From contig CAMDDP010000003.1 in NCBI GenBank assembly GCA_945892775.1, positions 9,432 to 73,431 on the forward strand: 64,000 bases of DNA, given 5' to 3'. How positions within the stretch are numbered: the first letter of the stretch is position 1; each line of letters starts with the position of its first letter. This stretch comes from Chitinophaga pinensis. GTDB lineage: Bacteria; Bacteroidota; Bacteroidia; Chitinophagales; UBA10324. Below the pieces are notes generated by a model, which was not told where the DNA came from, did no database searches, and was given only the letters and a program-made list of their open reading frames with translations. Positions 1 through 64,000 of this stretch are shown one piece after another. The translations under genes and the position numbers were made by a program.

Positions 1-270
1 GAAATTGAAAGTTCAGTTTCATTTCTAGTAAAACAGGATAGATTCTTTTTGGTGCTGAATAAAAAAATAGATATTGCTCAGGAAAAAATCAGGTTAGAAA
101 AAGATTTGCAACATCAACAAGGATTTTTAAATTCAGTAATGGTAAAACTCAGTAATGCAAAATTTGTTGCCAATGCAAAAGCGGAAGTATTAGAAAAAGA
201 AAACCAAAAGAAAGCAGATGCAGAGAGCAAAATAAAATCACTGGAAGAGCAGCTTTCAAAACTTAATTAA
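1..270 (+). CDS. valS: valyl-tRNA synthetase, C-terminal fragment (5' end outside window)
   Basis: Frame 1 is open from base 1 to TAA at 268-270. The tail 'KLSNAKFVANAKAEVLEKENQK...LEEQLSKL' fits the ValRS C-terminal coiled-coil pattern as I recall it. Confidence 0.7.
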   Translation, partial: EIESSVSFLVKQDRFFLVLNKKIDIAQEKIRLEKDLQHQQGFLNSVMVKLSNAKFVANAKAEVLEKENQKKADAESKIKSLEEQLSKLN

Positions 271-271
271 T

Positions 272-790
272 ATGCGATCAGTTTCTCTATTGATATTAAT
301 TCTTTCACTTGCATTTATTTCAAATGCTCAGCAGATTTTAATGCTCCAGCGAAAAAGCAATCCACGAAATTTTTTGGTTGTTCCAACTCCTAAAGAAGTT
401 AAACTCAAACTTTGTAATGGCAAGATTTTAAAAGGCACATTAACCGCTATTGAAAAAAACGAATTTGTTTTAGATGGCAGTGCATCATTTCCATTTGATT
501 CCGTTCAGTTTTTTTATTTCTACAATCCGAACACTTATAAATATTTGATTGGAAGCTTTACAGGAATTTCTTTCATGGCGAGTACACTTTTAACCTTAGC
601 TATTGCTAGTAACGACAGAGCCATGCTTCAAATTGGAGAAATTTTACCGGTTTTAGTATTTATTGATGTGATATATTTCACTACTTCTTACCTTACATTA
701 AACCTCAAAAGAAGAGTAGATTTAAGAAATTGGAACAAAATTATGGTAAATTCGTCCGAAGGAAAGAATATGCGTTTTCACATGGAATAG
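272..790 (+). CDS. hypothetical protein with signal peptide and two predicted TM helices
   Basis: ATG ORF of 172 aa. N-terminus 'MRSVSLLILILSLAFISNAQQ' looks like a signal peptide, with hydrophobic stretches near aa 95-150. No recognisable family. Confidence 0.5.
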   Translation: MRSVSLLILILSLAFISNAQQILMLQRKSNPRNFLVVPTPKEVKLKLCNGKILKGTLTAIEKNEFVLDGSASFPFDSVQFFYFYNPNTYKYLIGSFTGISFMASTLLTLAIASNDRAMLQIGEILPVLVFIDVIYFTTSYLTLNLKRRVDLRNWNKIMVNSSEGKNMRFHME

Positions 791-895
791 GTTCTTAAAA
801 ACTATTTATTTTAAAAATAACAAGGAATAATTTTCAAATATCAAAAATACTTTTACCTTCATTCCGAAATTAATAACCAAACCCCCAATTTTACT

Positions 896-1081
896 ATGAA
901 CCGATTAGAAGAAATCAGAACCTTTCTTGCTTCTACAGAAGAAGATTTTCGCAAGTTTTATGAGAAAGAAAATAATGCTGCAGGTACCAGAGCCCGCAAA
1001 CACATGCAAGAATTGAAAAAAATGGCGAATACTATAAGAACTGAAATTCAAGAAAAGAAGGAAGCTCTTAAAGGGAAATAA
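896..1081 (+). CDS. small Lys/Glu-rich histone H1-like DNA-binding protein
   Basis: 61-aa ORF. 'FRKFYEKENNAAGTRARKHMQELKKMANTIRTEI' matches the short histone-H1-like proteins common in Bacteroidota. A strong terminator follows. Confidence 0.6.
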   Translation: MNRLEEIRTFLASTEEDFRKFYEKENNAAGTRARKHMQELKKMANTIRTEIQEKKEALKGK

Positions 1082-1100
1082 GCTCTTTTTAGAAGAATAA

Positions 1101-1139
1101 AAAAATCCTCTACAGTAAATTCCGTAGAGGATTTTTTTT
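1101..1139 (+). terminator. rho-independent terminator
   Basis: Arm 'aaaaatcctctac' (1101-1113) is the exact reverse complement of 'gtagaggattttt' (1124-1136), so the core stem atcctctac/gtagaggat is perfect and extendable into the flanking A/T runs. A T-run follows. Confidence 0.75.
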
Positions 1140-1181
1140 GCCCCTATTTTTTCAATCGTTACAATGTCCTTTATTTGAAAG

Positions 1182-2228
1182 ATGAAATACTTTAAAATAG
1201 TCTTATTAGTTTTTCTTTTTCCTACACATCAAACAACCGCACAACATTTTATTCCAGGTAATTATTTTTATCCTGCTTTTGAAAAAGGTAAGTACGGATA
1301 TATAAACAACACCGGGCAATGGATAATTAAACCTGCCTTTGAATCATGTGACTATTTTTATGAAGGCAAAGCAATTGCAAAAGAAAAAGACAAATACGGA
1401 TTCATTGATTTAAAAGGAGAATGGATTACAAAACCGAAATATGATTCGGTTAAACATTTTTCAGAAGGGTTTGCAGCCGTTGCAACTTATAATGAAGATC
1501 GACATCTAATCTGGGATTTTATTGATACAACAGGAAATCATTTAGATATTAAAGTTCCAGCTTTATCCAGTCTGGCAAACTTTCATACTGGAATGTCAAT
1601 AGGAACCGAAGATGGTTTTTTAGGTTGTCATTTCTTCAATACAAAAGGTGAAATAGCTTTTGAAGCAAAAGATTTTTATCTAGATGAAAACAAAACAGCT
1701 GAATTCTCAGAAGGATTACTTCATGTTTTTTTTGGCGATTATCGGTCAACATTTATTGATACCTTAGGTAACAATTGGGGCAATGGCGATTTTGAAAGCT
1801 GTGGAGACTTTCATGACGGCATGGCTTGGTTTCAAGAATCAACAATGTTTGGATATTTCAACACTTCGGGTGAAAAAGTTATTCCTGCAGTATACGATAG
1901 TGTTGGAAATTTTTCAGAAGGAATTGCATTGGTAAAAGTAAAAATGAAATATGAGTCAAATGCGATGAAGATGATTGATGGATTAGTTCAGTATATTAAT
2001 AAAGAAGGGGATAAAATTGCTTCACCTATTTATACAAATGGAACTGAATTTTCAGATGGTTATGCCTTTGTAAAATACAACGGTTTGTATGGGTTCATTG
2101 ATAAAGAAGGGAAAGTGGCTATTGACTATCAATATGAAACAGGTTTTAATTTTTTTAGAGGATTAGCATATGTGAAAAAAGATAATCATTGGGAATACAT
2201 TAATACAAAGGGGAAAAAAATATTTTAA
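1182..2228 (+). CDS. WG-repeat (KWG-type) containing secreted protein
   Basis: Repeated units 'KYGYINNTGQWIIKPAFES', 'KYGFIDLKGEWITKPKYDS', 'LYGFIDKEGKVAIDYQYE' and 'WEYINTKGKKIF', plus an N-terminal signal peptide. Confidence 0.75.
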   Translation: MKYFKIVLLVFLFPTHQTTAQHFIPGNYFYPAFEKGKYGYINNTGQWIIKPAFESCDYFYEGKAIAKEKDKYGFIDLKGEWITKPKYDSVKHFSEGFAAVATYNEDRHLIWDFIDTTGNHLDIKVPALSSLANFHTGMSIGTEDGFLGCHFFNTKGEIAFEAKDFYLDENKTAEFSEGLLHVFFGDYRSTFIDTLGNNWGNGDFESCGDFHDGMAWFQESTMFGYFNTSGEKVIPAVYDSVGNFSEGIALVKVKMKYESNAMKMIDGLVQYINKEGDKIASPIYTNGTEFSDGYAFVKYNGLYGFIDKEGKVAIDYQYETGFNFFRGLAYVKKDNHWEYINTKGKKIF

Positions 2229-2250
2229 ATATATTTACCTATAAAATTAA

Positions 2251-2283
2251 AGAGGCCACTTAGTTTCACACTAAGCGACCTCT
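2251..2283. terminator. hairpin between convergent genes (possible bidirectional terminator)
   Basis: Stem 'agaggccacttagt'/'actaagcgacctct' (12 of 14 pairs) with loop 'ttcac', followed by a T-run at 2285-2290. Confidence 0.5.
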
Positions 2284-2302
2284 ATTTTTTGAAACGAAAA
2301 AA

Positions 2303-3097
2303 CTATTTAATTACATTTAATTTATACCCGTCAACAGATTTATTGTTGCAAATCATTTTAACAAGATAATTTCCTGAAGAAAATTCATTCAGATTTAAAG
2401 TAATAACATGACCCCCAGCTTCAGTAGCTCCAAGGTCAATATTTTTTACTACTTGACCAAGCATATTTACAATTTCCAGTTCCACTTTTGATTGATCAGC
2501 TAGTTGTAATGCAACCATTACATTTTCAGTTGCTGGGTTCGGAGCAATTACATCGATGCCTGAAAACTGATATTCACGAGGATTACTGACACCAACTGTA
2601 GCAGCGCAATTGCTTACATAAGAATCAAATCCTGTTGCAGAAGGTGGGTAATTAATATCCCAATATATATTTCCATTAGGGCAAACCAATGAATAAGTTG
2701 GCCACCCGCTCCAATTAAAATTTGACTGAAATGTTGCAGTTACAGAATTACCACTTCCTCCACTACCACTAGCACATGGGTTTGTTACAGCATATTGAAT
2801 TTTATAAGCATCAACTTCCGCATCTGAATCTCCATTATCAATTCCCCAGACTTGAAGACTTCCGTTACCTGATCCATTGGCTGTATAAAACTGATCAATA
2901 ATTGGGGCATACTGAATACAATAACCGCATGTTGTAAAAAAGAAATCAAGTAAAACAGTTTTCCCTTGATTTAATGTTGTTGATAACACCCGATTTACTC
3001 CATCAGTTGTTTTAATTGTAAAATCAGGGCATTGAGTCTGAGCCGATGCATTTAAAATCATAAAAGCGCCAACAAAAATAAGCAGTAAATTTTTCAT
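2303..3097 (-). CDS. thioredoxin-fold (TlpA/redoxin-like) protein with T9SS C-terminal sorting domain
   Basis: Signal peptide. 'GKTVLLDFFFTTCGYCIQYAP' carries a CxxC redoxin motif. The C-terminal ~80 aa ('APNPATENVMV...GNYLVKMICNNKSVDGYKLNVIK') fit the Por/T9SS type-A CTD. Confidence 0.7.
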   Translation of the reverse strand: MKNLLLIFVGAFMILNASAQTQCPDFTIKTTDGVNRVLSTTLNQGKTVLLDFFFTTCGYCIQYAPIIDQFYTANGSGNGSLQVWGIDNGDSDAEVDAYKIQYAVTNPCASGSGGSGNSVTATFQSNFNWSGWPTYSLVCPNGNIYWDINYPPSATGFDSYVSNCAATVGVSNPREYQFSGIDVIAPNPATENVMVALQLADQSKVELEIVNMLGQVVKNIDLGATEAGGHVITLNLNEFSSGNYLVKMICNNKSVDGYKLNVIK

Positions 3098-3153
3098 GAA
3101 TAGTTTGTTCTATTCAAAGATAAACTAAATAAATAGCCTTGCAATTATTCCCC

Positions 3154-4008
3154 TTATTTAAATAAATATCTTTTACAAGTAGAACCAGCAATTTGTAACA
3201 CATAAATTCCTGTTGGTGTATCAGAAGCCAAATCAAAAAAAAATTCTTTAGAATTAGAATAGGCAGGTTTTATATCGCTTACAATCTGACCAAATGTATT
3301 TATAAGTTTTGCATCACAAATTATATTTTGATTGCTTGAGGTTTCAATTGAATTGCTATTTAAGTACATCACTCTTTCAAAATCACTTTGTAAAAACGAA
3401 TGTGTTTCGAAAATTTCTATATCCGAATATACTGACCCCGTCAAATCTGTTTCCTTACAATAAGAACTTACAGAAACTTCATATTCAGAATAGGGTGTCA
3501 AATTATTGATTCGCAAGAAACTGTTTTGTGTAAAATAAATCTTGCTATCAATACTCCCTACTTCCTGAACTTTCACTTCGTACTTGAAAGACCCATTTTC
3601 ATCCCAATTTACAAACACATAATCCAATCCACTTTGAACCATTGTTAATTCTTGTGGTGCTTTGCAGGAAGAAAAGGTTGTAAAATCAGCGCCATTAACA
3701 AAGAATAATTTTTCTTTTTTTTTCTTGTTTACACATCTAACCTCCCACATGTAAATGCTGCTAGGCTTTAAATTATTTATTCGACGGTTGGTACTTGGTG
3801 CAAGAACGATAAAGTCACTCCAAATCGCATCGTTAATTTCCTTCATTCGAACATCATAAGATTCATCATCAACACTTCCTGTCCAAGTTAATTTTACTTG
3901 AGTTGGGCTTAATACCTCCACTTTCATATCAAAAGGCTGAGCGGTTGTAGTTTGTATAATACTTTGGTAAATAAAAGCGAAAAAAATAAGAGTATAAATA
4001 TTTTTCAT
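3154..4008 (-). CDS. fibronectin type III repeat protein with T9SS C-terminal sorting domain
   Basis: Signal peptide. Two FN3-like modules ('VLSPTQVKLTWTGS...YMWEVRCV' and 'DYVFVNWDE...YEVSVSSYC'). C-terminal 'GIYVLQIAGSTCKRYLFK' is typical of a T9SS CTD. Confidence 0.65.
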   Translation of the reverse strand: MKNIYTLIFFAFIYQSIIQTTTAQPFDMKVEVLSPTQVKLTWTGSVDDESYDVRMKEINDAIWSDFIVLAPSTNRRINNLKPSSIYMWEVRCVNKKKKEKLFFVNGADFTTFSSCKAPQELTMVQSGLDYVFVNWDENGSFKYEVKVQEVGSIDSKIYFTQNSFLRINNLTPYSEYEVSVSSYCKETDLTGSVYSDIEIFETHSFLQSDFERVMYLNSNSIETSSNQNIICDAKLINTFGQIVSDIKPAYSNSKEFFFDLASDTPTGIYVLQIAGSTCKRYLFK

Positions 4009-4051
4009 ATGATTTCCTTTTTCTGGGAAATCATTATTACTCTATATTTTA

Positions 4052-4085
4052 CAAAAAGTTCACCTTTGTCAGAGGCGAAAGTGAA
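4052..4085 (-). terminator. rho-independent terminator downstream of the acyl-CoA dehydrogenase gene
   Basis: On the minus strand: stem ttcacttt/aaaggtgaa (one bulged base) followed by 'cttttt'. Confidence 0.5.
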
Positions 4086-4090
4086 GCCCC

Positions 4091-5269
4091 TTATTTAAAC
4101 GCATTAATACCAGTAACATCCATTCCAGTAATCAATAAATGTATGTCATGCGTTCCTTCATAAGTAACTACTGATTCAAGGTTCATCATATGACGCATAA
4201 TTGAATACTCACCTGTAATTCCCATTCCACCATGAATTTGTCTTGCTTCACGAGACACATTCAAGGCTGTTTCAACACTATTTCTTTTTGCCATGCTGAT
4301 TTGTGCGGGGGTTGCACGGTTATCATTTTTTAAAACTCCCAATCGCCAAACCAATAATTGGCCCTTTGTAATTTCAGTAATCATTTCAGCTAATTTTTTT
4401 TGTGTAAGCTGAAACCCACCAATTGGTTTACCAAATTGAATTCGTTGCTGTGAATATCGCAAAGCTGAATCATAACAGTCCATAGCTGCACCTAATGCGC
4501 CCCAAGCAATTCCGTATCGTGCACTACTTAAACAACTTAAAGGCCCTTTCAATCCTTTTACATTTGGAAGTATATTTTCTTTGGGGACTTTAACATTATC
4601 AAAAACTAATTCGCCGGTTGCAGATGCACGAAGCGACCACTTGCCGTGCGTTTCAGGTGTTGTAAACCCAGGCATACCGCGTTCAACAATTAAACCACGA
4701 ATATCGCCTTGTTCGTCTTTTGCCCATACCACTGCAATGTCAGCAAAAGGCGAATTACTGATCCACATTTTTGCACCGTTCAAAATAACATGATCATTCT
4801 GTGATTTAAAATTAGTAATCATGCTTGATGGATCTGAACCATGGTCAGGTTCGGTTAAACCAAAACAACCCATTAATTCTCCTTTAGCCAGTTTGGGCAA
4901 GTATTTATTCTTTTGATCCTCACTTCCAAAAGCATAAATCGGATACATTACTAACGACCCTTGAACCGAAGCAGTTGAGCGAATTCCTGAATCGCATCTT
5001 TCTAATTCTTGCATTATTATTCCATAAGAAATATAATCAAGACCAGCACCACCATATTCAACAGGTATAGTAGGACCAAACGCTCCAATTTCTGCTAACC
5101 CTGGGATCAAATGCTTAGGAAATTCAGCTCGTTGGGCATAATCCTCAATAATTGGCGAACAATTTTCCTTAACCCAAGCCCTTGCTGTATCACGAATTAA
5201 CTTATGTTCATCTGTTAAAAATTCATCAAGTAAATAATAGTCAGGATGTTGGTATTGGTCTTTATACAT
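4091..5269 (-). CDS. gcdH: acyl-CoA dehydrogenase, glutaryl-CoA dehydrogenase-like
   Basis: 'GCFGLTEPDHGSDP', 'ARQIHGGMGIT' and the C-terminal 'YEGTHDIHLLITGMDVTGINAF' match the glutaryl-CoA dehydrogenase pattern. I chose the ATG at 5269 (MYKDQYQHPDYYLLDE...); the ORF extends to 5314. Confidence 0.8.
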   Translation of the reverse strand: MYKDQYQHPDYYLLDEFLTDEHKLIRDTARAWVKENCSPIIEDYAQRAEFPKHLIPGLAEIGAFGPTIPVEYGGAGLDYISYGIIMQELERCDSGIRSTASVQGSLVMYPIYAFGSEDQKNKYLPKLAKGELMGCFGLTEPDHGSDPSSMITNFKSQNDHVILNGAKMWISNSPFADIAVVWAKDEQGDIRGLIVERGMPGFTTPETHGKWSLRASATGELVFDNVKVPKENILPNVKGLKGPLSCLSSARYGIAWGALGAAMDCYDSALRYSQQRIQFGKPIGGFQLTQKKLAEMITEITKGQLLVWRLGVLKNDNRATPAQISMAKRNSVETALNVSREARQIHGGMGITGEYSIMRHMMNLESVVTYEGTHDIHLLITGMDVTGINAFK

Positions 5270-5413
5270 TGTCTTTAATTTATTATGGGACAAAAATAGA
5301 CTTGATTTCATCATGCGACAATTAAAGGTGACGAATAATAAAAAATATTTTTTTTAAAAATGGATACCAAATAAACTCTAAAGAACATATATTGTACTTA
5401 CAAAAATGAGTTT

Positions 5414-5761
5414 ATGATAATAAGTCTTGAAGGAATAAAGTTTCACTCCCCCATTGGTTTTTATGAAGAAGAGCAAGTTATAGGCAACGAAATTTTAATT
5501 GACCTTGAAGTAGAACTAAACTTATCTGTGCAAACAAATGACCAATTGGCGAGAACAATTAATTATGAGACGCTATATGAAATATGTAAAAAAACATCGC
5601 AAAAACCATTTCGACTTATTGAAACTTATTGCACAGAAATAATAAACATGATTATTCTTCAACTTCGGGTAAACAGAATAAAAATTAAAGTATCAAAATT
5701 AAATCCAATGTTAGAGGGGGCAGTTGAAAAGGCTAGTGTGACTATGGAAAGAATTCTGTAA
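5414..5761 (+). CDS. folB: dihydroneopterin aldolase
   Basis: 115 aa. 'GIKFHSPIGFYEEEQVIGNEILIDLEV...INYETLYEI' fits the FolB family pattern and size. Confidence 0.7.
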   Translation: MIISLEGIKFHSPIGFYEEEQVIGNEILIDLEVELNLSVQTNDQLARTINYETLYEICKKTSQKPFRLIETYCTEIINMIILQLRVNRIKIKVSKLNPMLEGAVEKASVTMERIL

Positions 5762-7700
5762 AATCAATTGCTTTTTGCTTTAACATCTCAATATAGCTAG
5801 CATTTATATTGACCCCATATTGTTGAGCCGTTAAAACATCTTGTAGTGCCAACTCAAATTGATTTCTACTAAAATTAATCTCTGCACGAAGCGCATATAA
5901 ATTTCCAGCTAAAGGTGAATATTGAATTGCGATGTTAGCATCGATAAATGCTTCATTATACTTTTTGAGTTTCATATAACTGCGAGCACGATTTCCATAA
6001 CAATCAAAATACGCAGGATTAATTTCAATGGCTTTTGAGTAGGCCCAAATTGCACTGTCAACTTGTCCTTTCATATCTAATAAATTTCCAAGATTACCAT
6101 AAGCATTTGCATTATTCGGTTCAGTTTTTAAAACCATTTTGAAATCATGAAAAGCTGAATCATACTTTTTACCCACGCTATAAGCAATCCCACGATTCAT
6201 AAAAGCCCCTGGATATTCAGGATTATATTTTATTGCGTTGCCACAATCATCAATGGCTTCTCTAATTTTTCCTTGCACTCTGAAAATATCTGATCGATTA
6301 ATTAATGCTTCGGGATAATTCTTTTGCAAGTTAATTGCTTTATTAAATTGATTAAGTGCTTCATCCAACATATTACTTTTCTGATAATAACTTCCAAGGT
6401 TATTGTGTGCAACTGGAACATAATTGTACTTTTCAATTGTATCCAACCACAACGACTCACTATTCTTCCAAATAGAAATTCTATCCATTGCAATACTGCT
6501 TTGCATAATAATGATTAAAATAATTAACACAGAAAAAAGTTGCTTGTACCTATTCTTTATGGAATTATTTTTTTGCACCCAATCAAATAAATATGCAAAC
6601 AGAAAAAATAATCCGAGGTAAGCAAGGTAAGTATATCGGTCAGCCATGATTGCAGCACCAACAGGGAGAATTTGAAGAATAAGAGCCACATTCACTAAAA
6701 AAAATCCTAGCCCAAAAATCACCACTCTGTTTTTTCTGAATTTAAAAACCACAGTAATTGCAATTAATAAAAGAAGTATTGGCGAAGTCCAAATTAACCA
6801 ACTATAGCCATTTCCTTTTAACGGGTAAGGATAAAATGCCGAAAGTGGGTACGCAACAATTGATTTATAGATATAACTGAAAAGAGAATAAGTGGCAAAC
6901 AATATTTTCTCCGGGAAAGTATAAAAGGGAATGTCAGCAATTGATTTACTCAATGATTGTGCTTTCACTGCTAATAATCCAAATGCAATTGACAAAATAA
7001 AGTATGGAATTTTTTCATTGAATACCTTCCACTCCCATTTTCTTTTTTGGAGATAATCAATTCCTAACAAAACAACTGGAAGTGTGACTGCCTGACCTTT
7101 TGATAACAACGACAAAATGAAAATAAAAATACAAAGCGAATAAGTCAGCACTGATTTGCTTTTTAAATAAAACAAGTAAGCGCATAAACTCATTATGTAG
7201 AAACTTACATACATCAAATCTTTTCGCTCCGAAATCCATGCAACTGATTCGGTATGCGCAGGATGAATGGCAAAAAATGCAGAAACAATTGTAGCCATCC
7301 ATGCTGAATTCATTAACATTAAAATGAAAAAGAAAACCAAAATCGTATTGAGCAAATGAAATAATAAAGCGGTTAGGTGATACCCTTGTGCTTCATCACC
7401 AAACATTTTCCAATCGAGTGCAAGAGAGAGCATCGGAAGTGGATGGTAGTTTCCCATTACTTGAGAAGTAGTAAAAAACTGAGAAAAAGTATTTGCGTTT
7501 AAATTTTTTGTTAAATCATTATCTAATACATAGCCTCTGTCGTCCCAATTAGTCCAATCATTTTTTAATGAAGGATAATAAATAAATATCGTTAGCAATA
7601 AAACAAAAGGTAACAAAACCCATTTCAGATTTTTGCTTCCTGTTTTTTCAAGCGGTGACTTTTTTATTTCTTCCGCTCTTTTCTTCTGCTTTTTTTTCAT
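5742..7700 (-). CDS. polytopic membrane protein with C-terminal TPR repeats (PMT/GT39-like N-terminal region)
   Basis: About 10 hydrophobic helices in the N-terminal 420 aa, then repeated TPR units ('AHNNLGSYYQKSNMLDEALNQFNKAINLQKNYPEA...'). ATG at 7700; the ORF-track start at 7715 is TTG. Confidence 0.65.
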   Translation of the reverse strand: MKKKQKKRAEEIKKSPLEKTGSKNLKWVLLPFVLLLTIFIYYPSLKNDWTNWDDRGYVLDNDLTKNLNANTFSQFFTTSQVMGNYHPLPMLSLALDWKMFGDEAQGYHLTALLFHLLNTILVFFFILMLMNSAWMATIVSAFFAIHPAHTESVAWISERKDLMYVSFYIMSLCAYLFYLKSKSVLTYSLCIFIFILSLLSKGQAVTLPVVLLGIDYLQKRKWEWKVFNEKIPYFILSIAFGLLAVKAQSLSKSIADIPFYTFPEKILFATYSLFSYIYKSIVAYPLSAFYPYPLKGNGYSWLIWTSPILLLLIAITVVFKFRKNRVVIFGLGFFLVNVALILQILPVGAAIMADRYTYLAYLGLFFLFAYLFDWVQKNNSIKNRYKQLFSVLIILIIIMQSSIAMDRISIWKNSESLWLDTIEKYNYVPVAHNNLGSYYQKSNMLDEALNQFNKAINLQKNYPEALINRSDIFRVQGKIREAIDDCGNAIKYNPEYPGAFMNRGIAYSVGKKYDSAFHDFKMVLKTEPNNANAYGNLGNLLDMKGQVDSAIWAYSKAIEINPAYFDCYGNRARSYMKLKKYNEAFIDANIAIQYSPLAGNLYALRAEINFSRNQFELALQDVLTAQQYGVNINASYIEMLKQKAIDFTEFFP

Positions 7701-7922
7701 ATTGATAAAACACAAAAATAAATTGAAGATGAATAGAAAAAATATAAAACTTAATTTATTATTCTTTTACTAAAAAAAATCACCTTTCAATTCATTGAAA
7801 AAATGAGGATATAAAAGTCGCCGTAATGAAATAAAATCATTCCAACTTTCTTTTGTGAATTTGTTTTACCCATCACACCACTCCCATCATTATTTTCAAC
7901 TTTGAATAAAAAGCCTTCTGCA

Positions 7923-9617
7923 ATGACATTTTCAAGTTTTCCATATAACAGACCCGATTTTGTTCTTTTTAAAAAAGAATTCCTACAACTCATTAATTCA
8001 TTTCAAATAAGCAGTGATATTAATGAACTAAAGAAAATATTTTCAGAAGTTTACACTATGCGCCGCAGTTTTGATACTGCCATGACATTGGTTTCTATAA
8101 GAAACAGCGTAGATACTTCTAATGCCTTTTATGAAAAAGAACAAGAATTTATTGATGACATTGAACCGATGTATCGTGATCTTGTCATGCAATTTTACAA
8201 AATTCTTATTGAGTCAGCGCAAAGAATTGAATTAGAAAATATTTATGGAAAACAATTATTCCTATTGGCAGAATTAAGTATAAAAACTTTTTCAACTGAA
8301 ATTATTGAAGACTTACAAAAGGAAAATCAACTCACTACTGAATACACCAAGTTACTGGCTTCAGCAAAAATTGAATTTAAAGGAAACACATACAACCTGA
8401 GCGGATTGGTTCCTTTTAAACAAGCAGAAGATAGAAATACAAGAAAAGAATCGCATACAAAATCTGATAATTGGTTTTCAGAAAATCATGTTCGGCTCGA
8501 TGAAATTTTTGATGAGTTGGTGAAACTGCGTCACAAAATGGCTATCAAACTGGGATACAAAAATTTTGTGGAATTGGGTTATGCAAGAATGCAACGAGTA
8601 GATTACAACCAACAAATGGTTGCGACTTTTCGAAACAATGTATTAAAATTTTTAGTGCCAGTAGCCACTCAGCTCAAAAATCGACAAAGTAAACGGCTTG
8701 AACTTTCAGAATTAAAATATTATGATGAAGGCATTGATTTTAAAAGCGGAAATGCAAAACCGCATGGAAATTCTGATTGGATTGTAAATCATGCTACAAC
8801 TATGTATGATGAATTATCAAAAGAAACAGGAGAGTTTTTTCATTTCATGATCGACTCCGAATTGATGGATCTGGTTAACAAACCAAATAAAGCAGGCGGT
8901 GGTTATTGTACTTATCTATCTTCGTACAAAGCACCATACATTTTTAGCAACTTCAATGGCACTTCGCATGACATTGATGTGTTAACGCATGAGGCAGGCC
9001 ATGCATTTCAAGCCTACCGTAGTCGAAATCTTTCTGTTGACGAATATCTATCTCCCACATTGGAAGCATGTGAAATTCACAGTATGAGTATGGAATTGAT
9101 GACCTGGCCATGGATGGAAAAATATTTTGAAGAACAGACCGATAAATATAAATACGCTCATCTCACACATGCACTAATGTTCATTCCTTATGGCGTTGCT
9201 GTAGATGAATTTCAACATTTTATTTATGAAAATCCAGATGCCAATCCCATAGATAGAAATCGGGCTTGGAGAAATATTGAGAAGAAATATCTACCACTTC
9301 GTAATTATGATGGCAATCAATATTTAGAAAATGGTGGTTTTTGGCAACGACAAATGCACATCTATCGTTCACCTTTTTATTATATTGATTATACACTTGC
9401 ACAAATTTGTGCTTTTCAATTTTGGAAAAAATCAAGAGAAGATCTTTCAAGTGCAATGAAAGATTACATCACGCTTTGCGATGCCGGTGGAAGCATGTCA
9501 TTTTTGAAATTAGTAGAACTTGCTAAAATAAACTCTCCTTTCGAAGAATCAACCATCCAACAAGTAATTGCCGAAGCAAATAATTGGCTAAAAGAGGTTG
9601 ATGACATGAAATTGTAA
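7923..9617 (+). CDS. M3 family oligoendopeptidase (PepF-like)
   Basis: Zinc motif 'HEAGHAF' with a downstream 'E' ('LEACEIHSMSME'). N-terminus 'MTFSSFPYNRPDF' is typical of PepF-type M3B peptidases. ATG at 7923 is preferred over TTG at 7902. Confidence 0.8.
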   Translation: MTFSSFPYNRPDFVLFKKEFLQLINSFQISSDINELKKIFSEVYTMRRSFDTAMTLVSIRNSVDTSNAFYEKEQEFIDDIEPMYRDLVMQFYKILIESAQRIELENIYGKQLFLLAELSIKTFSTEIIEDLQKENQLTTEYTKLLASAKIEFKGNTYNLSGLVPFKQAEDRNTRKESHTKSDNWFSENHVRLDEIFDELVKLRHKMAIKLGYKNFVELGYARMQRVDYNQQMVATFRNNVLKFLVPVATQLKNRQSKRLELSELKYYDEGIDFKSGNAKPHGNSDWIVNHATTMYDELSKETGEFFHFMIDSELMDLVNKPNKAGGGYCTYLSSYKAPYIFSNFNGTSHDIDVLTHEAGHAFQAYRSRNLSVDEYLSPTLEACEIHSMSMELMTWPWMEKYFEEQTDKYKYAHLTHALMFIPYGVAVDEFQHFIYENPDANPIDRNRAWRNIEKKYLPLRNYDGNQYLENGGFWQRQMHIYRSPFYYIDYTLAQICAFQFWKKSREDLSSAMKDYITLCDAGGSMSFLKLVELAKINSPFEESTIQQVIAEANNWLKEVDDMKL

Positions 9618-9639
9618 TTTAAAATATGAAAATGCTGTT

Positions 9640-9647
9640 TAGGTTTG
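9640..9647 (+). promoter_or_regulatory. candidate Bacteroidota -7 promoter box (TAggTTTG) for fabI
   Basis: Exact TAnnTTTG match 19 nt upstream of the fabI ATG. No well-spaced -33 TTG. Confidence 0.35.
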
Positions 9648-9666
9648 TGACCAATCAAATTTTATT

Positions 9667-10491
9667 ATGGGAAACCAATTACTTAAAGGAAAAAAGGGAT
9701 TAATTTTTGGCGCACTTGATGAGAGTTCAATTGCTTGGAAAGTTGCACAAGCAGCTGTAGCAGAAGGAGCAGAAATCACATTGACTAATGCCCCTATTGC
9801 TATGCGAATGGGCAAGATAAATGAATTGGCTAAAATGTGCAATGCTGAAGTAGTTCCAGCTGATGCAACTTCTGTTGACGACTTAACTAATTTATTAAAG
9901 CGTTGCATGGAAATTCATGGCGGTCCAATTGATTTTATTTTACATTCTATTGGAATGAGTCCGAATGTTCGCAAGAAAAAAACATATACCGATTTGAGTT
10001 ACGAATTCATGCAGAAAACATTGGATATTTCAGCAGTATCTCTTCATAAAGTTTTACAATGCGCGTATCAATTAGATGCCTTAAAAGAATGGGGTTCTGT
10101 TGTTGGACTAACTTATATAGCTGGGCAGAGAACTTTCCCAAGTTATGGTGATATGGCTGATGCAAAAGCAACGCTTGAAAGTATTTCTCGCAGTTTTGGT
10201 TATCACTATGGAATAAAAAAGAAAGTTCGTGTTAATACTATTTCACAATCTCCAACATGGACCACAGCCGGTTCCGGTGTTGAAGGATTCGATGTGTTTT
10301 TTAAATATGCTGAAGAGATGTCGCCACTTGGAAATGCAAGCGCTGAAACTTGTGCTAATTATTGCATCAGTTTATTTAGTGATTATACAAAAATGGTGAC
10401 CATGCAAAACCTTTATCATGATGGAGGATTTTCAAGCACTGGCGTAAGTGATAAAGTGATGGAGATGTTTGCAGAACAGTTAAAGAAATAA
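9667..10491 (+). CDS. fabI: enoyl-[acyl-carrier-protein] reductase (NADH)
   Basis: N-terminal 'LLKGKKGLIFGALDESSIAWKVA', a Y-x6-K active-site spacing in 'SYGDMADAKATLE', and SDR-like length (274 aa). Confidence 0.85.
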   Translation: MGNQLLKGKKGLIFGALDESSIAWKVAQAAVAEGAEITLTNAPIAMRMGKINELAKMCNAEVVPADATSVDDLTNLLKRCMEIHGGPIDFILHSIGMSPNVRKKKTYTDLSYEFMQKTLDISAVSLHKVLQCAYQLDALKEWGSVVGLTYIAGQRTFPSYGDMADAKATLESISRSFGYHYGIKKKVRVNTISQSPTWTTAGSGVEGFDVFFKYAEEMSPLGNASAETCANYCISLFSDYTKMVTMQNLYHDGGFSSTGVSDKVMEMFAEQLKK

Positions 10492-10550
10492 CAATAACTA
10501 TTCAGAGGACATTTATTAATTTTTGCTGAATTTCAGTCAAACGCTTATTG

Positions 10551-11414
10551 TTACTGGGGTACAATTATTGTTTTAAAAGTTGAGGCATACCCTCCCCATA
10601 TTCCCAGCCCACCAATAATATTTGATTTTATTTTTATTGGAGAAGCAAAAGGACTTCCTTGGCCTCCAACACTAAATTCAAGTGTTCGCCAGAAATTAAA
10701 ATGCGCTTTATCTATGTTACACCATTTAACAGTAATGGTATCTCCTTTATCAAAAAAACCATAGGAATCAAAATCAATTGAATCATTTCGGTTATAACCT
10801 TTATCAAGCGGAAAATCAAAAATGGTTCCATTTATTATAGCATCATCAAAAACTGAATTTAAACCCGGTAAAAATCCTTGGGAGTTTGCTTTTGTAAAGT
10901 ACCTAACATATTGTCCAAGTTGGGGCGGATCATTTAATCGACACATCAATTTTACCTTATCAGGAAATTCTTGTTTTTCATTATATACTACCCAAATACT
11001 GTCAAGTGGAACAAATGGGGGAATAGTAGTAAAAGCATCAACCACCATCCCTTCTGCTTCAATATGTAACGAATATGTTTTGTTAGTTTGTCCAATCATT
11101 CCAACAGAATAGTAGACTGAAATCTGAACTCCTGCTGTATCAATTATAAATTCTTGAAGCGTAACGGTATCCGTTCCATCAAATACTTTAACAATGGCTC
11201 CATGAACAAAATTATTATTGATTTCTAATAAACTAAAAGTGGAATAGTAAGCTGAGTTTTTAGTTAAAAACAAATAGGGGAACGAACCTGACTCAATAAA
11301 ACCTTCTACCACCAATTTAACTTCTGGTTCTGGTAAGTCGAGAGAAATATTTTTTTCACAAGAGAAAAAAAATAAACTATAAAATGAAAGAAGAACAAAA
11401 GAATGTTTTTTCAT
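10551..11414 (-). CDS. DUF4249-family lipoprotein (partner of the adjacent TonB-dependent receptor)
   Basis: Lipobox 'FFFSC'. 'KLVVEGFIESGSFPYLFLTKNS' is typical of the DUF4249 N-terminus. Lies 8 nt downstream of the receptor gene on the same strand. Confidence 0.6.
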   Translation of the reverse strand: MKKHSFVLLSFYSLFFFSCEKNISLDLPEPEVKLVVEGFIESGSFPYLFLTKNSAYYSTFSLLEINNNFVHGAIVKVFDGTDTVTLQEFIIDTAGVQISVYYSVGMIGQTNKTYSLHIEAEGMVVDAFTTIPPFVPLDSIWVVYNEKQEFPDKVKLMCRLNDPPQLGQYVRYFTKANSQGFLPGLNSVFDDAIINGTIFDFPLDKGYNRNDSIDFDSYGFFDKGDTITVKWCNIDKAHFNFWRTLEFSVGGQGSPFASPIKIKSNIIGGLGIWGGYASTFKTIIVPQ

Positions 11415-11421
11415 AAAAAAT

Positions 11422-13770
11422 TTAAAATTTAAAGTTCCAAGTAACCGATGGTATTATTGGAAAAAGACTTACTTGCTTTGCCTGAATCGTTATGGTTGGA
11501 TCAACTAAAAATTGTCCTTCATATTGATCATAAATGAAATAAGGATTTTTTCTGTTATATAAATTATAAACGCTAAAATTCCATCCATCCTGTATGAACT
11601 TTCTTTTTCGTCCTTCATAGGTTAAAGAAACATCAGCCCGGTGATACGCTTTCATTCGAAACCCATTGGTACTTCCATACTGGGTGATAATATTCCCTTC
11701 AATAATATATTTTCCTTCCGAAGTAGTAAATGCAATTCCAGTTTGATATATAAAAGTTCCAGCTAAAGTCCAATGTTCATTAATTTTATAGGAAGCAACT
11801 ACCGATAATACATTCCTTCGATCATAACGATAGGGAAACGAATTGCCATCATTCAAATCATCAAAATGCCGATTGGTAAAAGCAAGCGTATAGGATACCC
11901 ATCCGGTTAATCTTCCTTTCGCCTTATTGATATACAATTCAATTCCCTTTGAATCTCCAGTTCCGAAAACAAAATTATCTTCAATATCTTCATTGGGAGT
12001 TGGTGTATACCCCTCCCTAAATTCAATTTGATTTTTAAGTGTCTTATAATAAATCTCTACAGAGGTTTCGATTTTATCGCCTATAAAATTTCTAAAATAT
12101 CCGAGTGAATACTGATCCCCGATTTGAGGCTTAACCACAATTGAACTTGGCACCCATATATCGGTAGGCAAAGTCGTTCCATTATTACTGACCAAATGAA
12201 GATATTGCTTACTTAAATTATAACTTGTTTTAATGGAAGCATGTTTTCCAACACTAACTTTTAAAATAAGTCGGGGCTCAACTCCATAATAAGTTTTAAT
12301 GTGTTCACTATTTTTGTAAAAAATACTATCTTCTGGAAACCCCGAAAAACCAATAAACACTTTCTTATAGGGCCCAACCTGTTCAAACATAGAAACCCTT
12401 AATCCAGCATTGACTTCAATCATATCGCTAAAGGTGTATTTATCTTGTAGAAAAACACCGCTTTCATACCCATACTTTCTTTCAATTCTTTGTGGGTTAA
12501 ATTCTACATCACCACTTCTTCCTGTTATACTACTTGGTAAAAAAATATGATAGGTCGTGTTGACACCAAATTTTATTTCATGTTTTATATGAGGGTAATA
12601 ACTAAAATCAATTTTTGCACTTCTATCTTTTATACCACTATACATATTTATTTCAAAGTCATTTTGAGTGGCTCCTAATTCAAAATGATAATCATTATAA
12701 ATTGCATCAAGATTCATAAATAATCTGTCATTAAATAAATGATTCCACCTTACAGTAGCAGTTGCATTTCCCCATGGAATTGACAATTTAATGTCGTCAT
12801 TTTTAAAACTGAAAACATCGCGACCAAAATATCCACTAAGAAAAACACGATCTTTATCAGAAAAAGTATAATTAGCTTTTGCATTAAGGTCGTAGAAATA
12901 ATATCCACTTCCATCAAATTTGGACTTAGAAATAAATGGTTTTAGCAACACATCAATATAAGTTCTTCGACCCGATAACATAAATGAAGATTTGTTTTTT
13001 ACAATTGGCCCTTCCAATGTCAATCGTGAAGCAATCAATCCAATTCCGCCTGATGCATGAAAGGTTTTACTGTTGCCCTCCTTCATATTTATATCAAGTA
13101 CCGAAGAAATTCTTCCGCCATATTCTGCAGGCATTCCTCCCTTGTATAAAGTTGTATTTAAAATTGCATCCGCGTTAAAAACTGAAAAGAACCCAAATAA
13201 ATGGCCGGTATTATATACAACAGCCTCATCTAACAAAACTAAATTCTGATCTGGACCTCCACCCCGAACATAAAACCCGCTAGTGCCCTCAGTTCCCCCT
13301 TGAACTCCAGGAAGCAGCTGAATTATTTTCATAATATCCACTTCACCAAAAATGGCAGGAAGTGTTTTTATTTTTTCTACTTGCAATTCATATTTTCCAA
13401 CTTCTGAATTTTGAACATTACCATCTTTTTTTTCGATTTCAACCACTATCTCTTTCAGCGTATTTGCAGACGATGGAAGATTTATATTCATTCGCGTGTC
13501 AACATCCAAAACAATTGTTTTTGTAATAGTTTTAAATCCAACATAAGAATATACTATTTCATAGGTTCCCATTACAAGAGACAAAGAATAAAACCCATAT
13601 TCATTTGTATAAGCCCCTTGCGAATTCGATTTAACAAAAACTGATGCTGCAATTAAACTTTCACCCGATATTGAATCTCTTACATATCCGCTTAGCGTAT
13701 ATTTATTTTGAGCAATAACCAGTTGAAATAAAAAAGTAAAAAGAATAATTAAAACACTATTTTTTTTCAT
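11422..13770 (-). CDS. TonB-dependent receptor with N-terminal carboxypeptidase-regulatory-like domain
   Basis: 'YTLSGYVRDSISGESLIAASVFV' (CarboxypepD_reg). Plug-domain motifs 'DIMKIIQLLPGVQ' and 'FYVRGGGPDQNLVLLDEAVVYN'. C-terminal beta-barrel ending 'WNFKF'. ATG at 13770. Confidence 0.85.
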   Translation of the reverse strand: MKKNSVLIILFTFLFQLVIAQNKYTLSGYVRDSISGESLIAASVFVKSNSQGAYTNEYGFYSLSLVMGTYEIVYSYVGFKTITKTIVLDVDTRMNINLPSSANTLKEIVVEIEKKDGNVQNSEVGKYELQVEKIKTLPAIFGEVDIMKIIQLLPGVQGGTEGTSGFYVRGGGPDQNLVLLDEAVVYNTGHLFGFFSVFNADAILNTTLYKGGMPAEYGGRISSVLDINMKEGNSKTFHASGGIGLIASRLTLEGPIVKNKSSFMLSGRRTYIDVLLKPFISKSKFDGSGYYFYDLNAKANYTFSDKDRVFLSGYFGRDVFSFKNDDIKLSIPWGNATATVRWNHLFNDRLFMNLDAIYNDYHFELGATQNDFEINMYSGIKDRSAKIDFSYYPHIKHEIKFGVNTTYHIFLPSSITGRSGDVEFNPQRIERKYGYESGVFLQDKYTFSDMIEVNAGLRVSMFEQVGPYKKVFIGFSGFPEDSIFYKNSEHIKTYYGVEPRLILKVSVGKHASIKTSYNLSKQYLHLVSNNGTTLPTDIWVPSSIVVKPQIGDQYSLGYFRNFIGDKIETSVEIYYKTLKNQIEFREGYTPTPNEDIEDNFVFGTGDSKGIELYINKAKGRLTGWVSYTLAFTNRHFDDLNDGNSFPYRYDRRNVLSVVASYKINEHWTLAGTFIYQTGIAFTTSEGKYIIEGNIITQYGSTNGFRMKAYHRADVSLTYEGRKRKFIQDGWNFSVYNLYNRKNPYFIYDQYEGQFLVDPTITIQAKQVSLFPIIPSVTWNFKF

Positions 13771-13978
13771 AAGAAACGGCAAAAGTAAGTGATGAATATT
13801 AAGAGAATTATAAGAATCGAAAAAATCATAGTCGCCAACTAAATATTTTTTTTAAAAAATACCTTAATTATTGCCTAAATAACATTTAGTTACTGTAAAC
13901 TGTTTAAAGCAAATAAAAAATATAAAATGATTATGTTCGTTGGACTAATTATTGGGATTATTTAATAATAAAAAAAAT

Positions 13979-14716
13979 ATGAAAAAACTGATTTTTCTGT
14001 TCTCAATCATTGCCTTTGAGTTAAAAGCGCAAGATGTTGTAGTTCCAGATACCATTAAACAAATTTCGATTGGATTTAATTTGCTAAAACTTGCTGGAAA
14101 TAATGGTTCCGCAGTACAACAAGTAGGCTTTTTACGAAACCGTGTTCGCAATCATGCCTTTAAGTTTTCATTTTACAGCACTGGTTATTATTCAGGCAAC
14201 AATGCAAAACAAATTAATACTCCACAAGCAATAGCAATCAATGACACGCTAATTTCTTTAACAAGTGAATACATTTCTCAAACAAGTAGTGGCATAAGTT
14301 TAAGCTATGAAAAATTTCAACTAAGTAGTGCTGATAAAAGCATTGAATTATTTTCTGGCATAGGATTAAGAGGAGGTGCTACTCATCATGACCATGGCAG
14401 CCATACATTAGTTTACTCAAAAGATACTTTAGGCAATTTTAATTATAGTGATTCACTCAGCTATTCATCCCCTCAGTTTTTACTGACAAATAGTTACAAG
14501 CAATACACAGTTGGACTACTTCCTTATGCCGGTGTTTTATTTATGCCGAACAAAGTATTAAGTATAGACTTACAAATAAGTTTTCCATTATCCTATACAT
14601 GGAAAATTCCAGCTAGTTCAGCTATAAAAAGATCTTTCGGTTTCAGCACCGAAATGCTCTATAGCATTAACATTATTCTAAATTTTAATTTTAAAGAAAG
14701 TATAGACACCTTATAA
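13979..14716 (+). CDS. hypothetical secreted / outer-membrane protein
   Basis: ATG at 13979 gives signal peptide 'MKKLIFLFSIIAFELKAQD'. Alternating beta-strand-like sequence. No recognised family. Confidence 0.45.
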   Translation: MKKLIFLFSIIAFELKAQDVVVPDTIKQISIGFNLLKLAGNNGSAVQQVGFLRNRVRNHAFKFSFYSTGYYSGNNAKQINTPQAIAINDTLISLTSEYISQTSSGISLSYEKFQLSSADKSIELFSGIGLRGGATHHDHGSHTLVYSKDTLGNFNYSDSLSYSSPQFLLTNSYKQYTVGLLPYAGVLFMPNKVLSIDLQISFPLSYTWKIPASSAIKRSFGFSTEMLYSINIILNFNFKESIDTL

Positions 14717-14763
14717 ATAAAGCATTTAATTCTTTCAACATTTTTAAAAATAAACTTTAAAAT

Positions 14764-15177
14764 TTAACAAAACTCCTCGTACACTTGTTTTAAATGGGTT
14801 GAAATTATTTCTGCGGTTCTACCTTCAATATGGTGGCGTTCAACCATATGAACCAATTTGCCATCTACAAACAAAGCGATAGCTGGTGAAGATGGAGGAT
14901 ATGGCATCATGTGCTGACGCGCAACATCAACAGACTCTTTATCAACTCCTGCAAAAACAGTTACTAATTTTTCAGGTTTTTTATTTCCTGTCAAAGACGA
15001 TAAAACGCCCGGGCGAGCACTTCCAGCCGCACAACCGCAAACTGAATTTACGACAAGCAACATTGAACCTTTTGTATTGGTTAAAACTGTTTCTGCTGCC
15101 GTTGCAGTTTTTAATTCTTCAAATCCGCTGGCAGTTAACTCCCGGATCATTGGCGCTGTTAATTCTTGTGGATACAT
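14764..15177 (-). CDS. bacilliredoxin (BrxA/BrxB, YphP/YqiW DUF1094 family)
   Basis: '[17 protein letters not shown]' carries the family CGC redox motif. 137 aa from the ATG at 15177 ('[15 protein letters not shown]'). Confidence 0.75.
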
Positions 15178-15300
15178 TTTTTTATTAATTGATTTTGAAA
15201 TTAATTTTGCTAAAGTAAAACCTTCTAGCAACTTTAATGTTAATTAATCATAGAAAGTTCCAATAAAACATCAAACAATTTACTTATTACTCATAACAAC

Positions 15301-15330
15301 TTGATACTTAAACTCAATTATCTACATTTG
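15301..15330 (+). promoter_or_regulatory. candidate Bacteroidota sigma-A promoter for ahcY (TTG-N19-TAcaTTTG)
   Basis: TTG at 15301-15303, a 19-nt spacer, and an exact TAnnTTTG at 15323-15330, 45 nt upstream of the ATG. Confidence 0.45.
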
Positions 15331-15375
15331 CGCTTCTTAAAATTTTAACACTTAAACTTTAAACATAAAATCATA

Positions 15376-16695
15376 ATGACTAAAAGTGTAATTGACATTA
15401 AAATCCCTTATAAAGTAGCTGATATTTCTTTGGCTGAATGGGGTCGCAAGGAAATTAAATTAGCTGAAGCTGAAATGCCTGGACTAATGGCTATTCGTGA
15501 AGAATACAAAGGGAAAAAACCTTTGAAAGGTGCGCGCGTTGCAGGGTGCTTACACATGACAATACAAACAGCTGTTTTGATTGAAACATTAGTTGAATTA
15601 GGTGCTGATGTTCGTTGGTCAAGTTGCAATATTTTTTCTACTCAAGACCATGCCGCTGCTGCTATTGCTGCTGCTGGTGTTCCTGTATTTGCATGGAAAG
15701 GGCAGAATGAAGTTGATTTTAACTGGTGTATTGAACAAACCCTATTCTTCGGAAATTTTGATAAACCCCTAAATATGATTTTAGATGATGGTGGTGATTT
15801 AACCAACATGGTATTTGATGTTTACACTGAACTGATTAATGGAATTAAAGGATTGAGTGAAGAAACTACAACTGGTGTTCATCGTCTTTATGACAGAATG
15901 AAAAATGGAACCCTACATATGCCTGCTATTAATGTGAACGATAGCGTAACCAAATCAAAATTTGATAACAAGTATGGTTGTCGCGAAAGTTTAGTAGATG
16001 CAATTCGCCGTGCAACTGATGTGATGATTGCAGGAAAAGTAGCTGTTGTAGCTGGATATGGTGATGTTGGAAAAGGTTCTGCTGAATCATTAAGTGGAGC
16101 AGGGGCACGCGTAATTGTCACAGAGATTGACCCAATCTGTGCATTACAAGCGGCAATGGATGGATATGAAGTTAAAAAAATGACTGATGCCGTTAAAGAA
16201 GCTGATATTGTTGTCACGGCAACAGGTTGCATGGGAGTAATTAATGAAACACACTTCCGTTCAATGAAAGACAAAGCCATTGTTTGCAACATTGGCCACT
16301 TCGATATTGAAATTGATATGGCTTGGTTAAATGACAACTTCGGGAAAACAAAAGATACCATTAAGCCACAAGTAGACAGATACACAATCAACGGGAAAGA
16401 TGTAATTGTATTAGCTGAAGGAAGATTAGTAAATCTTGGCTGTGCAATGGGCCATCCATCATTTGTAATGAGCAACTCATTTACCAACCAGATACTTGCC
16501 CAGCTTGAATTGTGGAATAACACTTCTAACTACGAAAATAAAGTGTACACGCTACCAAAACATTTAGATGAAAAAGTGGCACACTTACACCTAGCAAAAA
16601 TTGGTGTAGAGTTGGATGTTCTTTCCACCAATCAATCAGAATACTTGGGAATACCGAAAGAAGGTCCGTTCAAACCTGAGTATTATAGATACTAG
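15376..16695 (+). CDS. ahcY: adenosylhomocysteinase
   Basis: '[23 protein letters not shown]', '[11 protein letters not shown]', '[10 protein letters not shown]' (NAD site) and '[22 protein letters not shown]' are highly conserved SAH hydrolase blocks. Confidence 0.95.
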
Positions 16696-16729
16696 TTCTA
16701 GCAACTAATAATTAGCTCTTAGATTTTAA

Positions 16730-16759
16730 AGAGTCGTCTCGATTTAGGTAGACGGCTCT
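16730..16759. terminator. hairpin between convergent ahcY and methyltransferase genes
   Basis: Stem agagtcgtct/agacggctct (10 bp, one G-U) followed by a T-run. The 3' arm overlaps the last codons of the minus-strand gene. Confidence 0.5.
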
Positions 16760-17406
16760 TTTTTATTTCTTTTTGCTACAATCATATAATGATTAAAGTA
16801 AAAATTTTCTTTCAACAAAACTTCTTTAACAATCTCAACCCCTCTGTTTATCAAATGTGATTTGTATTCATTCAAATCGTATTGATATGGATGAAGAATG
16901 TCTCCCGGAACGATCCTGAATAAATACTTGAACAGAGAATAATTGTGTGCATCAATAGTCAGAACAAAAGTTCCGCCTTGCTTTATAGAATCAACTAAAT
17001 TATTCATTGACAATTCATAATTCTGCACATGATTAATTGCATTCATACAAAAAACAAAATCAAAAAAATTTTCTCTTTTGAAACTCTCAATGGGTGTATG
17101 AATGAACTCTATATTTTTAAAATCTGATTTTTTAAAATGAATTAATTGCGTTTCATAATCATTCAACAATGGATCAATAGCAGTTAACTGATAGTTTTGT
17201 AAAACAATAAAAACTCCTGCCGGACCGCAACCTGCATCTAAAATTTTGTTGCCATCAGCCAATGAAATTTCTCCAATCACCAACAACTTCTTCCAATAAT
17301 CTATTTTCCAAGTTCGATAGCCAACAGAAGTTTTATTTCGGAGATAGCTTTTCCACCATCGCTTTTCAAAATATTGCGCCAATTTCCAACGAAGAGTAGC
17401 TTTCAT
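16744..17406 (-). CDS. class I SAM-dependent methyltransferase
   Basis: Motif I 'ILDAGCGPAG', then 'FDFVFCMNAINHV' and 'GGTFVLTI', typical of Methyltransf_11/25-type enzymes. Confidence 0.75.
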   Translation of the reverse strand: MKATLRWKLAQYFEKRWWKSYLRNKTSVGYRTWKIDYWKKLLVIGEISLADGNKILDAGCGPAGVFIVLQNYQLTAIDPLLNDYETQLIHFKKSDFKNIEFIHTPIESFKRENFFDFVFCMNAINHVQNYELSMNNLVDSIKQGGTFVLTIDAHNYSLFKYLFRIVPGDILHPYQYDLNEYKSHLINRGVEIVKEVLLKENFYFNHYMIVAKRNKKEPST

Positions 17407-17480
17407 GTTTTACAATCTATTAACAAAAAATAAATATTTCTTTTTCATGAAGAAATAGTTGAAAGGTTGTGAGTTTTTAA

Positions 17481-18500
17481 ATGATTGAATTAGGTTTGCA
17501 AAAGTATATGAAACAAGATTTTAAAGCAGGAGAAAAAGTAACACTCATTCACATGAATGAGACAGCAATCGTAACTCGCATTGCCAATGGAATGATTTAT
17601 GTAAATTTGGATGGAGATGAAATACCTGTTTACCCTGAAGACATTACACTTATACAGGGCGCAAACAGGCCAACCGATCGCAGGGAATTTCGCCCTCGCG
17701 AAGAACAAAGATCAAAAGAAAAAGTTCCCATCAGTCTTCTGGTGTTAAAAGAAAGAGGGTTACTCTTAATAATGGAGCCATTTATTGATCAGGAAAACAA
17801 ACCAGCACTTCAGGTTTTTATTCAAAATGGATTTCAGTTCGCCGTTCATTACAATATCATCCTTGATTTTTCGGATGGAAAAGATTTCTCTGAAAATGGT
17901 TTGTTAGCGCCGAAGACAAAAAAACAACTATTCCCTTTTCAAGAAGACAAACTAAACGACAAGCCAAATATTTATTTGAGTGCATGGCAACAGAAAGGTG
18001 ATGAGAATGAAATTGAGTTACGCATTCGACCTACAGCTCATTTTAAAAAGAAAAGAAAATTTGAAACTTTTCCTAACGAAGTTTTTGTTTATGAAATATT
18101 TAACGAATGGCCGGGAAGAAGATCGGAAGTTGAGCGCCATCACATTTCAAAAAAAGAACTGGAAGTGTTAATGCAAACAAATAAAATTCAGAATTACGAT
18201 AATGCTGATTTGAAAACCGGAGGCATTGAAGAGATTGATTTGCATGCATCCTCATTAGGCATCAATGAAAAATCATTGGCTTCTGGTAAAATTCTAGAAA
18301 AACAATTAACCGCTTTCAAAAAAGTATTGGAAAACGCCATACAAAATAAACGCGAACGATTAGTTGTAATTCATGGCTACGGAAAAGGAAAATTAAAAAA
18401 TGAAGTTTGTAATATTCTCGATGCAGATTATTCATTCCTTCCATATAGAAACGAATATCACCATCGCTACGGGCATGGTGCCACATTCATTGATCTTTGA
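17481..18500 (+). CDS. Smr (MutS2-related) domain protein
   Basis: C-terminal 'EIDLHASSL...ERLVVIHGYGKGKLKNEV' matches the Smr domain. The N-terminal ~240 aa are uncharacterised. Confidence 0.7.
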   Translation: MIELGLQKYMKQDFKAGEKVTLIHMNETAIVTRIANGMIYVNLDGDEIPVYPEDITLIQGANRPTDRREFRPREEQRSKEKVPISLLVLKERGLLLIMEPFIDQENKPALQVFIQNGFQFAVHYNIILDFSDGKDFSENGLLAPKTKKQLFPFQEDKLNDKPNIYLSAWQQKGDENEIELRIRPTAHFKKKRKFETFPNEVFVYEIFNEWPGRRSEVERHHISKKELEVLMQTNKIQNYDNADLKTGGIEEIDLHASSLGINEKSLASGKILEKQLTAFKKVLENAIQNKRERLVVIHGYGKGKLKNEVCNILDADYSFLPYRNEYHHRYGHGATFIDL

Positions 18501-18502
18501 AA

Positions 18503-18910
18503 TAACTGCTGCGGGGAAGATTGTCGCCTCAATTAATTTTGGGGAGGAAAGTCCGGACAGCATAGCGCGCCGCACCACCTAACAGGTGGAACTTCATTGA
18601 GAAATTGATGAAGGATAGCAAGTACCACAGAAAATAACTACCAGCTGAAGTTTTTACTCCGGTCGGAAAAGATGAAAACGGGAGGTAAAAGCTCCCGGTG
18701 ATTGATTGCAAAATCTTTCACGGGTAAACCTTGCGGGCTGAAAGGCCAAATAAATTCTGTTCAAGAGTTGCTCGCTCTTTCTCCAACGAAAGTTGGAAGC
18801 AGAACGGGTTGGCTGCTCGATTTCGGTTGCGAAACCGAAACCAGATAAATGACAATGCTTCTGATGAAAATCAGAATACAGAATCCGGCTTATGCACCCG
18901 CAGCAGTTAT
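18503..18910 (+). ncRNA. rnpB: RNase P RNA, bacterial type A
   Basis: Universal P4 elements 'GAGGAAAGTCCGGAC' (18544-18558) and 'ACAGAATCCGGCTTA' (18878-18892). P1 pairing is 'aactgctgcggg' with 'cccgcagcagtt'. Ends are approximate to +/-5 nt. Confidence 0.9.
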
Positions 18911-18982
18911 TTTTATTAATGGAATAAAATTTATTTTTGGAATTATAGCAATAAGAAATTGAATTATTTAATTTTTATAAGC

Positions 18983-19429
18983 TCATTTTATTTGCACTCC
19001 ATCTGCTTTGAAAGCAACTTTATCATGAGAAGAATCTTTTAACATAATCTCATCATTTGACTGGCTCTTATCAAGTTGAATTTGGTTTAATTCAACCTCT
19101 GTTGTTGTATCTAAGTAAGAATATCCATGAATAAAAACTGTTTTCCCTTCAATGTCTTTGGGCACTGAAAATTTCTTATCCCAATCAACAAAAATCTGTT
19201 CCCCATTTCCAGCATCCAGTTTCATCCAACACCCTTCGCCTTGGCAAACTGCGCTTACGGTACCTTTCACTATCACATCTTCACCTGATGAATTTGAGAT
19301 TAATTGGTCAACTGAAATTGCCTCTGTGGAATCAACAGCAAGGCCAAAATGGTACTGTTTTCTAAATTCGCATGAAGAAAATAATCCTGAAATTAAAACT
19401 GCCAACAAGATTCTTTTCATACTGATCAT
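18983..19429 (-). CDS. DUF4920-like lipoprotein
   Basis: Lipobox 'LFSSC'. 'VKGTVSAVCQGEGCWMKL' is a pattern I associate with DUF4920 proteins. Confidence 0.5.
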   Translation of the reverse strand: MISMKRILLAVLISGLFSSCEFRKQYHFGLAVDSTEAISVDQLISNSSGEDVIVKGTVSAVCQGEGCWMKLDAGNGEQIFVDWDKKFSVPKDIEGKTVFIHGYSYLDTTTEVELNQIQLDKSQSNDEIMLKDSSHDKVAFKADGVQIK

Positions 19430-19546
19430 TTTTTACAAAGAAAGAAACACAGCCTCAATCCAAAGAATTTATAAACTGACAGATATATGTTGGAACAACT
19501 TAAATCTCTATTTCTATTTTAGCGCCGCGATAAAAAGCATAACCCA

Positions 19547-20257
19547 ATGGGAAGAATATTTCAAACAAGAAAGGCTACAATTTTTGCGCGCAACGATCGT
19601 GTTGCAAAGGCATTTACACGAATAGGAAAAGAGATTGCTATTGCTGTTAAAGCTGGTGGTGGTATTCCTGAAAATAACTCCCGTTTAAAAACGGCAATTA
19701 ATAATGCAAAGGGTGTAAACATGCCTAAGGAAAAAGTGGAAGCTGCTATAAAGCGCGCAACTACCAAGGACGATAAAGGATTGCAAGAACAGGTGTATGA
19801 AGGTTATGCGCCACACGGTGTAGCTATGATGATTGAATGTGCAACTGATAATACTACACGCACAATATCAAATCTGCGTGTAATTGTGAGCAAAGGTGGT
19901 GGAACAATTGGTTCTCAGGGTTCGGTTGGGTTTATATTCGATCGTAAAGGTGTTTTTAGAATTGAGAAAACAAAATTGAATCTCGATGAAATGGAATTGG
20001 ATTTAATTGATTCGGGGGCTGAAGAAATTGATACTGATGAAGATGATATTGTTATTCATACTGCATTTACTGATTTTGGTAAAATGCAAAAATTTTTAGA
20101 AGGGAAATCAATAGTCGCAAAAAGTTCGGAACTACAACAAATTCCAAATAATTATAAAGAAGGATTAACTGAAGATCAGGAAAATCAGGTATTGCAACTC
20201 ATTGCCAAATTAGAAGACGATGATGATGTGCAGCAGGTTTTTCATAATTTGAAATAA
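19547..20257 (+). CDS. YebC/PmpR family DNA-binding transcriptional regulator
   Basis: 'RAKIVAFLV'-type N-terminus ('KATIFARNDRVAKAFTRIGKEI') and 'YEGYAPHGVAMMIECATDNTTRT' are conserved YebC blocks. Confidence 0.9.
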   Translation: MGRIFQTRKATIFARNDRVAKAFTRIGKEIAIAVKAGGGIPENNSRLKTAINNAKGVNMPKEKVEAAIKRATTKDDKGLQEQVYEGYAPHGVAMMIECATDNTTRTISNLRVIVSKGGGTIGSQGSVGFIFDRKGVFRIEKTKLNLDEMELDLIDSGAEEIDTDEDDIVIHTAFTDFGKMQKFLEGKSIVAKSSELQQIPNNYKEGLTEDQENQVLQLIAKLEDDDDVQQVFHNLK

Positions 20258-20344
20258 GAATTATTGTTAGTTGAGTGTTCATGGTTGTTAGTATAAAATT
20301 TCAACTTTAACTCTTGTAAGACTGAAATTGTCGAAGTGCACAAC

Positions 20345-21499
20345 TCACAATTCCTTCAACTTATCAATTGCCTTTTGCTTGTAAGCAGATTCTATTTTAG
20401 ATAAATCGGCTAATACAGTTTTGGCTTTATCTTTTTTATTCAGGTTAATTAACAGAAATGCTTTTTCCCACATGGCCTGTGGCTTTAATTCATTATTCAA
20501 TTTTATCAGCTCATCTAATTTCTCAATTGCTTTTTCTTTTTCACCTGATGATTTGTACTGCATGGCCTGATTAAATAAATCAGATGGAACATCTATTGAA
20601 ACTGAATCAGAAATTGATTGGTCTCTTGATTTTGTATAACCGCCACTTGGAATTTTGTCTTTTTCATTTTTGTTTTTTTTACCTGATGTGATTTCTACTT
20701 CTTCCTGGTTCAACGAGGGTGACAATTGCGGCGATGAACCTGAAGAAAAAGAATTGCTGGGTGAAAAACTTAACTGGTCGGTAGTTAGTGTAACAGTCTG
20801 AGGCGATGTAATTGATTTGGTTGAAACATCCAGATCATTTTTCTGATCAAGCTTATCTCCAACCAATGGTTCGTAATTTTCTTCAGCGGTTTTATTTACA
20901 GTCGGTGGAGAAACATCGACGACCAAATTGTCATTCGATATTGACTGATTTTCATCTTTTGGAAGATTTTTAAAAACAAATCCTCCAACTGGTTGTTGGC
21001 CTGGTACTTTTACATCTTCAATTGGTTTTCCATTACCAACAGGCTGTGTAACCTTGATTTTTTCTTTATCATAAATGGAATCTTTTTTATAATGAATACC
21101 GTCCACTGATTTCTCCAAATCCGATTTTTTCTCTGCAAAATTTTGTGCAACCTCCTGATGTTTTTGATTCATGAATTCATTCAGAAAAAATGCACCGATA
21201 ATTACAACAATAAGTACTGCAGCAACAGCCATAGAGCGCTTCATCATCATAATTAACACCGGATTTTCTTTTAATCTTCTGCTGATTCTGTTATCAATTT
21301 TAACGAGCGACTCATTTGTTTCAGTCTCGGATAACAACCTTAAACCATCAATTGCTTCTGTACACAATTCGCAATCTACCAGATGCAATTCCACTCGACG
21401 CAAACGATTGCCTGCTAACCTGTCGGCCAAGTAATCCTGCATTTCATTACGGGACAGGCAGAGCTGCTCCTGCATTATATTTTTAAACTCGTCACTCAT
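20345..21499 (-). CDS. anti-sigma factor (zf-HC2), single-pass membrane protein with Ser/Pro-rich linker and C-terminal TPR-like region
   Basis: 'HLVDCELCTEAIDG' is the H-x3-C-x2-C zinc motif. TM helix 'MAVAAVLIVVIIGAFFL'. Overlaps the sigma gene by 8 nt (ATGAGTGA). Confidence 0.65.
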   Translation of the reverse strand: MSDEFKNIMQEQLCLSRNEMQDYLADRLAGNRLRRVELHLVDCELCTEAIDGLRLLSETETNESLVKIDNRISRRLKENPVLIMMMKRSMAVAAVLIVVIIGAFFLNEFMNQKHQEVAQNFAEKKSDLEKSVDGIHYKKDSIYDKEKIKVTQPVGNGKPIEDVKVPGQQPVGGFVFKNLPKDENQSISNDNLVVDVSPPTVNKTAEENYEPLVGDKLDQKNDLDVSTKSITSPQTVTLTTDQLSFSPSNSFSSGSSPQLSPSLNQEEVEITSGKKNKNEKDKIPSGGYTKSRDQSISDSVSIDVPSDLFNQAMQYKSSGEKEKAIEKLDELIKLNNELKPQAMWEKAFLLINLNKKDKAKTVLADLSKIESAYKQKAIDKLKEL

Positions 21500-22073
21500 T
21501 GTTCTGACTTAACATTATTTTCAAATTTCTTTTTCCATTCTGAATAAAACTTTTTACCTCCAGCATTGAATATCCTGTTTGATCCACTATTTCCTGATAC
21601 GATTTTTCCTGGAGATAAAACAATTCCACACAAATTTTTTGTCCTTCTTTTAATTGCATCAGTGCACCATTCATCTCTTCTAGTTTTGCGTTTTTCCAGT
21701 TTTCATTATCAAGAGGCGAAGATTGTTCGTTTTCCATAATCACAGGAAAATCTTTATTCATTTCCTTCTGATTCTTAAAATGTGATTGCTGTTTACGCAA
21801 AAGGTACAGGCAATGATTTTTTGCAACAGTATGAATCCAAAATTTGAATTCGTTCACTTCATATTGGTGTAACTGCACCAATAATTTTTCAAAAACCTGC
21901 ATCGTGGCATCTTCTGCCTCATCACGATTTTTTAAATACTTCATGCAAACTCCAAGAACCAAGTGCACGTATCGCTGATACAACACCGCAATCACCTGCT
22001 TATCCGCCGTGCTTCGATAATGTAACAACAATTGCTTGTCATCTAATTCATTTATGGAGTGAACTTTTTCCAA
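21492..22073 (-). CDS. RNA polymerase ECF-type sigma-70 factor
   Basis: Region 2 'LYQRYVHLVLGVCMKYLKNRDEAEDATMQVF' and region 4 'ELFYLQEKSYQEIVDQTGYSMLEVKSFIQNGKRNL'. The only available start is TTG at 22073, directly after an in-frame stop. Confidence 0.8.
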   Translation of the reverse strand: MEKVHSINELDDKQLLLHYRSTADKQVIAVLYQRYVHLVLGVCMKYLKNRDEAEDATMQVFEKLLVQLHQYEVNEFKFWIHTVAKNHCLYLLRKQQSHFKNQKEMNKDFPVIMENEQSSPLDNENWKNAKLEEMNGALMQLKEGQKICVELFYLQEKSYQEIVDQTGYSMLEVKSFIQNGKRNLKIMLSQNNE

Positions 22074-22627
22074 TCAGGTTTGAAAAATAGTTGTTGAAAG
22101 GAAACCTTCCTAATTAGATCCAAAACAAATCTTAAACTCACGCCGTGTCTCACCGCAGTAGTGCAAAAAACGTGGGGTGAACACGATGGGGGAGAAATCA
22201 TGGCAATTATCTGAATGCATTCTAAAACAGAAAAATGGTTTCTGTTGTAGTTCAAAGCAAAAATAAATGGAATAAATCCGACTTCGATAAAAATGAAAAT
22301 AATTCCGCTAATTTCTTCCCACCTCCATCCAACAATTAAAAGAATTAGAAACTGATGAAAAGTATTGCTGGAATGCAAATTATTCTCGGGAGCCAGTGAA
22401 ATATCTTTTGCATTGAAAATTATTTTTATAAATCAAATTAGCAGCAAATTTTTTGAAAATGATTGTTGTCAGATTTGGAGTTGCAACAATCGAAAACCTG
22501 CATGCTATGTGACCCTAATTGTTTTAAATTTTAATTACCCCATTAAATCACTGCCGGAACAATTATTTCATTATCTCATTTATGGAATCCCGCAACCTTC
22601 TGCATCTCCTATCCAAATTCATTATTT

Positions 22628-25600
22628 ATGAAAACGAAAATCAATTACACACTGCCTCTGCTGATTTCAGTTGCACTGTTTGCTTTCAGTTTGCTGCAGG
22701 CAACTGGAGTTATTAATGTTGTTACTGACCCGAAGCTCGATACGCTCGAGCAAAAAATTTCGGCGCGCGAAAAAGATTATCCCGAAGACCGGATTTATCT
22801 CACCACCAACCAACCCATTTATTCGCCGGGCGAACAAATCTGGTTCAGCGCTTTTGTGCGCAACGGAAGCACGCTTAAGCCCTCACTAAAAAGCGATATC
22901 GTGCACATCGAATTAATTAATCCTGCCGGAAAAGTTCAGCAAACGATGAAGCTGATTTCGCGCGATGGTTATTGTTCGGGCGATTTATCCATTGCGGCAT
23001 CGTTGCCCGGCGGTTATTACAAACTGCGTGCTTACACCAACTGGATGCTGAACGAAAGCGACTCAGCAGGATATACAAAAGAAGTCCTCATATCGAAAGT
23101 GATATTGCCACGATTGAAAATGAATCTCACATACGATAAAGACAGTTACACTAAAGGCGAAGAAGTGCTCGCAAAATTTTCAGCAAGCACCAATCAGAAT
23201 CTTCCGCTTACTGCAAAAAGTTTTTCGTATGAAATTCAAATGGACGGAACGAAAATAAAAGAGGGCACATCCACCACCGGAAATGATGGAGTGATGTTCG
23301 TGCGTTACAATCTCCCAGAGAAAATCAAATCGAAAGATGCGCTGATGATTGTGAAACTCGATTTCGAAGGAACCACTGAAAGTATTTCGCGCAGCATTCC
23401 TATTTCGATGAGCAATTTATCTCTCCATTTTTTTCCTGAAGGCGGTGATATGGTTGACGGATTGCCTGGCAGAATTGCATTCAGAGCGAAGGATGAATTC
23501 GAAAAAGCAATTTCAGTGGAAGGAATTGTAAAAGATTCGAAAGGAAATAAAGTCGCCGACTTCACCACTTTCCATAAAGGCATGGGTGCATTCACCATGA
23601 TGCCGGTGAAGGGAGAAACTTACACTGTTACACTCACCAAGCCCGAAGGAGTTGAAAAAACTTTTTCGTTGCCCAATGCAGTGGCTGCGGGTTTCAATGT
23701 GGAACTGAGCACAGAGAAAAATGCAGTGAACGCAACACTCCGCTCCACCGGAACATTTAAAGTTTACACTGTTGCAATGGTTCGTGGCAAAGTGTGTTAC
23801 AGTAATTCTCAATTGGTTTCAGAAGGAGAAAATCACATCGAGATTCCGACTGCGAATTTCCCGATGGGAGTTGCGCAGGTTACTTTCTTCGACCAGCAAA
23901 TGATTCCGCGTTGCGAAAGATTGGTGTTTGTGAATCGCGAGCGACAACTGAATGTCTCAATCAAAACCGATAAAGATGAATATCAAACACGCGATCGTGT
24001 GCATGTAACAGTGCGCACCACGGATGAAAATGGAATTCCGGTTCCTGCAATTCTTTCGGTGAAAGCAGTGAACGACCAACTCATGAATTTCGCTGACGAT
24101 AAATCAGGAAACATTTTAACAGCCATGCTGCTCGAAGGTGATTTGAAACAAAAAGTGGAAGAATCGAATTTTTATTTCGACAAAGCAGAAGCGAAAGGCG
24201 CAGAAGCTCTTGACTATTTACTGATGACAAGCGGATGGAGAAGATTCAGTTGGAAGCAAATTCTGAAAGATGAAAAACCTATCGTGCGCTACAATGGAGA
24301 AAAAGCAAATGTGATAATCACCACTTATGATGGATACACCGGAAAAATTTTGCCGAACACTAAAATCAAAATCGGAAATAGCAGAGCAGAATATTTCACT
24401 GATGCAAACGGAAAAGTAATTTTCAACAAACTGAATTTGTATGAACCCGTCAACATCACTGCCAGCTTAGATGATTACACGCCTGCAACAACACAAATTG
24501 TTGATTACAACGAAAACCTCGGCATCTGGCTATACAATCCGAAGAACGAGGTTTACATGTATAAAGATGCTCCGGATATGCGCGAAGAAAATATTCAGCT
24601 CGCACCACAAATGAATTTTGCAGCACCAATGGGCGGAATGGTAATGGATGAAGTGATGATGATTGGAAACGGAAAAGCCGGGAAGAAAAACAAGGGCTTC
24701 GACGCTGAAGGAGACATGGTAGTGAATGAAATAAAATTCACGCCGCCTATTGAAACAAAAACAGGTGCAAACAAAGACGAGAACAAAAACGGCGAACAAG
24801 TGATTGACCAACGCTTACTCGGAATTCTTGCAGCCGATTCTATTGCAGTAAAAGATCTGAACAACAATCAGGCATACTACCGCACACGCGAGTTCCCGCA
24901 AAAATCCTATTCATCAAAAACTCCGGAGAAGAGAACCGACTTTGCTTCCACACTTTATTTCAACGGCGCAGTGGAAACCGATTACAGCGGCAAAGCAGAT
25001 TTCACTTTCACCACTAACGATTTAATTTCTTCCTTCCGGATTATTGCCGAAGGAATCGGCGATGATGGATTAGTTGGCAGAGGAGAAAAATTATTCTTCA
25101 CTCAATTACCATTCAGCATCTCTGCAAAAATCCCCGGCACACTTACAGGTGGCGACCAAATGCAATTGCCCATTGTGCTGAAGAACAACACACTCCGCAA
25201 TCTCACCGGAAAATTATCTGTTCACTTCTCACAAAAAATATTGAATGGAAATGTTGGCGATACATCCATTGCCATTGCCGCACAAAGCACAAAAGTTATT
25301 TACTGGAACATGAGCGCACACGACACCATTGCGAACGACACCATTCAACTCGCATTTGTAACCGAAGGACTCAGCGACGAAACCACAGTGCCTGTTGCCG
25401 TTGACTCCAAAGGATTTCCGGTGCAGCAATCATTCAGCGGTCGCGACCTTGAGAAAAATTTCAAGTTCAGTTTTAAAGATGCACTAAAGGGAAGTTTAAA
25501 AGTTTCTCTCACTGCTTATCCATCAACTGTCAGCACATTGCTGGGTGGTTTGTCAGGATTGTTGCGCATGCCCGGCGGATGTTTTGAGCAAACAAGCATG

Positions 25601-26998
25601 AGCTCTTATCCTAATGCCATGATCATGAATTATCTGAAAGCCAGTGAGAGTGGCGATGAAGCAACTTATGCGCACGCAAAAGAATTATTGAAAGCCGGTT
25701 ATGAGAAACTCGTAACATTTGAAACAAAGCAAAAAGGTTACGAGTGGTTTGGCTCTGCACCCGGGCACGAAGCACTCTCAGCTTATGGGTTGATGCAGTT
25801 TGCTGATTACAAAAAATTATATGCCGGTGTGGATGAAGGAATGGTTACACGAACTGCCGACTGGCTTTTCGCGCGGCGCGATGGCAAGGGCGGATACCAG
25901 CGCAATGATAAAGCCTGCGATTATTTCGGTCGCGCCAGTGAAGACATCACAAACCTTTACATCACTTATGCGCTCAGCGAAGCGGGTTACAAAAATCTGC
26001 AGCAGGAAGTTGACTATGCATACACGACAGCAAAAGCCAGCGACGATAATTATTTGATTGCATTAGCGGCCAACACACTTTACAATATGAAAGACAACAC
26101 ACGCGGCGATGCACTGCTCACAAAAATTCTGGGCAAACAAAAAGAAGACGGTAGCTTCGATGGAAAAACACAAAGCATTGTTTGCTCCGGCGGTCAGTCG
26201 CTCACCACCGAAACATCATCGCTTTCGTTGCTCGCCATTCTTGCCAGCGCTAATCCAAGCTATCAGGCAACACAAAAAGTTGCCGAGTTCCTCACCAAGC
26301 AGCGCAGCGGCTATGGCGAATGGGGAAACACACAGGCAACTATACTCGCACTCAAGGCGCTCAGCAAATTCAGTTTGTTCAACAAGCGCGCACCCGAGAG
26401 CGGCACCATTCAGTTTCTGCTCGATGATGTGCAGATTGCCGAAGTCAACTTTGCCGCAGGCGATAACAAACCCGTGGAAATAAAAGGTCTCGAAAAATTC
26501 ATAAACGAAGGCGACCACGATTTAAAAATCCGTTACAAAGGTTGCAAGGTCGCCATGCCTTACAGCATCAGCATCACTTACAACATTGCCACACCCAAGA
26601 GTGCGAAAGATTGCAATGTGAGTTTGAACACATCGCTCGCCACCAACACCTGCAAAGTCGGTGACAATGTGCGGCTCAGTGTTACACTCAAAAATGAAAC
26701 TGCTGGCGGCTTACCTTCTACCATGGCCATTGTAGGAATACCAGCGGGCTTGAGTTTGCAGCCGTGGCAGTTAAAAGAGCTGAAAGACAAAAAAGAATTC
26801 GACTACTTCGAAATCATGAACAACAACCTCGTGCTCTACTACCGCCAGATGAAACCAAGTGAAGTGATAGAATTAAATTTCGATTTAAAAGCCGAAGTGC
26901 CCGGCACATTTGAACCGCAGGCAAGCGACAGCTACTTGTATTACACAAGTGAGTTTAAATGTTGGACCAAGGCGGAAAAAATTACCATAACAAAATAG
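22628..26998 (+). CDS. alpha-2-macroglobulin / thioester-containing protein (TEP) family, secreted
   Basis: Signal peptide without Cys. MG-like 'YLTTNQPIYSPGEQIWFSAFV'. Thioester motif 'PGGCFEQTSM' (Cys985, nt 25580-25591). A2M_comp-like 'QRSGYGEWGNTQATILALKAL'. C-terminal receptor-domain-like 'NNLVLYYRQMKPSEVIELNFDLKA'. Confidence 0.8.
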   Translation: MKTKINYTLPLLISVALFAFSLLQATGVINVVTDPKLDTLEQKISAREKDYPEDRIYLTTNQPIYSPGEQIWFSAFVRNGSTLKPSLKSDIVHIELINPAGKVQQTMKLISRDGYCSGDLSIAASLPGGYYKLRAYTNWMLNESDSAGYTKEVLISKVILPRLKMNLTYDKDSYTKGEEVLAKFSASTNQNLPLTAKSFSYEIQMDGTKIKEGTSTTGNDGVMFVRYNLPEKIKSKDALMIVKLDFEGTTESISRSIPISMSNLSLHFFPEGGDMVDGLPGRIAFRAKDEFEKAISVEGIVKDSKGNKVADFTTFHKGMGAFTMMPVKGETYTVTLTKPEGVEKTFSLPNAVAAGFNVELSTEKNAVNATLRSTGTFKVYTVAMVRGKVCYSNSQLVSEGENHIEIPTANFPMGVAQVTFFDQQMIPRCERLVFVNRERQLNVSIKTDKDEYQTRDRVHVTVRTTDENGIPVPAILSVKAVNDQLMNFADDKSGNILTAMLLEGDLKQKVEESNFYFDKAEAKGAEALDYLLMTSGWRRFSWKQILKDEKPIVRYNGEKANVIITTYDGYTGKILPNTKIKIGNSRAEYFTDANGKVIFNKLNLYEPVNITASLDDYTPATTQIVDYNENLGIWLYNPKNEVYMYKDAPDMREENIQLAPQMNFAAPMGGMVMDEVMMIGNGKAGKKNKGFDAEGDMVVNEIKFTPPIETKTGANKDENKNGEQVIDQRLLGILAADSIAVKDLNNNQAYYRTREFPQKSYSSKTPEKRTDFASTLYFNGAVETDYSGKADFTFTTNDLISSFRIIAEGIGDDGLVGRGEKLFFTQLPFSISAKIPGTLTGGDQMQLPIVLKNNTLRNLTGKLSVHFSQKILNGNVGDTSIAIAAQSTKVIYWNMSAHDTIANDTIQLAFVTEGLSDETTVPVAVDSKGFPVQQSFSGRDLEKNFKFSFKDALKGSLKVSLTAYPSTVSTLLGGLSGLLRMPGGCFEQTSMSSYPNAMIMNYLKASESGDEATYAHAKELLKAGYEKLVTFETKQKGYEWFGSAPGHEALSAYGLMQFADYKKLYAGVDEGMVTRTADWLFARRDGKGGYQRNDKACDYFGRASEDITNLYITYALSEAGYKNLQQEVDYAYTTAKASDDNYLIALAANTLYNMKDNTRGDALLTKILGKQKEDGSFDGKTQSIVCSGGQSLTTETSSLSLLAILASANPSYQATQKVAEFLTKQRSGYGEWGNTQATILALKALSKFSLFNKRAPESGTIQFLLDDVQIAEVNFAAGDNKPVEIKGLEKFINEGDHDLKIRYKGCKVAMPYSISITYNIATPKSAKDCNVSLNTSLATNTCKVGDNVRLSVTLKNETAGGLPSTMAIVGIPAGLSLQPWQLKELKDKKEFDYFEIMNNNLVLYYRQMKPSEVIELNFDLKAEVPGTFEPQASDSYLYYTSEFKCWTKAEKITITK

Positions 26999-27020
26999 TG
27001 TTACAGCATAGTTAAAATAA

Positions 27021-27087
27021 AATGGAGAGACTTGCCACACTGAGCTTGTCGAAGTGTTGTCAAAGCATTGTCTCTCCATTTTTATTT
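27021..27087 (+). terminator. long-loop hairpin plus T-run after the A2M-like gene
   Basis: Perfect 11-bp stem aatggagagac (27021-27031) / gtctctccatt (27070-27080), a 38-nt loop, then 'tttattt'. Confidence 0.55.
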
Positions 27088-27154
27088 GGGCGTGCCACCA
27101 TTTTTTGAATACAAAAAATGCTGTCGTGCTTTCCCTGCAATATTTTTTTAATTA

Positions 27155-27189
27155 CAAAAAAAGCCGCAGTATTAGTGCGGCTTTTTCTT
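27155..27189. terminator. bidirectional rho-independent terminator
   Basis: Stem aagccgca (27161-27168) / tgcggctt (27176-27183), flanked by an A-run upstream and a T-run downstream. Sits between convergent genes. Confidence 0.65.
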
Positions 27190-27204
27190 TCATTTAAATT
27201 TGCT

Positions 27205-27387
27205 TCATGCAGCAATTTTTTTATTCCTGAACATTAAAAACACTCCTATGATACCATGTAATACCCCCGCACAAAGTGCAGTATTGGCTCCAGTAGGATA
27301 TTTATGTTCTAATGCCATTAGTGTTCCGAATAAAATAAATATTATGCAGATTGAAAAGCAGTAAATCATTCCTAATTTATTTTTCAT
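27205..27387 (-). CDS. small hypothetical membrane protein (two TM helices)
   Basis: 60-aa ATG ORF with 'IYCFSICIIFILFGTLMAL' and 'ALCAGVLHGIIGVFLMF'. A terminator lies immediately downstream. No family recognised. Confidence 0.4.
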   Translation of the reverse strand: MKNKLGMIYCFSICIIFILFGTLMALEHKYPTGANTALCAGVLHGIIGVFLMFRNKKIAA

Positions 27388-27561
27388 GGTTGTTTAATTT
27401 AAAGTGAATGCAACAACAGAATCCTCGGTAATCTCTTCTGATGAGGCAAATAATTTTCTGACTATTGTTTATTCAAATTAAATTGTTGGAGAAACATTTT
27501 TAGTGAGTCGGTGTTCCTCCTCTCGAGCCGCTGCAATTGTCTTAATCAGTATGAGCAACAA

Positions 27562-27652
27562 GATTTAAAGATGAATAGGATTATGCTTTTTTTATTTTTT
27601 ATTTTTTGTATTCATCCTGCTAATCTTCAAATCATAAAATCCTGATTCAGAT
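27562..27652. repeat. imperfect inverted-repeat (hairpin) element with T-rich loop
   Basis: Arms gatttaaagat (27562-27572) and atcttcaaatc (27623-27633) pair 10/11. Inner aggat/atcct also pairs. Loop 27585-27610 is T-rich. The tail 'aaatcctgattcagat' resembles dispersed Bacteroidota intergenic repeats I recall, unverified. Confidence 0.4.
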
Positions 27653-27839
27653 ATTTTTTCTTGCGCTCTCAAACTTAACTTTTCCTTCAAACAAAAACGC
27701 TTAATAAAATCTTTCTGTTCAGAGCTTAACCACTCAGAATATAAAAAAAATAGGTTTGACTTAAATAGAAATGGAGAGGCGCTAGCGTCTAATTTTTTGT
27801 GCTAATAAAAAATATTTTAGTCGAACAGAAATAGAAAAA

Positions 27840-28238
27840 TTAAATAACTACAGTGTTGAGTTTATCAACTGATAATGGTTTTACTAAAAAATTAATTATC
27901 TGTGGAAATTCTTTTGCCCTTCCATAATCCTGTTCATCTAAAGTGGAGGAGAGCATTATTACTTTTGGCTTGGTGTTAATTTCGGGAGCGAGCTTAACAT
28001 ACTCATCCATAAATCCGAAACCATCAATGATGGGCATTCTAATATCCAAAAAAATAACATCGGGTACTTTACTCAAATCGTTAGCAACAACAGTTTTAAA
28101 ATATTCCAACGCATCAACACCAGATGGCATCACAGCAATATTTTGACCGAACCCTGCAATTTCAATCAAACGCTCATGCATCACATTGTTAATCTCATTA
28201 TCATCAATGAGCAAAATATTTTCAAATCTTGCTGACAT
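27840..28238 (-). CDS. stand-alone response regulator receiver domain (CheY-like)
   Basis: 'ILLIDDNEINN', 'DVIFLDIRMPIIDGF' (phospho-acceptor Asp) and 'FLVKPLSVDKL'. 132 aa with no output domain. Confidence 0.85.
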   Translation of the reverse strand: MSARFENILLIDDNEINNVMHERLIEIAGFGQNIAVMPSGVDALEYFKTVVANDLSKVPDVIFLDIRMPIIDGFGFMDEYVKLAPEINTKPKVIMLSSTLDEQDYGRAKEFPQIINFLVKPLSVDKLNTVVI

Positions 28239-28242
28239 TTTT

Positions 28243-30342
28243 TTATTTCAGTTTAACATTTGGAATTTCAAGTTTGAAAGTTGCCCCAACATTCGGAGTT
28301 GAAGTAACTGAAATTTTTCCGTTTATTTTATTTAAAGTTTCTTTTAAAATATAAAGGCCCAATCCAGAACCATTGCCATGCGTTGTTGCCCGATAAAACA
28401 TATCAAATATTTTTGATTGGCATTGTGGTATAATTCCTATGCCATTATCAGCAATTGTTATCTCTACTTTTGATGTAGTTACTACTGCATCAATTGATAA
28501 AAATGGATTAGCTTCATTTTTATTTTGATACTTCAATGCATTTGAAATCAAGTTAGATAATATCACCTTTAATCTGCTCTTATCAGAATAAAATGGAACC
28601 TGCATATTGAAACATAACCGCTTTTCAACTTTATCAGCCCCATCAATAAATTGCACTTCAGCTAGTACCTCCTCGGCAATTTCATGCAAATCAATTTCTT
28701 CAATTTCAACTTCTGTTCGGGTATTTTTAGAATACTCCAAAATTTCTTTAATAGTATTATCCAATGTTGTCACACTGGTTTTCATCATCTCTAAATATTT
28801 TTTCGGTTTTTCATCAGTAATAGTCAACTCCACAATGTCAACCAAGCCAAGCACATTCAAAAGAGGTGCACGCAAATCGTGAGAGGTGCTGTATACAAAT
28901 CGATCTAATTCGGAATTAGTTTTTGTCAATTCTTCATTCTGTATTTTTATTCTTTCCAACGAAAGCTTGTTATCAGAAACGGCCTTGTCTTTTTCCATTA
29001 GCAAACTAATAATATTAACAACCCGTGTAATTATTTCAGATTCCTTTGCCTCAGGTTTTTCCTTTGACACTTGGTAGTAAACCTCAAAAACACCTAGCAC
29101 GCTTCCTGCTTCAGACAAAACAGGATATGAAAAACAAGAGGCTATTTTATATCTTCTTGCATGCACTAAAAAATCTTTCCACTCTTCATTTAACTCAATA
29201 TTATTGCAATAAGAATTACACTTGCTCGCGGCGGCTTTTCCTGAGGAAATTGAGCTAAAACCTATAGGAACCTCACCAATTGATTTTATAAAGTTTTGCG
29301 AAATATTGGGCGCTACATACCAACTAAGTGAATGGGTTTCTTTATTAGTTTTAAGAATAGCACAACGCATTCCAATATTTAATTCTTCCACACTTGTGAC
29401 CAAATGATTTAAAGCTCGAGACAAATCATTATCCTTGGATGCCATCTCCAATACTTGTTTTTCTGAAAGCAATAATTTTTCCATTCTTTTTCGTTCCGAA
29501 ATGTCTGTAATACGTATTTGCAAATGCGGTTTATTTAAATATTCCACTACACGAAATTCCAGGTTGCCCCAAAATATTTTTCCTTTTCGCGTGTGGTATT
29601 CCATTTCCTTTGACCATCCCCAGTTATCCTTTATCTGCTTCTTAATTCTAATAAGTTCCGACTCAGCAAATGGTGTTTTTTGTAATGCAATCGGATCTAA
29701 TCCAACTAAATCATCCATTGAGGAGACTTCAAATAATTCCATTGCTCTTTTATTGCAATTGATAATTTTCATTTCATCCAAATTCGTCATTAAGTTGGCA
29801 TCAGCCGATTCATTAAAAATGTTTCTAAAAAGATTTTCACTCTTTTTTAATTTATCTTGAATGCGAAGTTTTGAACCAAGTGATATGATTGAAATTATTC
29901 CGCCAGTAGCAAAAACTACCACTATCACATCATGTTCCATTTTAGTTTTAACAAATTCCAATACAAAAATTATAGCGAGAAAATTTATAACAATAAAAAG
30001 ATACAATTGTGTCGAGCTTTTAAACACCGTGCAAACAACCATAAAGGTTATGAGCAACATAATCGTGTTATGGACTTCAAAATCACTCCTAAAACATTCT
30101 AAAATACTTTGCCCCATAATTAAATAAGCAGCAAACAAAATAATTCGTGATATATGTTTTTTTATGTGTTCAGTTATAAATGAAAGAAAAACAACTAAAA
30201 ATGTAAGTGCTGCAAAAAATATATTGACATAAAATTGTGTTAAAAATATTAACCCTTGAGAGAAAAAGGTAACGCTGGAAAAAAGATATAATAAGCCTGC
30301 TGCTAAAAGCAATATTCTACCTACAGCAATCTCATTATCCAT
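28243..30342 (-). CDS. sensor histidine kinase (multi-TM N-terminus, PAS, GAF-like, HisKA, HATPase_c)
   Basis: H-box 'STSHDLRAPLLNV', N-box 'LISNALKY', G-boxes 'DNGIGI' and 'GSGLGLYI'. About 6 hydrophobic helices at the N-terminus. ATG at 30342; a TTG alternative lies at 30399. Confidence 0.85.
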   Translation of the reverse strand: MDNEIAVGRILLLAAGLLYLFSSVTFFSQGLIFLTQFYVNIFFAALTFLVVFLSFITEHIKKHISRIILFAAYLIMGQSILECFRSDFEVHNTIMLLITFMVVCTVFKSSTQLYLFIVINFLAIIFVLEFVKTKMEHDVIVVVFATGGIISIISLGSKLRIQDKLKKSENLFRNIFNESADANLMTNLDEMKIINCNKRAMELFEVSSMDDLVGLDPIALQKTPFAESELIRIKKQIKDNWGWSKEMEYHTRKGKIFWGNLEFRVVEYLNKPHLQIRITDISERKRMEKLLLSEKQVLEMASKDNDLSRALNHLVTSVEELNIGMRCAILKTNKETHSLSWYVAPNISQNFIKSIGEVPIGFSSISSGKAAASKCNSYCNNIELNEEWKDFLVHARRYKIASCFSYPVLSEAGSVLGVFEVYYQVSKEKPEAKESEIITRVVNIISLLMEKDKAVSDNKLSLERIKIQNEELTKTNSELDRFVYSTSHDLRAPLLNVLGLVDIVELTITDEKPKKYLEMMKTSVTTLDNTIKEILEYSKNTRTEVEIEEIDLHEIAEEVLAEVQFIDGADKVEKRLCFNMQVPFYSDKSRLKVILSNLISNALKYQNKNEANPFLSIDAVVTTSKVEITIADNGIGIIPQCQSKIFDMFYRATTHGNGSGLGLYILKETLNKINGKISVTSTPNVGATFKLEIPNVKLK

Positions 30343-30597
30343 AAAACTTATGGCGTTTCTCCAATACACTATTCGATACTTAAATTGAGATTCAGGCAAT
30401 TTTTGTCTTTTTAATTACCGGCTTATACAAACTGAAAGGAAAATAGTTACCTAAGAACTCAATAATTGCCTAGTTCTAAAAACGTTTTAAAATTCTATTA
30501 ATACATACAATACTAATTAAAATGAGCATAATTTTAAAAATAGCGATGCATTGTAACCCTTTAAAAATAAGATTATTGTAATGTCAAAAGATAATAA

Positions 30598-31866
30598 ATG
30601 GCGAAACAGATTACTAATCACGAACAAAACCTGCGAATTATTGATCAGGTAACAATAACCGGTACCAACTTAGGTGTTGGTCAACTTTCAACAGAAGATG
30701 CTATTCTTAATGGAAGAACGATAAAAATACGAGGAAGAGACATTGTAAATTTTAGTTCTTGTAGTTATTTAGGCTTAGAAATGAATGAAAGCATTAAAAA
30801 TGGTGCTATTGAAGCCATTAAAAAATTTGGAACTCAATTTTCTTCTTCAAGGGCATTTTTATCCCTCTCACTTTATAAAGAATTAGAAAATTTATTATCA
30901 CTAATGTTTGAAATGCCTACGCTGGTTTCAGCCACTACTACGCTAGGTCATCTTAGCAACATACCTGTTTTGGTAAGCCCCGATGACTTAGTCATTATGG
31001 ATGCTAAACTTCATGCAAGCGTACAAATGGCCTTGCAATTGGTTAAAGCTCGTGGAGGAAAAATTGAGGTGGTTCGCCATAATCGATTAGATATGTTAGA
31101 AGATCTTATTCTTGCAAACAAAGATAAATATCAAAAAATTTGGTACATGGCTGATGGTGTTTATAGCATGTATGGTGATTATGCTCCTGTTGATGACTTA
31201 ATGAAAATGCTAGACAACCACGAACAATTGCACTTGTATTTTGACGATGCACATGGTATGTCATGGTTTGGAAAAAATGGAACTGGATATGTGCGTAGTA
31301 AAATGAAAAGACACGACAGACTTTATTTAACAACTTCGTTAAACAAAGCATTTGCTGGAGGTGGTGGTGCTTTAATATTTCCAAATGAAGAGGCAAGAAG
31401 AAAAATCAGAAATTGTGGAAGTACAATGATTTTTTCAGGTCCAATGCAACCGGCAAGTTTAGGAGCAGGAATAGCATCAGCTGAAATTCATTTATCAAAT
31501 GAAATTTATGGATTACAGGAACAGTTACAAAACCGCATTACTTACTTTCATGATTTAACTAAAAAGTTAAATCTACCCTTAATAAGTGATTCAAGTTCAC
31601 CGATAAAATTTATTGGTGTTGGAAAACCTGGCATCGGCTATAGCATGGTTCGTAGGTTAATGGATAAAGGATACTTTGTAAACCTTAGTATTTTTCCAAG
31701 TGTATCCTATAATAACACAGGATTAAGAATTCCAATTACCAATCATCATTCATTGGATGATATTGAATCACTTTTAAATCATATAGCCCGCGAATTGCCT
31801 TTGGCATTATTGGAAGAACAATCAAGTATCAAACAGATCTACCAAGCATTCAAGTTGGTTGGATAA
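30598..31866 (+). CDS. alpha-oxoamine synthase family PLP enzyme (8-amino-7-oxononanoate synthase / serine palmitoyltransferase-like)
   Basis: 'NFSSCSYLGL', 'DDAHGMSWFG' and PLP-lysine context 'TTSLNKAFAGGGG' fit the AONS/SPT family. Substrate cannot be told from sequence alone. Confidence 0.8.
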   Translation: MAKQITNHEQNLRIIDQVTITGTNLGVGQLSTEDAILNGRTIKIRGRDIVNFSSCSYLGLEMNESIKNGAIEAIKKFGTQFSSSRAFLSLSLYKELENLLSLMFEMPTLVSATTTLGHLSNIPVLVSPDDLVIMDAKLHASVQMALQLVKARGGKIEVVRHNRLDMLEDLILANKDKYQKIWYMADGVYSMYGDYAPVDDLMKMLDNHEQLHLYFDDAHGMSWFGKNGTGYVRSKMKRHDRLYLTTSLNKAFAGGGGALIFPNEEARRKIRNCGSTMIFSGPMQPASLGAGIASAEIHLSNEIYGLQEQLQNRITYFHDLTKKLNLPLISDSSSPIKFIGVGKPGIGYSMVRRLMDKGYFVNLSIFPSVSYNNTGLRIPITNHHSLDDIESLLNHIARELPLALLEEQSSIKQIYQAFKLVG

Positions 31867-31921
31867 TTATTACCTGAAAAGAAGTTAAAAAATAAATCCG
31901 ATTTATCGGAACGATTTTTTT

Positions 31922-32761
31922 TTATTTCACTACAGCGTACTTAATTGTTTTTTGTGATGCGCCGGTTTCAGCTTTTATAAAATATATACCTGAAGAAAGC
32001 ATTGATAATTGATAACTGATTAGTTGATTGGGAGTTGAATTACCAGAGTAAATTGTATTAATAAATTTTCCATCGGCAGAATAAATTTTGATGTTAATTT
32101 TTTGAGCATCCTGATTATTTATTATCAAGCTAATCGAAGTATTATCAGAATTAATAGTTGTCAATTGAATTAAATCATCTGCATCAGAAGGAATTGAATG
32201 AACAGAAGCAACAACCGATGGTGACATTATCCAATTAGTTATTATAGGGTCTAAAGGAACAATAGATTGTGAATGATGAGCGATCCAATGCCCCGCTTCG
32301 TCAATGCAAAACTTATTAAAATTCCAGGAAACATGTGCATCAGCAACTCCATTCAAATCTTGGCGTTGCAACCATTTATAAACGGGCGCAGTATCAGCAG
32401 AGATCGTGGCAATCTTTGACATCATTTGAAATGTAACTCCATAAACACCGGTGCAAAATTGATTAATGGTCGAATCATCATGTGGATCCTGACCATTAAA
32501 ATCATTGCATGGAAATCCAATAATTTCAAAATTGTATTGATGATATTGATTGTAAAGAGCTTCTAGATCAGTAAATTGAGGGGTGTACCCACAATAGCTT
32601 GCGGTATTTACTACTAAAACTTTTTTGCCATAGTACTGTGATAGATTTATAGTATCTCCAATAATTGTTACAGCAGAATAATCATGAAAAGTTAGTGCGC
32701 CCTGAGAATAAGCGTTCGCACTTAAAATGCATATTAATAAAATCGAAATATTTTTTTTCAT
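31922..32761 (-). CDS. glutathione-peroxidase-fold protein fused to a T9SS C-terminal sorting domain
   Basis: GPx blocks 'VLVVNTASYCGYTPQF', 'IIGFPCNDFNGQDP' and 'WNFNKFCID'. C-terminal ~85 aa ('...INIKIYSADGKFINTIYSG...SGIYFIKAETGASQKTIKYAVVK') fit the T9SS type-A CTD. Confidence 0.75.
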   Translation of the reverse strand: MKKNISILLICILSANAYSQGALTFHDYSAVTIIGDTINLSQYYGKKVLVVNTASYCGYTPQFTDLEALYNQYHQYNFEIIGFPCNDFNGQDPHDDSTINQFCTGVYGVTFQMMSKIATISADTAPVYKWLQRQDLNGVADAHVSWNFNKFCIDEAGHWIAHHSQSIVPLDPIITNWIMSPSVVASVHSIPSDADDLIQLTTINSDNTSISLIINNQDAQKINIKIYSADGKFINTIYSGNSTPNQLISYQLSMLSSGIYFIKAETGASQKTIKYAVVK

Positions 32762-32841
32762 GACAAAAAATTAATTTTGGTAAAAATAGGTATATAAAAT
32801 TGCCTCAATCAATTTTATATTAACCAATAAAATTATATAAA

Positions 32842-33318
32842 TTGAAAATAAAATACGCTTCAATAATCACAATATTATTTTATTCAATAGTATTTAGTGC
32901 CTGCCAGCATTCAAAAAAAATGCGTGTTTCAAAAATTAAACCCTTAGAAAGCAACAATGAAATTTATAATGCCTCACCAAGTTCTTGCATTGTGATCGCT
33001 ACTATTTTAAATATTTATCCCATTGATTCATCTCAAACTAATTCGTGGTGCAATAAATTTCCATGTACTGCTTTATTACAAATAGATGAAATAAAAAGTT
33101 GCGGAAGTGACGCCACCGGAATGATTGATTTATCAACCAATACTGAAACGAATTTTGCTTTTACTCTTTCCCCAACAGATTCAGTCGATCAATCCATTGC
33201 AATAAAACTTCCTGGATTAATGGTCGGAGATAAAATTATTACTACAATACATATACATCCGGCTATGAATAATAAAAAAAAATACGCTGTTTATTCCTAT
33301 AAAAAACTACCCAAATAG
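32842..33318 (+). CDS. hypothetical lipoprotein (TTG start)
   Basis: A TTG start gives 'MKIKYASIITILFYSIVFSAC', a lipoprotein signal. No in-frame ATG precedes the signal peptide. Confidence 0.4.
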   Translation: MKIKYASIITILFYSIVFSACQHSKKMRVSKIKPLESNNEIYNASPSSCIVIATILNIYPIDSSQTNSWCNKFPCTALLQIDEIKSCGSDATGMIDLSTNTETNFAFTLSPTDSVDQSIAIKLPGLMVGDKIITTIHIHPAMNNKKKYAVYSYKKLPK

Positions 33319-33360
33319 AAAATTATTTTGTTAATTTGTTAAAATTACAAAATTCATTCA

Positions 33361-36135
33361 ATGAATAAAATTCTTTTAAAATGCTTTGTTGTTCTGTTCA
33401 CTTGTTGGCTTTCATTTCATTTCTCTTCAACCAATTTGATTAATAGAAATAATTTACAATATGAAGCAATGGAAATTGGTGATGAAGAAAGTGGCTCTCT
33501 TAAGTGGGAACTCATGAGATTAGCCGACCCTTCAACCGGAAAAGTACCTGATCATATTCGGGCACTCGAATTAGAGTTTTCTGCTACCCTACCCAGCGAT
33601 TTAAACATGAGAAGTAGCAACTTCACGAACAGAGGCCCATGGAATGTTGGAGGAAGAACAAGAGCTTTTGCAATGGATATAAATGATACTTCTATTTTAA
33701 TTGCAGGTTCTGTAGCAGGTGATATTTGGCGATCAACTGATGCTGGAAATTTGTGGAACATTGTTTCGACTGATGCAACTCCATTCGGGATTACTTGTTT
33801 AATACAAGATAAAAGAGTTGGACATAATAACACCTGGTATGCTGGAACTGGAGAAGGGTATGGTACAAGCGCAAGCGGTGGTGGAGCATTTTATCTTGGT
33901 GATGGCGTAATGAAATCAACAGATAACGGTGTATCATGGTTCCGTTTGGCCTCAACATCATCAACTAACACAACAGGATTTGATAAAGAATTTGATATTG
34001 TTTGGAGTATGGCAAATGACAATAGTAATGCAACAGATGATGAAGTTTATGCCTCAACTTATGGTCGGTTATATCGGTCAATAAATGGTGGAACATCCTG
34101 GACTTCAGTTTTAGGAAGTTCTTCATCACCTTGTTATTTTACTGATGTACAGGTAACAAGTACGGGTATAGTTTATGTAACTATGAGTGATGATGGCACC
34201 TCAAAAGGTATATGGCGCTCAACTGATGGACTTTCCTTTGTAAATATTTTACCTGATAGTTTTCCAGTCGTTTACAATCGAATAGTAATGGGAATAAATC
34301 CTCAGAATGAAAATGAAATTTATTTTTTAGCAAATACGCCAGGAGCAGGAACTCCAGATACCAATTATGTTGGTAATGTGGAATGGAATTCATTATACAA
34401 ATACAATTATTTGTCAGGTGACGGAAGTGATACAGGTGGCGTTTGGGAAGACCGCTCAATGAATTTACCGACCAATGGCGGACCATTTGATAAATACATG
34501 TGCCAGGGTTCTTATGATATGGCAGTAAGAGTAAAACCTGATGATTCCAATACCGTTTTTATTGCTGGTACAAATATTTATCGCTCAACTACTGCATTTG
34601 CCGACCCGAATAACACCCGATTTGTTGGGGGGTATAAAGAAGGCGCCACACTTCCAGAAGTTGGTATGTATAAAAACCATCATCCCGACCAACATGTTTT
34701 ATTTTTTCATCCTAATAATCCAAATACATTGTTCTCAGCAAATGATGGAGGAATTTTTAGAGCAAATAATTGTATGCAAGATACGGTTCAATGGACCAGC
34801 TTCAATCATGGCTATCTAACTTCCATGTTTTATGCAACAGCGGTTGACAATGCCACTGCAAATGATCCTATAATAATTGCAGGTGCACAAGACAATGGAA
34901 GTTGGTTTACCAATACAACAAATGCAACAACTCCATGGGTTACCCCGCGCGGTGGCGATGGTTCCTACTGCGCAATATCTGATAACAAGGAGGAATTTTA
35001 TTTCAGTATTCAGAATGGTAAAATGATGAAAACAAAGTTGAATACTTCAACTGGAGTAATTGATTCATTTACACGAATTGACCCTATTCCAAAACAAGAT
35101 TATCTTTTTATCAATCCTTACATACTTGACCCTGTTGATAATAATAAAATGTATTTGGCAGGTGGAAACAGATTGTATCGTAATAATGATTTAGCCGGAA
35201 TTCCATATGCAAGCAACTGGGATAGCATTACCACTAACTGGATGTATTTTCCAGATACTGTTGCTGCTCCCAATCAAATTTCAGCCGTGGCCTGCTCTAC
35301 AACACCAGCACATACTGTATACTACGGAACTTCTAAAAAGCAAATTTATAAAGTAGTAAATGCAAATACCGGAACACCAACAAGAACAACCATTACATCA
35401 ACCTCCTCCACTGCAATTTTTCCTGCATCAGGCTATATAAACTGTATTGCTGTTGATCCCCATAATGCTGATAAATTAATGGTTGTGTTTTCAAATTACA
35501 ATGTGTACAGTTTATTTTATTCTGAAAATGGAGGAACAACTTGGAAAAAAACTGCTGGAAATCTAGAAGCCTATATTTCAGGAAGTGGAAATGGGCCATC
35601 ATTACGATGGGCCAGCTTTCTGCATCTGGCTGATGGTAATACCGCCTACCTTGTGGCAACCAGCATTGGATTATTTGCAACTGACAAATTAGAAAGTGAC
35701 AGCACCGTTTGGGTAAAGCAAGCAACAAATACCATTGGCAATTCAGTTTGTGACATGATTGTCACTCGTGAAATTGATGGGTTAGTTGTGATTGCAACAC
35801 ATTCACGAGGAATTTTTTCAGCTAATATTACAAGCATAAATGATATTGCAACTATAAAAAATATTAAAGAGAAAATTGTTTCTGTAGCCATCTATCCAAA
35901 TCCAACTTCAACACAAAGCAGTATTGTTATTCAATCGAAACAAAATGCAATTGTAAAAATTGAATTGCTTGATTTATTTGGAAGGAAAACACAAAATGTT
36001 TTTAACGGAAATCTATCTCCAGGTGAAAATAAATTCCAATTGAATGTTCAAGCCTATCCCTCAGGAATATACTTTTGTAAAATCAGCTCTGAGTATTTTG
36101 AGAAAGTTATTCCGGTGAGTATCGTGAGGGAATAA
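33361..36135 (+). CDS. BNR/Asp-box repeat (sortilin-VPS10 / GH74-like beta-propeller) protein with T9SS C-terminal sorting domain
   Basis: Asp-box motifs 'STDAGNLW', 'STDNGVSW', 'SINGGTSW' and 'SENGGTTW'. C-terminal 'IYPNPTSTQSSIVI...GIYFCKISSEYFEKVIPVSIV' fits a T9SS CTD. Confidence 0.7.
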   Translation: MNKILLKCFVVLFTCWLSFHFSSTNLINRNNLQYEAMEIGDEESGSLKWELMRLADPSTGKVPDHIRALELEFSATLPSDLNMRSSNFTNRGPWNVGGRTRAFAMDINDTSILIAGSVAGDIWRSTDAGNLWNIVSTDATPFGITCLIQDKRVGHNNTWYAGTGEGYGTSASGGGAFYLGDGVMKSTDNGVSWFRLASTSSTNTTGFDKEFDIVWSMANDNSNATDDEVYASTYGRLYRSINGGTSWTSVLGSSSSPCYFTDVQVTSTGIVYVTMSDDGTSKGIWRSTDGLSFVNILPDSFPVVYNRIVMGINPQNENEIYFLANTPGAGTPDTNYVGNVEWNSLYKYNYLSGDGSDTGGVWEDRSMNLPTNGGPFDKYMCQGSYDMAVRVKPDDSNTVFIAGTNIYRSTTAFADPNNTRFVGGYKEGATLPEVGMYKNHHPDQHVLFFHPNNPNTLFSANDGGIFRANNCMQDTVQWTSFNHGYLTSMFYATAVDNATANDPIIIAGAQDNGSWFTNTTNATTPWVTPRGGDGSYCAISDNKEEFYFSIQNGKMMKTKLNTSTGVIDSFTRIDPIPKQDYLFINPYILDPVDNNKMYLAGGNRLYRNNDLAGIPYASNWDSITTNWMYFPDTVAAPNQISAVACSTTPAHTVYYGTSKKQIYKVVNANTGTPTRTTITSTSSTAIFPASGYINCIAVDPHNADKLMVVFSNYNVYSLFYSENGGTTWKKTAGNLEAYISGSGNGPSLRWASFLHLADGNTAYLVATSIGLFATDKLESDSTVWVKQATNTIGNSVCDMIVTREIDGLVVIATHSRGIFSANITSINDIATIKNIKEKIVSVAIYPNPTSTQSSIVIQSKQNAIVKIELLDLFGRKTQNVFNGNLSPGENKFQLNVQAYPSGIYFCKISSEYFEKVIPVSIVRE

Positions 36136-36155
36136 ACTTTTGAAGTATAAATAAG

Positions 36156-36190
36156 ATAGCCCTTCAAAATTTTTTGAAGGGCTATTTTTG
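36156..36190. terminator. strong bidirectional rho-independent terminator
   Basis: Stem atagcccttcaa/ttgaagggctat (12 bp perfect, extendable), followed by a T-run. Lies between convergent genes. Confidence 0.8.
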
Positions 36191-36199
36191 TTTTAATCC

Positions 36200-36919
36200 T
36201 TATAAATTTAAAATCAGGTTTACTTTTTTAGATACTGCCGGCGCAACAACTTTTTTAGTCTTCGATTTCCCTTTACCCATATATCCTAAAGAAATATAAA
36301 ACAACTTGCTGGTTTTAGGAAAACTTGATATAATACTTGAAGTTCCATTATCTTCATCAAGGTGAATATCTGATGGATTTAAAAAGTCAAGTAGATAATA
36401 CTTGGCTCCAATATAAATACTCTTCTTTTGATACCTAAAAAATACTGACGGATTAAATAAAGTAGTGTTATTTGATAACCACTCGTGATGTTTCTGCGCG
36501 TTTTTGTTTCCTTCAAATACTTTCTCTTTATAATCCAACATCACCTCCCCTGTTCCTCCAATTGTTACAAACTGTCCATTCTCTAAATTACCAAAACGAA
36601 ATCCTACTGGAATGCCTGCACTGTATGCTCGTTGCTTTACTGTTATGCCTTTTTTGGGGGTGGTAATCATTCCTACATTTTGCATACCATAGCCGATTAT
36701 AAATCCTGCTTTTTTAGAAAAATCAATATTCAATATTTTTTCAAAATGATACCAGGATGAAAAACGAAGATTGCTAGTAACATCATTACCCGCTTCATCT
36801 TTTGCCATTCCATACGAAAAAATCATATCGAAACCAGTAGTGAAATAGGGTTTCTTTTGAGCAAATGTATTAGTTGATAAAAAAGCGAATAAAAAGAGAA
36901 CAATGATTTTGAATTTCAT
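36200..36919 (-). CDS. hypothetical outer-membrane beta-barrel-like protein
   Basis: Signal peptide 'MKFKIIVLFLFAFLSTNTFAQ' and alternating amphipathic strands. No family recognised. Confidence 0.5.
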   Translation of the reverse strand: MKFKIIVLFLFAFLSTNTFAQKKPYFTTGFDMIFSYGMAKDEAGNDVTSNLRFSSWYHFEKILNIDFSKKAGFIIGYGMQNVGMITTPKKGITVKQRAYSAGIPVGFRFGNLENGQFVTIGGTGEVMLDYKEKVFEGNKNAQKHHEWLSNNTTLFNPSVFFRYQKKSIYIGAKYYLLDFLNPSDIHLDEDNGTSSIISSFPKTSKLFYISLGYMGKGKSKTKKVVAPAVSKKVNLILNL

Positions 36920-37037
36920 AAAACTTTATTGATGATTAAGTGAAAGAAAATTTATTTAGTAAAAGTGAAATCAATTATCAAGACATTAATAATATTAAAT
37001 TGTTAATGAACAAGAAATTAGTTTTAAAAAACTTTAT

Positions 37038-37934
37038 TCAATCCTTTGAGCCCATAACTTGAAGAAGATCTTTTAACTCAAGCACTTTATTGTTTTCATT
37101 CTGCAACTCGTATCCAACTATTAGGTAATTGATTAAAACACTAATAACCTGTAAATTGTTGCAAGGAGAAAAATGAGTTGGAGAGTGTTTAACTTCTAAC
37201 TTATTAAGGTAGTGGGTAATGTCTTCACCTGAAAAAATCATTCCCTTATTTAATGGATTAATGTAAAAGATAATATCGCTGCGAATTTCCTGTTCGCTCT
37301 GATTTGTTTGAATGGGATGATTGTGATACGATAAAATAAAATGTTGTGGCAGGTCAACGCCATAAACCGGCATCTGCAATTGATTGGCAATAATGAGATA
37401 TAAAATTCCAAGTGAAATCGGATTTCCTTTTTTTGTCTCCAACAAATGATTGATATAGCAATAAGCAGGATTTATTCCATCACTTTCAGTACCACGGTAA
37501 CCATTTAAACTATAAAACACATGGTTAAACACATTCACTTGCTCCAATGGCGTAAGGTTGTAATTCATTTCGAGCCAAATATCTTTTTTCAATTTCTCTA
37601 CCTGATTCTGAATTTTTAAAATATTAATATCAGGAAATAAATGTTTAGCAACTAAAATAGCTCCTTGAAACAGATCATCGGAATGGTTTTTTGCCCAATC
37701 ACTTAAATCAGCACGTAAGGTATCAGTATGAATAATGTGAATGACCTCTTCAATTTTTTTATGAACCGAAGGGTCAAATGATTTTTCCCACTCTTGTTCG
37801 AGCGAAGGAATAATTTTTGGCCCAAATGAAGTAAGCTTAGTAACTACCATTTTTATAATCTCCTCATCAGGATCATCTAGCAAATGAACAAGCGCCTTTA
37901 ATTCATTATTGTTTTCACCTATCATGTAAATCAT
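37038..37934 (-). CDS. transglutaminase-like (SirB1/YchA, Transglut_core2) family protein
   Basis: 'YCYINHLLETKKGNPISLGILYLIIANQLQMPVYGVDLPQHFIL' matches the core of the SirB1-type family. ATG at 37934; the ORF-track start at 37970 is GTG. Confidence 0.55.
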   Translation of the reverse strand: MIYMIGENNNELKALVHLLDDPDEEIIKMVVTKLTSFGPKIIPSLEQEWEKSFDPSVHKKIEEVIHIIHTDTLRADLSDWAKNHSDDLFQGAILVAKHLFPDINILKIQNQVEKLKKDIWLEMNYNLTPLEQVNVFNHVFYSLNGYRGTESDGINPAYCYINHLLETKKGNPISLGILYLIIANQLQMPVYGVDLPQHFILSYHNHPIQTNQSEQEIRSDIIFYINPLNKGMIFSGEDITHYLNKLEVKHSPTHFSPCNNLQVISVLINYLIVGYELQNENNKVLELKDLLQVMGSKD

Positions 37935-38103
37935 TATTAGTTGGTGAAAAGTAAGAAGGAAAGCAACCACGCCCTTACCAACCTTTTAAATACTATTAAC
38001 AGCAAAATACAATTGGTTTAATACATTGAACAGTACAAAATGACTCATCATTCAGAATTAAATTTCATATAAGTAATAGCAGTAAGATTTATCATTTGAA
38101 GTT

Positions 38104-38111
38104 TACATTTG
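38104..38111 (+). promoter_or_regulatory. candidate -7 promoter box (TAcaTTTG) for ettA
   Basis: Exact TAnnTTTG 20 nt upstream of the ATG at 38132. Confidence 0.35.
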
Positions 38112-38131
38112 ACCTTCTTTAAAAAATCAAT

Positions 38132-39808
38132 ATGGCTGATCAAAAAATAATTTTCTCGATGCTTGGGGTCGGAAAAATTTACCCTGGAAACAAACAAGTA
38201 CTGAAAGATATTTATCTATCGTTTTACTATGGGGCTAAAATCGGAATCGTAGGATTAAACGGTTCTGGTAAATCAACTCTATTAAAAATTATTGCTGGAC
38301 TCGACAATAATTATGTAGGCAAAGTAGAATTTAGCAAAGAATATTCTATTGGTTACCTGGCGCAGGAACCTGAACTCGACAAAACAAAAACAGTAAAAGA
38401 AATTGTGGAGGAAGGGGTGAAACCGGTGATGGATTTGTTGCGAGAATTTGAAGAGGTTAGTAACAAATTCAGTGAGCCAATGAGCGATGCTGAAATGGAT
38501 AAAATGCTTACCCGTCAGGGAAATTTGCAAGAAAAAATTGAGGCGTGCGATGGGTGGGAAATAGATTCAAAATTAGAGCGGGCAATGGATGCATTACAAT
38601 GCCCAGATGGAAACTCTTCAGTTGAAAACTTAAGCGGGGGTGAAAGAAGGCGTGTAGCATTGTGCCGCTTGTTATTACAGACCCCAGATATTTTATTGCT
38701 AGATGAACCTACAAATCACCTGGATGCCGAATCAGTTTTATGGCTGGAGCAGCACCTACATGATTATAAAGGAACAGTTATATGTATTACTCACGATCGT
38801 TATTTCTTAGATAATGTTGCTGGATGGATTCTTGAATTAGACCGCGGCGAAGGAATTCCATGGAAAGGAAATTACACTTTATGGCTGGAACAAAAAGCGG
38901 ATCGATTGGCAATGGAAGAAAAGGTAGAGAGCAAGCGCCGTAAAAATTTATTGCGGGAATTGGAATGGGTTCGTATGGGCGCAAAAGGGCGACAGGCAAA
39001 ATCAAAATCTCGTTTGCAGAACTATGATAAAATGGCTGGCGAAGAAGTTCGCGAGAAAGAAGCAAAACTGGAATTCTATATTCCACCCGGACCAAGATTA
39101 GGAGCCAATGTGATTGAATTTGATAATGTGAGCAAAAGTTTTGGCGACAAATTATTGTATGAAAATTTATCCTTCAAACTTCCTCAAAATGGAATTGTTG
39201 GCATCATTGGTCCGAATGGCGCGGGAAAAACTACTTTGTTCCGAATGATTTTGGGAAGTGAAAAATCAGATGCGGGAACAATAACTATCGGTGAAACAGT
39301 GAAACTTAGTTATGTTGATCAGCAGCATGCTGATATTGACCCATCCAAAACTGTATGGCAGCAAGTGTCCGGAGGGAATGAATATATAGAGTTTGGAAAA
39401 ACCAAACTGAACTCGCGCGCTTATGTGGGAAAGTTCAACTTCAATGGTCAGGATCAAGAGAAGAAAATTGAAGTACTGAGTGGTGGAGAACGGAATCGCT
39501 TGCACTTAGCATTATCACTACGACAGGAAGCGAATGTATTATTGCTTGATGAACCGAATAACGATTTAGATATAAACACTATGCGTGCCTTGGAGGAAGC
39601 GTTGGATGACTTTGCAGGTTGTGCAGTAATTATTTCTCACGACCGCTGGTTTTTAGACCGCGTGGCCACTCACATTCTTTCATTTGAGGGAGACTCCAAA
39701 GTCGTTTTCTTTGAAGGGAGTTTTTCTGATTACGAAGAACATAAACATAAAAAACTAGGTAATGCTCCACCAAAAAGATTCAGATATAAAAAATTGGTGG
39801 CTGGATAA
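38132..39808 (+). CDS. ettA: energy-dependent translational throttle protein EttA (ABC-F ATPase)
   Basis: Two ABC cassettes ('GLNGSGKST...LSGGERRRVAL...LLLDEPTNHLD' and 'GPNGAGKTT...LSGGERNRLHL...LLLDEPNNDLD'). N-terminus 'IIFSMLGVGKIYPGNKQVLKDI' is typical of EttA. Confidence 0.95.
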   Translation: MADQKIIFSMLGVGKIYPGNKQVLKDIYLSFYYGAKIGIVGLNGSGKSTLLKIIAGLDNNYVGKVEFSKEYSIGYLAQEPELDKTKTVKEIVEEGVKPVMDLLREFEEVSNKFSEPMSDAEMDKMLTRQGNLQEKIEACDGWEIDSKLERAMDALQCPDGNSSVENLSGGERRRVALCRLLLQTPDILLLDEPTNHLDAESVLWLEQHLHDYKGTVICITHDRYFLDNVAGWILELDRGEGIPWKGNYTLWLEQKADRLAMEEKVESKRRKNLLRELEWVRMGAKGRQAKSKSRLQNYDKMAGEEVREKEAKLEFYIPPGPRLGANVIEFDNVSKSFGDKLLYENLSFKLPQNGIVGIIGPNGAGKTTLFRMILGSEKSDAGTITIGETVKLSYVDQQHADIDPSKTVWQQVSGGNEYIEFGKTKLNSRAYVGKFNFNGQDQEKKIEVLSGGERNRLHLALSLRQEANVLLLDEPNNDLDINTMRALEEALDDFAGCAVIISHDRWFLDRVATHILSFEGDSKVVFFEGSFSDYEEHKHKKLGNAPPKRFRYKKLVAG

Positions 39809-39833
39809 TTTATAAAAAAATGTGTTCTACTGA

Positions 39834-39851
39834 TCCATTCTTTTGAATGGA
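39834..39851 (+). terminator. short hairpin downstream of ettA
   Basis: Stem tccattc/gaatgga (7 bp) with loop tttt. The downstream T-run is weak ('catttgttt'). Confidence 0.4.
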
Positions 39852-39933
39852 CATTTGTTTCTATTCAGCAATTAAGTTTTTTAACAAGCCAATTTTTAAC
39901 TTTAATTATTCAGTTAAACAAAATCTAAATACT

Positions 39934-41265
39934 TTATAATACCTTCTTCCATTTTCCATATCGAAAGAATAATAACCCTAGAATAATAGCACTGAACCAA
40001 TATAAAATTTCAGCAGCCCAAATAACTTTTAAAGAACTCATAAAGACTTTTGCTGTCAGAAAAGCATAAACCAGGTAAATAGAAATAGAAACCAATTCCA
40101 TAAACAATGCAAAGCCTGATGAGCCAGTTCCAGTAACAGTTAAAATAATAATTAAAGCAACAGAGAATAATAAACTAGCAACAATAATTACTGGCAAAAT
40201 ATCCATGCTGCTTTTGATTAAAACAATGTCATCAGTATAAATCCCAATAATTGCCGTAGGAAAAAGCATTAAGACTAAACACATGATAAGTGAAATAGTA
40301 AAATTAATTCCAACAATTTTTTTTAACAAATAAAAAACCTGATCAGATTTTCCCTGTCCAATGATATTGCTCGTCATAGCATTAGCGGTTGAGGCAAAAG
40401 CAAAAGTTGGTATTGCCCAAAAAATATAAAGACTTTTAATAATGTTAGAAACAGCGAGAGAAGTTTCTCCCCGATGTTCAATCAACAAAAAAAATACGAA
40501 CCAAGTAAAAATACTTATGACTTGTTGAAACACCAATGGCAACGAAAGAGAAGCCATATTTCCAATAAGTTTAAAATCTGGCTTTAAGAACTTAAAGAGA
40601 TTGTATTGAGCTGGAAATTTTCGTTGATACAAAACAATTATATAAACCAACATCACCACACCCTCAGAAATAGTTGAGGCAAGTGCGGCACCTCCGATAC
40701 CCATCTTGGGAAATCCGTAGTGGCCAAATATTAATAAGTAGGCAAGTATGATATTAGTAACAGCAAGCACAACTGTAGAAAAATTAATGATTGATGTTTT
40801 TCCTATACCAATAAAAAATTGCTGTAAGCAAGAATTAAATAGTCCGAAGAAAATTCCGAATGATCGATAGGTTAAAAATAGCACTGTTGCATTCAGTATT
40901 TCTTTCGATTGAATAAACTGTGAAAGAATAATTGGACTTAAAAAATACAAGAATAGAAATTCAATGATGGCTATAAAAAATAACAGATAAAATTCATGAT
41001 CAACAATATTCCCCACTTCACTTTTCCTCCCCTCTCCCATTCTTCTACTGATAACAATCTGCATTCCATTATTAAATGCATAACCAACCATGAACATTAC
41101 AAAATAAAAAATACCTGCTAATGCCCCAGCACCTAACTCCACCTGCCCTACTCTTCCAAGAAACCCCGTATCTATAAGGTTAATAATATTCTGCCCAAGT
41201 GACCCGAGCATAATCGGATAAGCAATACTTAAAATATTTTTATAAGATAAATAACTGCCTTTCAC
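39934..41265 (-). CDS. MATE family efflux transporter
   Basis: 443 aa and 12 predicted TM helices. N-terminal 'ILSIAYPIMLGSLGQNIINLIDTGFLGRVG' is the typical MatE motif. Confidence 0.8.
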   Translation of the reverse strand: MKGSYLSYKNILSIAYPIMLGSLGQNIINLIDTGFLGRVGQVELGAGALAGIFYFVMFMVGYAFNNGMQIVISRRMGEGRKSEVGNIVDHEFYLLFFIAIIEFLFLYFLSPIILSQFIQSKEILNATVLFLTYRSFGIFFGLFNSCLQQFFIGIGKTSIINFSTVVLAVTNIILAYLLIFGHYGFPKMGIGGAALASTISEGVVMLVYIIVLYQRKFPAQYNLFKFLKPDFKLIGNMASLSLPLVFQQVISIFTWFVFFLLIEHRGETSLAVSNIIKSLYIFWAIPTFAFASTANAMTSNIIGQGKSDQVFYLLKKIVGINFTISLIMCLVLMLFPTAIIGIYTDDIVLIKSSMDILPVIIVASLLFSVALIIILTVTGTGSSGFALFMELVSISIYLVYAFLTAKVFMSSLKVIWAAEILYWFSAIILGLLFFRYGKWKKVL

Positions 41266-41322
41266 TTTTGTTATAATTCAATAAGAAAATTCTTGAACTG
41301 AATAAATTTTAAAACTCAGAAT

Positions 41323-41355
41323 TAAAAAAAAGGCTGTCCATTGCTGAACAACCTT
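41323..41355 (-). terminator. rho-independent terminator after tRNA-His
   Basis: On the minus strand: stem aaggttgt/acagcctt (8 bp, one G-U), a 10-nt loop, then 'tttttttt'. Confidence 0.6.
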
Positions 41356-41360
41356 TGTAG

Positions 41361-41434
41361 GGTGGTCGATGGGTTTTGAACCCACTACCCTCAGATCCAC
41401 AAACTGATGCTCTACCGATTGAGCTACGACCACC
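41361..41434 (-). tRNA. tRNA-His (anticodon GTG) with encoded G-1
   Basis: Folded by hand. G-1; acceptor GTGGTCG/CGACCAC; D-arm GCTC-AATCGGTA-GAGC; anticodon arm TCAGT-TTGTGGA-TCTGA; T-arm GTGGG-TTCAAAA-CCCAT; discriminator C. CCA is not encoded. Confidence 0.9.
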
Positions 41435-41446
41435 ATTTTGAGTTTG

Positions 41447-41454
41447 CAAAAATA
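41447..41454 (-). promoter_or_regulatory. candidate -7 promoter box (TAttTTTG) for tRNA-His
   Basis: Exact TAnnTTTG on the minus strand, 12 nt upstream of G-1 of the tRNA. Confidence 0.4.
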
Positions 41455-41580
41455 GAATTCATAAGCAAATGAGAAAGGAAATTTAAAAATCACCTTAATT
41501 AATTCTCTTTTCACCTTGTTGGTTAATGAATTAGGAACAAAAAATATTATAAAACCTACCAGATTTTGAAGAAATATTGT

Positions 41581-42288
41581 CTAAAAATACAATTCAGAAA
41601 CCCGTTTCCAATTTATTACATTCCAAATTCCATCAAGATATTCATTCCGTTTGTTTTGATATTTTAAATAATATGCATGCTCCCAAACATCAATAGCTAA
41701 GATCGGTGTGCCTTTATCAACTGCATCACGCATAAGCGGATTGTTTTGATTTGATGTTGTTACTATTTTAAGTTCTTTCTCAGCAGTTACAATTAACCAA
41801 ACCCAACCAGAACCAAAGACAGACAGCCCAGACTTTGACATTGCAGCCTTTAGTTGATCCATAGATCCAAATGATTTATTAAAGGCGTCAATCAATGTTG
41901 CCGAAGGCAGAGTATTTTCAGGAGATAGCAGCTGCCAAAAAAAAGAATGATTCCAATGCCCCCCGCCATGATTTCTAACTGCCACTTTTAATTCATCGGG
42001 TAACAAAGAAATTTGTTCAAATAAATCTTGCAACCCTTTTGTTTGATAATCTGGAAATTTTTCTAAAGCCGCATTTAATTTATCAATGTAAGTTTTATGA
42101 TGTTTATCGTGATGTATTTCCATTGTCAATGCATCAATATGTGGCTCAAGTGCATTAAAAGAATAAAGTAGCGATGGAAGCACATAAGGATATTCACTAA
42201 CTGCCTTTGCCTTTCCTGGCAGTCCAAATGTAAGGGCCCCCGCAGCCAACACCGAAGTTTTTATGAAATCTCGCCTAGTATTATCCAT
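41581..42288 (-). CDS. Fe/Mn-family superoxide dismutase with twin-arginine (Tat) signal peptide
   Basis: 'MDNTRRDFIKTSVLAAGALTFGLPGKAKA' matches the Tat consensus (S/T-R-R-x-F-L-K). SOD blocks are 'LEPHIDALTMEIHHDKHH' and 'DVWEHAYYLKYQN'. ATG at 42288; upstream ORF extension rejected. Confidence 0.9.
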   Translation of the reverse strand: MDNTRRDFIKTSVLAAGALTFGLPGKAKAVSEYPYVLPSLLYSFNALEPHIDALTMEIHHDKHHKTYIDKLNAALEKFPDYQTKGLQDLFEQISLLPDELKVAVRNHGGGHWNHSFFWQLLSPENTLPSATLIDAFNKSFGSMDQLKAAMSKSGLSVFGSGWVWLIVTAEKELKIVTTSNQNNPLMRDAVDKGTPILAIDVWEHAYYLKYQNKRNEYLDGIWNVINWKRVSELYF

Positions 42289-42359
42289 AAATATTATTTT
42301 TTGATAAAGGTATAATCTTCTTATAACGATGGTTAACTTTTTGAATCTAAATTTGAGGA

Positions 42360-44483
42360 ATGAAAAAAATTGAAAGCACAGAATGGAAGGTCGAAGGAAT
42401 GACCTGTGCCACCTGTGCAAACACGGTTACCAGGTATTTACAGAAAAATGGCTTGCTTGATGTATTTGTCGATTTCACATCTGGTGAAGTTAGATTTAAA
42501 GGAGCAATTGATAAAATAGTTCCATCATTAAAATCAGGAATTGAAGATTTAGGATATCATGTAAGAGATGAAACAAAAAATAAAGAAGAGAATAAATTGT
42601 TCAGCAGTTTAGAAGCAAAATTTTATTTCAGTTTGATTTTTACTATCCCATTATGGGTACCAATGTTTTTTTCAATTACGATTCTTCACAATTTTTATTT
42701 TCAATTGTTATTGGCAACACCAGTCTATTTATTAGGAGCTTGGTATTTTGGCAAGAGCGCAATCGGCTCATTAAAAATCAATTCGCCCAATATGAATGTG
42801 CTTATATTTATTGGAAGTTCGTCAGCTTTTTTTTATTCTATTGCGCAAGGGCTTTTACTAAATAATTTTCATAATCTATTTTTTGAAACATCATCTTCCA
42901 TCATCACACTGGTGCTACTTGGAAATTTTATTGAACAAAAAGCAGTGGAACAAACAAGATCATCTATTCTGGCATTAATTACCTTACAACCATTAACCGC
43001 TAAACTCATTAATTTCTTTGGCAATGAAAAATTTGAAGTTGTTACAGAAATACAAACCAACAAAATAAAAAAAGGAGATCACCTATTAGTTAATACAGGT
43101 GATAAAATTGCAGCCGATGGAATTATAGTTTGGGGCGGTGGTGACACAGATGAATCTATGCTTACAGGAGAAAGCATACCGATTGAAAGGAAACTGAATG
43201 AACCTGTTATTGGAGGTTCAACTTTAGTTTCAGGGTCCATTAAAATAATAGTAAGTTCCACTGGGAAAGAAAGCATCTTGAATCAAATTATAGCATTAGT
43301 TAAGAATGCACAATCACAAAAACCAAAACTTCAAAAATTAGCTGATAGAATTACAGGTTGGTTTGTACCCGCAGTTCTAATTACTGCTGTTATTGCCTTC
43401 TTTATAAATTATTTAGTTCTAACAAATGGAATAACACAAAGCATAATGAATAGCATTGCTGTACTAGTTATTGCTTGTCCTTGCGCTATGGGTTTAGCAA
43501 CCCCTACTGCTGTAATGGTAGGATTAGGAAGAAGCGCAAGAAAAGGAATTTTAATAAAAGGTTCAGATACGCTTGAAACACTTGCAACAATAAAACAAAT
43601 TGTTTTTGATAAAACGGGAACATTAACTACAGGAAAATTCACAGTAAAAGAATTAAAAATAATTGACGGCGACATTGATGAAATAAAATCTGCAATTGTG
43701 GGCCTCGAAAAATTTTCATCCCATCCAATAGCACAATCATTAGTAAAAGAATTAAAAAATATCACCCCTAAGTCTTTTAATAGTGTGGAAGAAGAAAAAG
43801 GAGAGGGAATTTCAGGCACCGACGAATTTGGAAATTTTTATTCAATTGGCTCTTCTCTAATCCAAAAAATTAATTCTATTGATAATCATCACAACATTTA
43901 TATTTATAAAAACAATCAGTTAATTGCTTGGATTGATTTGAGAGATGATATTAAAGAAGGTGCAATTGAATTAATAAACTTTTTAAAAAATAAAGGAATA
44001 AAAACAATTATGCTAAGTGGCGATAAAGAAGAAAGATGCGCCGCCGTAGCCAAAACATTAAATATTGATGAATATATATCCGAACAAAATCCGGAAGATA
44101 AATTAGCTTTTATTCGGAACTGTATTTCACAAACGCCAACGGCCATGGTAGGCGATGGAATAAACGATGCTCCTGCCTTGGCACAATCCAATCTTGGAAT
44201 TTCATTGAGCAATGCTTCACAAGTAGCCATTGATTCGGCCCAGATTATTTTATTGAAAGGAAATCTGAATAATTTAATTGAAGCATTTACTATCGGAAAA
44301 ATTACTTTGCAAACAATAAAACAAAATTTATTTTGGGCATTCTTTTACAATGTAGCAGCCATACCTATTGCGGCAATGGGGTTTTTAACCCCTACCATTG
44401 CAGCACTTTCAATGGCATTTTCTGATGTAATAGTTGTTGGAAATTCATTACGATTAAGAACAAGAAAAATTACCCTTAAGTGA
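42360..44483 (+). CDS. heavy-metal (probably Cu+) translocating P1B-type ATPase
   Basis: N-terminal HMA 'GMTCATCANTV', TM6 'CPC' in 'ACPCAMGLATP', phosphorylation site 'DKTGTLT', 'SSHP', 'GDGINDAP', and TM7/8 'YN...P' / 'MAFSDVIVVGN'. Confidence 0.85.
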   Translation: MKKIESTEWKVEGMTCATCANTVTRYLQKNGLLDVFVDFTSGEVRFKGAIDKIVPSLKSGIEDLGYHVRDETKNKEENKLFSSLEAKFYFSLIFTIPLWVPMFFSITILHNFYFQLLLATPVYLLGAWYFGKSAIGSLKINSPNMNVLIFIGSSSAFFYSIAQGLLLNNFHNLFFETSSSIITLVLLGNFIEQKAVEQTRSSILALITLQPLTAKLINFFGNEKFEVVTEIQTNKIKKGDHLLVNTGDKIAADGIIVWGGGDTDESMLTGESIPIERKLNEPVIGGSTLVSGSIKIIVSSTGKESILNQIIALVKNAQSQKPKLQKLADRITGWFVPAVLITAVIAFFINYLVLTNGITQSIMNSIAVLVIACPCAMGLATPTAVMVGLGRSARKGILIKGSDTLETLATIKQIVFDKTGTLTTGKFTVKELKIIDGDIDEIKSAIVGLEKFSSHPIAQSLVKELKNITPKSFNSVEEEKGEGISGTDEFGNFYSIGSSLIQKINSIDNHHNIYIYKNNQLIAWIDLRDDIKEGAIELINFLKNKGIKTIMLSGDKEERCAAVAKTLNIDEYISEQNPEDKLAFIRNCISQTPTAMVGDGINDAPALAQSNLGISLSNASQVAIDSAQIILLKGNLNNLIEAFTIGKITLQTIKQNLFWAFFYNVAAIPIAAMGFLTPTIAALSMAFSDVIVVGNSLRLRTRKITLK

Positions 44484-45622
44484 GTCAACTAAAAATTCTT
44501 TTACTACCCTCATGGTATCCTTCAAAAATTAATTCTTCAAACGGAATATTCATTCGTCGTTATGCTGAAACAATTTGTAACGATGTACATCTAAAAGTTT
44601 TATATGCGATTTCTTCTGATTCCGTTTCAAAAATCGAAATTGAGAAAACAAATCAAAACAGATTTGAAGAATACATAGTTTACTATCCAAAAATTAAAAA
44701 TGGTATTTTTTCTGCATTGCATAAACTGAAATTATTTTATCAGGCTTATCAATTTGGGTTTGAACAAATAAAATTGGAAGGATTTATTCCAGACATGGTC
44801 CATGTACAGGTCGCACTTAACAGTGGATTATTTGCAGTTGAACTTAAAAAGAAATATAAAATTCCATATGTTATAACAGAACATTGGTCGGGGTACCTGC
44901 CTGAAGATGGTCGTTACAAAGGGTTCATAAAAAAATACTTTACCAATAAAATTTTTAAAAATAGCAATGGGGTGGCCGTGGTTTCTTCTTCATTGGGAAA
45001 CAGCTTGAAGAAACATCATTTAACCACGCATTTTACTACTATCCCAAATCCAGTTCAAACCGAAATATTTTCTCCGGATGCAAACCCAAAAACTCCAAAT
45101 GGTTTCATTCACATATCAAATTTTGCAAAAGAAAAAAATGTGAAAGGGATATTAAATTCTTTTCAAAAACTTATTGAAAGTGGAGCAGAAACAAAACTTA
45201 TTTTAGTTGGAGAAGGTGGCGATAAAAATGAATTGCAAAGCTTTTGCCTCAGAAATTCAACCCTTAAAAACAGAGTTGAGTTTTTTCCATATCAAACACC
45301 ACAACATTTAAATGAATTGATAAATAAAAGTTATGCATTGGTGCTATTCAGTTCATTTGAAACCATGAGTATTGTTATGGCCGAATGCTGGTCGTGTGGC
45401 AAGCCTGTAATTGCACCTGCGGTTGGGGGTATTACTGAAAATTTTAATTCTAAAATGGGATTATTGATAGAGGTTAATAATGAAAATGAGCTTCTTGCAG
45501 CAATGAAAAAAATGATATTGAATTCTGCTGACTATTACTCAACCCAAATCAGAGAATGGGCGTTGAAAAAATTTTCAAGTGAAGTTGTTATGAAAATGAC
45601 AAGTGAATTTTATAATAAATAA
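44480..45622 (+). CDS. glycosyltransferase family 4
   Basis: GT-B C-terminal pattern 'LILVGEGGDKNEL...SYALVLFSSFETMSIVMAECWSCGKPVIAPAVGGITE'. GTG start overlaps the ATPase stop (GTGA). Confidence 0.75.
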   Translation: MSQLKILLLPSWYPSKINSSNGIFIRRYAETICNDVHLKVLYAISSDSVSKIEIEKTNQNRFEEYIVYYPKIKNGIFSALHKLKLFYQAYQFGFEQIKLEGFIPDMVHVQVALNSGLFAVELKKKYKIPYVITEHWSGYLPEDGRYKGFIKKYFTNKIFKNSNGVAVVSSSLGNSLKKHHLTTHFTTIPNPVQTEIFSPDANPKTPNGFIHISNFAKEKNVKGILNSFQKLIESGAETKLILVGEGGDKNELQSFCLRNSTLKNRVEFFPYQTPQHLNELINKSYALVLFSSFETMSIVMAECWSCGKPVIAPAVGGITENFNSKMGLLIEVNNENELLAAMKKMILNSADYYSTQIREWALKKFSSEVVMKMTSEFYNK

Positions 45623-45782
45623 ATGAGTAAAGAATTTCGATCTATAAATAATCTGAGAAAACAATCTGCTATAAGGATTTAGCGGACATTAAAGATTTAA
45701 TTTAAATATACTCAATCTTGTATTATTAAAATCTTTACTTAATATTTGTACCATTAATAAAATTATAAACTATAATAAAAAA

Positions 45783-45992
45783 ATGAAAAAAGCTTTATCT
45801 CTTGTAGCTGGTGTTGCTTTAGTAACAGTACTATTTACTTCATGCAAGAAAGATTACACTTGTACTTGTATAATTGCAGGAGCTTCTACCCCTACCGTCT
45901 TTGAAAAAGTTTCAAAGAAAGATGCAACTGACGCATGCAATCAATTGAATGCCACTTGGGCTTTGATTAGTGGTTCTTGCAAACTTGACTAA
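45783..45992 (+). CDS. small Cys-containing lipoprotein (hypothetical)
   Basis: 69 aa with lipobox 'LFTSC'. The mature ~49 aa has four further Cys (CTC...C...C). Its own strong terminator follows. Confidence 0.55.
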   Translation: MKKALSLVAGVALVTVLFTSCKKDYTCTCIIAGASTPTVFEKVSKKDATDACNQLNATWALISGSCKLD

Positions 45993-46012
45993 TCTTTCAT
46001 TAAAAGATTTGG

Positions 46013-46050
46013 AAAGGCTGTCCGTAATTTGGGCGGCCTTTTCTTTTTTT
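46013..46050 (+). terminator. rho-independent terminator
   Basis: Stem aaaggctgtcc (46013-46023) / gggcggccttt (46031-46041), 11 bp with two G-U pairs, followed by 'tcttttttt'. Confidence 0.75.
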
Positions 46051-46052
46051 AT

Positions 46053-47048
46053 ATGCACCTGATAAAAGAATTTTTTGCGCATTCCCTTCGAATTTTGTTA
46101 GGGTTACTATTTATAGCTTCAGGATTATTGAAGTTAATTCCCATTGAACCATTTGAGTTGAATTTCATTGATCTTGGTGTGGCGAATTGGTTCACTGCTC
46201 CAATTATTGCCAGGGGGCTTATTGGTTTTGAATTATTGCTCGGTGTATTCCTGATATTCAATTTGGCTATGAATAAGTTTACAATTAAGGCAACTTATTC
46301 AATTCTTATATTTTTTACTTTCTATCTGGTATATCAGATTCTAACAACGGGTAATAAAGGTAACTGTGGTTGTTTTGGTACTTTTTTACAGATGACACCA
46401 CTTGAATCTATTTATAAGAACATTGCAATGCTAACAGTTTTAACCATAGTTCAATTTATTCCCGCAAAGTGGAGTTTGCCATGGTCAAAAATTTTTATAC
46501 CACTATTTATTCTTGCTTCATTTATTAGTCCATGTCTCTTAAATCCTCCTGATTCCCTGATAAAGGGGCATAGAATCGGAGCAATAAATTATCCATTAGA
46601 TTTAAAAAGAATTTATAGTGACACATCTATTATTAAGCCATCAATTGATTTAACAACCGGAAAACATATTGTAGCATTTATATCATTGACCTGTGGGCAT
46701 TGCAGAATGAATGCGTTGAAAATGCATGTACTTCAGTTGCGAAATCCTGACTTTCCATTTTACATTCTTTTGCATGGTGATTCTGTTCTATACGAAAAAA
46801 AATTTTTTGAATTTTCAAAAGCAGAAAACATCCCTTACTCCTATTTTAATAACGACGATTTCTTTTCTTTTGTTGATGGGAGTTTACCTGCAATATTCTG
46901 GCTGCAAAACGATACAGTGAAATTCAGAAGTTTATATTCAGATTTAAATGAAGATGATATCAGAAACTGGTTAAAAACCGGAATGGTCCCTATTTCAAAT
47001 GACACAATCAGAAAACCTCTGTTAATTGAAACAGATTCTTTAAAGTAG
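46053..47048 (+). CDS. MauE/DoxX-type membrane domain fused to a thioredoxin-like (TlpA-like) domain
   Basis: N-terminal 4-5 TM helices with 'LLGLLFIASGLLKL' and the 'GNCGCFG' motif typical of MauE-type proteins. C-terminal 'VAFISLTCGHCRMNA' has a CxxC. ATG at 46053 lies after the upstream terminator. Confidence 0.65.
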   Translation: MHLIKEFFAHSLRILLGLLFIASGLLKLIPIEPFELNFIDLGVANWFTAPIIARGLIGFELLLGVFLIFNLAMNKFTIKATYSILIFFTFYLVYQILTTGNKGNCGCFGTFLQMTPLESIYKNIAMLTVLTIVQFIPAKWSLPWSKIFIPLFILASFISPCLLNPPDSLIKGHRIGAINYPLDLKRIYSDTSIIKPSIDLTTGKHIVAFISLTCGHCRMNALKMHVLQLRNPDFPFYILLHGDSVLYEKKFFEFSKAENIPYSYFNNDDFFSFVDGSLPAIFWLQNDTVKFRSLYSDLNEDDIRNWLKTGMVPISNDTIRKPLLIETDSLK

Positions 47049-47050
47049 TT

Positions 47051-48853
47051 TCAATTATTTACAGTTTCAACAACAATACTTTTTTTACCGGTTTTGGTAA
47101 TTGCTATTGCCCTAATTTTTTGGTTTGCTGTTAATGCAATTACAATAGATTCAGAATATTTTGTTGAAGCCGAAGTAGGAACAGAACCATCAATGGTATA
47201 ATAGAAATCAGAATTTTGTTTTAACGAACTAATTCCAAGTGTGAATTTGTTTTCTTCAAGAGGCCGAAGTTGAATTTCCGGTTCCGGAACTCTGTAATTT
47301 ATTTTTCTGAATTCCATTAATTCAAATTGATTCTGTATTCGGCCAACAAAATTCCACCATTCTTTATTAGATTTTTGCGACCACACTACTTCTGATAATG
47401 CAATCATTCGCGGAAAAACCATGTACTCAATTTGATCAGTTGTAGATAGATATTCAGTCCATACATTGGCTTGTGCGCCTAAAATATAATTTGCTTGATC
47501 AGGATTCAGTTCAGATGCAATAGGTTCATAATTGTAAACTTTTTCCAATGGAAGAAATCCTCCGATGCACAATGGTTCCATTGAATTCTTCGACTGACAA
47601 TGATCGAAATAACAATAATCTCCAGGTGTCATTACTGCGTAGTTACCATGTTTCGCTGCAGCAATACCACCTTCGGTTCCTCGCCAACTCATGATGGAAG
47701 CATTGGAAGAAACTCCCCCATCTAAAATTTCATCCCAACCAATCATTTTTTTTCCTTTCAAAATCAGATATTTCTCAATGGTATTTATGAAGTATGCTTC
47801 CACCTGCGGATAAGTGGTTAAGCCAAGTTGCTTCATGAGCGCAGGAACCTGCGTACTTTTTTCCCAATGCTCATCGGGCACTTCATCGCCACCGACATGA
47901 ATGTACTCACCAGGAAACAAGGCCATTACTTCATCTAAAATATTTTCATAAAACTGAATGACTTCGGGAGTTGGGCATAACACAACATCACTGACTCCCC
48001 ATTTAGTTAACACATCATAACTCATTCCGTAACATGCTAATTCAGGATAGGCAGCAATAGCGGCTTGTGAGTGACCAGGCATTTCGATTTCAGGAACAAT
48101 GTTTACATGTCGTTGGGAAGCATACTTTACAATTTCTTTAATCTGTTCCTGATTATAAAAACCATCATAAGGAGTTTTATCACCGATGTATGGATCGAAA
48201 TTTTTTGCGACAATAGTTTCTTTCCGACGACTCCCAATTTCAGTAAGTTTAGGGTATTGCTTTATTTCTATGCGCCAACCCTGATCATCAGTAAGGTGCC
48301 AGTGAAAGGTATTCATCTTGTAATACGCCATCATGTCAATATATTTTTTTATAAACTCCACTGAAAAAAGATGACGCGAACAATCAAGGTGCATTCCCCT
48401 CCAACTAAATCTTGGATAATCGTGAATGGTTAAACATGGAATATCAAATTGCATTTTTGATTCTATGGGCATTAATTGCAAAAGTGTTTGTATGCCATAA
48501 AAAATTCCGGCATCGGTGCCAGTAATAACAATGCTGTCAGGGGTAATAGTTAAAAAATATTCGTCGGGTGAAAAGCTTTTTTGTTTTGAAGAGAGTAGCC
48601 GCAACGCAATGTATTTTTTGATATTCGGTTGAATAAGCGGACGAACCAAATAATATTTAGCGAGATACGAGTTCAGATAATTGGCATTTACTGCTTCATC
48701 TTTATCAAAAACAATTTTAATCTGAGGCGAAAAAGAAAATGATCCATCTTGTTGTTCAATGGATACGGGCTGCGGAATGATTGAAAAAGATTGCGCTTTA
48801 TTTTCTATTGGTAAAAAAAGAAAAGCAAACCAAAAAACAAAAATATTTCTCAT
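47051..48853 (-). CDS. beta-N-acetylhexosaminidase (GH20)
   Basis: 'RGMHLDCSRHLF', 'NTFHWHLTDDQGWRIE' and 'HVGGDEV' are GH20 catalytic-domain blocks. Signal peptide present. Confidence 0.9.
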   Translation of the reverse strand: MRNIFVFWFAFLFLPIENKAQSFSIIPQPVSIEQQDGSFSFSPQIKIVFDKDEAVNANYLNSYLAKYYLVRPLIQPNIKKYIALRLLSSKQKSFSPDEYFLTITPDSIVITGTDAGIFYGIQTLLQLMPIESKMQFDIPCLTIHDYPRFSWRGMHLDCSRHLFSVEFIKKYIDMMAYYKMNTFHWHLTDDQGWRIEIKQYPKLTEIGSRRKETIVAKNFDPYIGDKTPYDGFYNQEQIKEIVKYASQRHVNIVPEIEMPGHSQAAIAAYPELACYGMSYDVLTKWGVSDVVLCPTPEVIQFYENILDEVMALFPGEYIHVGGDEVPDEHWEKSTQVPALMKQLGLTTYPQVEAYFINTIEKYLILKGKKMIGWDEILDGGVSSNASIMSWRGTEGGIAAAKHGNYAVMTPGDYCYFDHCQSKNSMEPLCIGGFLPLEKVYNYEPIASELNPDQANYILGAQANVWTEYLSTTDQIEYMVFPRMIALSEVVWSQKSNKEWWNFVGRIQNQFELMEFRKINYRVPEPEIQLRPLEENKFTLGISSLKQNSDFYYTIDGSVPTSASTKYSESIVIALTANQKIRAIAITKTGKKSIVVETVNN

Positions 48854-48926
48854 ACTAAAAATTAAATTAAGTACAATTAAGAAAAATAAAAAACACTAAA
48901 TTTTCACATAAAACTTCTGACGATTG

Positions 48927-50093
48927 CTAATCTTTCTTTTCGTTGCTTTCAGATGGTTGCCCCCCCTCGCTTATTTGTTCAGGAGCTTTTTCCTTTTTTG
49001 CAACAACAGGTGCAACTTCTTTATCAATCATCTTTGCTTTTGTCAACTCCTTTTTCATATTATCAATTTTCCCTTGCAGTTCGTCGTTAGTTTTTTTTAT
49101 GTCACTTATTTTTGTTTCCTTCTCATCAATCCAAACCTGAATTCTGCTTTTATATGCATCGCTTCGAGCGGTATCTCTTTCATCAATTAATTGTGCAACT
49201 TGCTCGGAAGCCTTATCTATTACTTCTTTATTTTTTGTAACCAAATTGTTGAATCGATCATAAGCAGCCTTGGTTTTATTTAACCAATCTTGTTTTTTCT
49301 GTTGAAATTCATCGCGCTTGCGCTTGTTTTCTTCTTTAAATAAATCCTTCTTTTCTTTTATTCTCAAATTTGCCTGCTCCCATAATTCATTCAGTGTCTT
49401 TTTTATTTCTTCTGTTTGCTCGCTGCTCATTTTAAAATCACGAAGACGGCGCTGCATTTCCATTATTGCTTTGGTTGCGTCATACGGATCCCCATTTTTT
49501 GCATGGTCATCAGCTGTCATTATTTCGGCTTTACATAAATTATAATTGACATCCCAAATGTTCTTTTTGCCTATATCTGATTTTTCACGAACCTGTTTCC
49601 ATAAAGTCCAGAGCTCGTCCAAATCATTTAAACCGAGTTTTACTGAAAGCACTATGTCATTCATTTCAGGATAAATTGTTTGAGCATATTTTAAATCAAC
49701 CTTCCCTTCTTTCAGCCAGTCAGAAACCTGTTTCAAAATACTGATACATTCAATATAGTGCTCTTCAATTTTATTTTCAGCATCAATAATCCTTGCTTTT
49801 ACTACTGCTTTTTTTGAATCTATGAATTGTTTTTTTTGTTTGTTTAATTCTTCACGAAATTTTTGAACTCGTAAACTTGAATTGTTAAAGCGGCTTAACA
49901 ACTCCCCTGAATCCTCTTTTTTCAATAATGGATTCAAACCTCTGAAAAGATTGTTGACCGTTTTTACTTTCTCGTGAAAGGTCCTAATGTCTTCTTCCTT
50001 TTGAAGGGGATGACTCTCTAATGTGGCAATTTCATTACGAAGTGCGTCCACATTTTTTTGCAGCATTTCCATTGATTCTTGAACGGTGTTCAT
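48927..50093 (-). CDS. hypothetical cytoplasmic coiled-coil protein
   Basis: 388-aa ATG ORF, Lys/Glu/Gln-rich with heptad-like segments and an acidic/Lys-rich tail. No signal peptide and no recognised family. Confidence 0.5.
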   Translation of the reverse strand: MNTVQESMEMLQKNVDALRNEIATLESHPLQKEEDIRTFHEKVKTVNNLFRGLNPLLKKEDSGELLSRFNNSSLRVQKFREELNKQKKQFIDSKKAVVKARIIDAENKIEEHYIECISILKQVSDWLKEGKVDLKYAQTIYPEMNDIVLSVKLGLNDLDELWTLWKQVREKSDIGKKNIWDVNYNLCKAEIMTADDHAKNGDPYDATKAIMEMQRRLRDFKMSSEQTEEIKKTLNELWEQANLRIKEKKDLFKEENKRKRDEFQQKKQDWLNKTKAAYDRFNNLVTKNKEVIDKASEQVAQLIDERDTARSDAYKSRIQVWIDEKETKISDIKKTNDELQGKIDNMKKELTKAKMIDKEVAPVVAKKEKAPEQISEGGQPSESNEKKD

Positions 50094-50179
50094 GATTGTT
50101 ACAGCAATTTCGTTTACAATAGTTTCGGTAAATGTATTTTATTGAAAGCAGAGATAAAATTTCTTTTTTTATGAAATAT

Positions 50180-50692
50180 TTAAAGTGCTTTCTTCATTAA
50201 AAGATCTGTTGTTATGTCTTCACCAAGTACAAAATCATGCGAACCATAAAAACCAAAACCGAATCGTTTATAAAATTCTATCGCTTGGTAATTTTTTTCC
50301 CATACTCCAAGCCATACAACTTCAAATTTTTCGCCCCTAGCCATATCAAGAACCTGAGACATTAACTGCTGCCCAATTCCTTGTCCTATAAATTCCTCCA
50401 TCACATACATTCTTTGAACTTCGAGTGATTTTAAATTACCAAGTTCCCCCCCATAAGAGTTCCTCTTAATTTTCGCATATGCTATTGAAATTCCTTCCGA
50501 TTGAGCAATCAAGTAAGTAATTTCGGAATCCTGCAATTCAATCTCCAACCTTTCAACAGCAAAAAAATCATTCATATAAGTTTGCATATCCTGTTCTGAA
50601 TTTGTCGACTTCCATTTTTTATAAAATGTATCACAACATAAGTTTCTTAACAAAACAGCGTCTTCTAACGCCCCCATTTTTATCGTAATCAT
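50180..50692 (-). CDS. GNAT family N-acetyltransferase
   Basis: 'RMYVMEEFIGQGIGQQLM' (acetyl-CoA binding Q/RxxGxG/A) and 'AIEFYKRFGF'. Confidence 0.8.
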   Translation of the reverse strand: MITIKMGALEDAVLLRNLCCDTFYKKWKSTNSEQDMQTYMNDFFAVERLEIELQDSEITYLIAQSEGISIAYAKIKRNSYGGELGNLKSLEVQRMYVMEEFIGQGIGQQLMSQVLDMARGEKFEVVWLGVWEKNYQAIEFYKRFGFGFYGSHDFVLGEDITTDLLMKKAL

Positions 50693-50848
50693 ATTAATTT
50701 TCTAATAGACAAATATATTTTACGCCTTTATTTTTTACAAAATATTTGAAAACGAATATATAAAAAATTGAAGAAGTAAGATTTTTCAAGTTTATTGAAA
50801 TTTTCATCTCTAAATACCATTACATTAGCGCCTTAATTTGAATGTGAA

Positions 50849-52972
50849 ATGAATAAATTTTTTGGTGTTTTTCTTTTTGCTTTTTTCATCATTCAAAACA
50901 GCGGTGCTCAAAATATTTCCACTGGAAATGATACCACTATTTGTCAGGGAAGCGGAATGACACTTCATGTTACAATTGATTCTGCTGGCGCTATTACACA
51001 ATTAAATTTGCCCGATGATACATATAGCCTAGTGGTAGACTTAGGGTTTTCCTTTAATTATTATGGCAATGTCTTTACACAGGTATTACTTTCAACCAAT
51101 GTATATATCTATTTTAATATTGGTGAAGCTAGTCAATATTCCGTATGGCCTATCGGAAATGCCATACCTACAACTGCTCCAGGTACACCCCAAAATGCAA
51201 TTATGGGTCCATGGCATGATGTTGATCCGTCAGTCGGTACTACTGGAATTATGAGTTATGCAACTTTTGGTTCTGCACCTAATAGGTACTTTGTTTTTAA
51301 TTTTTGTAATGTTCCTATGTTTTCGTGTAACAACTTATTATTTACAGGTCAAATAATTCTTTACGAAGGAAGTAATATTATCGAAACTCATATTACTGAA
51401 AAAGTAGTTTGTAGTAGCTGGAATGTAGGAGCTGCAATACATGGATTACATGATTCTAATGGTACTTTGGCATCAGTTGTTTTGGGAAGAAATTTCCCAA
51501 CGGTTTGGACAACAACTAATGAAGGCAAACGATTTACCCCTGATGCAATATTTTCAACTTATACAATTGATTCTATTTTGTTTGCTCCTGTACCAATGCT
51601 TGGCAACTTACAGTGGACTGACTTAGCCGGTAATTTTATTAGTAACGATCAGGATGTAACTATTAATCCAACCCAGGCCACAACTTATGTAGTAAGCATG
51701 ACAGATTGTGGTGTTGGATCCGATACAATTACTGTTTTCGTTTCTGAATTTGATACAGTCACTACTTACTTGAATCCACAATGCCCAAATAGTTTTGATG
51801 GATTTATTGAAGCCACATGCACTGGAACAGGTCCTTTTCTTTTTATCTGGAAGAATCAAGCCGGTGTAATTATTCAAACAACTACTTCATCTTCCGGAAA
51901 TGATTCTTTATTAAACTTAGGTCCTGGTACTTATACTATGATTGTTACAGACTCAATTGGGTGTGTAAAACAGCATTCCTTTAGCCTAACAGCTGCAACT
52001 TATAACGCAAATTTTTCATATACTCCAATTATAGCTTGTAAAGGATCCCCTCTAAATTTTAATAATACATCAACAGGAAGTCCAACTTCTTTCAACTGGG
52101 TTTTTGAAGGGGGTGGAAGTTCTAGCCAGGAAAATCCAACTCATACTTTTAATTCAGCCGGAAATTTTAATGTGACTTTTATTGTTTTCTATCCGGGCGG
52201 TTGCAGTGATACTTCTATTCAAACTATTTTGATCCATGAATTAATTAAGGCTGATTTTGATTGGGCACCTCAAAATATTTGTGAAGTTGATACTGTACAA
52301 TTTACTGATAATTCAACCTTATCGCCAATAAGTTGGGCATGGTCTTTTGGAGATGGTTCTTATGGCTCAGGAGCCTCACCCACCCATCAATATACACAGG
52401 GGGATTATATAGTTCAGATGGTAGCATTTGATAGTTTATGCGGTATTGATTCAATTACTAAAAACCTTACTGTTTATTATCAACCTTATCCTGAATTAGG
52501 AAATGATACTTCTGTTTGCAAATATGAATTGCTTTTTATTGATGCTGGATATCCAGGAACAACCTACCAATGGTCAACGGGTGAAACCTCGCAACTAATT
52601 ACACCTCCATTGCAAGATCAGGACACCTATTATACAGTAATTGTAAATAACTTTGGTTGCTTGGGTTATGACACCTTACTTGCTACAATTAATTGTGATG
52701 CGGTCATGCCTTCTGGCTTTTCGCCTAATGGCGATAATGTCAATGATATTTTCAGGCCGCGTGGATTTAGAGTTACACAATATGACATGACAATTTTCAA
52801 CCGATGGGGCGAAATTATTTTTCAAATTAATTCTCCAGATATTGAAGATGGCTGGGATGGAAAATATAATGGTGAAGATGCTGAAATCGGTGTTTATATC
52901 TATTTTATGAATGCTACTTTTATAAATGGAGAGAAAAAATCAATCACTGGAAATGTTACATTGTTAAGATAA
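50849..52972 (+). CDS. large secreted protein: conserved N-terminal domain + PKD-like repeats + T9SS type-B (gliding-motility-associated, CHU_C) C-terminal domain
   Basis: Signal peptide. PKD-like 'FSYTPIIACKGSPLNFNNTSTG...WVFEGGGSS...HTFNSAGNFNVTFIV' occurs twice. C-terminal 'MPSGFSPNGDNVNDIFRPRG...IFNRWGEIIF...WDGKYNG...GVYIYFM'. Confidence 0.75.
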   Translation: MNKFFGVFLFAFFIIQNSGAQNISTGNDTTICQGSGMTLHVTIDSAGAITQLNLPDDTYSLVVDLGFSFNYYGNVFTQVLLSTNVYIYFNIGEASQYSVWPIGNAIPTTAPGTPQNAIMGPWHDVDPSVGTTGIMSYATFGSAPNRYFVFNFCNVPMFSCNNLLFTGQIILYEGSNIIETHITEKVVCSSWNVGAAIHGLHDSNGTLASVVLGRNFPTVWTTTNEGKRFTPDAIFSTYTIDSILFAPVPMLGNLQWTDLAGNFISNDQDVTINPTQATTYVVSMTDCGVGSDTITVFVSEFDTVTTYLNPQCPNSFDGFIEATCTGTGPFLFIWKNQAGVIIQTTTSSSGNDSLLNLGPGTYTMIVTDSIGCVKQHSFSLTAATYNANFSYTPIIACKGSPLNFNNTSTGSPTSFNWVFEGGGSSSQENPTHTFNSAGNFNVTFIVFYPGGCSDTSIQTILIHELIKADFDWAPQNICEVDTVQFTDNSTLSPISWAWSFGDGSYGSGASPTHQYTQGDYIVQMVAFDSLCGIDSITKNLTVYYQPYPELGNDTSVCKYELLFIDAGYPGTTYQWSTGETSQLITPPLQDQDTYYTVIVNNFGCLGYDTLLATINCDAVMPSGFSPNGDNVNDIFRPRGFRVTQYDMTIFNRWGEIIFQINSPDIEDGWDGKYNGEDAEIGVYIYFMNATFINGEKKSITGNVTLLR

Positions 52973-53035
52973 TTAAAAACAATAAAAATTAAAGAGAAAT
53001 TAATTTGTAATTTTATCCTCAATAACACTTAATAA

Positions 53036-55174
53036 ATGAAAAAAACAATAGAATTAATTCTGTTCGTTAGTTCGTTCTTACTGATTAATCAATCAGCTAA
53101 AGCTCAAATTTTTAGTATTGGAAACGATACAACTATTTGCCCCGATGAACCATTGACATTTACATCAACAGTTGGTGGCGTACCATCAGGTGGCATTCAA
53201 TTATTGAATTTGGGTGACGACATATTCAGTGGGGTAATTCCAATTGGGTTTCCATTTAATTTTTATGGAAATATTTACTCCGATGTCATACTTTCAACTA
53301 ATTTTTATATTCAGTTTGATCTTGCTGGTGCAGGAGCTTATTCTCCATGGCCAATTAGTGCTGCAATTCCATCACCAACCAACCCTATGAATTCAATAAT
53401 GGGTCCTTGGGAAGATATTTACCCCCCTGCTGGTGGTGTTATAAAATATGGCATTTGTGGGGTTGCTCCTTTTCGAGTTTTTTTATTTGACATGGACAAT
53501 GTTCCAATGTTTAGCTGTAATGCACTTCTTTTTACTGGTCAAATTCAATTATACGAAACAACAAATGTGATTGAAATTCATTTGACCAATAAACCATTAT
53601 GCCCAGGTTGGAACAGTGGAAGAGCTATTGAGGGGGTTCACAATTCATCTGGAAGTCTGGCTGATTGGGTCCCTGGAAGAAATTTTCCTTCTCAATGGAC
53701 TGCTAATAATGATGGATATAGATTTACTCCAAATGGTGCCACCTATACTGTAGCATCAATTCCATTTGCTGCAATTCCATTAGGAGCAGTTGGTGGAATT
53801 ACTTGGTATAACAGCAATGGTGGAGTAATTGGAAATTCAAACACCCTTTTTGTAAATCCTCCGTCTAGCACATTTTATTCCGCCACATTATTTACTTGTG
53901 CCGGGCAATTTACAGATACCGTTAATGTTACTGTAAACCCTGTTATAGCTGATAGCTCTTTTCAGAACTCAACTTGCTTCAATGTATTTGATGGGTTTTG
54001 TATTGCTGAGGGTTTAAATGCAGGTCCTTATACTTATACCTGGTATGATTCCACTGGTATTGCTGTACAAACACATTTTGGTATAAATGGACCAGATACA
54101 TTAAACTATTTAGGTGCGGGAAATTATTCTGTACACTTAATAAATAGCACTGGTTGTAAACGAATTATCAATTACACTCTTGTAACAAATACTTTTCAGG
54201 CAAATTTTATAATTAATCCAAGTCCAGCCTGCGAGGAATCAATGGTAACTTTCACTAACACAAGTGTTGGAATTCCAATTATATACGACTGGAGTTTTGG
54301 CGATCCTGCAAATCAAGTTTCCATTCTACCAAGCCCATCAATAGCTTTTTATGATACAGGATTTTTTACAATAACTATGATTGTAACTGTCAATGGTGGA
54401 TGTAAAGATACAGCAACACAAGTTTTACAATTATGGCCAGCTCAAGTAGGTGCCTATATAGTAACACCATTAACAGTTTGTGAAAATCAACAATTAACCT
54501 TTAAAGATAGAAGTTATGCCTATCCCGTTTCGTGGGAATGGAGTTTTGGTGATACTTCAGCCAATGGTAATGGAGCAACCGTTCTTCATTCCTATCCTAA
54601 TGCAGGTCAGTATAATGTTTCATTAATCGTTACTGATAGTTTATGTGGAATTGATACTGTGGCCGGAATTATAAATGTAAATGAATATCCGATTACCAAC
54701 ATAGGTAATGATACGGGCGTTTGTAAAGGAACCCAATTAATTTTAGATGCAGGAGTTCCGGGTGTTGTTTATACCTGGTCAACAGGCGCATCCACACAAA
54801 CAATTACTGTATCACCACAACAAGCAACTGAATACAATGTTACTTTAAACAATCACGGTTGCACCTTTAATGACGCTATTGAAATTGCAATTTTATGCGA
54901 GCTATATATACCCAATGCCTTTTCGCCAAATCGAGATGGAGTTAACGACTTATTTATTCCATTTGGAACCGAAGTAACTCATGTTTTTATGCGAGTTTAT
55001 AATCGTTGGGGTCAAATGGTTTACACCGGATCAAGCGACAAATTAGACAAAGGCTGGAATGGATTTTTTGGTGCCGAGGAAGCTCCTATTGGTGTTTATA
55101 CTTATGTTATAAAAGCGACATTTATTAATAATCAAACAAAGGAATACAAAGGAAATGTAACCTTAATCCGCTAA
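53036..55174 (+). CDS. paralogue of the preceding gene (same N-terminal domain, PKD-like repeats, T9SS type-B C-terminal domain)
   Basis: Collinear with 50849-52972 over its full length. C-terminal 'IPNAFSPNRDGVNDLFIPFG...VYNRWGQMVY...WNGFFG...GVYTYVI'. Confidence 0.75.
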   Translation: MKKTIELILFVSSFLLINQSAKAQIFSIGNDTTICPDEPLTFTSTVGGVPSGGIQLLNLGDDIFSGVIPIGFPFNFYGNIYSDVILSTNFYIQFDLAGAGAYSPWPISAAIPSPTNPMNSIMGPWEDIYPPAGGVIKYGICGVAPFRVFLFDMDNVPMFSCNALLFTGQIQLYETTNVIEIHLTNKPLCPGWNSGRAIEGVHNSSGSLADWVPGRNFPSQWTANNDGYRFTPNGATYTVASIPFAAIPLGAVGGITWYNSNGGVIGNSNTLFVNPPSSTFYSATLFTCAGQFTDTVNVTVNPVIADSSFQNSTCFNVFDGFCIAEGLNAGPYTYTWYDSTGIAVQTHFGINGPDTLNYLGAGNYSVHLINSTGCKRIINYTLVTNTFQANFIINPSPACEESMVTFTNTSVGIPIIYDWSFGDPANQVSILPSPSIAFYDTGFFTITMIVTVNGGCKDTATQVLQLWPAQVGAYIVTPLTVCENQQLTFKDRSYAYPVSWEWSFGDTSANGNGATVLHSYPNAGQYNVSLIVTDSLCGIDTVAGIINVNEYPITNIGNDTGVCKGTQLILDAGVPGVVYTWSTGASTQTITVSPQQATEYNVTLNNHGCTFNDAIEIAILCELYIPNAFSPNRDGVNDLFIPFGTEVTHVFMRVYNRWGQMVYTGSSDKLDKGWNGFFGAEEAPIGVYTYVIKATFINNQTKEYKGNVTLIR

Positions 55175-55196
55175 AATATTTTATACTATTTTTATA

Positions 55197-55232
55197 AAAA
55201 AGCCGCCCATCAATAATGTGACGGCTTTTTTA
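55197..55232 (+). terminator. rho-independent terminator
   Basis: Stem aaagccg (55199-55205) / cggcttt (55222-55228) with a T-run. Confidence 0.55.
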
Positions 55233-55306
55233 TTTTCTATTTTTCATTGGATTATCTTAAATTCTTACTTAATTTGTATATCAAATTATACTATATCATA
55301 TAAAAT

Positions 55307-56800
55307 ATGAACAAAAAAATATTTCTATTTATTTTACTACACATTTTCATTTGCTCAAAATCCAGTATGGCACAATATGCTGGCGATTCTATTTTTTCAT
55401 CCGACCAAATACATACTTTATATTTTCAGTTTAATCCATTGAATTGGTGGGATAGCTTAACCGCTACACATACAGGAGACTATTATATTAAAGCAAATGC
55501 AATAATTGATGGCCAAACATTTTACAATGTCGGCGTAAAATTAAAAGGGAATTCTTCCTACAATAATTCAAGTATAAAAAAATCTTTAAAAATTGATTTT
55601 AATAAATTTGATTCTACTCTTGCATGGAATAATTTAAAAAAAATAAATCTGAACAACGGATTTAAAGATCCTACTTTTTTAAGGGAAAAAGTTTGTCTTG
55701 ATTTTTTAAATACACATGGCGCCAACGCTCCGCGATGTACTTATGCAAATGTTTATCTAAACAATCAGCTATGGGGCCTTTATACCTTAGTTGAAGAAAT
55801 AGACAAAACATATTTAAAAGATCATTTTGCAAATAAAGATGGCAATCTTTTCAAAGGTGATCCTCACGGAGACTTAAAATATTTTGGAAACAACTTAAGC
55901 TCTTATTACCCCAAATACGAGTTGCACACTAATGAAACTGTTAATAATTGGAATGACCTATTGAATTTGATAAGTATTTTAAATACGACCCCTACCGCAT
56001 CACTTGAAACTTCATTGGCAAATGTTTTAGAAATGGATTCATGGTACAAAGTGTGGGCATCAAATATTCTATTTGCAAATCTTGATTCGTACCAAGGAAG
56101 TGGTCACAATTATTTTATTTACCACAATACTGCAAATGATAAATTTGAATACATAGCCTGGGATGTGAATGAGGCGTTTGGTAATTTTCAGCAGGGATTA
56201 TCTCTTCAACAAATAAAATCGTTGTCACCTGATTATCTTCCATCACCTTTAGGAAATCGCCCTCTTGAAGAAAAATTACTTGCCATTACAAGTATGAAGT
56301 CCAGTTATTACGACGCTCTTTACCAGATGCTATCAAGTGGGTTTGATACCACAAATCTTTATCCTCTCATTGATAGTTTGGCTGATTGGATTCGTCCATC
56401 AGTATATGCTGATCCAAATAAATTTTTTACGAATGGAAATTTTGAAACCAATATTGATTTTGATCTTGGCAACACGCCTGCATTAAAACCTTTTATTCCA
56501 GCACGAATAAATGCAGTTTTACCAATACTACTTGCCGCTGGGTATTCTCCATTGGGTTCAGCTGATTTGCAAAATATAAATTCTTCCATCCAGATTTTTC
56601 CAAATCCTTCCAATGAAGTTATTTATGTAACAAATTCAGCAAATGATTTTTCAATATTCAGTATTGAAGGGAAAATAATAAAAACCATATCTTCTACTGA
56701 AGAAATTACTGCTGTGAATATTTTAAATTTTAATGCCGGAATTTACATTCTAAAAAGCAGTAATGGAGATATTGTAAAATTTGTAATCACAAAAAACTGA
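55307..56800 (+). CDS. CotH kinase family protein with T9SS C-terminal sorting domain
   Basis: 'VGVKLKGNSSY...KKSLKIDFNKF' and 'YANVYLNNQLWGLYTLVEEIDKTYL' are typical CotH blocks. C-terminal 'IFPNPSNEVIYV...GIYILKSSNGDIVKFVITKN' fits a T9SS CTD. Confidence 0.75.
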   Translation: MNKKIFLFILLHIFICSKSSMAQYAGDSIFSSDQIHTLYFQFNPLNWWDSLTATHTGDYYIKANAIIDGQTFYNVGVKLKGNSSYNNSSIKKSLKIDFNKFDSTLAWNNLKKINLNNGFKDPTFLREKVCLDFLNTHGANAPRCTYANVYLNNQLWGLYTLVEEIDKTYLKDHFANKDGNLFKGDPHGDLKYFGNNLSSYYPKYELHTNETVNNWNDLLNLISILNTTPTASLETSLANVLEMDSWYKVWASNILFANLDSYQGSGHNYFIYHNTANDKFEYIAWDVNEAFGNFQQGLSLQQIKSLSPDYLPSPLGNRPLEEKLLAITSMKSSYYDALYQMLSSGFDTTNLYPLIDSLADWIRPSVYADPNKFFTNGNFETNIDFDLGNTPALKPFIPARINAVLPILLAAGYSPLGSADLQNINSSIQIFPNPSNEVIYVTNSANDFSIFSIEGKIIKTISSTEEITAVNILNFNAGIYILKSSNGDIVKFVITKN

Positions 56801-56828
56801 GAAAATTATTTTCTGGAACAAAATCCAA

Positions 56829-57551
56829 TTAGTCTGATTTATTTTTGAATTCATAATTTATATCTACCCTCTTTTCAGATTCCGAACTAATTTCTGGATC
56901 GATATCTTCTTCAATTAATATTTCTTCTTCGTTCATCCAATCAGGAACTGGATCATCCTGAGGCCCAGATTTTCTGTAATAAACAGCCATTAAGGTTCCA
57001 GTTAAAAATCCGACTAAATGCGCTTCCCAACTCACCCCATTTTCTAATGGGTACATTCCCCAAATCATACTGCCATATAAAAATAAAACGAGCATCGACA
57101 TGGCCAACATATTCCGATTCTTTTTTAACACACCACTGAAGAACGCAAAAAAAGCCAATCCATACACCACACCACTTGCGCCAATGTGATAAACTTCTCT
57201 GCCAATTAGCCATACACCTATTCCATCTAATACCCAAATCAACAGCAACACTTTAAAATAAAACTGGCGGTAGAAATACATAATCAAAACACTTAAAACG
57301 AAAAGTGGAACTGCATTTCCAAAATAATGCCCAGCATCACCATGTATGAGCGGTGAAAAAACAATACCGCGTAAACCCTTGAGAGATCGCGGAAGAATAC
57401 CTAATTCAAAGACCTTTTCATCAATGTCAAATGCCCAAGCAGCAAATTTTAAAAAGCCAAAAACCACCGTAATTAGAAACGCTATATAAATACTGAGTTT
57501 GAGCCGGTCACGATCCTTTTTAATCACCTCGTCAATTTTAACAACCTCCAT
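56829..57551 (-). CDS. rhomboid family intramembrane serine protease
   Basis: Six TM helices. 'HGDAGHYFGN' (HxxxH/N), catalytic 'GASGVVYGL', and a downstream 'AHLVGFLTG' His. Confidence 0.8.
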   Translation of the reverse strand: MEVVKIDEVIKKDRDRLKLSIYIAFLITVVFGFLKFAAWAFDIDEKVFELGILPRSLKGLRGIVFSPLIHGDAGHYFGNAVPLFVLSVLIMYFYRQFYFKVLLLIWVLDGIGVWLIGREVYHIGASGVVYGLAFFAFFSGVLKKNRNMLAMSMLVLFLYGSMIWGMYPLENGVSWEAHLVGFLTGTLMAVYYRKSGPQDDPVPDWMNEEEILIEEDIDPEISSESEKRVDINYEFKNKSD

Positions 57552-57634
57552 AAAAATATTTTATCAGCATCAATTTTCCAAGTTTAAATTTTAAAAGCAT
57601 TTTTATAAAATATAATAGTTATTAAATTCGTGCC

Positions 57635-59269
57635 ATGATAATATTAACTCACATTCTGTCACTTCTTACTATATTTTTTTATTCTGAACCAATGAAATTA
57701 AAAGCAGACCTTTTATTATTTAATGCCCGTATTTATACTATATCACCTAACAATACCATAGTTGAAGCAATGGCTATTGATAAGGGGAAAATCATTTTCA
57801 TTGGAACAACGGCACAGGTTAAAGAGCAATACACATCAGTAAACGAAATTAATTTAGAAGGTAAACCCGTATTTCCAGGACTTATAGATGCCCATTGTCA
57901 TTTTTATGGTTATGGTCAACAGTTAAAGCGAGTGACCTTAGTTGGCACTAAGAGTTGGGTTGAAGTGGTAAGCAAGGTGAAAGAATTTGCTCAAACCAAT
58001 AAATCAACATGGATACAAGGCCTTGGCTGGGATCAAAATGATTGGATGATAAAAGAATTTCCATCCAATGATTTATTGAATCAGGCTTTTCCTGACCAAC
58101 CGGTCTTTATAAAACGAATTGATGGTCATGCTGCAATTGCAAATAATACCGCTTTGAAACTTGCAGGCTTCACCATTTCAACAAAAATTGCAGGCGGTGA
58201 ATTGAAGATAAAAAATGGAAACCTAACCGGTATATTAGTTGATAAGGCAATGGATAGCTTGGAAAAATCTATTCCAATACCAATGAAAGAAGAAATGATA
58301 GAATCATTACTAGCAGCACAAGAAAAATGTTTTGCCGTGGGACTCACTACCGTTTCTGATGCCGGATTGAATAAAGAAGTAATTGATGTTATTGACTCAC
58401 TTCAGCAGCAAAGTTTGTTGAAGATGCGTGTTTATGCAATTCTCAATGATAATGAGGTAAACAGAAATTATTATTATGAACATGGCACTTATAAAACGGA
58501 ACGACTCAATGTTCGTGCATTTAAATTTTATGCTGATGGTGCATTAGGGTCGCGGGGTGCTTTATTAAAAAAGCCATACAACGATGACCTGAAAAATAAT
58601 GGATTATTATTAAACCCTGCTAGCTACTTCACGCGCAAATTTGCTGAATGCGAGGCTCTTGGGTTTCAGATTTGCACTCATTGCATTGGCGATTCAGCTA
58701 ACAAATTAATACTGGATTTATACGGTAAAATTTTAAAAGGCAAAAACATGAAGCGTTGGCGCATTGAGCATGCTCAGATATTATCTCCTGCTGATATGAA
58801 ATTGTTTGAAAGTTATAACGTAATACCATCCATACAACCTTGCTTCACCACCAGCGATATGTACTGGATTGAAACACGAATTGGCAAAAATAGAATGAAC
58901 GGCGCTTACAGTTGGAATAGCTTGTTGGAACAAACTGGCATTCTTGCCTCTGGTAGCGATTTCCCTATTGAAGATATCAATCCGCTGTTTGGATTTTTTG
59001 CCGCAATAACTCGTATGGACCAAAAACTTTTTCCCTCTGGAGGATTTATGCCATCAGAAAAATTAACTCGAGATGCAGCATTAAAAGGGATGACCACATG
59101 GGCGGCCTATGCTAATTTTAGTGAAGATGAAACTGGAAGTTTAACTGTTGGAAAGTATGCTGATTTTGTAGTGCTCGATAATGATATTATGACCATCCCA
59201 GCTGAAGAAACTTTTAAAACAAAAGTGATTATGACTTTTGTAAATGGCGAAATGGTTTATAAAAAGTAG
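57635..59269 (+). CDS. amidohydrolase family protein (Amidohydro_3, YtcJ-like)
   Basis: Metal-binding 'PGLIDAHCHF', 'HCIGD', 'RIEHAQ' and 'GSDFP', typical of this metal-dependent hydrolase family. Confidence 0.8.
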   Translation: MIILTHILSLLTIFFYSEPMKLKADLLLFNARIYTISPNNTIVEAMAIDKGKIIFIGTTAQVKEQYTSVNEINLEGKPVFPGLIDAHCHFYGYGQQLKRVTLVGTKSWVEVVSKVKEFAQTNKSTWIQGLGWDQNDWMIKEFPSNDLLNQAFPDQPVFIKRIDGHAAIANNTALKLAGFTISTKIAGGELKIKNGNLTGILVDKAMDSLEKSIPIPMKEEMIESLLAAQEKCFAVGLTTVSDAGLNKEVIDVIDSLQQQSLLKMRVYAILNDNEVNRNYYYEHGTYKTERLNVRAFKFYADGALGSRGALLKKPYNDDLKNNGLLLNPASYFTRKFAECEALGFQICTHCIGDSANKLILDLYGKILKGKNMKRWRIEHAQILSPADMKLFESYNVIPSIQPCFTTSDMYWIETRIGKNRMNGAYSWNSLLEQTGILASGSDFPIEDINPLFGFFAAITRMDQKLFPSGGFMPSEKLTRDAALKGMTTWAAYANFSEDETGSLTVGKYADFVVLDNDIMTIPAEETFKTKVIMTFVNGEMVYKK

Positions 59270-59278
59270 AATCCTTTT

Positions 59279-60202
59279 TTATTTTCTCCCGCTTAATAAA
59301 TAAAGAGCAGCCATACGAATAGCGACACCATTTTCGACCTGATCAAGAATGATGGAGTGACTGCTATCGGCAACATCACTGGTAATTTCAACACCCCGGT
59401 TAATTGGCCCAGGGTGCATGATTATAATTTCTTTTTTGAGTGAATCAATCAACGGCTTATTAATACCGAAGTACAAAGCGTATTCGCGTAGGGAAGGAAA
59501 ATATTTTATATCCTGCCGCTCTAATTGTATGCGCAACACGTTTGCCACATCGCACCATTCAAGTGCTTTCCTTAAATTGTATTCAATTTTTACTCCAAGT
59601 GATTCAATGAAAGTGGGCATAAGTGTGGGCGGACCAACAAGCATAACTTCGGCACCTAATTTCTTTAAGCAATAAATATTTGAGAGTGCCACGCGGCTGT
59701 GACGGATATCGCCGATGATGCAGATTTTTTTTCCTTTTATACTTCCTAATTTTTCTCTAATGGAATAAGCATCGAGCAATGCCTGTGTGGGATGTTCATG
59801 AGTGCCGTCTCCAGCATTGATGATACTGGCATTAATGTGACGAGATAAAAACATTGGTGCACCTGGGGCGGGATGGCGCATGACCACCATGTCGACTTTC
59901 ATGGCAAGAATATTATTGACCGTATCAATGAGTGTTTCCCCCTTACTGACTGAAGATGAACTTGCACTAAAGTTAACAATATCAGCACTCAATCTTTTTT
60001 CAGCAAGTTCAAACGATATGCGTGTACGAGTGCTATTCTCGAAAAATAAATTCACTACAGTAGTATCTCGAAGTGTAGGAACTTTTTTGATTGGCCGATT
60101 AATAACTTCTTTGAAGCTATCTGCCGTTTTAAAAATGAGTTCAATATCGTCAACAGTTAAATACTTTATACCAAGTAAATGTTTAACGCTGAGTGAACTC
60201 AT
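59279..60202 (-). CDS. pyrB: aspartate carbamoyltransferase catalytic subunit
   Basis: 'NLFFENSTRTRISFELA', 'HPTQALLD' and 'HPGPINRGVEI' are ATCase signature blocks. Overlaps pyrR by 4 nt. Confidence 0.95.
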   Translation of the reverse strand: MSSLSVKHLLGIKYLTVDDIELIFKTADSFKEVINRPIKKVPTLRDTTVVNLFFENSTRTRISFELAEKRLSADIVNFSASSSSVSKGETLIDTVNNILAMKVDMVVMRHPAPGAPMFLSRHINASIINAGDGTHEHPTQALLDAYSIREKLGSIKGKKICIIGDIRHSRVALSNIYCLKKLGAEVMLVGPPTLMPTFIESLGVKIEYNLRKALEWCDVANVLRIQLERQDIKYFPSLREYALYFGINKPLIDSLKKEIIIMHPGPINRGVEITSDVADSSHSIILDQVENGVAIRMAALYLLSGRK

Positions 60203-60768
60203 TCTTTATCGGTTTTAGGTATAATCCAGATTTTATCTTGTCCTTCTTTTTCTTTCCACTCCACTTTTACTTTTTCACTACTGATACTGTCGATACTCTT
60301 TCCTACATAATCGGGTTGAATGGGTAGGTGTCGAGTGAATCTTCTATCAACGAGCACTAAGAGTTCTACTTTTTCGGCGCGTCCAAAATCGAGCAATGCA
60401 TCCATTGCCGCACGAATGGTACGGCCGGAATACAGCACATCATCCACGAGCACTATTTTTTTTCCTTCCACCATAAAATCAATTTCGGTTTGTGATGGGG
60501 TGAGTTGTTTTTCTGAAGAACGAAAATCATCTCTATAAAAAGTAGGATCTATGATTCCAAAAACGATTTCTTTTTTTAACAGTACTGATAAACGGATTTG
60601 AATTCTTTTGGCTAAAACAATTCCTCGGGGCTGCACTCCAATAATAATTGAGTTTGAAAAATCGCCGTGAACTTCAATTAACTGCCTACACAATCTTTCA
60701 ATAGTGAAAGAAAATTTTTCAGGCGTGAGTATTATGCGAGGCTGCAAAAGTTGAACAGATTTGGGCAA
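60199..60768 (-). CDS. pyrR: bifunctional pyrimidine operon regulator / uracil phosphoribosyltransferase PyrR
   Basis: PRPP-binding 'IVLVDDVLYSGRTIRAA', 'GRAEKVELLVLVDR' and a family-typical length. No ATG is available. Candidate starts are TTG at 60768 or TTG at 60747 (see findings). Confidence 0.85.
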   Translation of the reverse strand: MPKSVQLLQPRIILTPEKFSFTIERLCRQLIEVHGDFSNSIIIGVQPRGIVLAKRIQIRLSVLLKKEIVFGIIDPTFYRDDFRSSEKQLTPSQTEIDFMVEGKKIVLVDDVLYSGRTIRAAMDALLDFGRAEKVELLVLVDRRFTRHLPIQPDYVGKSIDSISSEKVKVEWKEKEGQDKIWIIPKTDKE

Positions 60769-60794
60769 ATATAATGAGGAGAAGCAAGTATCAA
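60766..60794 (-). promoter_or_regulatory. candidate promoter of pyrR-pyrB (TTG-N18-TAtaTTTG)
   Basis: On the minus strand: TTG at 60794-60792, an 18-nt spacer, and an exact TAnnTTTG at 60773-60766. The last three bases coincide with the longest-ORF TTG start. Confidence 0.4.
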
Positions 60795-60825
60795 GACAGA
60801 AGTATCAAGATTTGTATTTTCCTTC

Positions 60826-62484
60826 CTAATTTTTTATCACTTTCTCGAAATACAATCCTCTGCTAGTTGTAATCTTCAGCATGTAAACTCCAGCTGATAG
60901 TTTTGTGGTATTAATTGCTAATTCGTTAAACCCATTAGAGGCAAATGAACATAGTTCGTGAATTAACCTTCCAGACATATCAATGAATTGAATAAAAACC
61001 TCTTCACTGATTTTTGATTTTAAATTAAATTTTATTTCATCAGAAAAAACAGTTGGATAAATAATTATTGAATCAGTTGACAAAAGACTTTGCTCATTAA
61101 AACCACTTAATAGCAAATCAGCATAAGCGAAATTGGGTATGCCATAGCCAATGTTATTATCGGGATTCGAATATTTTGATGCGCTTCCACGAATTGCATC
61201 CATGATTTGCCAGTTTGTTTTATTCGGATGCGATTGCCATAAGCACGCGACTAAACCTGCAATGAGCGGACAAGAAAACGAGGTGCCGTTTCCTTCTCTT
61301 ACTGTTCCGAAGTTAGTATCAATGAACCAAGTTGATTCACCTCGGCCAACCACATCAGGTTTTATTCTTCCATCAAAAGTGGGGCCATGCCCACTGAACA
61401 TTGCATAATTATTTGCGCTATCAATAGCTCCTATTGTCAAAATATTATCAGCATCAGAGGGTGCAGTTATAAATCGCCAAGTGCTATCACTTCCGCTGTT
61501 ACCTGCGCTGTTACATACAATTATTCCCTTTGTAGAGGCAATGTGCGCCGCAATAGATGATGGCGTTTTTTGGCCATCCATATCATAGAATGTATGATTG
61601 AAAGAAGTATCGTCGAATACGCTGTATCCAAGTGAACTGGTGATTACATCAGCTCCAATACTATCGGCAAACTCCGCCCCTGCCGCCCAATTAATTTCTT
61701 CAATGGGATATTCAGTTGGAGCATACTCTGTTCTTAGCAAAACAAAATCAGCATTGGGAGCAGTACCTACATAGTAACCGGGTATATTCCCTGCAACAAT
61801 AGAAAGACAGTAAGTCCCATGATTGTCATCATCAAATACTGAATCGTTTGCGGTTATAAAATCATGAGTAGCAATAATTCCATTTCGGTTTCGGAGCGAA
61901 TCAAAAGCGGAAATTAAATCGACATTGTGAAAACCTGCATCCAGATACGCGATTAACATTCCATTTCCTTTAAATCCTTTATTGTGCAATGATTGTCCAT
62001 GAACCTGATTAATCTGGTCGAAAGCAAAACCATAATAATTATCAGGATCACATTCTGTTTTAAATTGAGAATTGAGTGAAGTAATAATGTGATTTTGTGG
62101 TGAAGCAATTTTTCCAAGTGGACTAACCGATTTAACAAATGGAAATGAATTAATTTTTATTAAGGCAAGTGAGTCAGCCGTTAAAACTGTAACAGAGTTT
62201 AACCATTTAGAAGAATACAAAACTGAAACACCCGTACTTTTTACACTATCAATATAAGATATGGTAACAGGTAAATCCAAAGTATCTATTATAATATTTT
62301 GCTTTTCGCGACGCTCAATAGCTTTAGCCGATAAATATTCGTGCGGCTGAGAAATAAAAAAAGAATTATTATTCTTATCAGTAAATTGAATTTGATAACG
62401 ATAAAAATTAGTTGTTTGCGAGTATGAAAAAATAAAGTTGAATAGCAAAAAATTAAAAACAAAAAATGAAAATATTTTCTTCAT
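60826..62484 (-). CDS. S8 family (subtilisin-like) serine peptidase with T9SS C-terminal sorting domain
   Basis: Catalytic triad contexts 'IAYLDAGF' (Asp), 'HGTYCLSIVAG' (His) and 'GTSFSCPLIAG' (Ser). C-terminal 'IIYPTVFSDEIKF...GVYMLKITTSRGLYFEKVIKN'. ATG at 62484. Confidence 0.85.
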   Translation of the reverse strand: MKKIFSFFVFNFLLFNFIFSYSQTTNFYRYQIQFTDKNNNSFFISQPHEYLSAKAIERREKQNIIIDTLDLPVTISYIDSVKSTGVSVLYSSKWLNSVTVLTADSLALIKINSFPFVKSVSPLGKIASPQNHIITSLNSQFKTECDPDNYYGFAFDQINQVHGQSLHNKGFKGNGMLIAYLDAGFHNVDLISAFDSLRNRNGIIATHDFITANDSVFDDDNHGTYCLSIVAGNIPGYYVGTAPNADFVLLRTEYAPTEYPIEEINWAAGAEFADSIGADVITSSLGYSVFDDTSFNHTFYDMDGQKTPSSIAAHIASTKGIIVCNSAGNSGSDSTWRFITAPSDADNILTIGAIDSANNYAMFSGHGPTFDGRIKPDVVGRGESTWFIDTNFGTVREGNGTSFSCPLIAGLVACLWQSHPNKTNWQIMDAIRGSASKYSNPDNNIGYGIPNFAYADLLLSGFNEQSLLSTDSIIIYPTVFSDEIKFNLKSKISEEVFIQFIDMSGRLIHELCSFASNGFNELAINTTKLSAGVYMLKITTSRGLYFEKVIKN

Positions 62485-62600
62485 AAAGAACCCTCGAAAG
62501 ATTTTATTGGCTATCAAATAAACGATAAACTAAATGAATTATTGAACGATTAAAAACCCTTCATTTGAATCCATTGGATAAATACAATAAATAGAAAAAA

Positions 62601-63308
62601 TTAATGGATTTCTTTTGCAATCATTGTCACTTTAGTTCCTTTTTCGGGATTGGTCCACGGAGTACTTACATTCTGTTTTGACACATGTTCCTGAATACGA
62701 TAAACCAATCCTAAATTTTTTGCATAAACTTCTTGCTCCAAATCTTTTTCAATCAAATTTTCGTTATCTAGTTCCGATACAGTCACTGTAGAATCAAAAG
62801 TTAAACCATTTTGAAATTTTCCTACATGAACTTCTGAATATTTATATTCCCAATCAAAATAATTTTCCAATCCATTTGAGGTATCAATGTATTGGTTGCC
62901 ACTCCATTTAGCACCATCGTTTATTGGAAAAATCATTTTTACAAATCGAAGATTTTCCTCAGTTTTTTCAGCACGACTTTTATTCACTGTTGCGCTCCAT
63001 TCATTAATCTCAAACCAAATAAGCGTATCGTTCGCCCTACGATATCGATTGATTATAAAAGTAATTCCACCAGTACTATCAGCGAATGATGAACTTATTA
63101 CTTCTTTAATTTGAAAGTGAGTTGTGTCACTTGTCATTGTTACATCGTTGTAATTAATACTATCGACATCATAAATTATATAACGACCTAACTGTAATGG
63201 AAAATATTTTACACTTTCATCACTAGTCGGAGTAATCGGGACTTTTCTACAAGAATAAATCAAGAAAATAAAAAAACCGAAAGCCAACAGTTTACTTTTA
63301 AATTTCAT
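62601..63308 (-). CDS. hypothetical lipoprotein
   Basis: Lipobox 'LIYSC' after 'MKFKSKLLAFGFFIF'. No recognised family. Confidence 0.45.
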   Translation of the reverse strand: MKFKSKLLAFGFFIFLIYSCRKVPITPTSDESVKYFPLQLGRYIIYDVDSINYNDVTMTSDTTHFQIKEVISSSFADSTGGITFIINRYRRANDTLIWFEINEWSATVNKSRAEKTEENLRFVKMIFPINDGAKWSGNQYIDTSNGLENYFDWEYKYSEVHVGKFQNGLTFDSTVTVSELDNENLIEKDLEQEVYAKNLGLVYRIQEHVSKQNVSTPWTNPEKGTKVTMIAKEIH

Positions 63309-63350
63309 AGTTATTGTTTAACGAAGTGAAAAAATAATTATTCCTGCTAA

Positions 63351-64000
63351 CTATAGATCAAAACTCTTTTGAATTATTCCACCTCCCACCAAATCATTTC
63401 CATCATAAAATACAGCTGATTGTCCCGGAGCAATTCCTTTTACCTCTTTCAAAAATTCGGTACGAATATTTTTATCATGATTGAATAAAATAGCTGGTGC
63501 ACCACTATCCTTGTAACGAATTTTTGCATTCACCTCCATTCCATCAGTTATAGAATTATATTTCACTAAATTAATACCACCAACCATCATTCCCGTTCTA
63601 TTTAATTCTCCCTCTTCTCCTAATACAACGGTATTTTTTTCTGGATTAATATCGGTCACAAACATAGGTTTACCCAATGCAATTTTTAATCCTTTGCGTT
63701 GCCCTATTGTGTAAAAAGGATAACCATCATGCTGACCGACAATAGTCCCATCAGCTAGAACAAAATTTCCACCCTTCACTTTTTCTTCAAGGCCATCGAC
63801 TCTGCGTTTTAAAAATCCGCGGTAATCGTTATCAGGTATAAAACAGATTTCATAACTCTCACTTTTTTTTGCTAGCTCTTTATACCCCCACTCTTCACAC
63901 ATTTGCCTGATTTCAGTTTTCTTAAATCCACCCAATGGGAAACGGGTAATATTCAAAACCGGTTGAGTTAAACCCCATAATACATAAGATTGATCTTTCC
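63351..64000 (-). CDS. mnmA: tRNA 2-thiouridine(34) synthase MnmA, C-terminal part (5' end outside window)
   Basis: The frame stays open upstream of the ORF-track TTG to the window edge, reading '...KDQSYVLWGLTQPVLNITRFPLGGFKKTEIRQM...'. 'KDQSYxL' and 'FPLG' are conserved MnmA blocks. Confidence 0.9.
   Translation of the reverse strand, partial: KDQSYVLWGLTQPVLNITRFPLGGFKKTEIRQMCEEWGYKELAKKSESYEICFIPDNDYRGFLKRRVDGLEEKVKGGNFVLADGTIVGQHDGYPFYTIGQRKGLKIALGKPMFVTDINPEKNTVVLGEEGELNRTGMMVGGINLVKYNSITDGMEVNAKIRYKDSGAPAILFNHDKNIRTEFLKEVKGIAPGQSAVFYDGNDLVGGGIIQKSFDL

Follow-up and report, generated by a model that had tools for sequence, protein, structure and literature searches.

Bacterial macroglobulins are known in two forms, lipoproteins linked to pbpC and thioester-less proteins encoded in six-gene operons, and their regulation is poorly understood. 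The window analysed here, a stretch of 64,000 nucleotides of Chitinophaga pinensis DNA, carries a gene for an A2M-like thioester protein that is divergent from the genes of an ECF sigma factor and a putative anti-sigma factor. In the first-pass annotation, these three genes were described as a block of foreign-looking composition, possibly acquired together, in which the sigma/anti-sigma pair would switch on the thioester protein. Is this arrangement a regulatory unit, and did it enter the genome in one piece? The reading we prefer, at a probability of roughly 0.6, is that a resident pair of ECF sigma factor and membrane anti-sigma factor has the A2M/TEP gene as its conserved target, and that the A2M cassette alone is atypical, a xenologous copy from a mid-GC source, the pair being native.

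Gene arrangement and its conservation

The locus comprises the following features.

20345–21499, minus strand: anti-sigma-like ORF, 384 aa, overlapping the sigma ORF by 8 nt (ATG...TGA)
21492–22073, minus strand: ECF (group 4) sigma factor ORF, 193 aa, TTG start
22052–22378, minus strand: truncated DUF7670 remnant inside the 554-bp sigma–A2M spacer
22628–26998, plus strand: A2M-like ORF, 1456 aa, secreted A2M/TEP-like thioester protein
27158–27186, plus strand: intrinsic terminator, AAAAAGCCGCAGTATTAGTGCGGCTTTTT, 3' end of the A2M transcription unit, bidirectional in form

The gene layout described previously, with an 8-nt overlap between the sigma and anti-sigma genes and 554 bp between the divergent sigma and A2M-like genes, is confirmed, and the GC-rich run singled out at that stage, GCGCGGCGCG, lies at 25871–25880. 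The spacer differs in length, without homology, from relative to relative. The DUF7670 remnant within it (Pfam DUF7670, E=5e-7) is 58% identical over 64 aa to the intact DUF7670 gene of 125 aa that occupies this position in the related locus L091, and is decaying accessory DNA outside the system. The terminator has a stem of 11 pairs, 5 of them GC, followed by a T run; an Rfam scan brought no family to its threshold and gave two weak matches, both on this terminator. Judged by its own promoter motif and terminator, both putative, the A2M gene is monocistronic. A small secreted "NDPRNPxCPCHK" gene lies downstream of A2M in 34 family loci, and no ORF of this type (at least 20 aa) was found at 26999–27840 of the window.

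The neighbours of the A2M gene in the window are the sigma/anti-sigma genes, yebC and response regulator/histidine kinase genes; no PBP gene is among the recurrent neighbours of A2M across 79 loci. There are no integrase or transposase genes at the window locus (a Y1_Tnp gene is found nearby in some relatives) and no tRNA gene near it, the nearest in the window being at 41360. Imperfect direct repeats (20259–20338 versus 27031–27056 and 27364–27405) bracket the three genes, but were rejected as att sites because their spacings differ (6718 versus 7105) and chance alone would produce 21/26 or 24/31 matches several times over in 8.5 kb.

About 11 Bacteroidota lineages have the anti-sigma←sigma↔A2M arrangement, set among unrelated flanking genes (gyrB, an epimerase and yebC being examples). 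The loci with the module are the window (WIN), L005/L093, L006, L091, L009, L010, L086, the P0004 contig (GCA_041442895.1, the closest outgroup), L014, L019, L065 and L067. The three-gene order is kept where the A2M proteins are only 40–64% identical and the neighbours differ, and the A2M and sigma identities to the window covary (93/90, 64/59, 58/57, 57/58, 54/54 and about 43/41–47%). Among the genome loci that extend 2 kb or more upstream, sigma adjoins A2M in about 8 of 62, and linkage is therefore a minority state. The literature searched contained nothing relevant on an ECF–A2M pairing in Bacteroidetes or Flavobacterium.

The sigma factor and its membrane partner

The sigma factor consists of regions 2 and 4 only (Pfam Sigma70_r2, E=1.3e-12; Sigma70_r4_2, E=2.3e-6) and matches TIGR02937 sigma70-ECF with 77.8 bits against a cut-off of 42.9, while reaching none of the NCBIfam equivalog/subfamily cut-offs. 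It has more than 5,600 homologues, the closest of which are likewise 193 aa long. In every orthologous locus examined, the sigma gene is followed by an anti-sigma-like gene. The N-terminal cytoplasmic domain of the anti-sigma protein contains the signature H39-x3-C43-x2-C46, invariant in 7 orthologues (seven-sequence alignment), and is followed by one hydrophobic span (residues about 88–106), a hypervariable, low-complexity outer linker (about 110–330) and, at the C-terminus, a conserved TPR-like module (about 80 aa) with weak TPR matches; orthologues end in TPR or TonB_C domains. The zf-HC2 label given earlier to this protein fits in part, as the cysteine–histidine signature is kept and two orthologues score 22.5 against the 22.2-bit cut-off, but the window protein itself has no Pfam match. 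The protein thus has the predicted make-up of a single-pass membrane anti-sigma factor with a Class I (ZAS-type) N-terminal domain.

An animal-like thioester protein

The A2M-like protein has the following architecture.

Residues 1–25: signal peptide, MKTKINYTLPLLISVALFAFSLLQA, no Cys
Residues 55–139: MG2 domain (Pfam MG2, E=2.6e-15, 57.0 bits, cut-off 32.8)
Residues about 631–750 (nt 24518–24877, plus strand): hypervariable bait-like region, from the conservation profile
Residues 776–863: A2M domain (Pfam A2M, E=3.5e-6, 27.2 bits, cut-off 21)
Residues 968–1248: TED (Pfam TED_complement, E=3.5e-27, 95.7 bits, cut-off 22)
Residues 984–988 (25577–25591, plus strand): thioester motif G-C-F-E-Q, from the translation
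Residues 1365–1446: putative C-terminal receptor-binding/MG8-type domain (Pfam A2M_recep, E=1.3e-3)

All five residues of the thioester motif (G984, C985, F986, E987 and Q988) are invariant in family alignments of 25 and 34 sequences. The A2M_recep match, at 19.8 bits, is under its cut-off of 21.7; the profile alignment reaches the C-terminus of human A2M and the structure model ends in a β-sandwich. When the family profile was compared with the PDB, human A2M was matched with E = 1.9e-43, and CD109 and TEP1 were matched as well. An AlphaFold model of residues 760–1456 (pLDDT 80.8) found native C3, A2ML1, A2M, CD109 and TEP1 as its best Foldseek matches (E = 1e-37 to 1e-30), with a TMq of about 0.6 to native forms versus 0.35 to activated C3b. 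The model therefore presents an MG7-CUB-TED-MG8 fold in the native arrangement. Residues 631–750 are rich in indels and placed where the bait of A2M lies, and by homology the protein may trap proteases. Since its signal peptide has no lipobox cysteine, it is probably a soluble, periplasm-directed protein and not a membrane-anchored lipoprotein.

The likeness to metazoan thioester proteins (human A2M, A2ML1, CD109, insect TEP1, C3/C4) extends to a common length of about 1450 aa, MG domains, a hypervariable bait-like stretch, the CUB/TED/C-terminal MG8 succession and a CxEQ thioester, and these proteins, in native uncleaved conformations, provide the best matches in both sequence and fold. Nevertheless, identity is only about 16–19%, the motif is GCFEQ here and GCGEQ there, a CarboxypepD_reg-like domain is inserted in many family members, and the protein studied here is bacterial, with a monocistronic gene and a bacterial signal peptide. 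The family is present in at least 574 species-level genomes and is broad within Bacteroidota, and hence does not reflect a recent animal-to-bacterium transfer.

A shared putative promoter motif

The ECF-type motif TTATGGAAT-N13-GCATCT has two matches in the 64-kb window versus 0 expected.

22580–22607, plus strand: TTATGGAATcccgcaaccttctGCATCT, putative promoter motif upstream of A2M, read as GGAAT-N16-TCT, starting 48 nt before the ATG
21712–21739, minus strand: TTATGGAAAACGAACAATCTTCGCCTCT, motif copy inside the sigma ORF, at +336 nt relative to the sigma start, within the linker of regions 2 and 4

The motif precedes the A2M ATG by 46–75 nt in at least 64 of 79 family loci, always on the strand of the gene, and it is also kept in genomes whose sigma gene lies at another site. 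The intragenic copy precedes the ATG of the anti-sigma gene by about 215 nt. Of 15 sigma ORFs, 14 have the motif at +324 to +372 (random windows scored 4.9 at most), and orthologues unlinked to A2M have it too. On one 4.5-Mb contig, both states are seen together: the sigma gene (at 3.0 Mb) has the internal motif and an unlinked A2M gene (at 0.13 Mb) has the motif 69 nt upstream. Among 120 sigma homologues, the linker peptide is conserved at its ends (ME at least 90%, HL 80%), the five residues between being conserved at 20–50%. An autoregulatory promoter was also sought upstream of sigma and none was found: within 250 nt, the motif occurs at 0 of 15 loci, and the usual positive autoregulation of ECF factors is therefore apparently missing. 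The two parts of the motif presumably correspond to the −35 GGAA(Y) and −10 TCT-like elements of RpoE-type promoters.

Conservation, fixed spacing, position and this resemblance suggest that the A2M upstream motif is a promoter read by the adjacent sigma factor. The intragenic copy could likewise be a sigma-dependent promoter for the anti-sigma gene, a putative negative feedback. Together with the conserved arrangement, the ECF-type motif thus supports the earlier suggestion that the sigma/anti-sigma pair may control the A2M gene. A regulatory connection might be illusory if the motif served another regulator, or were a variant of the housekeeping promoter, and the pair controlled other genes; most family members indeed have no adjacent sigma gene and the motif is not found upstream of sigma itself. 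We consider this highly improbable. The motif is bipartite, with fixed spacing, strand-specific, non-palindromic and confined to a narrow interval before the A2M start codon, and outside A2M upstream regions its best matches lie almost only inside the ORFs of this very sigma family, which is hard to explain without the involvement of this sigma factor. It is also unlike the −7 box of Bacteroidota housekeeping promoters, TAnnTTTG (PMC9723704).

Origin of the A2M cassette

Atypical composition and homology within the clade of the window delimit the same segment.

About 22579–27160, plus strand: A2M cassette

The A2M gene has a GC content of 0.444 and a GC3 of 0.469; against the 44 other window ORFs that serve as its reference (GC3 mean 0.264, sd 0.036, maximum 0.351), the latter corresponds to z = 5.7, and the tetranucleotide distance of 23001–27000 has z = 10.9. 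The anti-sigma gene is ordinary (GC 0.358; GC3 0.312, z = 1.3), the GC of the sigma gene is 0.347 (z = 0.1), and the 4-kb window 18001–22000 has a tetranucleotide z of 1.6. The spacers on either side of the A2M gene are host-like (GC 0.336 and 0.319), so that the atypical composition is limited to the A2M ORF and about 49 nt upstream. Of the foreign-looking block of three genes noted at first, only the A2M gene is thus confirmed as foreign-looking; the anti-sigma gene is ordinary, and the sigma gene has a slightly raised GC3.

That all three genes nonetheless entered together, as the first-pass annotation had it, is a reading that we regard as very unlikely, and a foreign three-gene block is largely refuted. 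In its favour, the GC3 of the sigma gene, 0.376, is the highest apart from A2M among the 44 other genes, the module sits in different contexts across lineages, and sigma and yebC similarities are discordant (window versus L092, yebC 95% and sigma 84%; window versus L005, yebC 80% and sigma 90%), which hints at recombination near the sigma gene. However, sigma orthologues in all the genomes examined have a GC3 of 0.37–0.46, regardless of genome GC and of the presence of an adjacent A2M (0.423 in L092, which like L088 and L090 has no adjacent A2M), so that this value is a property of the sigma family and not a sign of foreignness. The codon choice of the pair also does not show the shift to C-ending codons of A2M. 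Homology of the cassette begins at 22579 and not at the anti-sigma end, no integrase or tRNA genes are nearby, and the flanking repeats are at chance level. Furthermore, relatives were checked for what follows yebC, and all four clade genomes sampled keep yebC–anti-sigma–sigma in synteny, L092, which has no adjacent A2M, being one of them. The sigma/anti-sigma pair is most likely native.

The A2M cassette is most likely a xenologous copy of the target gene of the module, obtained from or exchanged with mid-GC relatives. Its edges are sharp, with variable, non-homologous, host-like spacers on both sides; homology within the clade begins at 22579, immediately 5' of the motif, and with L008 runs to 27162. 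In L011 the cassette is in a different context. Only one clade of low-GC Chitinophagales MAGs has the high GC in A2M: the GC3 difference between A2M and its flanks has a median of −0.007 across 62 family loci, with the window clade as the exception (+0.17 to +0.21), and A2M orthologues of distant relatives with the same module have a fully native composition. The synonymous-codon likelihood of A2M is best under mid-GC Bacteroidota genomes (−1.52 to −1.56), compared with −1.62 for the better-expressed genes of the host and −1.72 for the host background; its codon pattern is CGC, GGC, CTC, GTG, CCG and TTC. The reference for better-expressed host genes consisted of three moderately expressed ones; the window has no ribosomal-protein genes. 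The search for a donor found none, every relative at 79% identity or more being in a low-GC genome.

A different history, in which A2M was inherited vertically with sigma and its high GC3 was kept by a gene-specific force, is in our view unlikely. Selection acting on synonymous codons to allow a burst of expression once the gene is induced could be such a force, as could GC-biased gene conversion at a recombination hot spot; the flanks, for their part, form a hot spot for variable accessory genes. A2M and sigma identities covary at all depths, the window clade nests within the sigma-linked clade of the A2M tree, and GC3 is stable, at 0.47–0.50, across six diverged lineages. Our amelioration test, based on polarised singleton synonymous changes, gave about 1:1 for A2M (GC→AT 110–120 versus 92–103), with no GC→AT excess and no sign of amelioration. 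Divergence at four-fold sites is 0.19–0.28 in A2M versus 0.34–0.57 in the flanks, 2–3 times lower, yet the grouping of {L005, L091} versus the window matches the yebC topology, a pattern expected for constrained synonymous sites. The lack of a GC→AT excess and the low four-fold divergence are explained at least as well by selection on composition as by a single old transfer. The preference for NNC codons parallels that of the host genes for AdoHcyase, ABC-F and ATCase. In four- and six-fold families, however, A2M uses CGC, GGC, CTC, GTG and CCG, like the orthologues in mid-GC genomes, whereas the better-expressed host genes use GCT, GGT/GGA, GTT/GTA and CCA. Orthologues in other AT-rich lineages (L060, L039, L017, L038) are as AT-rich as their flanks, which indicates that GC-rich codons are not a general requirement in the family. 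The polarity test is likewise weak, since the same method gives a biased result, 48 versus 97, on flank genes; this shows parsimony bias in a skewed composition and makes the amelioration test only weak evidence.

As regards translational selection in general, the NNC shift agrees with the three better-expressed host genes and the four- and six-fold choices do not. With no amelioration and an unusually low synonymous divergence, this compositional island of one gene lends itself well to the question of whether transfer is always behind an atypical GC.

A model of the system and its relatives

In the mechanism that we propose for a resident pair with an exchanged target gene, the Zn-type N-terminal domain of the anti-sigma protein would, judging from its sequence features, hold sigma at the membrane until an extracytoplasmic signal on its outer part causes release. 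Sigma would then take RNA polymerase to the GGAAT-N16-TCT-type promoter at 22580–22607, as motif conservation and position suggest, and the resulting A2M mRNA would end at the 27158–27186 terminator. The second motif copy, in the sigma ORF, might re-express the anti-sigma factor and turn the response off. The exported A2M-like protein, by its family membership, may trap attacking proteases, cleavage of the bait region exposing the Cys985–Gln988 thioester to which the protease would become cross-linked.

A more specific version, which we consider doubtful, is an inducible anti-protease "immune" circuit. Here, the long, disordered, fast-evolving anti-sigma linker would be a decoy substrate for foreign periplasmic proteases, and its cleavage would free sigma, which would induce the animal-type thioester protease trap; resynthesis of the anti-sigma factor from the intragenic promoter would reset the switch. 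The trap gene would be passed between species as a promoter-plus-ORF cassette with a foreign codon signature, and such exchange would explain the low synonymous divergence and the lack of amelioration.

Systems of the RpoE–RseA/ZAS kind share with this locus a two-domain ECF sigma factor translationally coupled to a single-pass anti-sigma factor with Hx3Cx2C, a bipartite promoter (putative here) whose elements are about 16 nt apart and a small envelope-related regulon, in our case predicted. In E. coli, the anti-sigma gene has been reported to be driven from within the sigma gene by a sigma-dependent promoter (rseA P3), as predicted here. The present module differs in the missing motif upstream of sigma, in the outer part of the anti-sigma protein (a TPR-like module, or TonB_C in orthologues, behind a long disordered linker), in a thioester protein as conserved target and in a sigma factor below the NCBIfam equivalog/subfamily cut-offs. 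It is possibly a simple ECF system wired for negative feedback only, as predicted from motif placement. Gene order and the sharply defined motif tie it to a testable regulon, for which a DUF2330/RnfD-like operon and a YfbK-like vWA protein are candidates besides A2M.

Among bacterial macroglobulins, the locus represents a third form, probably soluble, thioester-bearing and closer to animal A2M/TEPs than to either bacterial class, which is found in hundreds of Bacteroidota species and tied to a dedicated ECF sigma/anti-sigma pair. Class-1 proteins have a thioester, are exported across the inner membrane and are believed to protect the envelope from proteases (PMC3735191, PMC4498604). The thioester and export are common to the window protein and to class-1 A2M (E. 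coli ECAM/YfhM, Salmonella SaA2M), but the lipobox cysteine of the class-1 definition (PMC3735191) is absent from its signal peptide, the protein is about 200 aa shorter, and its gene is not next to pbpC (PBP1C) but paired with ECF sigma/anti-sigma genes instead. Class 1 is matched weakly in sequence, with an E of about 1e-9 across some 300 residues, versus 1e-43 for human A2M. The class-2 protein MagD has no CxEQ thioester and no Cys, and is encoded in a six-gene operon controlled by RetS/GacS-RsmA (PMC3735191). With class 2 (P. aeruginosa MagD, E. coli YfaS), the window protein shares a lipobox-less signal peptide and the macroglobulin fold family (PMC3735191); it differs in its invariant thioester, in a gene that is either solitary or followed by one small gene, and in an ECF-type promoter motif ahead of it. 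Some database entries give family members the name "YfaS".

The sigma–macroglobulin locus

The locus consists of the following genes, given with window coordinates.

19547-20257, + strand: yebC (ORF listing, Pfam/NCBIfam scans)
20345-21499, - strand: anti-sigma factor, 384 aa (ORF listing, Pfam/NCBIfam scans)
21492-22073, - strand: ECF sigma factor, 193 aa (Sigma70_r2 and r4_2; TIGR02937 at 77.8 bits, cut-off 42.9)
22628-26998, + strand: A2M-like protein, 1456 aa (MG2, A2M, TED_complement and a weak A2M_recep match)

The layout read in the first-pass annotation is accurate: the sigma and anti-sigma genes overlap by 8 nt, the A2M-like gene is divergent from the sigma gene over 554 bp, and the GC-rich run GCGCGGCGCG is found at 25871. 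In the anti-sigma protein, H39-x3-C43-x2-C46 is followed by a single hydrophobic span, an extended low-complexity section and a tail resembling TPR; two of its orthologues attain the zf-HC2 cut-off. A strong terminator at 27158-27186 ends the A2M transcription unit. The same terminator, which is bidirectional, serves a convergent 60-aa two-helix membrane ORF (27205-27387, - strand) with a weak, sub-cut-off match to CyanoTRADDas_TM.

The A2M-like protein has a signal peptide free of Cys, and its residues 984-988 form the thioester motif GCFEQ. When 5.8 billion proteins were searched, a single 100% cluster came up, followed by relatives at 90, 83, 64, 58, 56 and 54% identity and by hundreds at 43-46%, all of about 1450-1500 aa and, where a source is named, from Bacteroidota MAGs. 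With one genome scanned per GTDB species, the family comprises at least 574 confirmed loci; GCFEQTS is invariant family-wide, and residues 631-750, in the position of the A2M bait region, are hypervariable and indel-rich. Queried singly or as a family profile, the protein matches, among PDB sequences, human A2M (1.9e-43), CD109, TEP1, A2ML1, C4 and C3, whereas Salmonella SaA2M and E. coli YfhM reach only ~1e-9 across ~300 residues. The AlphaFold model of residues 760-1456 (pLDDT 80.8) is closest to native C3, A2ML1, A2M, CD109 and TEP1 (TMq ~0.6), compared with 0.35 for activated C3b.

Two classes of bacterial macroglobulins have been published: class 1 is a lipoprotein with a thioester whose gene adjoins pbpC, and class 2 is without Cys and encoded inside a six-gene operon (PMC3735191). 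The window protein shares the thioester with class 1 but has neither a lipobox nor a pbpC neighbour, and unlike class 2 it has a thioester and no operon, so that neither class fits. We infer that it is periplasmic and traps proteases.

Linkage of the sigma pair to the A2M-like gene

Among 80 family loci searched by tblastn (handles with L denote loci of relatives), the sigma and anti-sigma genes lie directly upstream of the A2M-like gene, in divergent orientation, at L005, L006, L009, L010, L014, L019, L065 and L067, and 4.4 kb downstream of it at L016. Context look-ups provided further loci with the trio: P0004, a contig of the closest outgroup (GCA_041442895.1; 64% A2M identity), L086 (58%), L091 and L093. 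Since the genes beyond the trio vary by locus (gyrB, an epimerase, yebC and others), the trio itself is the conserved unit. In a neighbour-joining tree, every member of known context in the window's deep clade is sigma-linked, and other sigma-linked loci are basal in a second large clade, whose derived members have, in place of the sigma linkage, a gene for a small secreted protein shortly after the A2M gene.

This small gene was seen at 34 loci (L016, L020 and 32 others; e.g. L020:14473-14835), about 50 nt from the A2M gene on the same strand. Its product, of ~120-166 aa, has a conserved NDPRNPxCPCHK motif and no Pfam match; the gene occurs neither in the window nor in the rest of its clade and marks the derived subclade that lost sigma adjacency. 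At L007, the most divergent clade member, the sequence ahead of the A2M gene resembles the 5' end of sigma over 51 nt only (L007:295-345), and the 1.4 kb available upstream (L007:1-1396) contains no sigma ORF, which suggests that sigma was lost or displaced there and the A2M cassette retained with its promoter motif.

A promoter motif shared by the A2M-like gene and the sigma ORF

Alignment of the upstream regions yielded the motif TTTATGGAAT-N12-TGCATCT-N3-T-N3-AAA. Written as GGAAT-N16-TCT, it is presumably like RpoE-type ECF promoters. The form TTATGGAA-N14-GCNTCT matches the window twice, with 0 matches expected:

22580-22607: motif copy 1, 48 nt before the A2M ATG
21712-21739, - strand: motif copy 2, within the sigma ORF

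The motif is unlike the Bacteroidota housekeeping -7 box TAnnTTTG (PMC9723704). By position-weight matrix, it is present on the same strand in the 200 nt ahead of the A2M gene at no fewer than 64 of 79 loci, most of which have no adjoining sigma gene. In the 250 nt upstream of sigma, the motif score never exceeds that of random windows at the 15 sigma loci; within the sigma ORF, at +324 to +372, the motif occurs at 14 of these 15, among them three sigma orthologues (~50% identity) that do not adjoin an A2M gene. One 4.5-Mb contig carries a sigma gene with the internal motif and, 2.9 Mb away, an A2M gene that the motif precedes by 69 nt. In the linker peptide encoded by the motif, ME is kept in at least 90% of 120 sigma homologues, HL in 80% and the five residues between them in 20-50%, as would be expected of a DNA element within a loosely constrained linker.

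The proposal that the sigma pair controls the thioester gene is thus supported by gene order and motif distribution, and we conclude that the A2M-like gene is a predicted conserved target of the window's sigma family. In response to a presumably extracytoplasmic signal, sigma would recognise the motif, and the anti-sigma factor would be re-expressed from the intragenic copy; the copy inside the sigma ORF would most likely drive the anti-sigma gene, so that the circuit would have negative feedback but no positive autoregulation. The N-terminal domain and the C-terminal TPR-like module of the anti-sigma factor are conserved and its outer linker is hypervariable, at 59% identity between L005 and L091 while yebC is at 99%. 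Among genomes with sigma at 84-91% and A2M at 92-97%, linker residues ~110-330 are 59-71% identical. It is a speculation that this linker reads the signal, possibly through proteolysis.

Strong motif copies were also observed before an operon encoding an RnfD/NQR2-like membrane protein and DUF2330 (L023:5108-5135, - strand; L033:6996-7023, - strand) and before a CarboxypepD_reg-vWA-YfbK_C protein (L037:5779, + strand), suggesting that the RnfD-like/DUF2330 operon and the YfbK-like vWA protein are candidate further regulon members.

The constituents of the locus are of known kinds, namely an ECF sigma factor, a ZAS-like anti-sigma factor and an A2M/TEP protein. Full-text literature searches brought up no account of an A2M-like gene coupled to an ECF/anti-sigma pair, and the pairing appears new. 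Judged from sequence, so do the animal-like, soluble, thioester-bearing form of bacterial macroglobulin, the family-wide promoter motif and the negative-feedback-only wiring via a putative intragenic promoter.

Composition and origin of the A2M cassette

The foreign composition attributed to all three genes in the first-pass annotation is borne out for the A2M-like gene only. Its GC is 0.444 and its GC3 0.469, or z = 5.7 against 44 other window ORFs (mean 0.264, sd 0.036, maximum 0.351), and the tetranucleotide distance of 23001-27000 is 10.9 sd off the window background, compared with 1.6 sd for the 4 kb with yebC, anti-sigma and sigma. The spacers flanking the gene are host-like (GC 0.336 and 0.319), and the anti-sigma GC3 of 0.312 is unremarkable. 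Sigma was aptly described as intermediate, its GC3 of 0.376 being the highest among the remaining genes; as its orthologues in ten other genomes have GC3 of 0.37-0.46, irrespective of genome GC or a nearby A2M gene, this is a property of the gene family and carries no transfer signal. The sigma bias is towards G-ending codons and the A2M shift towards C-ending ones.

At 62 loci with sufficient flanking ORFs, the GC3 of the A2M gene differs from that of its flanks by a median of -0.007 (sd 0.06); the departures from this rule come from the window clade, at +0.17 to +0.21 (the window, L005, L006, L007, L008 and L011; 79-92% identity), and from L055, at +0.12. High GC is therefore clade-specific, and the family and module are not intrinsically GC-rich. 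TTC, CGC, GGC, CTC, AGC, GTG and CCG are raised in the A2M gene, and AAA and GAA are unchanged. By codon likelihood, the gene fits best with Bacteroidota genomes of mid GC and the A2M orthologues they carry (L014, L082, L010, L086), less well with the host's better-expressed genes and least with the host background. Sister lineages have flank GC3 of 0.45 (L086), 0.41 (L010) and 0.37 (L009). The codon usage thus points to mid-GC Bacteroidota.

DNA homology within the clade begins at window position 22579 and ends between 26965 and 27162, so that the atypical segment is a sharply bounded cassette. Between sigma and the A2M gene the spacer shares no homology and differs in length from genome to genome (463, 922, 1051 and 2158 nt in four of them), and the spacer between the A2M gene and a response regulator likewise varies (0.8, 3.7 and 7.4 kb). 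Both are occupied by assorted accessory genes of low GC; in the window, the sigma–A2M spacer contains a truncated DUF7670 remnant, intact in L091. yebC–anti-sigma–sigma synteny is found in every clade genome sampled. In L092 (yebC 95%, sigma 84% identity) no A2M gene was seen beside sigma within 20 kb, and in L011 (83% A2M identity) the cassette stands in another context without a sigma gene.

Clade-specific GC, bounded homology, stable neighbours and codon usage together favour a native sigma pair and a cassette that alone is atypical, which speaks against a joint acquisition of the three genes. The simplest reading would be that the A2M copy is xenologous and came from a mid-GC relative. Among the family alleles compared, no potential donor lay in a mid-GC context, and vertical inheritance with maintained composition is for this reason kept as a serious, if distinctly less probable, rival. 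A2M GC3 is steady at 0.47-0.50 in all six clade lineages. Polarised synonymous singletons are near 1:1 (GC->AT 110-120, AT->GC 92-103) where host-like mutation pressure would give ~2.5:1; this result is weak evidence, as a control on flank genes shows the method to be biased in skewed composition. Four-fold-site divergence of the A2M gene (window–L005 0.28, window–L091 0.24, L005–L091 0.19) is below the 0.34-0.57 of sigma, anti-sigma and yebC, with the same grouping as in yebC. This combination does not fit a simple old transfer. Either the cassette may have been exchanged among clade species more recently than the species split, or A2M synonymous sites may be constrained.

Other features of the region

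In clade relatives, variable accessory genes are concentrated in a hot spot around the A2M gene (L005:7082-14496, L093:1-4500, L006:354-2512, L007:5845-9597). Among them are genes for a Y1_Tnp/RAYT-like transposase, AbiTii, a nucleotidyltransferase and a small Kunitz-like protein, as well as a DUF4160/DUF2442-like pair; GC3 is low and host-like in all of them. Identity to the window is 95% in L092 and 80% in L005/L093 for yebC, and 84% and 90%, respectively, for sigma; such discordance between adjacent genes suggests that a recombination breakpoint lies between yebC and sigma (window 19547-22073 against L092, L093 and L091).

A second, weaker compositional outlier at 50849-55174 (51001-55000: tetranucleotide z = 3.9, dinucleotide z = 3.7) comprises two tandem paralogues of ~710 aa in which PKD domains occur alongside CHU_C domains (type IX secretion) and GC2 is unusually high (0.43-0.44), and its deviation is probably due to the amino-acid composition of these proteins. 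The product of 31922-32761 (- strand) is a fusion of a glutathione peroxidase domain with a Por_Secre_tail sorting domain for type IX secretion, which implies that this peroxidase is secreted or surface-bound.

Follow-up and report, generated by a model that had tools for sequence, protein, structure and literature searches.

The locus at 22628-26998 raises two questions: what kind of alpha-2-macroglobulin (A2M) is encoded here if the gene fits neither of the described bacterial types, and how such a gene would be put to use. We analysed it within a window of 64,000 nucleotides, which is the whole stretch of DNA under study, and in comparison with homologous loci. The gene, its export signal and its thioester motif are located as follows.

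22628..26998, + strand: coding sequence of a thioester alpha-macroglobulin homologue (ATG start, 1456 aa; from ORF call and translation)
22628..22702, + strand: predicted N-terminal export signal (aa 1-25: MKTK, a hydrophobic stretch and LQA, no Cys)
25580..25591, + strand: thioester motif C985-F-E-Q988, inside MPGGCFEQ (aa 981-988)

The sequence-only reading had named the product an A2M/TEP homologue. This is confirmed by Pfam, where MG2, A2M and TED_complement score above the gathering score on the 1456-aa protein and A2M_recep matches weakly. Judged by these profiles and its N-terminus, the protein can be assigned to the alpha-2-macroglobulin/thioester-protein superfamily as an exported member. 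The motif CFEQ, expected about two-thirds along the chain at nt 25580-25591, is found at 68% of the chain length. It does not fall outside a thioester domain but inside the TED_complement match (aa 968-1248, E=3.5e-27), and it is kept in 120/120 closest homologues; P982, G984, C985, F986, E987, Q988, T989 and S990 are invariant columns in an alignment of 58 sequences. The N-terminal half alone matches 4,379 clusters (50% identity) at E<=1e-30. At least 592 species genomes contain relatives; most of these belong to Bacteroidota, and at ~30% identity relatives are also found in MAGs labelled Planctomycetota, Myxococcota and Ignavibacteriales. The gene is a member of a very large, unstudied Bacteroidota family, unlike both described bacterial A2M types.

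As Type I likewise carries CxEQ and some homologues are automatically named 'YfaS (alpha-2-macroglobulin family)', two other readings had to be considered: a Type I (ECAM-like) lipoprotein of the ordinary kind whose start was mis-called, and a relic in decay whose CFEQ has ceased to form a thioester. We reject both. ATG 22628 is the first start codon after an in-frame stop, so that no lipobox can be hidden in a longer N-terminus. The Sec-type signal without Cys or lipobox is borne out, residue 116 being the Cys nearest the N-terminus, and the AF2 model shows a helix at aa 8-25, which may belong to a cleaved signal or serve as a membrane anchor. The N-termini of all 120 closest homologues are of the same type (K/R followed by ~15-20 hydrophobic residues), with a convincing lipobox in none of them. 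Close homologues are not situated beside pbpC either: a GT51 (PBP1c) signature is found neither anywhere in the window nor in the flanks of 84 loci. No PBP-like or mag-like family is among the recurrent neighbours, and the 10 largest of the remaining window ORFs include no PBP or Mag-type protein. The match to ECAM/SaA2M is weak and partial, and decay is contradicted by intact full-length ORFs and a motif that is invariant across thousands of clusters.

The following domains were delineated from Pfam matches and from AF2 models.

22787..24070, + strand: four complete seven-strand MG-type beta-sandwiches (aa ~54-155, 163-257, 264-347, 356-435) and strands 1-3 of a split MG (aa ~442-481), from the AF2 strand pattern
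24074..24535, + strand: insert of the split MG, consisting of a helical part (aa ~483-546) and a beta-sandwich resembling CarboxypepD_reg (aa ~561-636), from AF2
24560..24892, + strand: putative bait, a low-complexity linker predicted to be disordered (aa ~645-755); the first half is rich in Met, the second in Lys/Asn/Asp
24953..25528, + strand: second half of the split MG, MG7-like domain and first half of a CUB-like domain (aa ~776-967), from Pfam A2M and the AF2 strand pattern
25529..26371, + strand: all-helical thioester domain (aa 968-1248; AF2 helices with pLDDT 80-95)
26618..26992, + strand: C-terminal MG8/receptor-binding-like beta-sandwich (aa ~1331-1455), from AF2 and alignment to the human A2M C-terminus

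According to the models, the order is four MG domains, the split MG, MG7, a CUB with the TED inserted, and MG8; the insert of the split MG is predicted to comprise the helical sub-domain, the CarboxypepD_reg-like sandwich and a disordered linker of ~110 aa. The model of aa 1-800 reaches pLDDT 79 and pTM 0.70. In its range, Pfam MG2 matches aa 55-139 (E=2.6e-15), the family profile places aa 55-169 on MG2 of the C3 beta chain, and A2M_BRD matches aa 372-481 weakly. CarboxypepD_reg gives a weak match at aa 568-625 (E=0.0033), and PF13715/PF13620 appear in the precomputed annotations of most homologues. Further downstream, Pfam A2M covers aa 776-863, positions 771-1446 of the family profile align with human A2M 701-1427, the thioester domain matches C3d/C4d structures, and the weak A2M_recep match lies at aa 1365-1446 (E=0.0013). 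The inter-domain geometry of a 1200-aa AF2 model is poor (pTM 0.45), and burial of the thioester is not readable from it.

Only two types are distinguished in the published scheme of bacterial A2Ms (PMC5764988), and none is added by a 2026 review (PMC12939704). The claim of a third genomic context holds against this two-type scheme, and the family is best read as a third variant that belongs neither to Type I (lipoprotein, PBP1c) nor to Type II (Mag operon, no thioester). Type I (E. coli ECAM/YfhM, Salmonella SaA2M; PDB 5a42, 4u48) is likewise Gram-negative, exported and probably monomeric; it shares CxEQ in a TED inserted in CUB, an MG domain that carries the bait insert, and the presumed role of periplasmic protease capture. 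In contrast to Type I, the window protein has no lipobox and its gene no linkage to pbpC; it is about 200 aa shorter and starts at an MG2-like domain, without the extra N-terminal MG0/NIE-type domains; its bait insert includes a CarboxypepD_reg-like sandwich, and the disordered linker in it is much longer; and its gene has an apparently dedicated ECF sigma/anti-sigma pair with a candidate promoter. Type II (P. aeruginosa MagD, E. coli YfaS; magABCDEF-type operon) is likewise an exported multi-MG protein with a bait region, but it lacks CxEQ and relies on five operon partners (PMC5764988), whereas CFEQ is invariant in the window family and mag-like neighbours are absent.

The best sequence and structure matches are instead with the metazoan A2M family (human A2M, A2ML1, CD109, insect TEP1). 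Against the PDB, the family profile finds human A2M at 1.9e-46, CD109 at 7.8e-45 and TEP1 at 1.2e-42, and it scores 161 bits for human A2M versus 42 bits, over a partial region, for the E. coli/Salmonella Type I protein. The best whole-chain matches in Foldseek are A2ML1, frog A2M, CD109, TEP1 and human A2M (E about 1e-46 to 1e-41), with SaA2M and ECAM at about 7e-39. The lengths are similar (1456 aa in the window protein, 1474 aa in metazoan A2M), the thioester lies at two-thirds in both, and the order MG7-CUB-TED-CUB-MG8 as well as the bait in a split MG6 are shared. Unlike metazoan A2M, the window protein has one N-terminal MG fewer by strand count, an extra beta-sandwich in the bait insert, GCFEQ rather than GCGEQ, and a candidate ECF promoter at its gene, and nothing points to tetramers, to a GPI anchor or to receptor binding.

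The linker is the candidate bait region. Its end lies directly in front of the Pfam A2M domain, the same place as that of the bait in human A2M, and its pLDDT is about 25-35 in two independent AF2 models. The low-complexity strings quoted earlier are present in the sequence, and the segment is neither absent from homologues nor predicted to be structured: all 120 carry it, in unalignable form and with lengths of 86-192 aa. Across these homologues its composition is depleted of hydrophobic residues and Thr/Ser/Cys. The estimate of about ten Met in ~55 residues was essentially right, since the Met-richest 55-aa window (aa 643-697) holds 9 Met, out of 40 Met in the 1456 aa of the whole protein. 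The description as unusually Met-rich stands as far as the enrichment is concerned, yet this is a moderate trait common to the family and not a peculiarity of one protein: linker Met amounts to 5% versus 2.6% overall (1.9-fold), and in the first half of the linker to 7.1% versus 2.6% elsewhere in the family alignment (about 2.7-fold). The 40-aa window richest in Met sits within the linker in 60/120 homologues.

It could be supposed, following a speculation of the sequence-only reading, that the Met-rich half acts as a redox switch, whereby oxidation, e.g., by hypochlorite or peroxide, alters accessibility or cleavage of the bait and so gates the trap. Oxidation-sensitive Met residues are known from alpha-1-antitrypsin and human A2M, and the enrichment is statistically real (9 Met per 55 aa were reached by 8 of 5000 shuffles) and common to the family, with a higher Met fraction in the linker than elsewhere in 108/120 homologues. 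It is modest, however; no conserved Met motif or spacing was found in the linkers of the 120 homologues, and the conserved neighbours include neither a methionine sulfoxide reductase nor a redox gene. As the linker is also enriched in Ala, Arg, Asn, Gln, Asp and Glu, its composition may be no more than that of a disordered segment open to proteases, and we regard such a switch as highly improbable.

Quite improbable, too, is a complement/TEP-like covalent tagger, in which the activated thioester joins hydroxyl or amine groups on the cell's own envelope, on peptidoglycan or on a competitor, marking or cross-linking them. In sequence and fold, TEP1 and CD109 stand as near to the family as A2M proper does, and two features have no counterpart in known protease-trap A2Ms: the CarboxypepD_reg-like domain, and a small basic Cys-containing partner gene that is conserved downstream in many relatives (it is absent at the window locus). 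In C3/C4B a catalytic His favours attack by hydroxyls; no conserved His was seen by eye near A1096-C1097 in the HMMER alignment, which is uncertain there, and in the variable columns of the 58-sequence alignment. Moreover, broad-spectrum bait regions are characterised by just such a long, exposed and hypervariable linker, and no receptor or effector partner is known from bacteria.

The surroundings of the A2M gene comprise a divergent sigma/anti-sigma pair, a promoter candidate and hairpins.

20345..21499, - strand: anti-sigma factor, 384 aa (zinc-finger motif HLVDCELC at aa 39-46, one membrane helix at aa ~89-107, C-terminal TPR)
21492..22073, - strand: ECF sigma factor, 193 aa, divergent from the A2M gene (Pfam Sigma70_r2 and r4_2)
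22579..22607, + strand: ECF-type promoter candidate, TTTATGGAAT (-35, 22579-22588), N12, TGCATCT (-10, 22601-22607), ending 21 nt before the ATG
27015..27186, + strand: two terminator-like hairpins 3' of the A2M stop, about 27015-27086 and 27158-27186 (11-bp stem), each with a U run

The sigma/anti-sigma pair and the terminator are thus present as first reported; the hairpin region has a fold z-score of -4.6, and the A2M gene is monocistronic in this genome. The picture of a stand-alone gene without known partners stands only for the absence of pbpC and mag genes, since the sigma/anti-sigma pair recurs as an orthologous partner. It divergently adjoins the A2M gene in 13 of the 70 loci with enough upstream DNA (about a fifth), with 80% of loci lacking an adjacent sigma gene. 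The sigma orthologues in this position score 144-376 bits in 13 loci, as against 17 bits for unrelated ECF sigmas of the flanks. With an average of 22.5 ECFs per Bacteroidetes genome (PMC7826278), any ECF would be adjacent by chance in about 1%. The anti-sigma and sigma genes overlap by 8 nt, consistent with an operon. The anti-sigma architecture, including a low-complexity periplasmic linker of ~190 aa between membrane helix and TPR domain, is the same in 12 recovered orthologues, and H-x3-C-x2-C is found in 8 of the 12.

The promoter candidate points in the same direction. A motif of the type TTTATGGAAT-N12-TGCATCT, whose consensus was built from 44 sites, lies 40-70 nt 5' of the orthologous A2M gene in 42/74 loci, also where no sigma gene is adjacent, and 43 of the 61 strict matches in 1.09 Mb of loci are at the A2M upstream position. 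Within the 64-kb window, exact TGGAAT-N14-CATC has a single match when both strands are counted, directly upstream of the A2M gene. In a relative with 92% identity (L005), nucleotide conservation starts at 22579; most of the distant relatives (about 30-36% identity) have no such motif upstream. On this evidence, the A2M gene carries a conserved putative ECF-type promoter and seems to be activated by an envelope-stress sigma factor of its own. No motif copy was found upstream of the sigma gene itself, which gives no evidence for autoregulation. Compared to sigma-W/RsiW and sigma-E/RseA, the module likewise has a sigma with regions 2 and 4, a probably co-transcribed anti-sigma with H-x3-C-x2-C, one membrane helix and an extracytoplasmic domain, and a target promoter with a GGAA-type -35 and a short C/T-rich -10 at fixed spacing. 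It differs in that the sigma has a TIGR02937 match only and no curated equivalog, that no autoregulatory copy of the motif was found, and that the conserved target is an alpha-macroglobulin gene; a full-text literature search returned no report of an ECF sigma paired with such a gene as conserved target.

Taking these findings together, we favour, with a probability of roughly 0.6, a single-use protease trap of the periplasm that works through its thioester, is controlled by an ECF sigma of its own and constitutes a third bacterial A2M variant. By analogy with ECAM, A2ML1 and human A2M, Cys985 and Gln988 would form a buried thioester; an endopeptidase entering the periplasm would cut the exposed linker as bait; the cut protein would rearrange, and the unmasked thioester would acylate a lysine of the protease, which would stay tethered and sterically blocked. 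By association, an envelope signal may inactivate the anti-sigma and let the ECF sigma transcribe the A2M gene, which would make the trap an inducible effector of envelope defence. As the protein has one N-terminal MG less and an additional domain within its bait insert, it may conceivably work differently from known A2Ms.

A periplasmic location is suggested by the lack of a T9SS sorting domain in the A2M (no Pfam match to Por_Secre_tail or CHU_C), although the same window encodes T9SS cargo, namely an S8 subtilase with Por_Secre_tail (60826-62517) and PKD/CHU_C proteins. The very same cargo and the lack of a sorting domain in the A2M, together with the concentration of the family in Bacteroidota, the phylum using the T9SS, would suit a trap of identical mechanism that guards the periplasm mainly against the cell's own secreted proteases en route to the type IX secretion system. 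This is rather unlikely: no protease gene is conserved as a neighbour, control by an inducible stress sigma would suit an attack from outside better than steady housekeeping, and the ~30% identity relatives come from MAGs of three groups in which a T9SS is not expected.

Synteny between the window and L005 is limited to anti-sigma plus sigma and promoter plus A2M. The spacer between the two units contains a further reading frame.

22052..22378, - strand: 108-aa ORF in this spacer; Pfam DUF7670 matches in part (positions 54-100 of the 118 in the model, E=5e-7)

L005 carries a different ORF of 232 aa at this place, and only ~45 nt beside each gene are conserved. The 108-aa ORF is probably an inserted remnant outside the sigma-A2M module.

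The open reading frame at 22628-26998 on the plus strand is the longest in its neighbourhood, within a window of 34.7% G+C, and its translation yields the 1456-aa A2M protein, a homologue of alpha-2-macroglobulin. The segment MPGGCFEQ occupies aa 981-988, so that the CFEQ thioester motif (nt 25580-25591) lies at 68% of the chain, in good agreement with the sequence-only reading, which had placed it about two-thirds along. CFEQ falls within a thioester domain (Pfam TED_complement, aa 968-1248, E=3.5e-27) that is all-helical in the AF2 model with a pLDDT of 80-95, and it is invariant, at the same relative position, in 120 out of 120 closest homologues. HMM searches likewise placed two further Pfam matches above the gathering score, namely MG2 (aa 55-139, E=2.6e-15) and A2M (aa 776-863). 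Weaker Pfam matches were obtained for A2M_BRD (aa 372-481), CarboxypepD_reg (aa 568-625) and A2M_recep (aa 1365-1446), and no NCBIfam model matched the protein. Membership in the A2M/thioester superfamily, with a functional-looking thioester site, is practically certain.

The earlier statement that a lipobox is lacking was confirmed: the first cysteine is residue 116, and none occurs in aa 1-115. A mis-called start can be dismissed, since an in-frame stop precedes the ATG with no other start codon in between, and no N-terminal extension upstream could conceal a lipobox. The idea of a mis-annotated lipoprotein with a hidden lipobox is thereby refuted. In all 120 homologues the N-terminus is basic and continues into a hydrophobic stretch of 15-20 residues; the conserved L-x-A that closes this stretch would fit cleavage by signal peptidase I. 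A type IX secretion (T9SS) sorting domain is absent from the A2M protein.

Two AlphaFold models were calculated, one for aa 257-1456 (pLDDT 75.8, pTM 0.45) and one for aa 1-800 (pLDDT 79.2, pTM 0.70). The low pTM of the former means low confidence in its inter-domain contacts, e.g., burial of the thioester. The predicted domain order is as follows.

Domain order of the A2M protein in the AlphaFold models
aa 8-25: N-terminal hydrophobic helix
aa 35-50: amphipathic helix
aa ~54-435: four complete seven-strand sandwiches
aa ~442-481: fifth sandwich, three strands
aa ~483-546: helical sub-domain
aa ~561-636: CarboxypepD_reg-like seven-strand sandwich
aa ~645-755: low-confidence segment, pLDDT 25-35 (the linker)
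after the linker, in order: remaining strands of the split sandwich, MG7-like domain, CUB-like half, thioester domain (TED), second CUB-like half, C-terminal sandwich

Model and alignment together suggest that a CUB domain hosts the TED as an insertion and that the chain closes with an MG8/RBD. For the first sandwich the aligned partner is MG2 of C3, and the split domain is the fifth sandwich, not the sixth; by this strand counting, the A2M protein appears to have no equivalent of MG1.

Searched against solved structures, the single A2M sequence retrieves CD109, human A2M, A2ML1 and TEP1 at E ~1e-20 to 1e-13 and no bacterial A2M at E<0.01. A family profile of 58 members matches human A2M at 1.9e-46 (161 bits; positions 771-1446 to human 701-1427), CD109 at 7.8e-45 and TEP1 at 1.2e-42, whereas the bacterial lipoprotein type, Type I, from Salmonella and E. 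coli (4u48/5a42/4ziq), reaches E ~2e-10 and 42 bits over profile positions 790-1087 only. Foldseek with the larger model aligns 1300-1450 columns and ranks A2ML1 first (9.8e-46), then frog A2M, CD109, TEP1 and human A2M, with the Type I proteins SaA2M and ECAM behind the metazoan proteins (~7e-39). By sequence, metazoan A2M, CD109 and TEP are the nearest to the family, and this nearness bears on the old question of why such proteins exist in both bacteria and animals. A tagging role of the TEP or complement kind may be considered here as well; we regard it as quite improbable.

The low-complexity strings quoted in the sequence-only reading are present in the A2M protein. Its count of about ten Met in ~55 residues holds closely, as the richest 55-aa window (from aa 643) contains 9 of the 40 Met, a value matched in 8 of 5000 shuffles. 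A corresponding linker exists in 120 out of 120 homologues, bounded by a CarboxypepD_reg-like domain on one side and a conserved YYRxRxF on the other; it is not missing there, and the low pLDDT of the A2M protein's own linker in our models is in line with disorder. In these homologues the linker is unalignable and 86-192 aa long (median 128), rich in Ala, Met, Arg, Asn, Gln, Asp, Glu and Lys and poor in Thr, Leu, Ile, Phe, Tyr, Ser and Cys. Met amounts to 5.0% of the linker versus 2.6% elsewhere, with the higher value in the linker in 108 of the 120 homologues; its first half carries 7.1% and its second half 2.9%, and in 60 of the 120 the 40-aa window with the most Met along the entire chain lies inside the linker. 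The succession of a Met-rich and a Lys/Asp-rich part is therefore real, but the unusual Met content claimed before turns out to be a moderate family trait without a conserved Met motif. An oxidation-dependent gate formed by these Met residues appears very improbable. Position, disorder and hypervariability all agree with the linker as a putative bait region of the exposed, protease-sensitive kind that is inserted in MG6.

The function we favour for the A2M protein is protease trapping, to which we assign a probability of roughly 0.7 by analogy with ECAM, A2ML1 and human A2M. Cys985 and Gln988 would form a buried thioester, an intruding endopeptidase would cut the bait, the cut would lead to a conformational change, and the protease would be captured covalently via a lysine. 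The same mechanism might instead serve against T9SS proteases of the cell itself while these are in transit. Four large ORFs of the window carry T9SS sorting domains (Por_Secre_tail or CHU_C), namely 33361-36135 (+), 50849-52972 (+), 53036-55174 (+) and 60826-62517 (-); they include one S8 subtilase and two adjacent PKD-domain proteins. A T9SS-sorted subtilase implies that the organism sends proteases through its periplasm, which bears on what the A2M protein might guard against, and still we consider own proteases as the target doubtful.

Two bacterial types have been defined: Type I with CxEQ and PBP1c co-expression, and the thioester-less Type II in a six-gene mag operon (PMC5764988). A 2026 review names no additional bacterial type and describes bacterial A2Ms as having additional N-terminal domains and smaller bait domains compared to the eukaryotic ones (PMC12939704). 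The family studied here agrees with neither type. Type I proteins measure ~1650 aa and have extra N-terminal domains, whereas the A2M protein has 1456 aa and starts with an MG2-like domain. None of the 120 homologues has a convincing lipobox, and few have an N-terminal Cys; a GT51 motif, as expected for pbpC, was found neither in the window nor in the flank ORFs of 84 related loci. Membership in Type I is ruled out by the absence of lipobox and pbpC, the weak partial profile match and the length. Type II proteins such as MagD and YfaS lack CxEQ and belong to a mag-type operon, whereas in the A2M family CFEQ is invariant and the gene is monocistronic with terminators and has no mag-like neighbours, which rules out this type as well. 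No PBP or Mag-like protein occurs among the largest ORFs of the window, and the third genomic context proposed by the sequence-only reading is upheld.

We conclude that the A2M family represents a third kind of bacterial alpha-macroglobulin, added to two published kinds that were both studied in Proteobacteria. The retained thioester motif, the missing lipoprotein anchor and PBP1c linkage, the apparent lack of MG1, the extra domain and very long bait in the insert, the metazoan-nearest sequence and a probably dedicated ECF promoter, sigma and anti-sigma jointly separate it from both. The thioester motif is kept, while the anchoring mode, the domain layout and the bait differ from the described types. 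The family is not categorically new, since it is recognisable and relatives are already labelled as such in databases: those of the best 120 matches that bear a name go by 'MG2 domain-containing protein', 'large extracellular alpha-helical protein' or 'YfaS'.

Environmental Bacteroidota contain the family in great abundance. Searching 5.8 billion proteins with the A2M query yielded at least 713 matches at E<=1e-10 among 8000 candidates scored, and the best 120 of these 713 measure 1440-1565 aa and stem chiefly from Bacteroidota MAGs. The N-terminal 614 residues, the portion least similar to other A2Ms, retrieve 4,379 cluster representatives (50% identity) at E<=1e-30, a number that rises to 8,574 when the limit is relaxed to 1e-10, and at least 592 genomes in GTDB data with one genome per species contain a relative. 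Among the matches listed, the closest comes from a Chitinophagaceae MAG (92% identity, locus L005), the majority belong to Chitinophagales, Sphingobacteriales, Cytophagales and Saprospiraceae, and MAGs with the labels Planctomycetota, Kofleriaceae and Ignavibacteriales contribute relatives of ~30% identity. Four matches (P0185, P0189, P0219 and P0240) are 1750-1860 aa long, and the N-terminal half of the query matches them, in two or three stretches, at residues ~880-1530. Some members of the family may therefore carry duplicated MG arrays or be greatly extended at the N-terminus.

Upstream of the A2M gene, two genes are transcribed divergently from it.

Genes upstream of the A2M gene
20345-21499, minus strand: anti-sigma, 384 aa, with HLVDCELC zinc-finger motif and one hydrophobic helix at aa ~89-107
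21492-22073, minus strand: ECF sigma with regions 2 and 4 only (Pfam Sigma70_r2 and r4_2; TIGR02937)

The anti-sigma, for which NCBIfam holds no model, continues after its helix with ~190 aa of low complexity on the periplasmic side and has a TPR domain at its C-terminus. The divergent pair is also found beside homologues of 64%, 58% and 44% identity and is missing at two others. Of the 84 loci compared, 70 include at least 1.5 kb of upstream DNA, and at 13 of these 70 an orthologous sigma (144-376 bits) is the immediate upstream neighbour, in opposite orientation; the flanks also contain unrelated ECF sigmas, which reach 17 bits only. The gene had been called stand-alone, which holds for pbpC and mag neighbours but not for this sigma. 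With an average of 22.5 ECFs per Bacteroidetes genome (PMC7826278), adjacency to any ECF is expected by chance in ~1% of cases. The anti-sigma was recovered at 12 of the 13 sigma-adjacent loci; all 12 have just one hydrophobic helix, together with a lengthy low-complexity linker and a TPR region at the C-terminus, and H-x3-C-x2-C is present in 8 of the 12. Besides sigma and anti-sigma, the only recurrent neighbour across the 84 loci is a small secreted Cys protein. A full-text literature search for ECF sigma together with macroglobulin returned nothing relevant.

The window and the 92% relative share two syntenic blocks only, 20394-22116 (anti-sigma and sigma) and 22579-26988, the latter comprising the A2M gene with exactly 49 nt in front of it; the central part of the spacer differs, as does all DNA downstream. 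These 49 nt contain TTTATGGAAT (22579-22588) and TGCATCT (22601-22607), and the same boxes at fixed spacing emerged from the lined-up upstream regions of the sigma-adjacent loci. With both strands counted, the 64-kb window contains a single strict GGAAT-N14-CATC (shuffle mean 1.2). Across 1.09 Mb of loci there are 61 strict matches, of which 43 are at the A2M-upstream position and 2 more precede split copies. The motif lies 40-70 nt upstream of the A2M homologue in 42 out of 74 loci, including loci without an adjacent sigma; it is mostly missing in relatives of ~30-36% identity. The consensus of 44 sites is TTTATGGAAT-n-T-N10-TGCATCT, with several more loci at one mismatch. A GGAA-type -35 box, a short -10 box and fixed spacing are typical of ECF promoters, and the motif is unlike the housekeeping Bacteroidota promoter. 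A sigma-70 consensus scan gave fewer matches than shuffles and none upstream of the A2M gene.

From the adjacency at 13 of 70 loci we infer that the neighbouring sigma recognises the motif. Control of the A2M gene by an ECF sigma is quite probable; an envelope signal would lead the cognate sigma to transcribe it. Autoregulation is unsupported, since no convincing copy of the promoter was found upstream of the sigma genes. Conserved promoter and cognate sigma/anti-sigma make the timing of trap deployment in a bacterium directly testable, and promoter and sigma are a candidate orthogonal pair for Bacteroidota genetics. A more far-reaching reading takes the three genes as a protease-sensing circuit, with the disordered, hypervariable periplasmic linker of the anti-sigma as sensor bait. 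A foreign endopeptidase, or an escaped periplasmic one of the cell's own, would clip this linker, regulated proteolysis would free the sigma, and the sigma would fire the TTTATGGAAT-N12-TGCATCT promoter, whereupon the thioester trap would capture the same protease covalently. If true, this would be an inducible, innate-immunity-like bacterial loop around an A2M that resembles animal A2M/CD109/TEP more than the proteobacterial type; we consider it unlikely.

Within the sigma coding region, the strict motif occurs at 3 of the 13 loci (L004 ~5989 (-), L040 ~5498 (-), L054 ~5521 (-)), 220-255 nt upstream of the anti-sigma start; these copies could be an internal promoter of the anti-sigma or a coding coincidence. 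The spacer between sigma and A2M gene holds a TTG-start ORF of 108 aa (22052-22378, minus strand) that overlaps the sigma start by 22 nt and matches DUF7670 over no more than a part of the model (E=5e-7, positions 54-100 of 118). The 92% relative has an unrelated 232-aa ORF at this spot. With only ~45 nt beside each gene conserved, the spacer resembles a hot spot for insertions.

On the downstream side, the terminator noted earlier was recovered as two strong hairpins with U runs past the stop codon, by which the A2M gene is monocistronic here. The 840-nt gap 3' of the gene has no Rfam match and is poor in ORFs except for one of 60 aa (27205-27387, minus strand) just past the 27158-27186 hairpin; it has two hydrophobic stretches (MKNKLGMIYCFSICIIFILFGTLMALEHKYPTGANTALCAGVLHGIIGVFLMFRNKKIAA) and a weak Pfam hint to CyanoTRADDas_TM (E=0.004). 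Beyond, the minus strand at 27840-30399 encodes a 132-aa response-regulator receiver protein and, with 718 aa, a PAS histidine kinase; in the 92% relative they show no synteny with the A2M gene, and they are hence probably unrelated. At gathering threshold, the only Rfam hits in the window are RNase P RNA class A at 18508-18908 (+), 213 bits, and a tRNA at 41361-41433 (-).

In 31 of the 84 related loci, a gene for a protein of 120-230 aa lies past the A2M gene in the same orientation, 27 times directly downstream with a median gap of 43 nt (e.g., L003:12509-12904, L004:11069-11527 and L010:10538-10924). By tblastn and six-frame motif search it is absent from the window, whose clade is without it. 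The product, here called the CPCH protein, matches nothing in Pfam or NCBIfam and is, for most of the family, likely an uncharacterised A2M partner. Its features are a signal peptide, the conserved motif NDPRNP(D/N)CPCHK(Y/L)QK(L/Q)A(D/E)EEY, a low-complexity middle, a very basic Lys/Arg tail and, at the C-terminus, C(Y/F)(K/H)(W/F).
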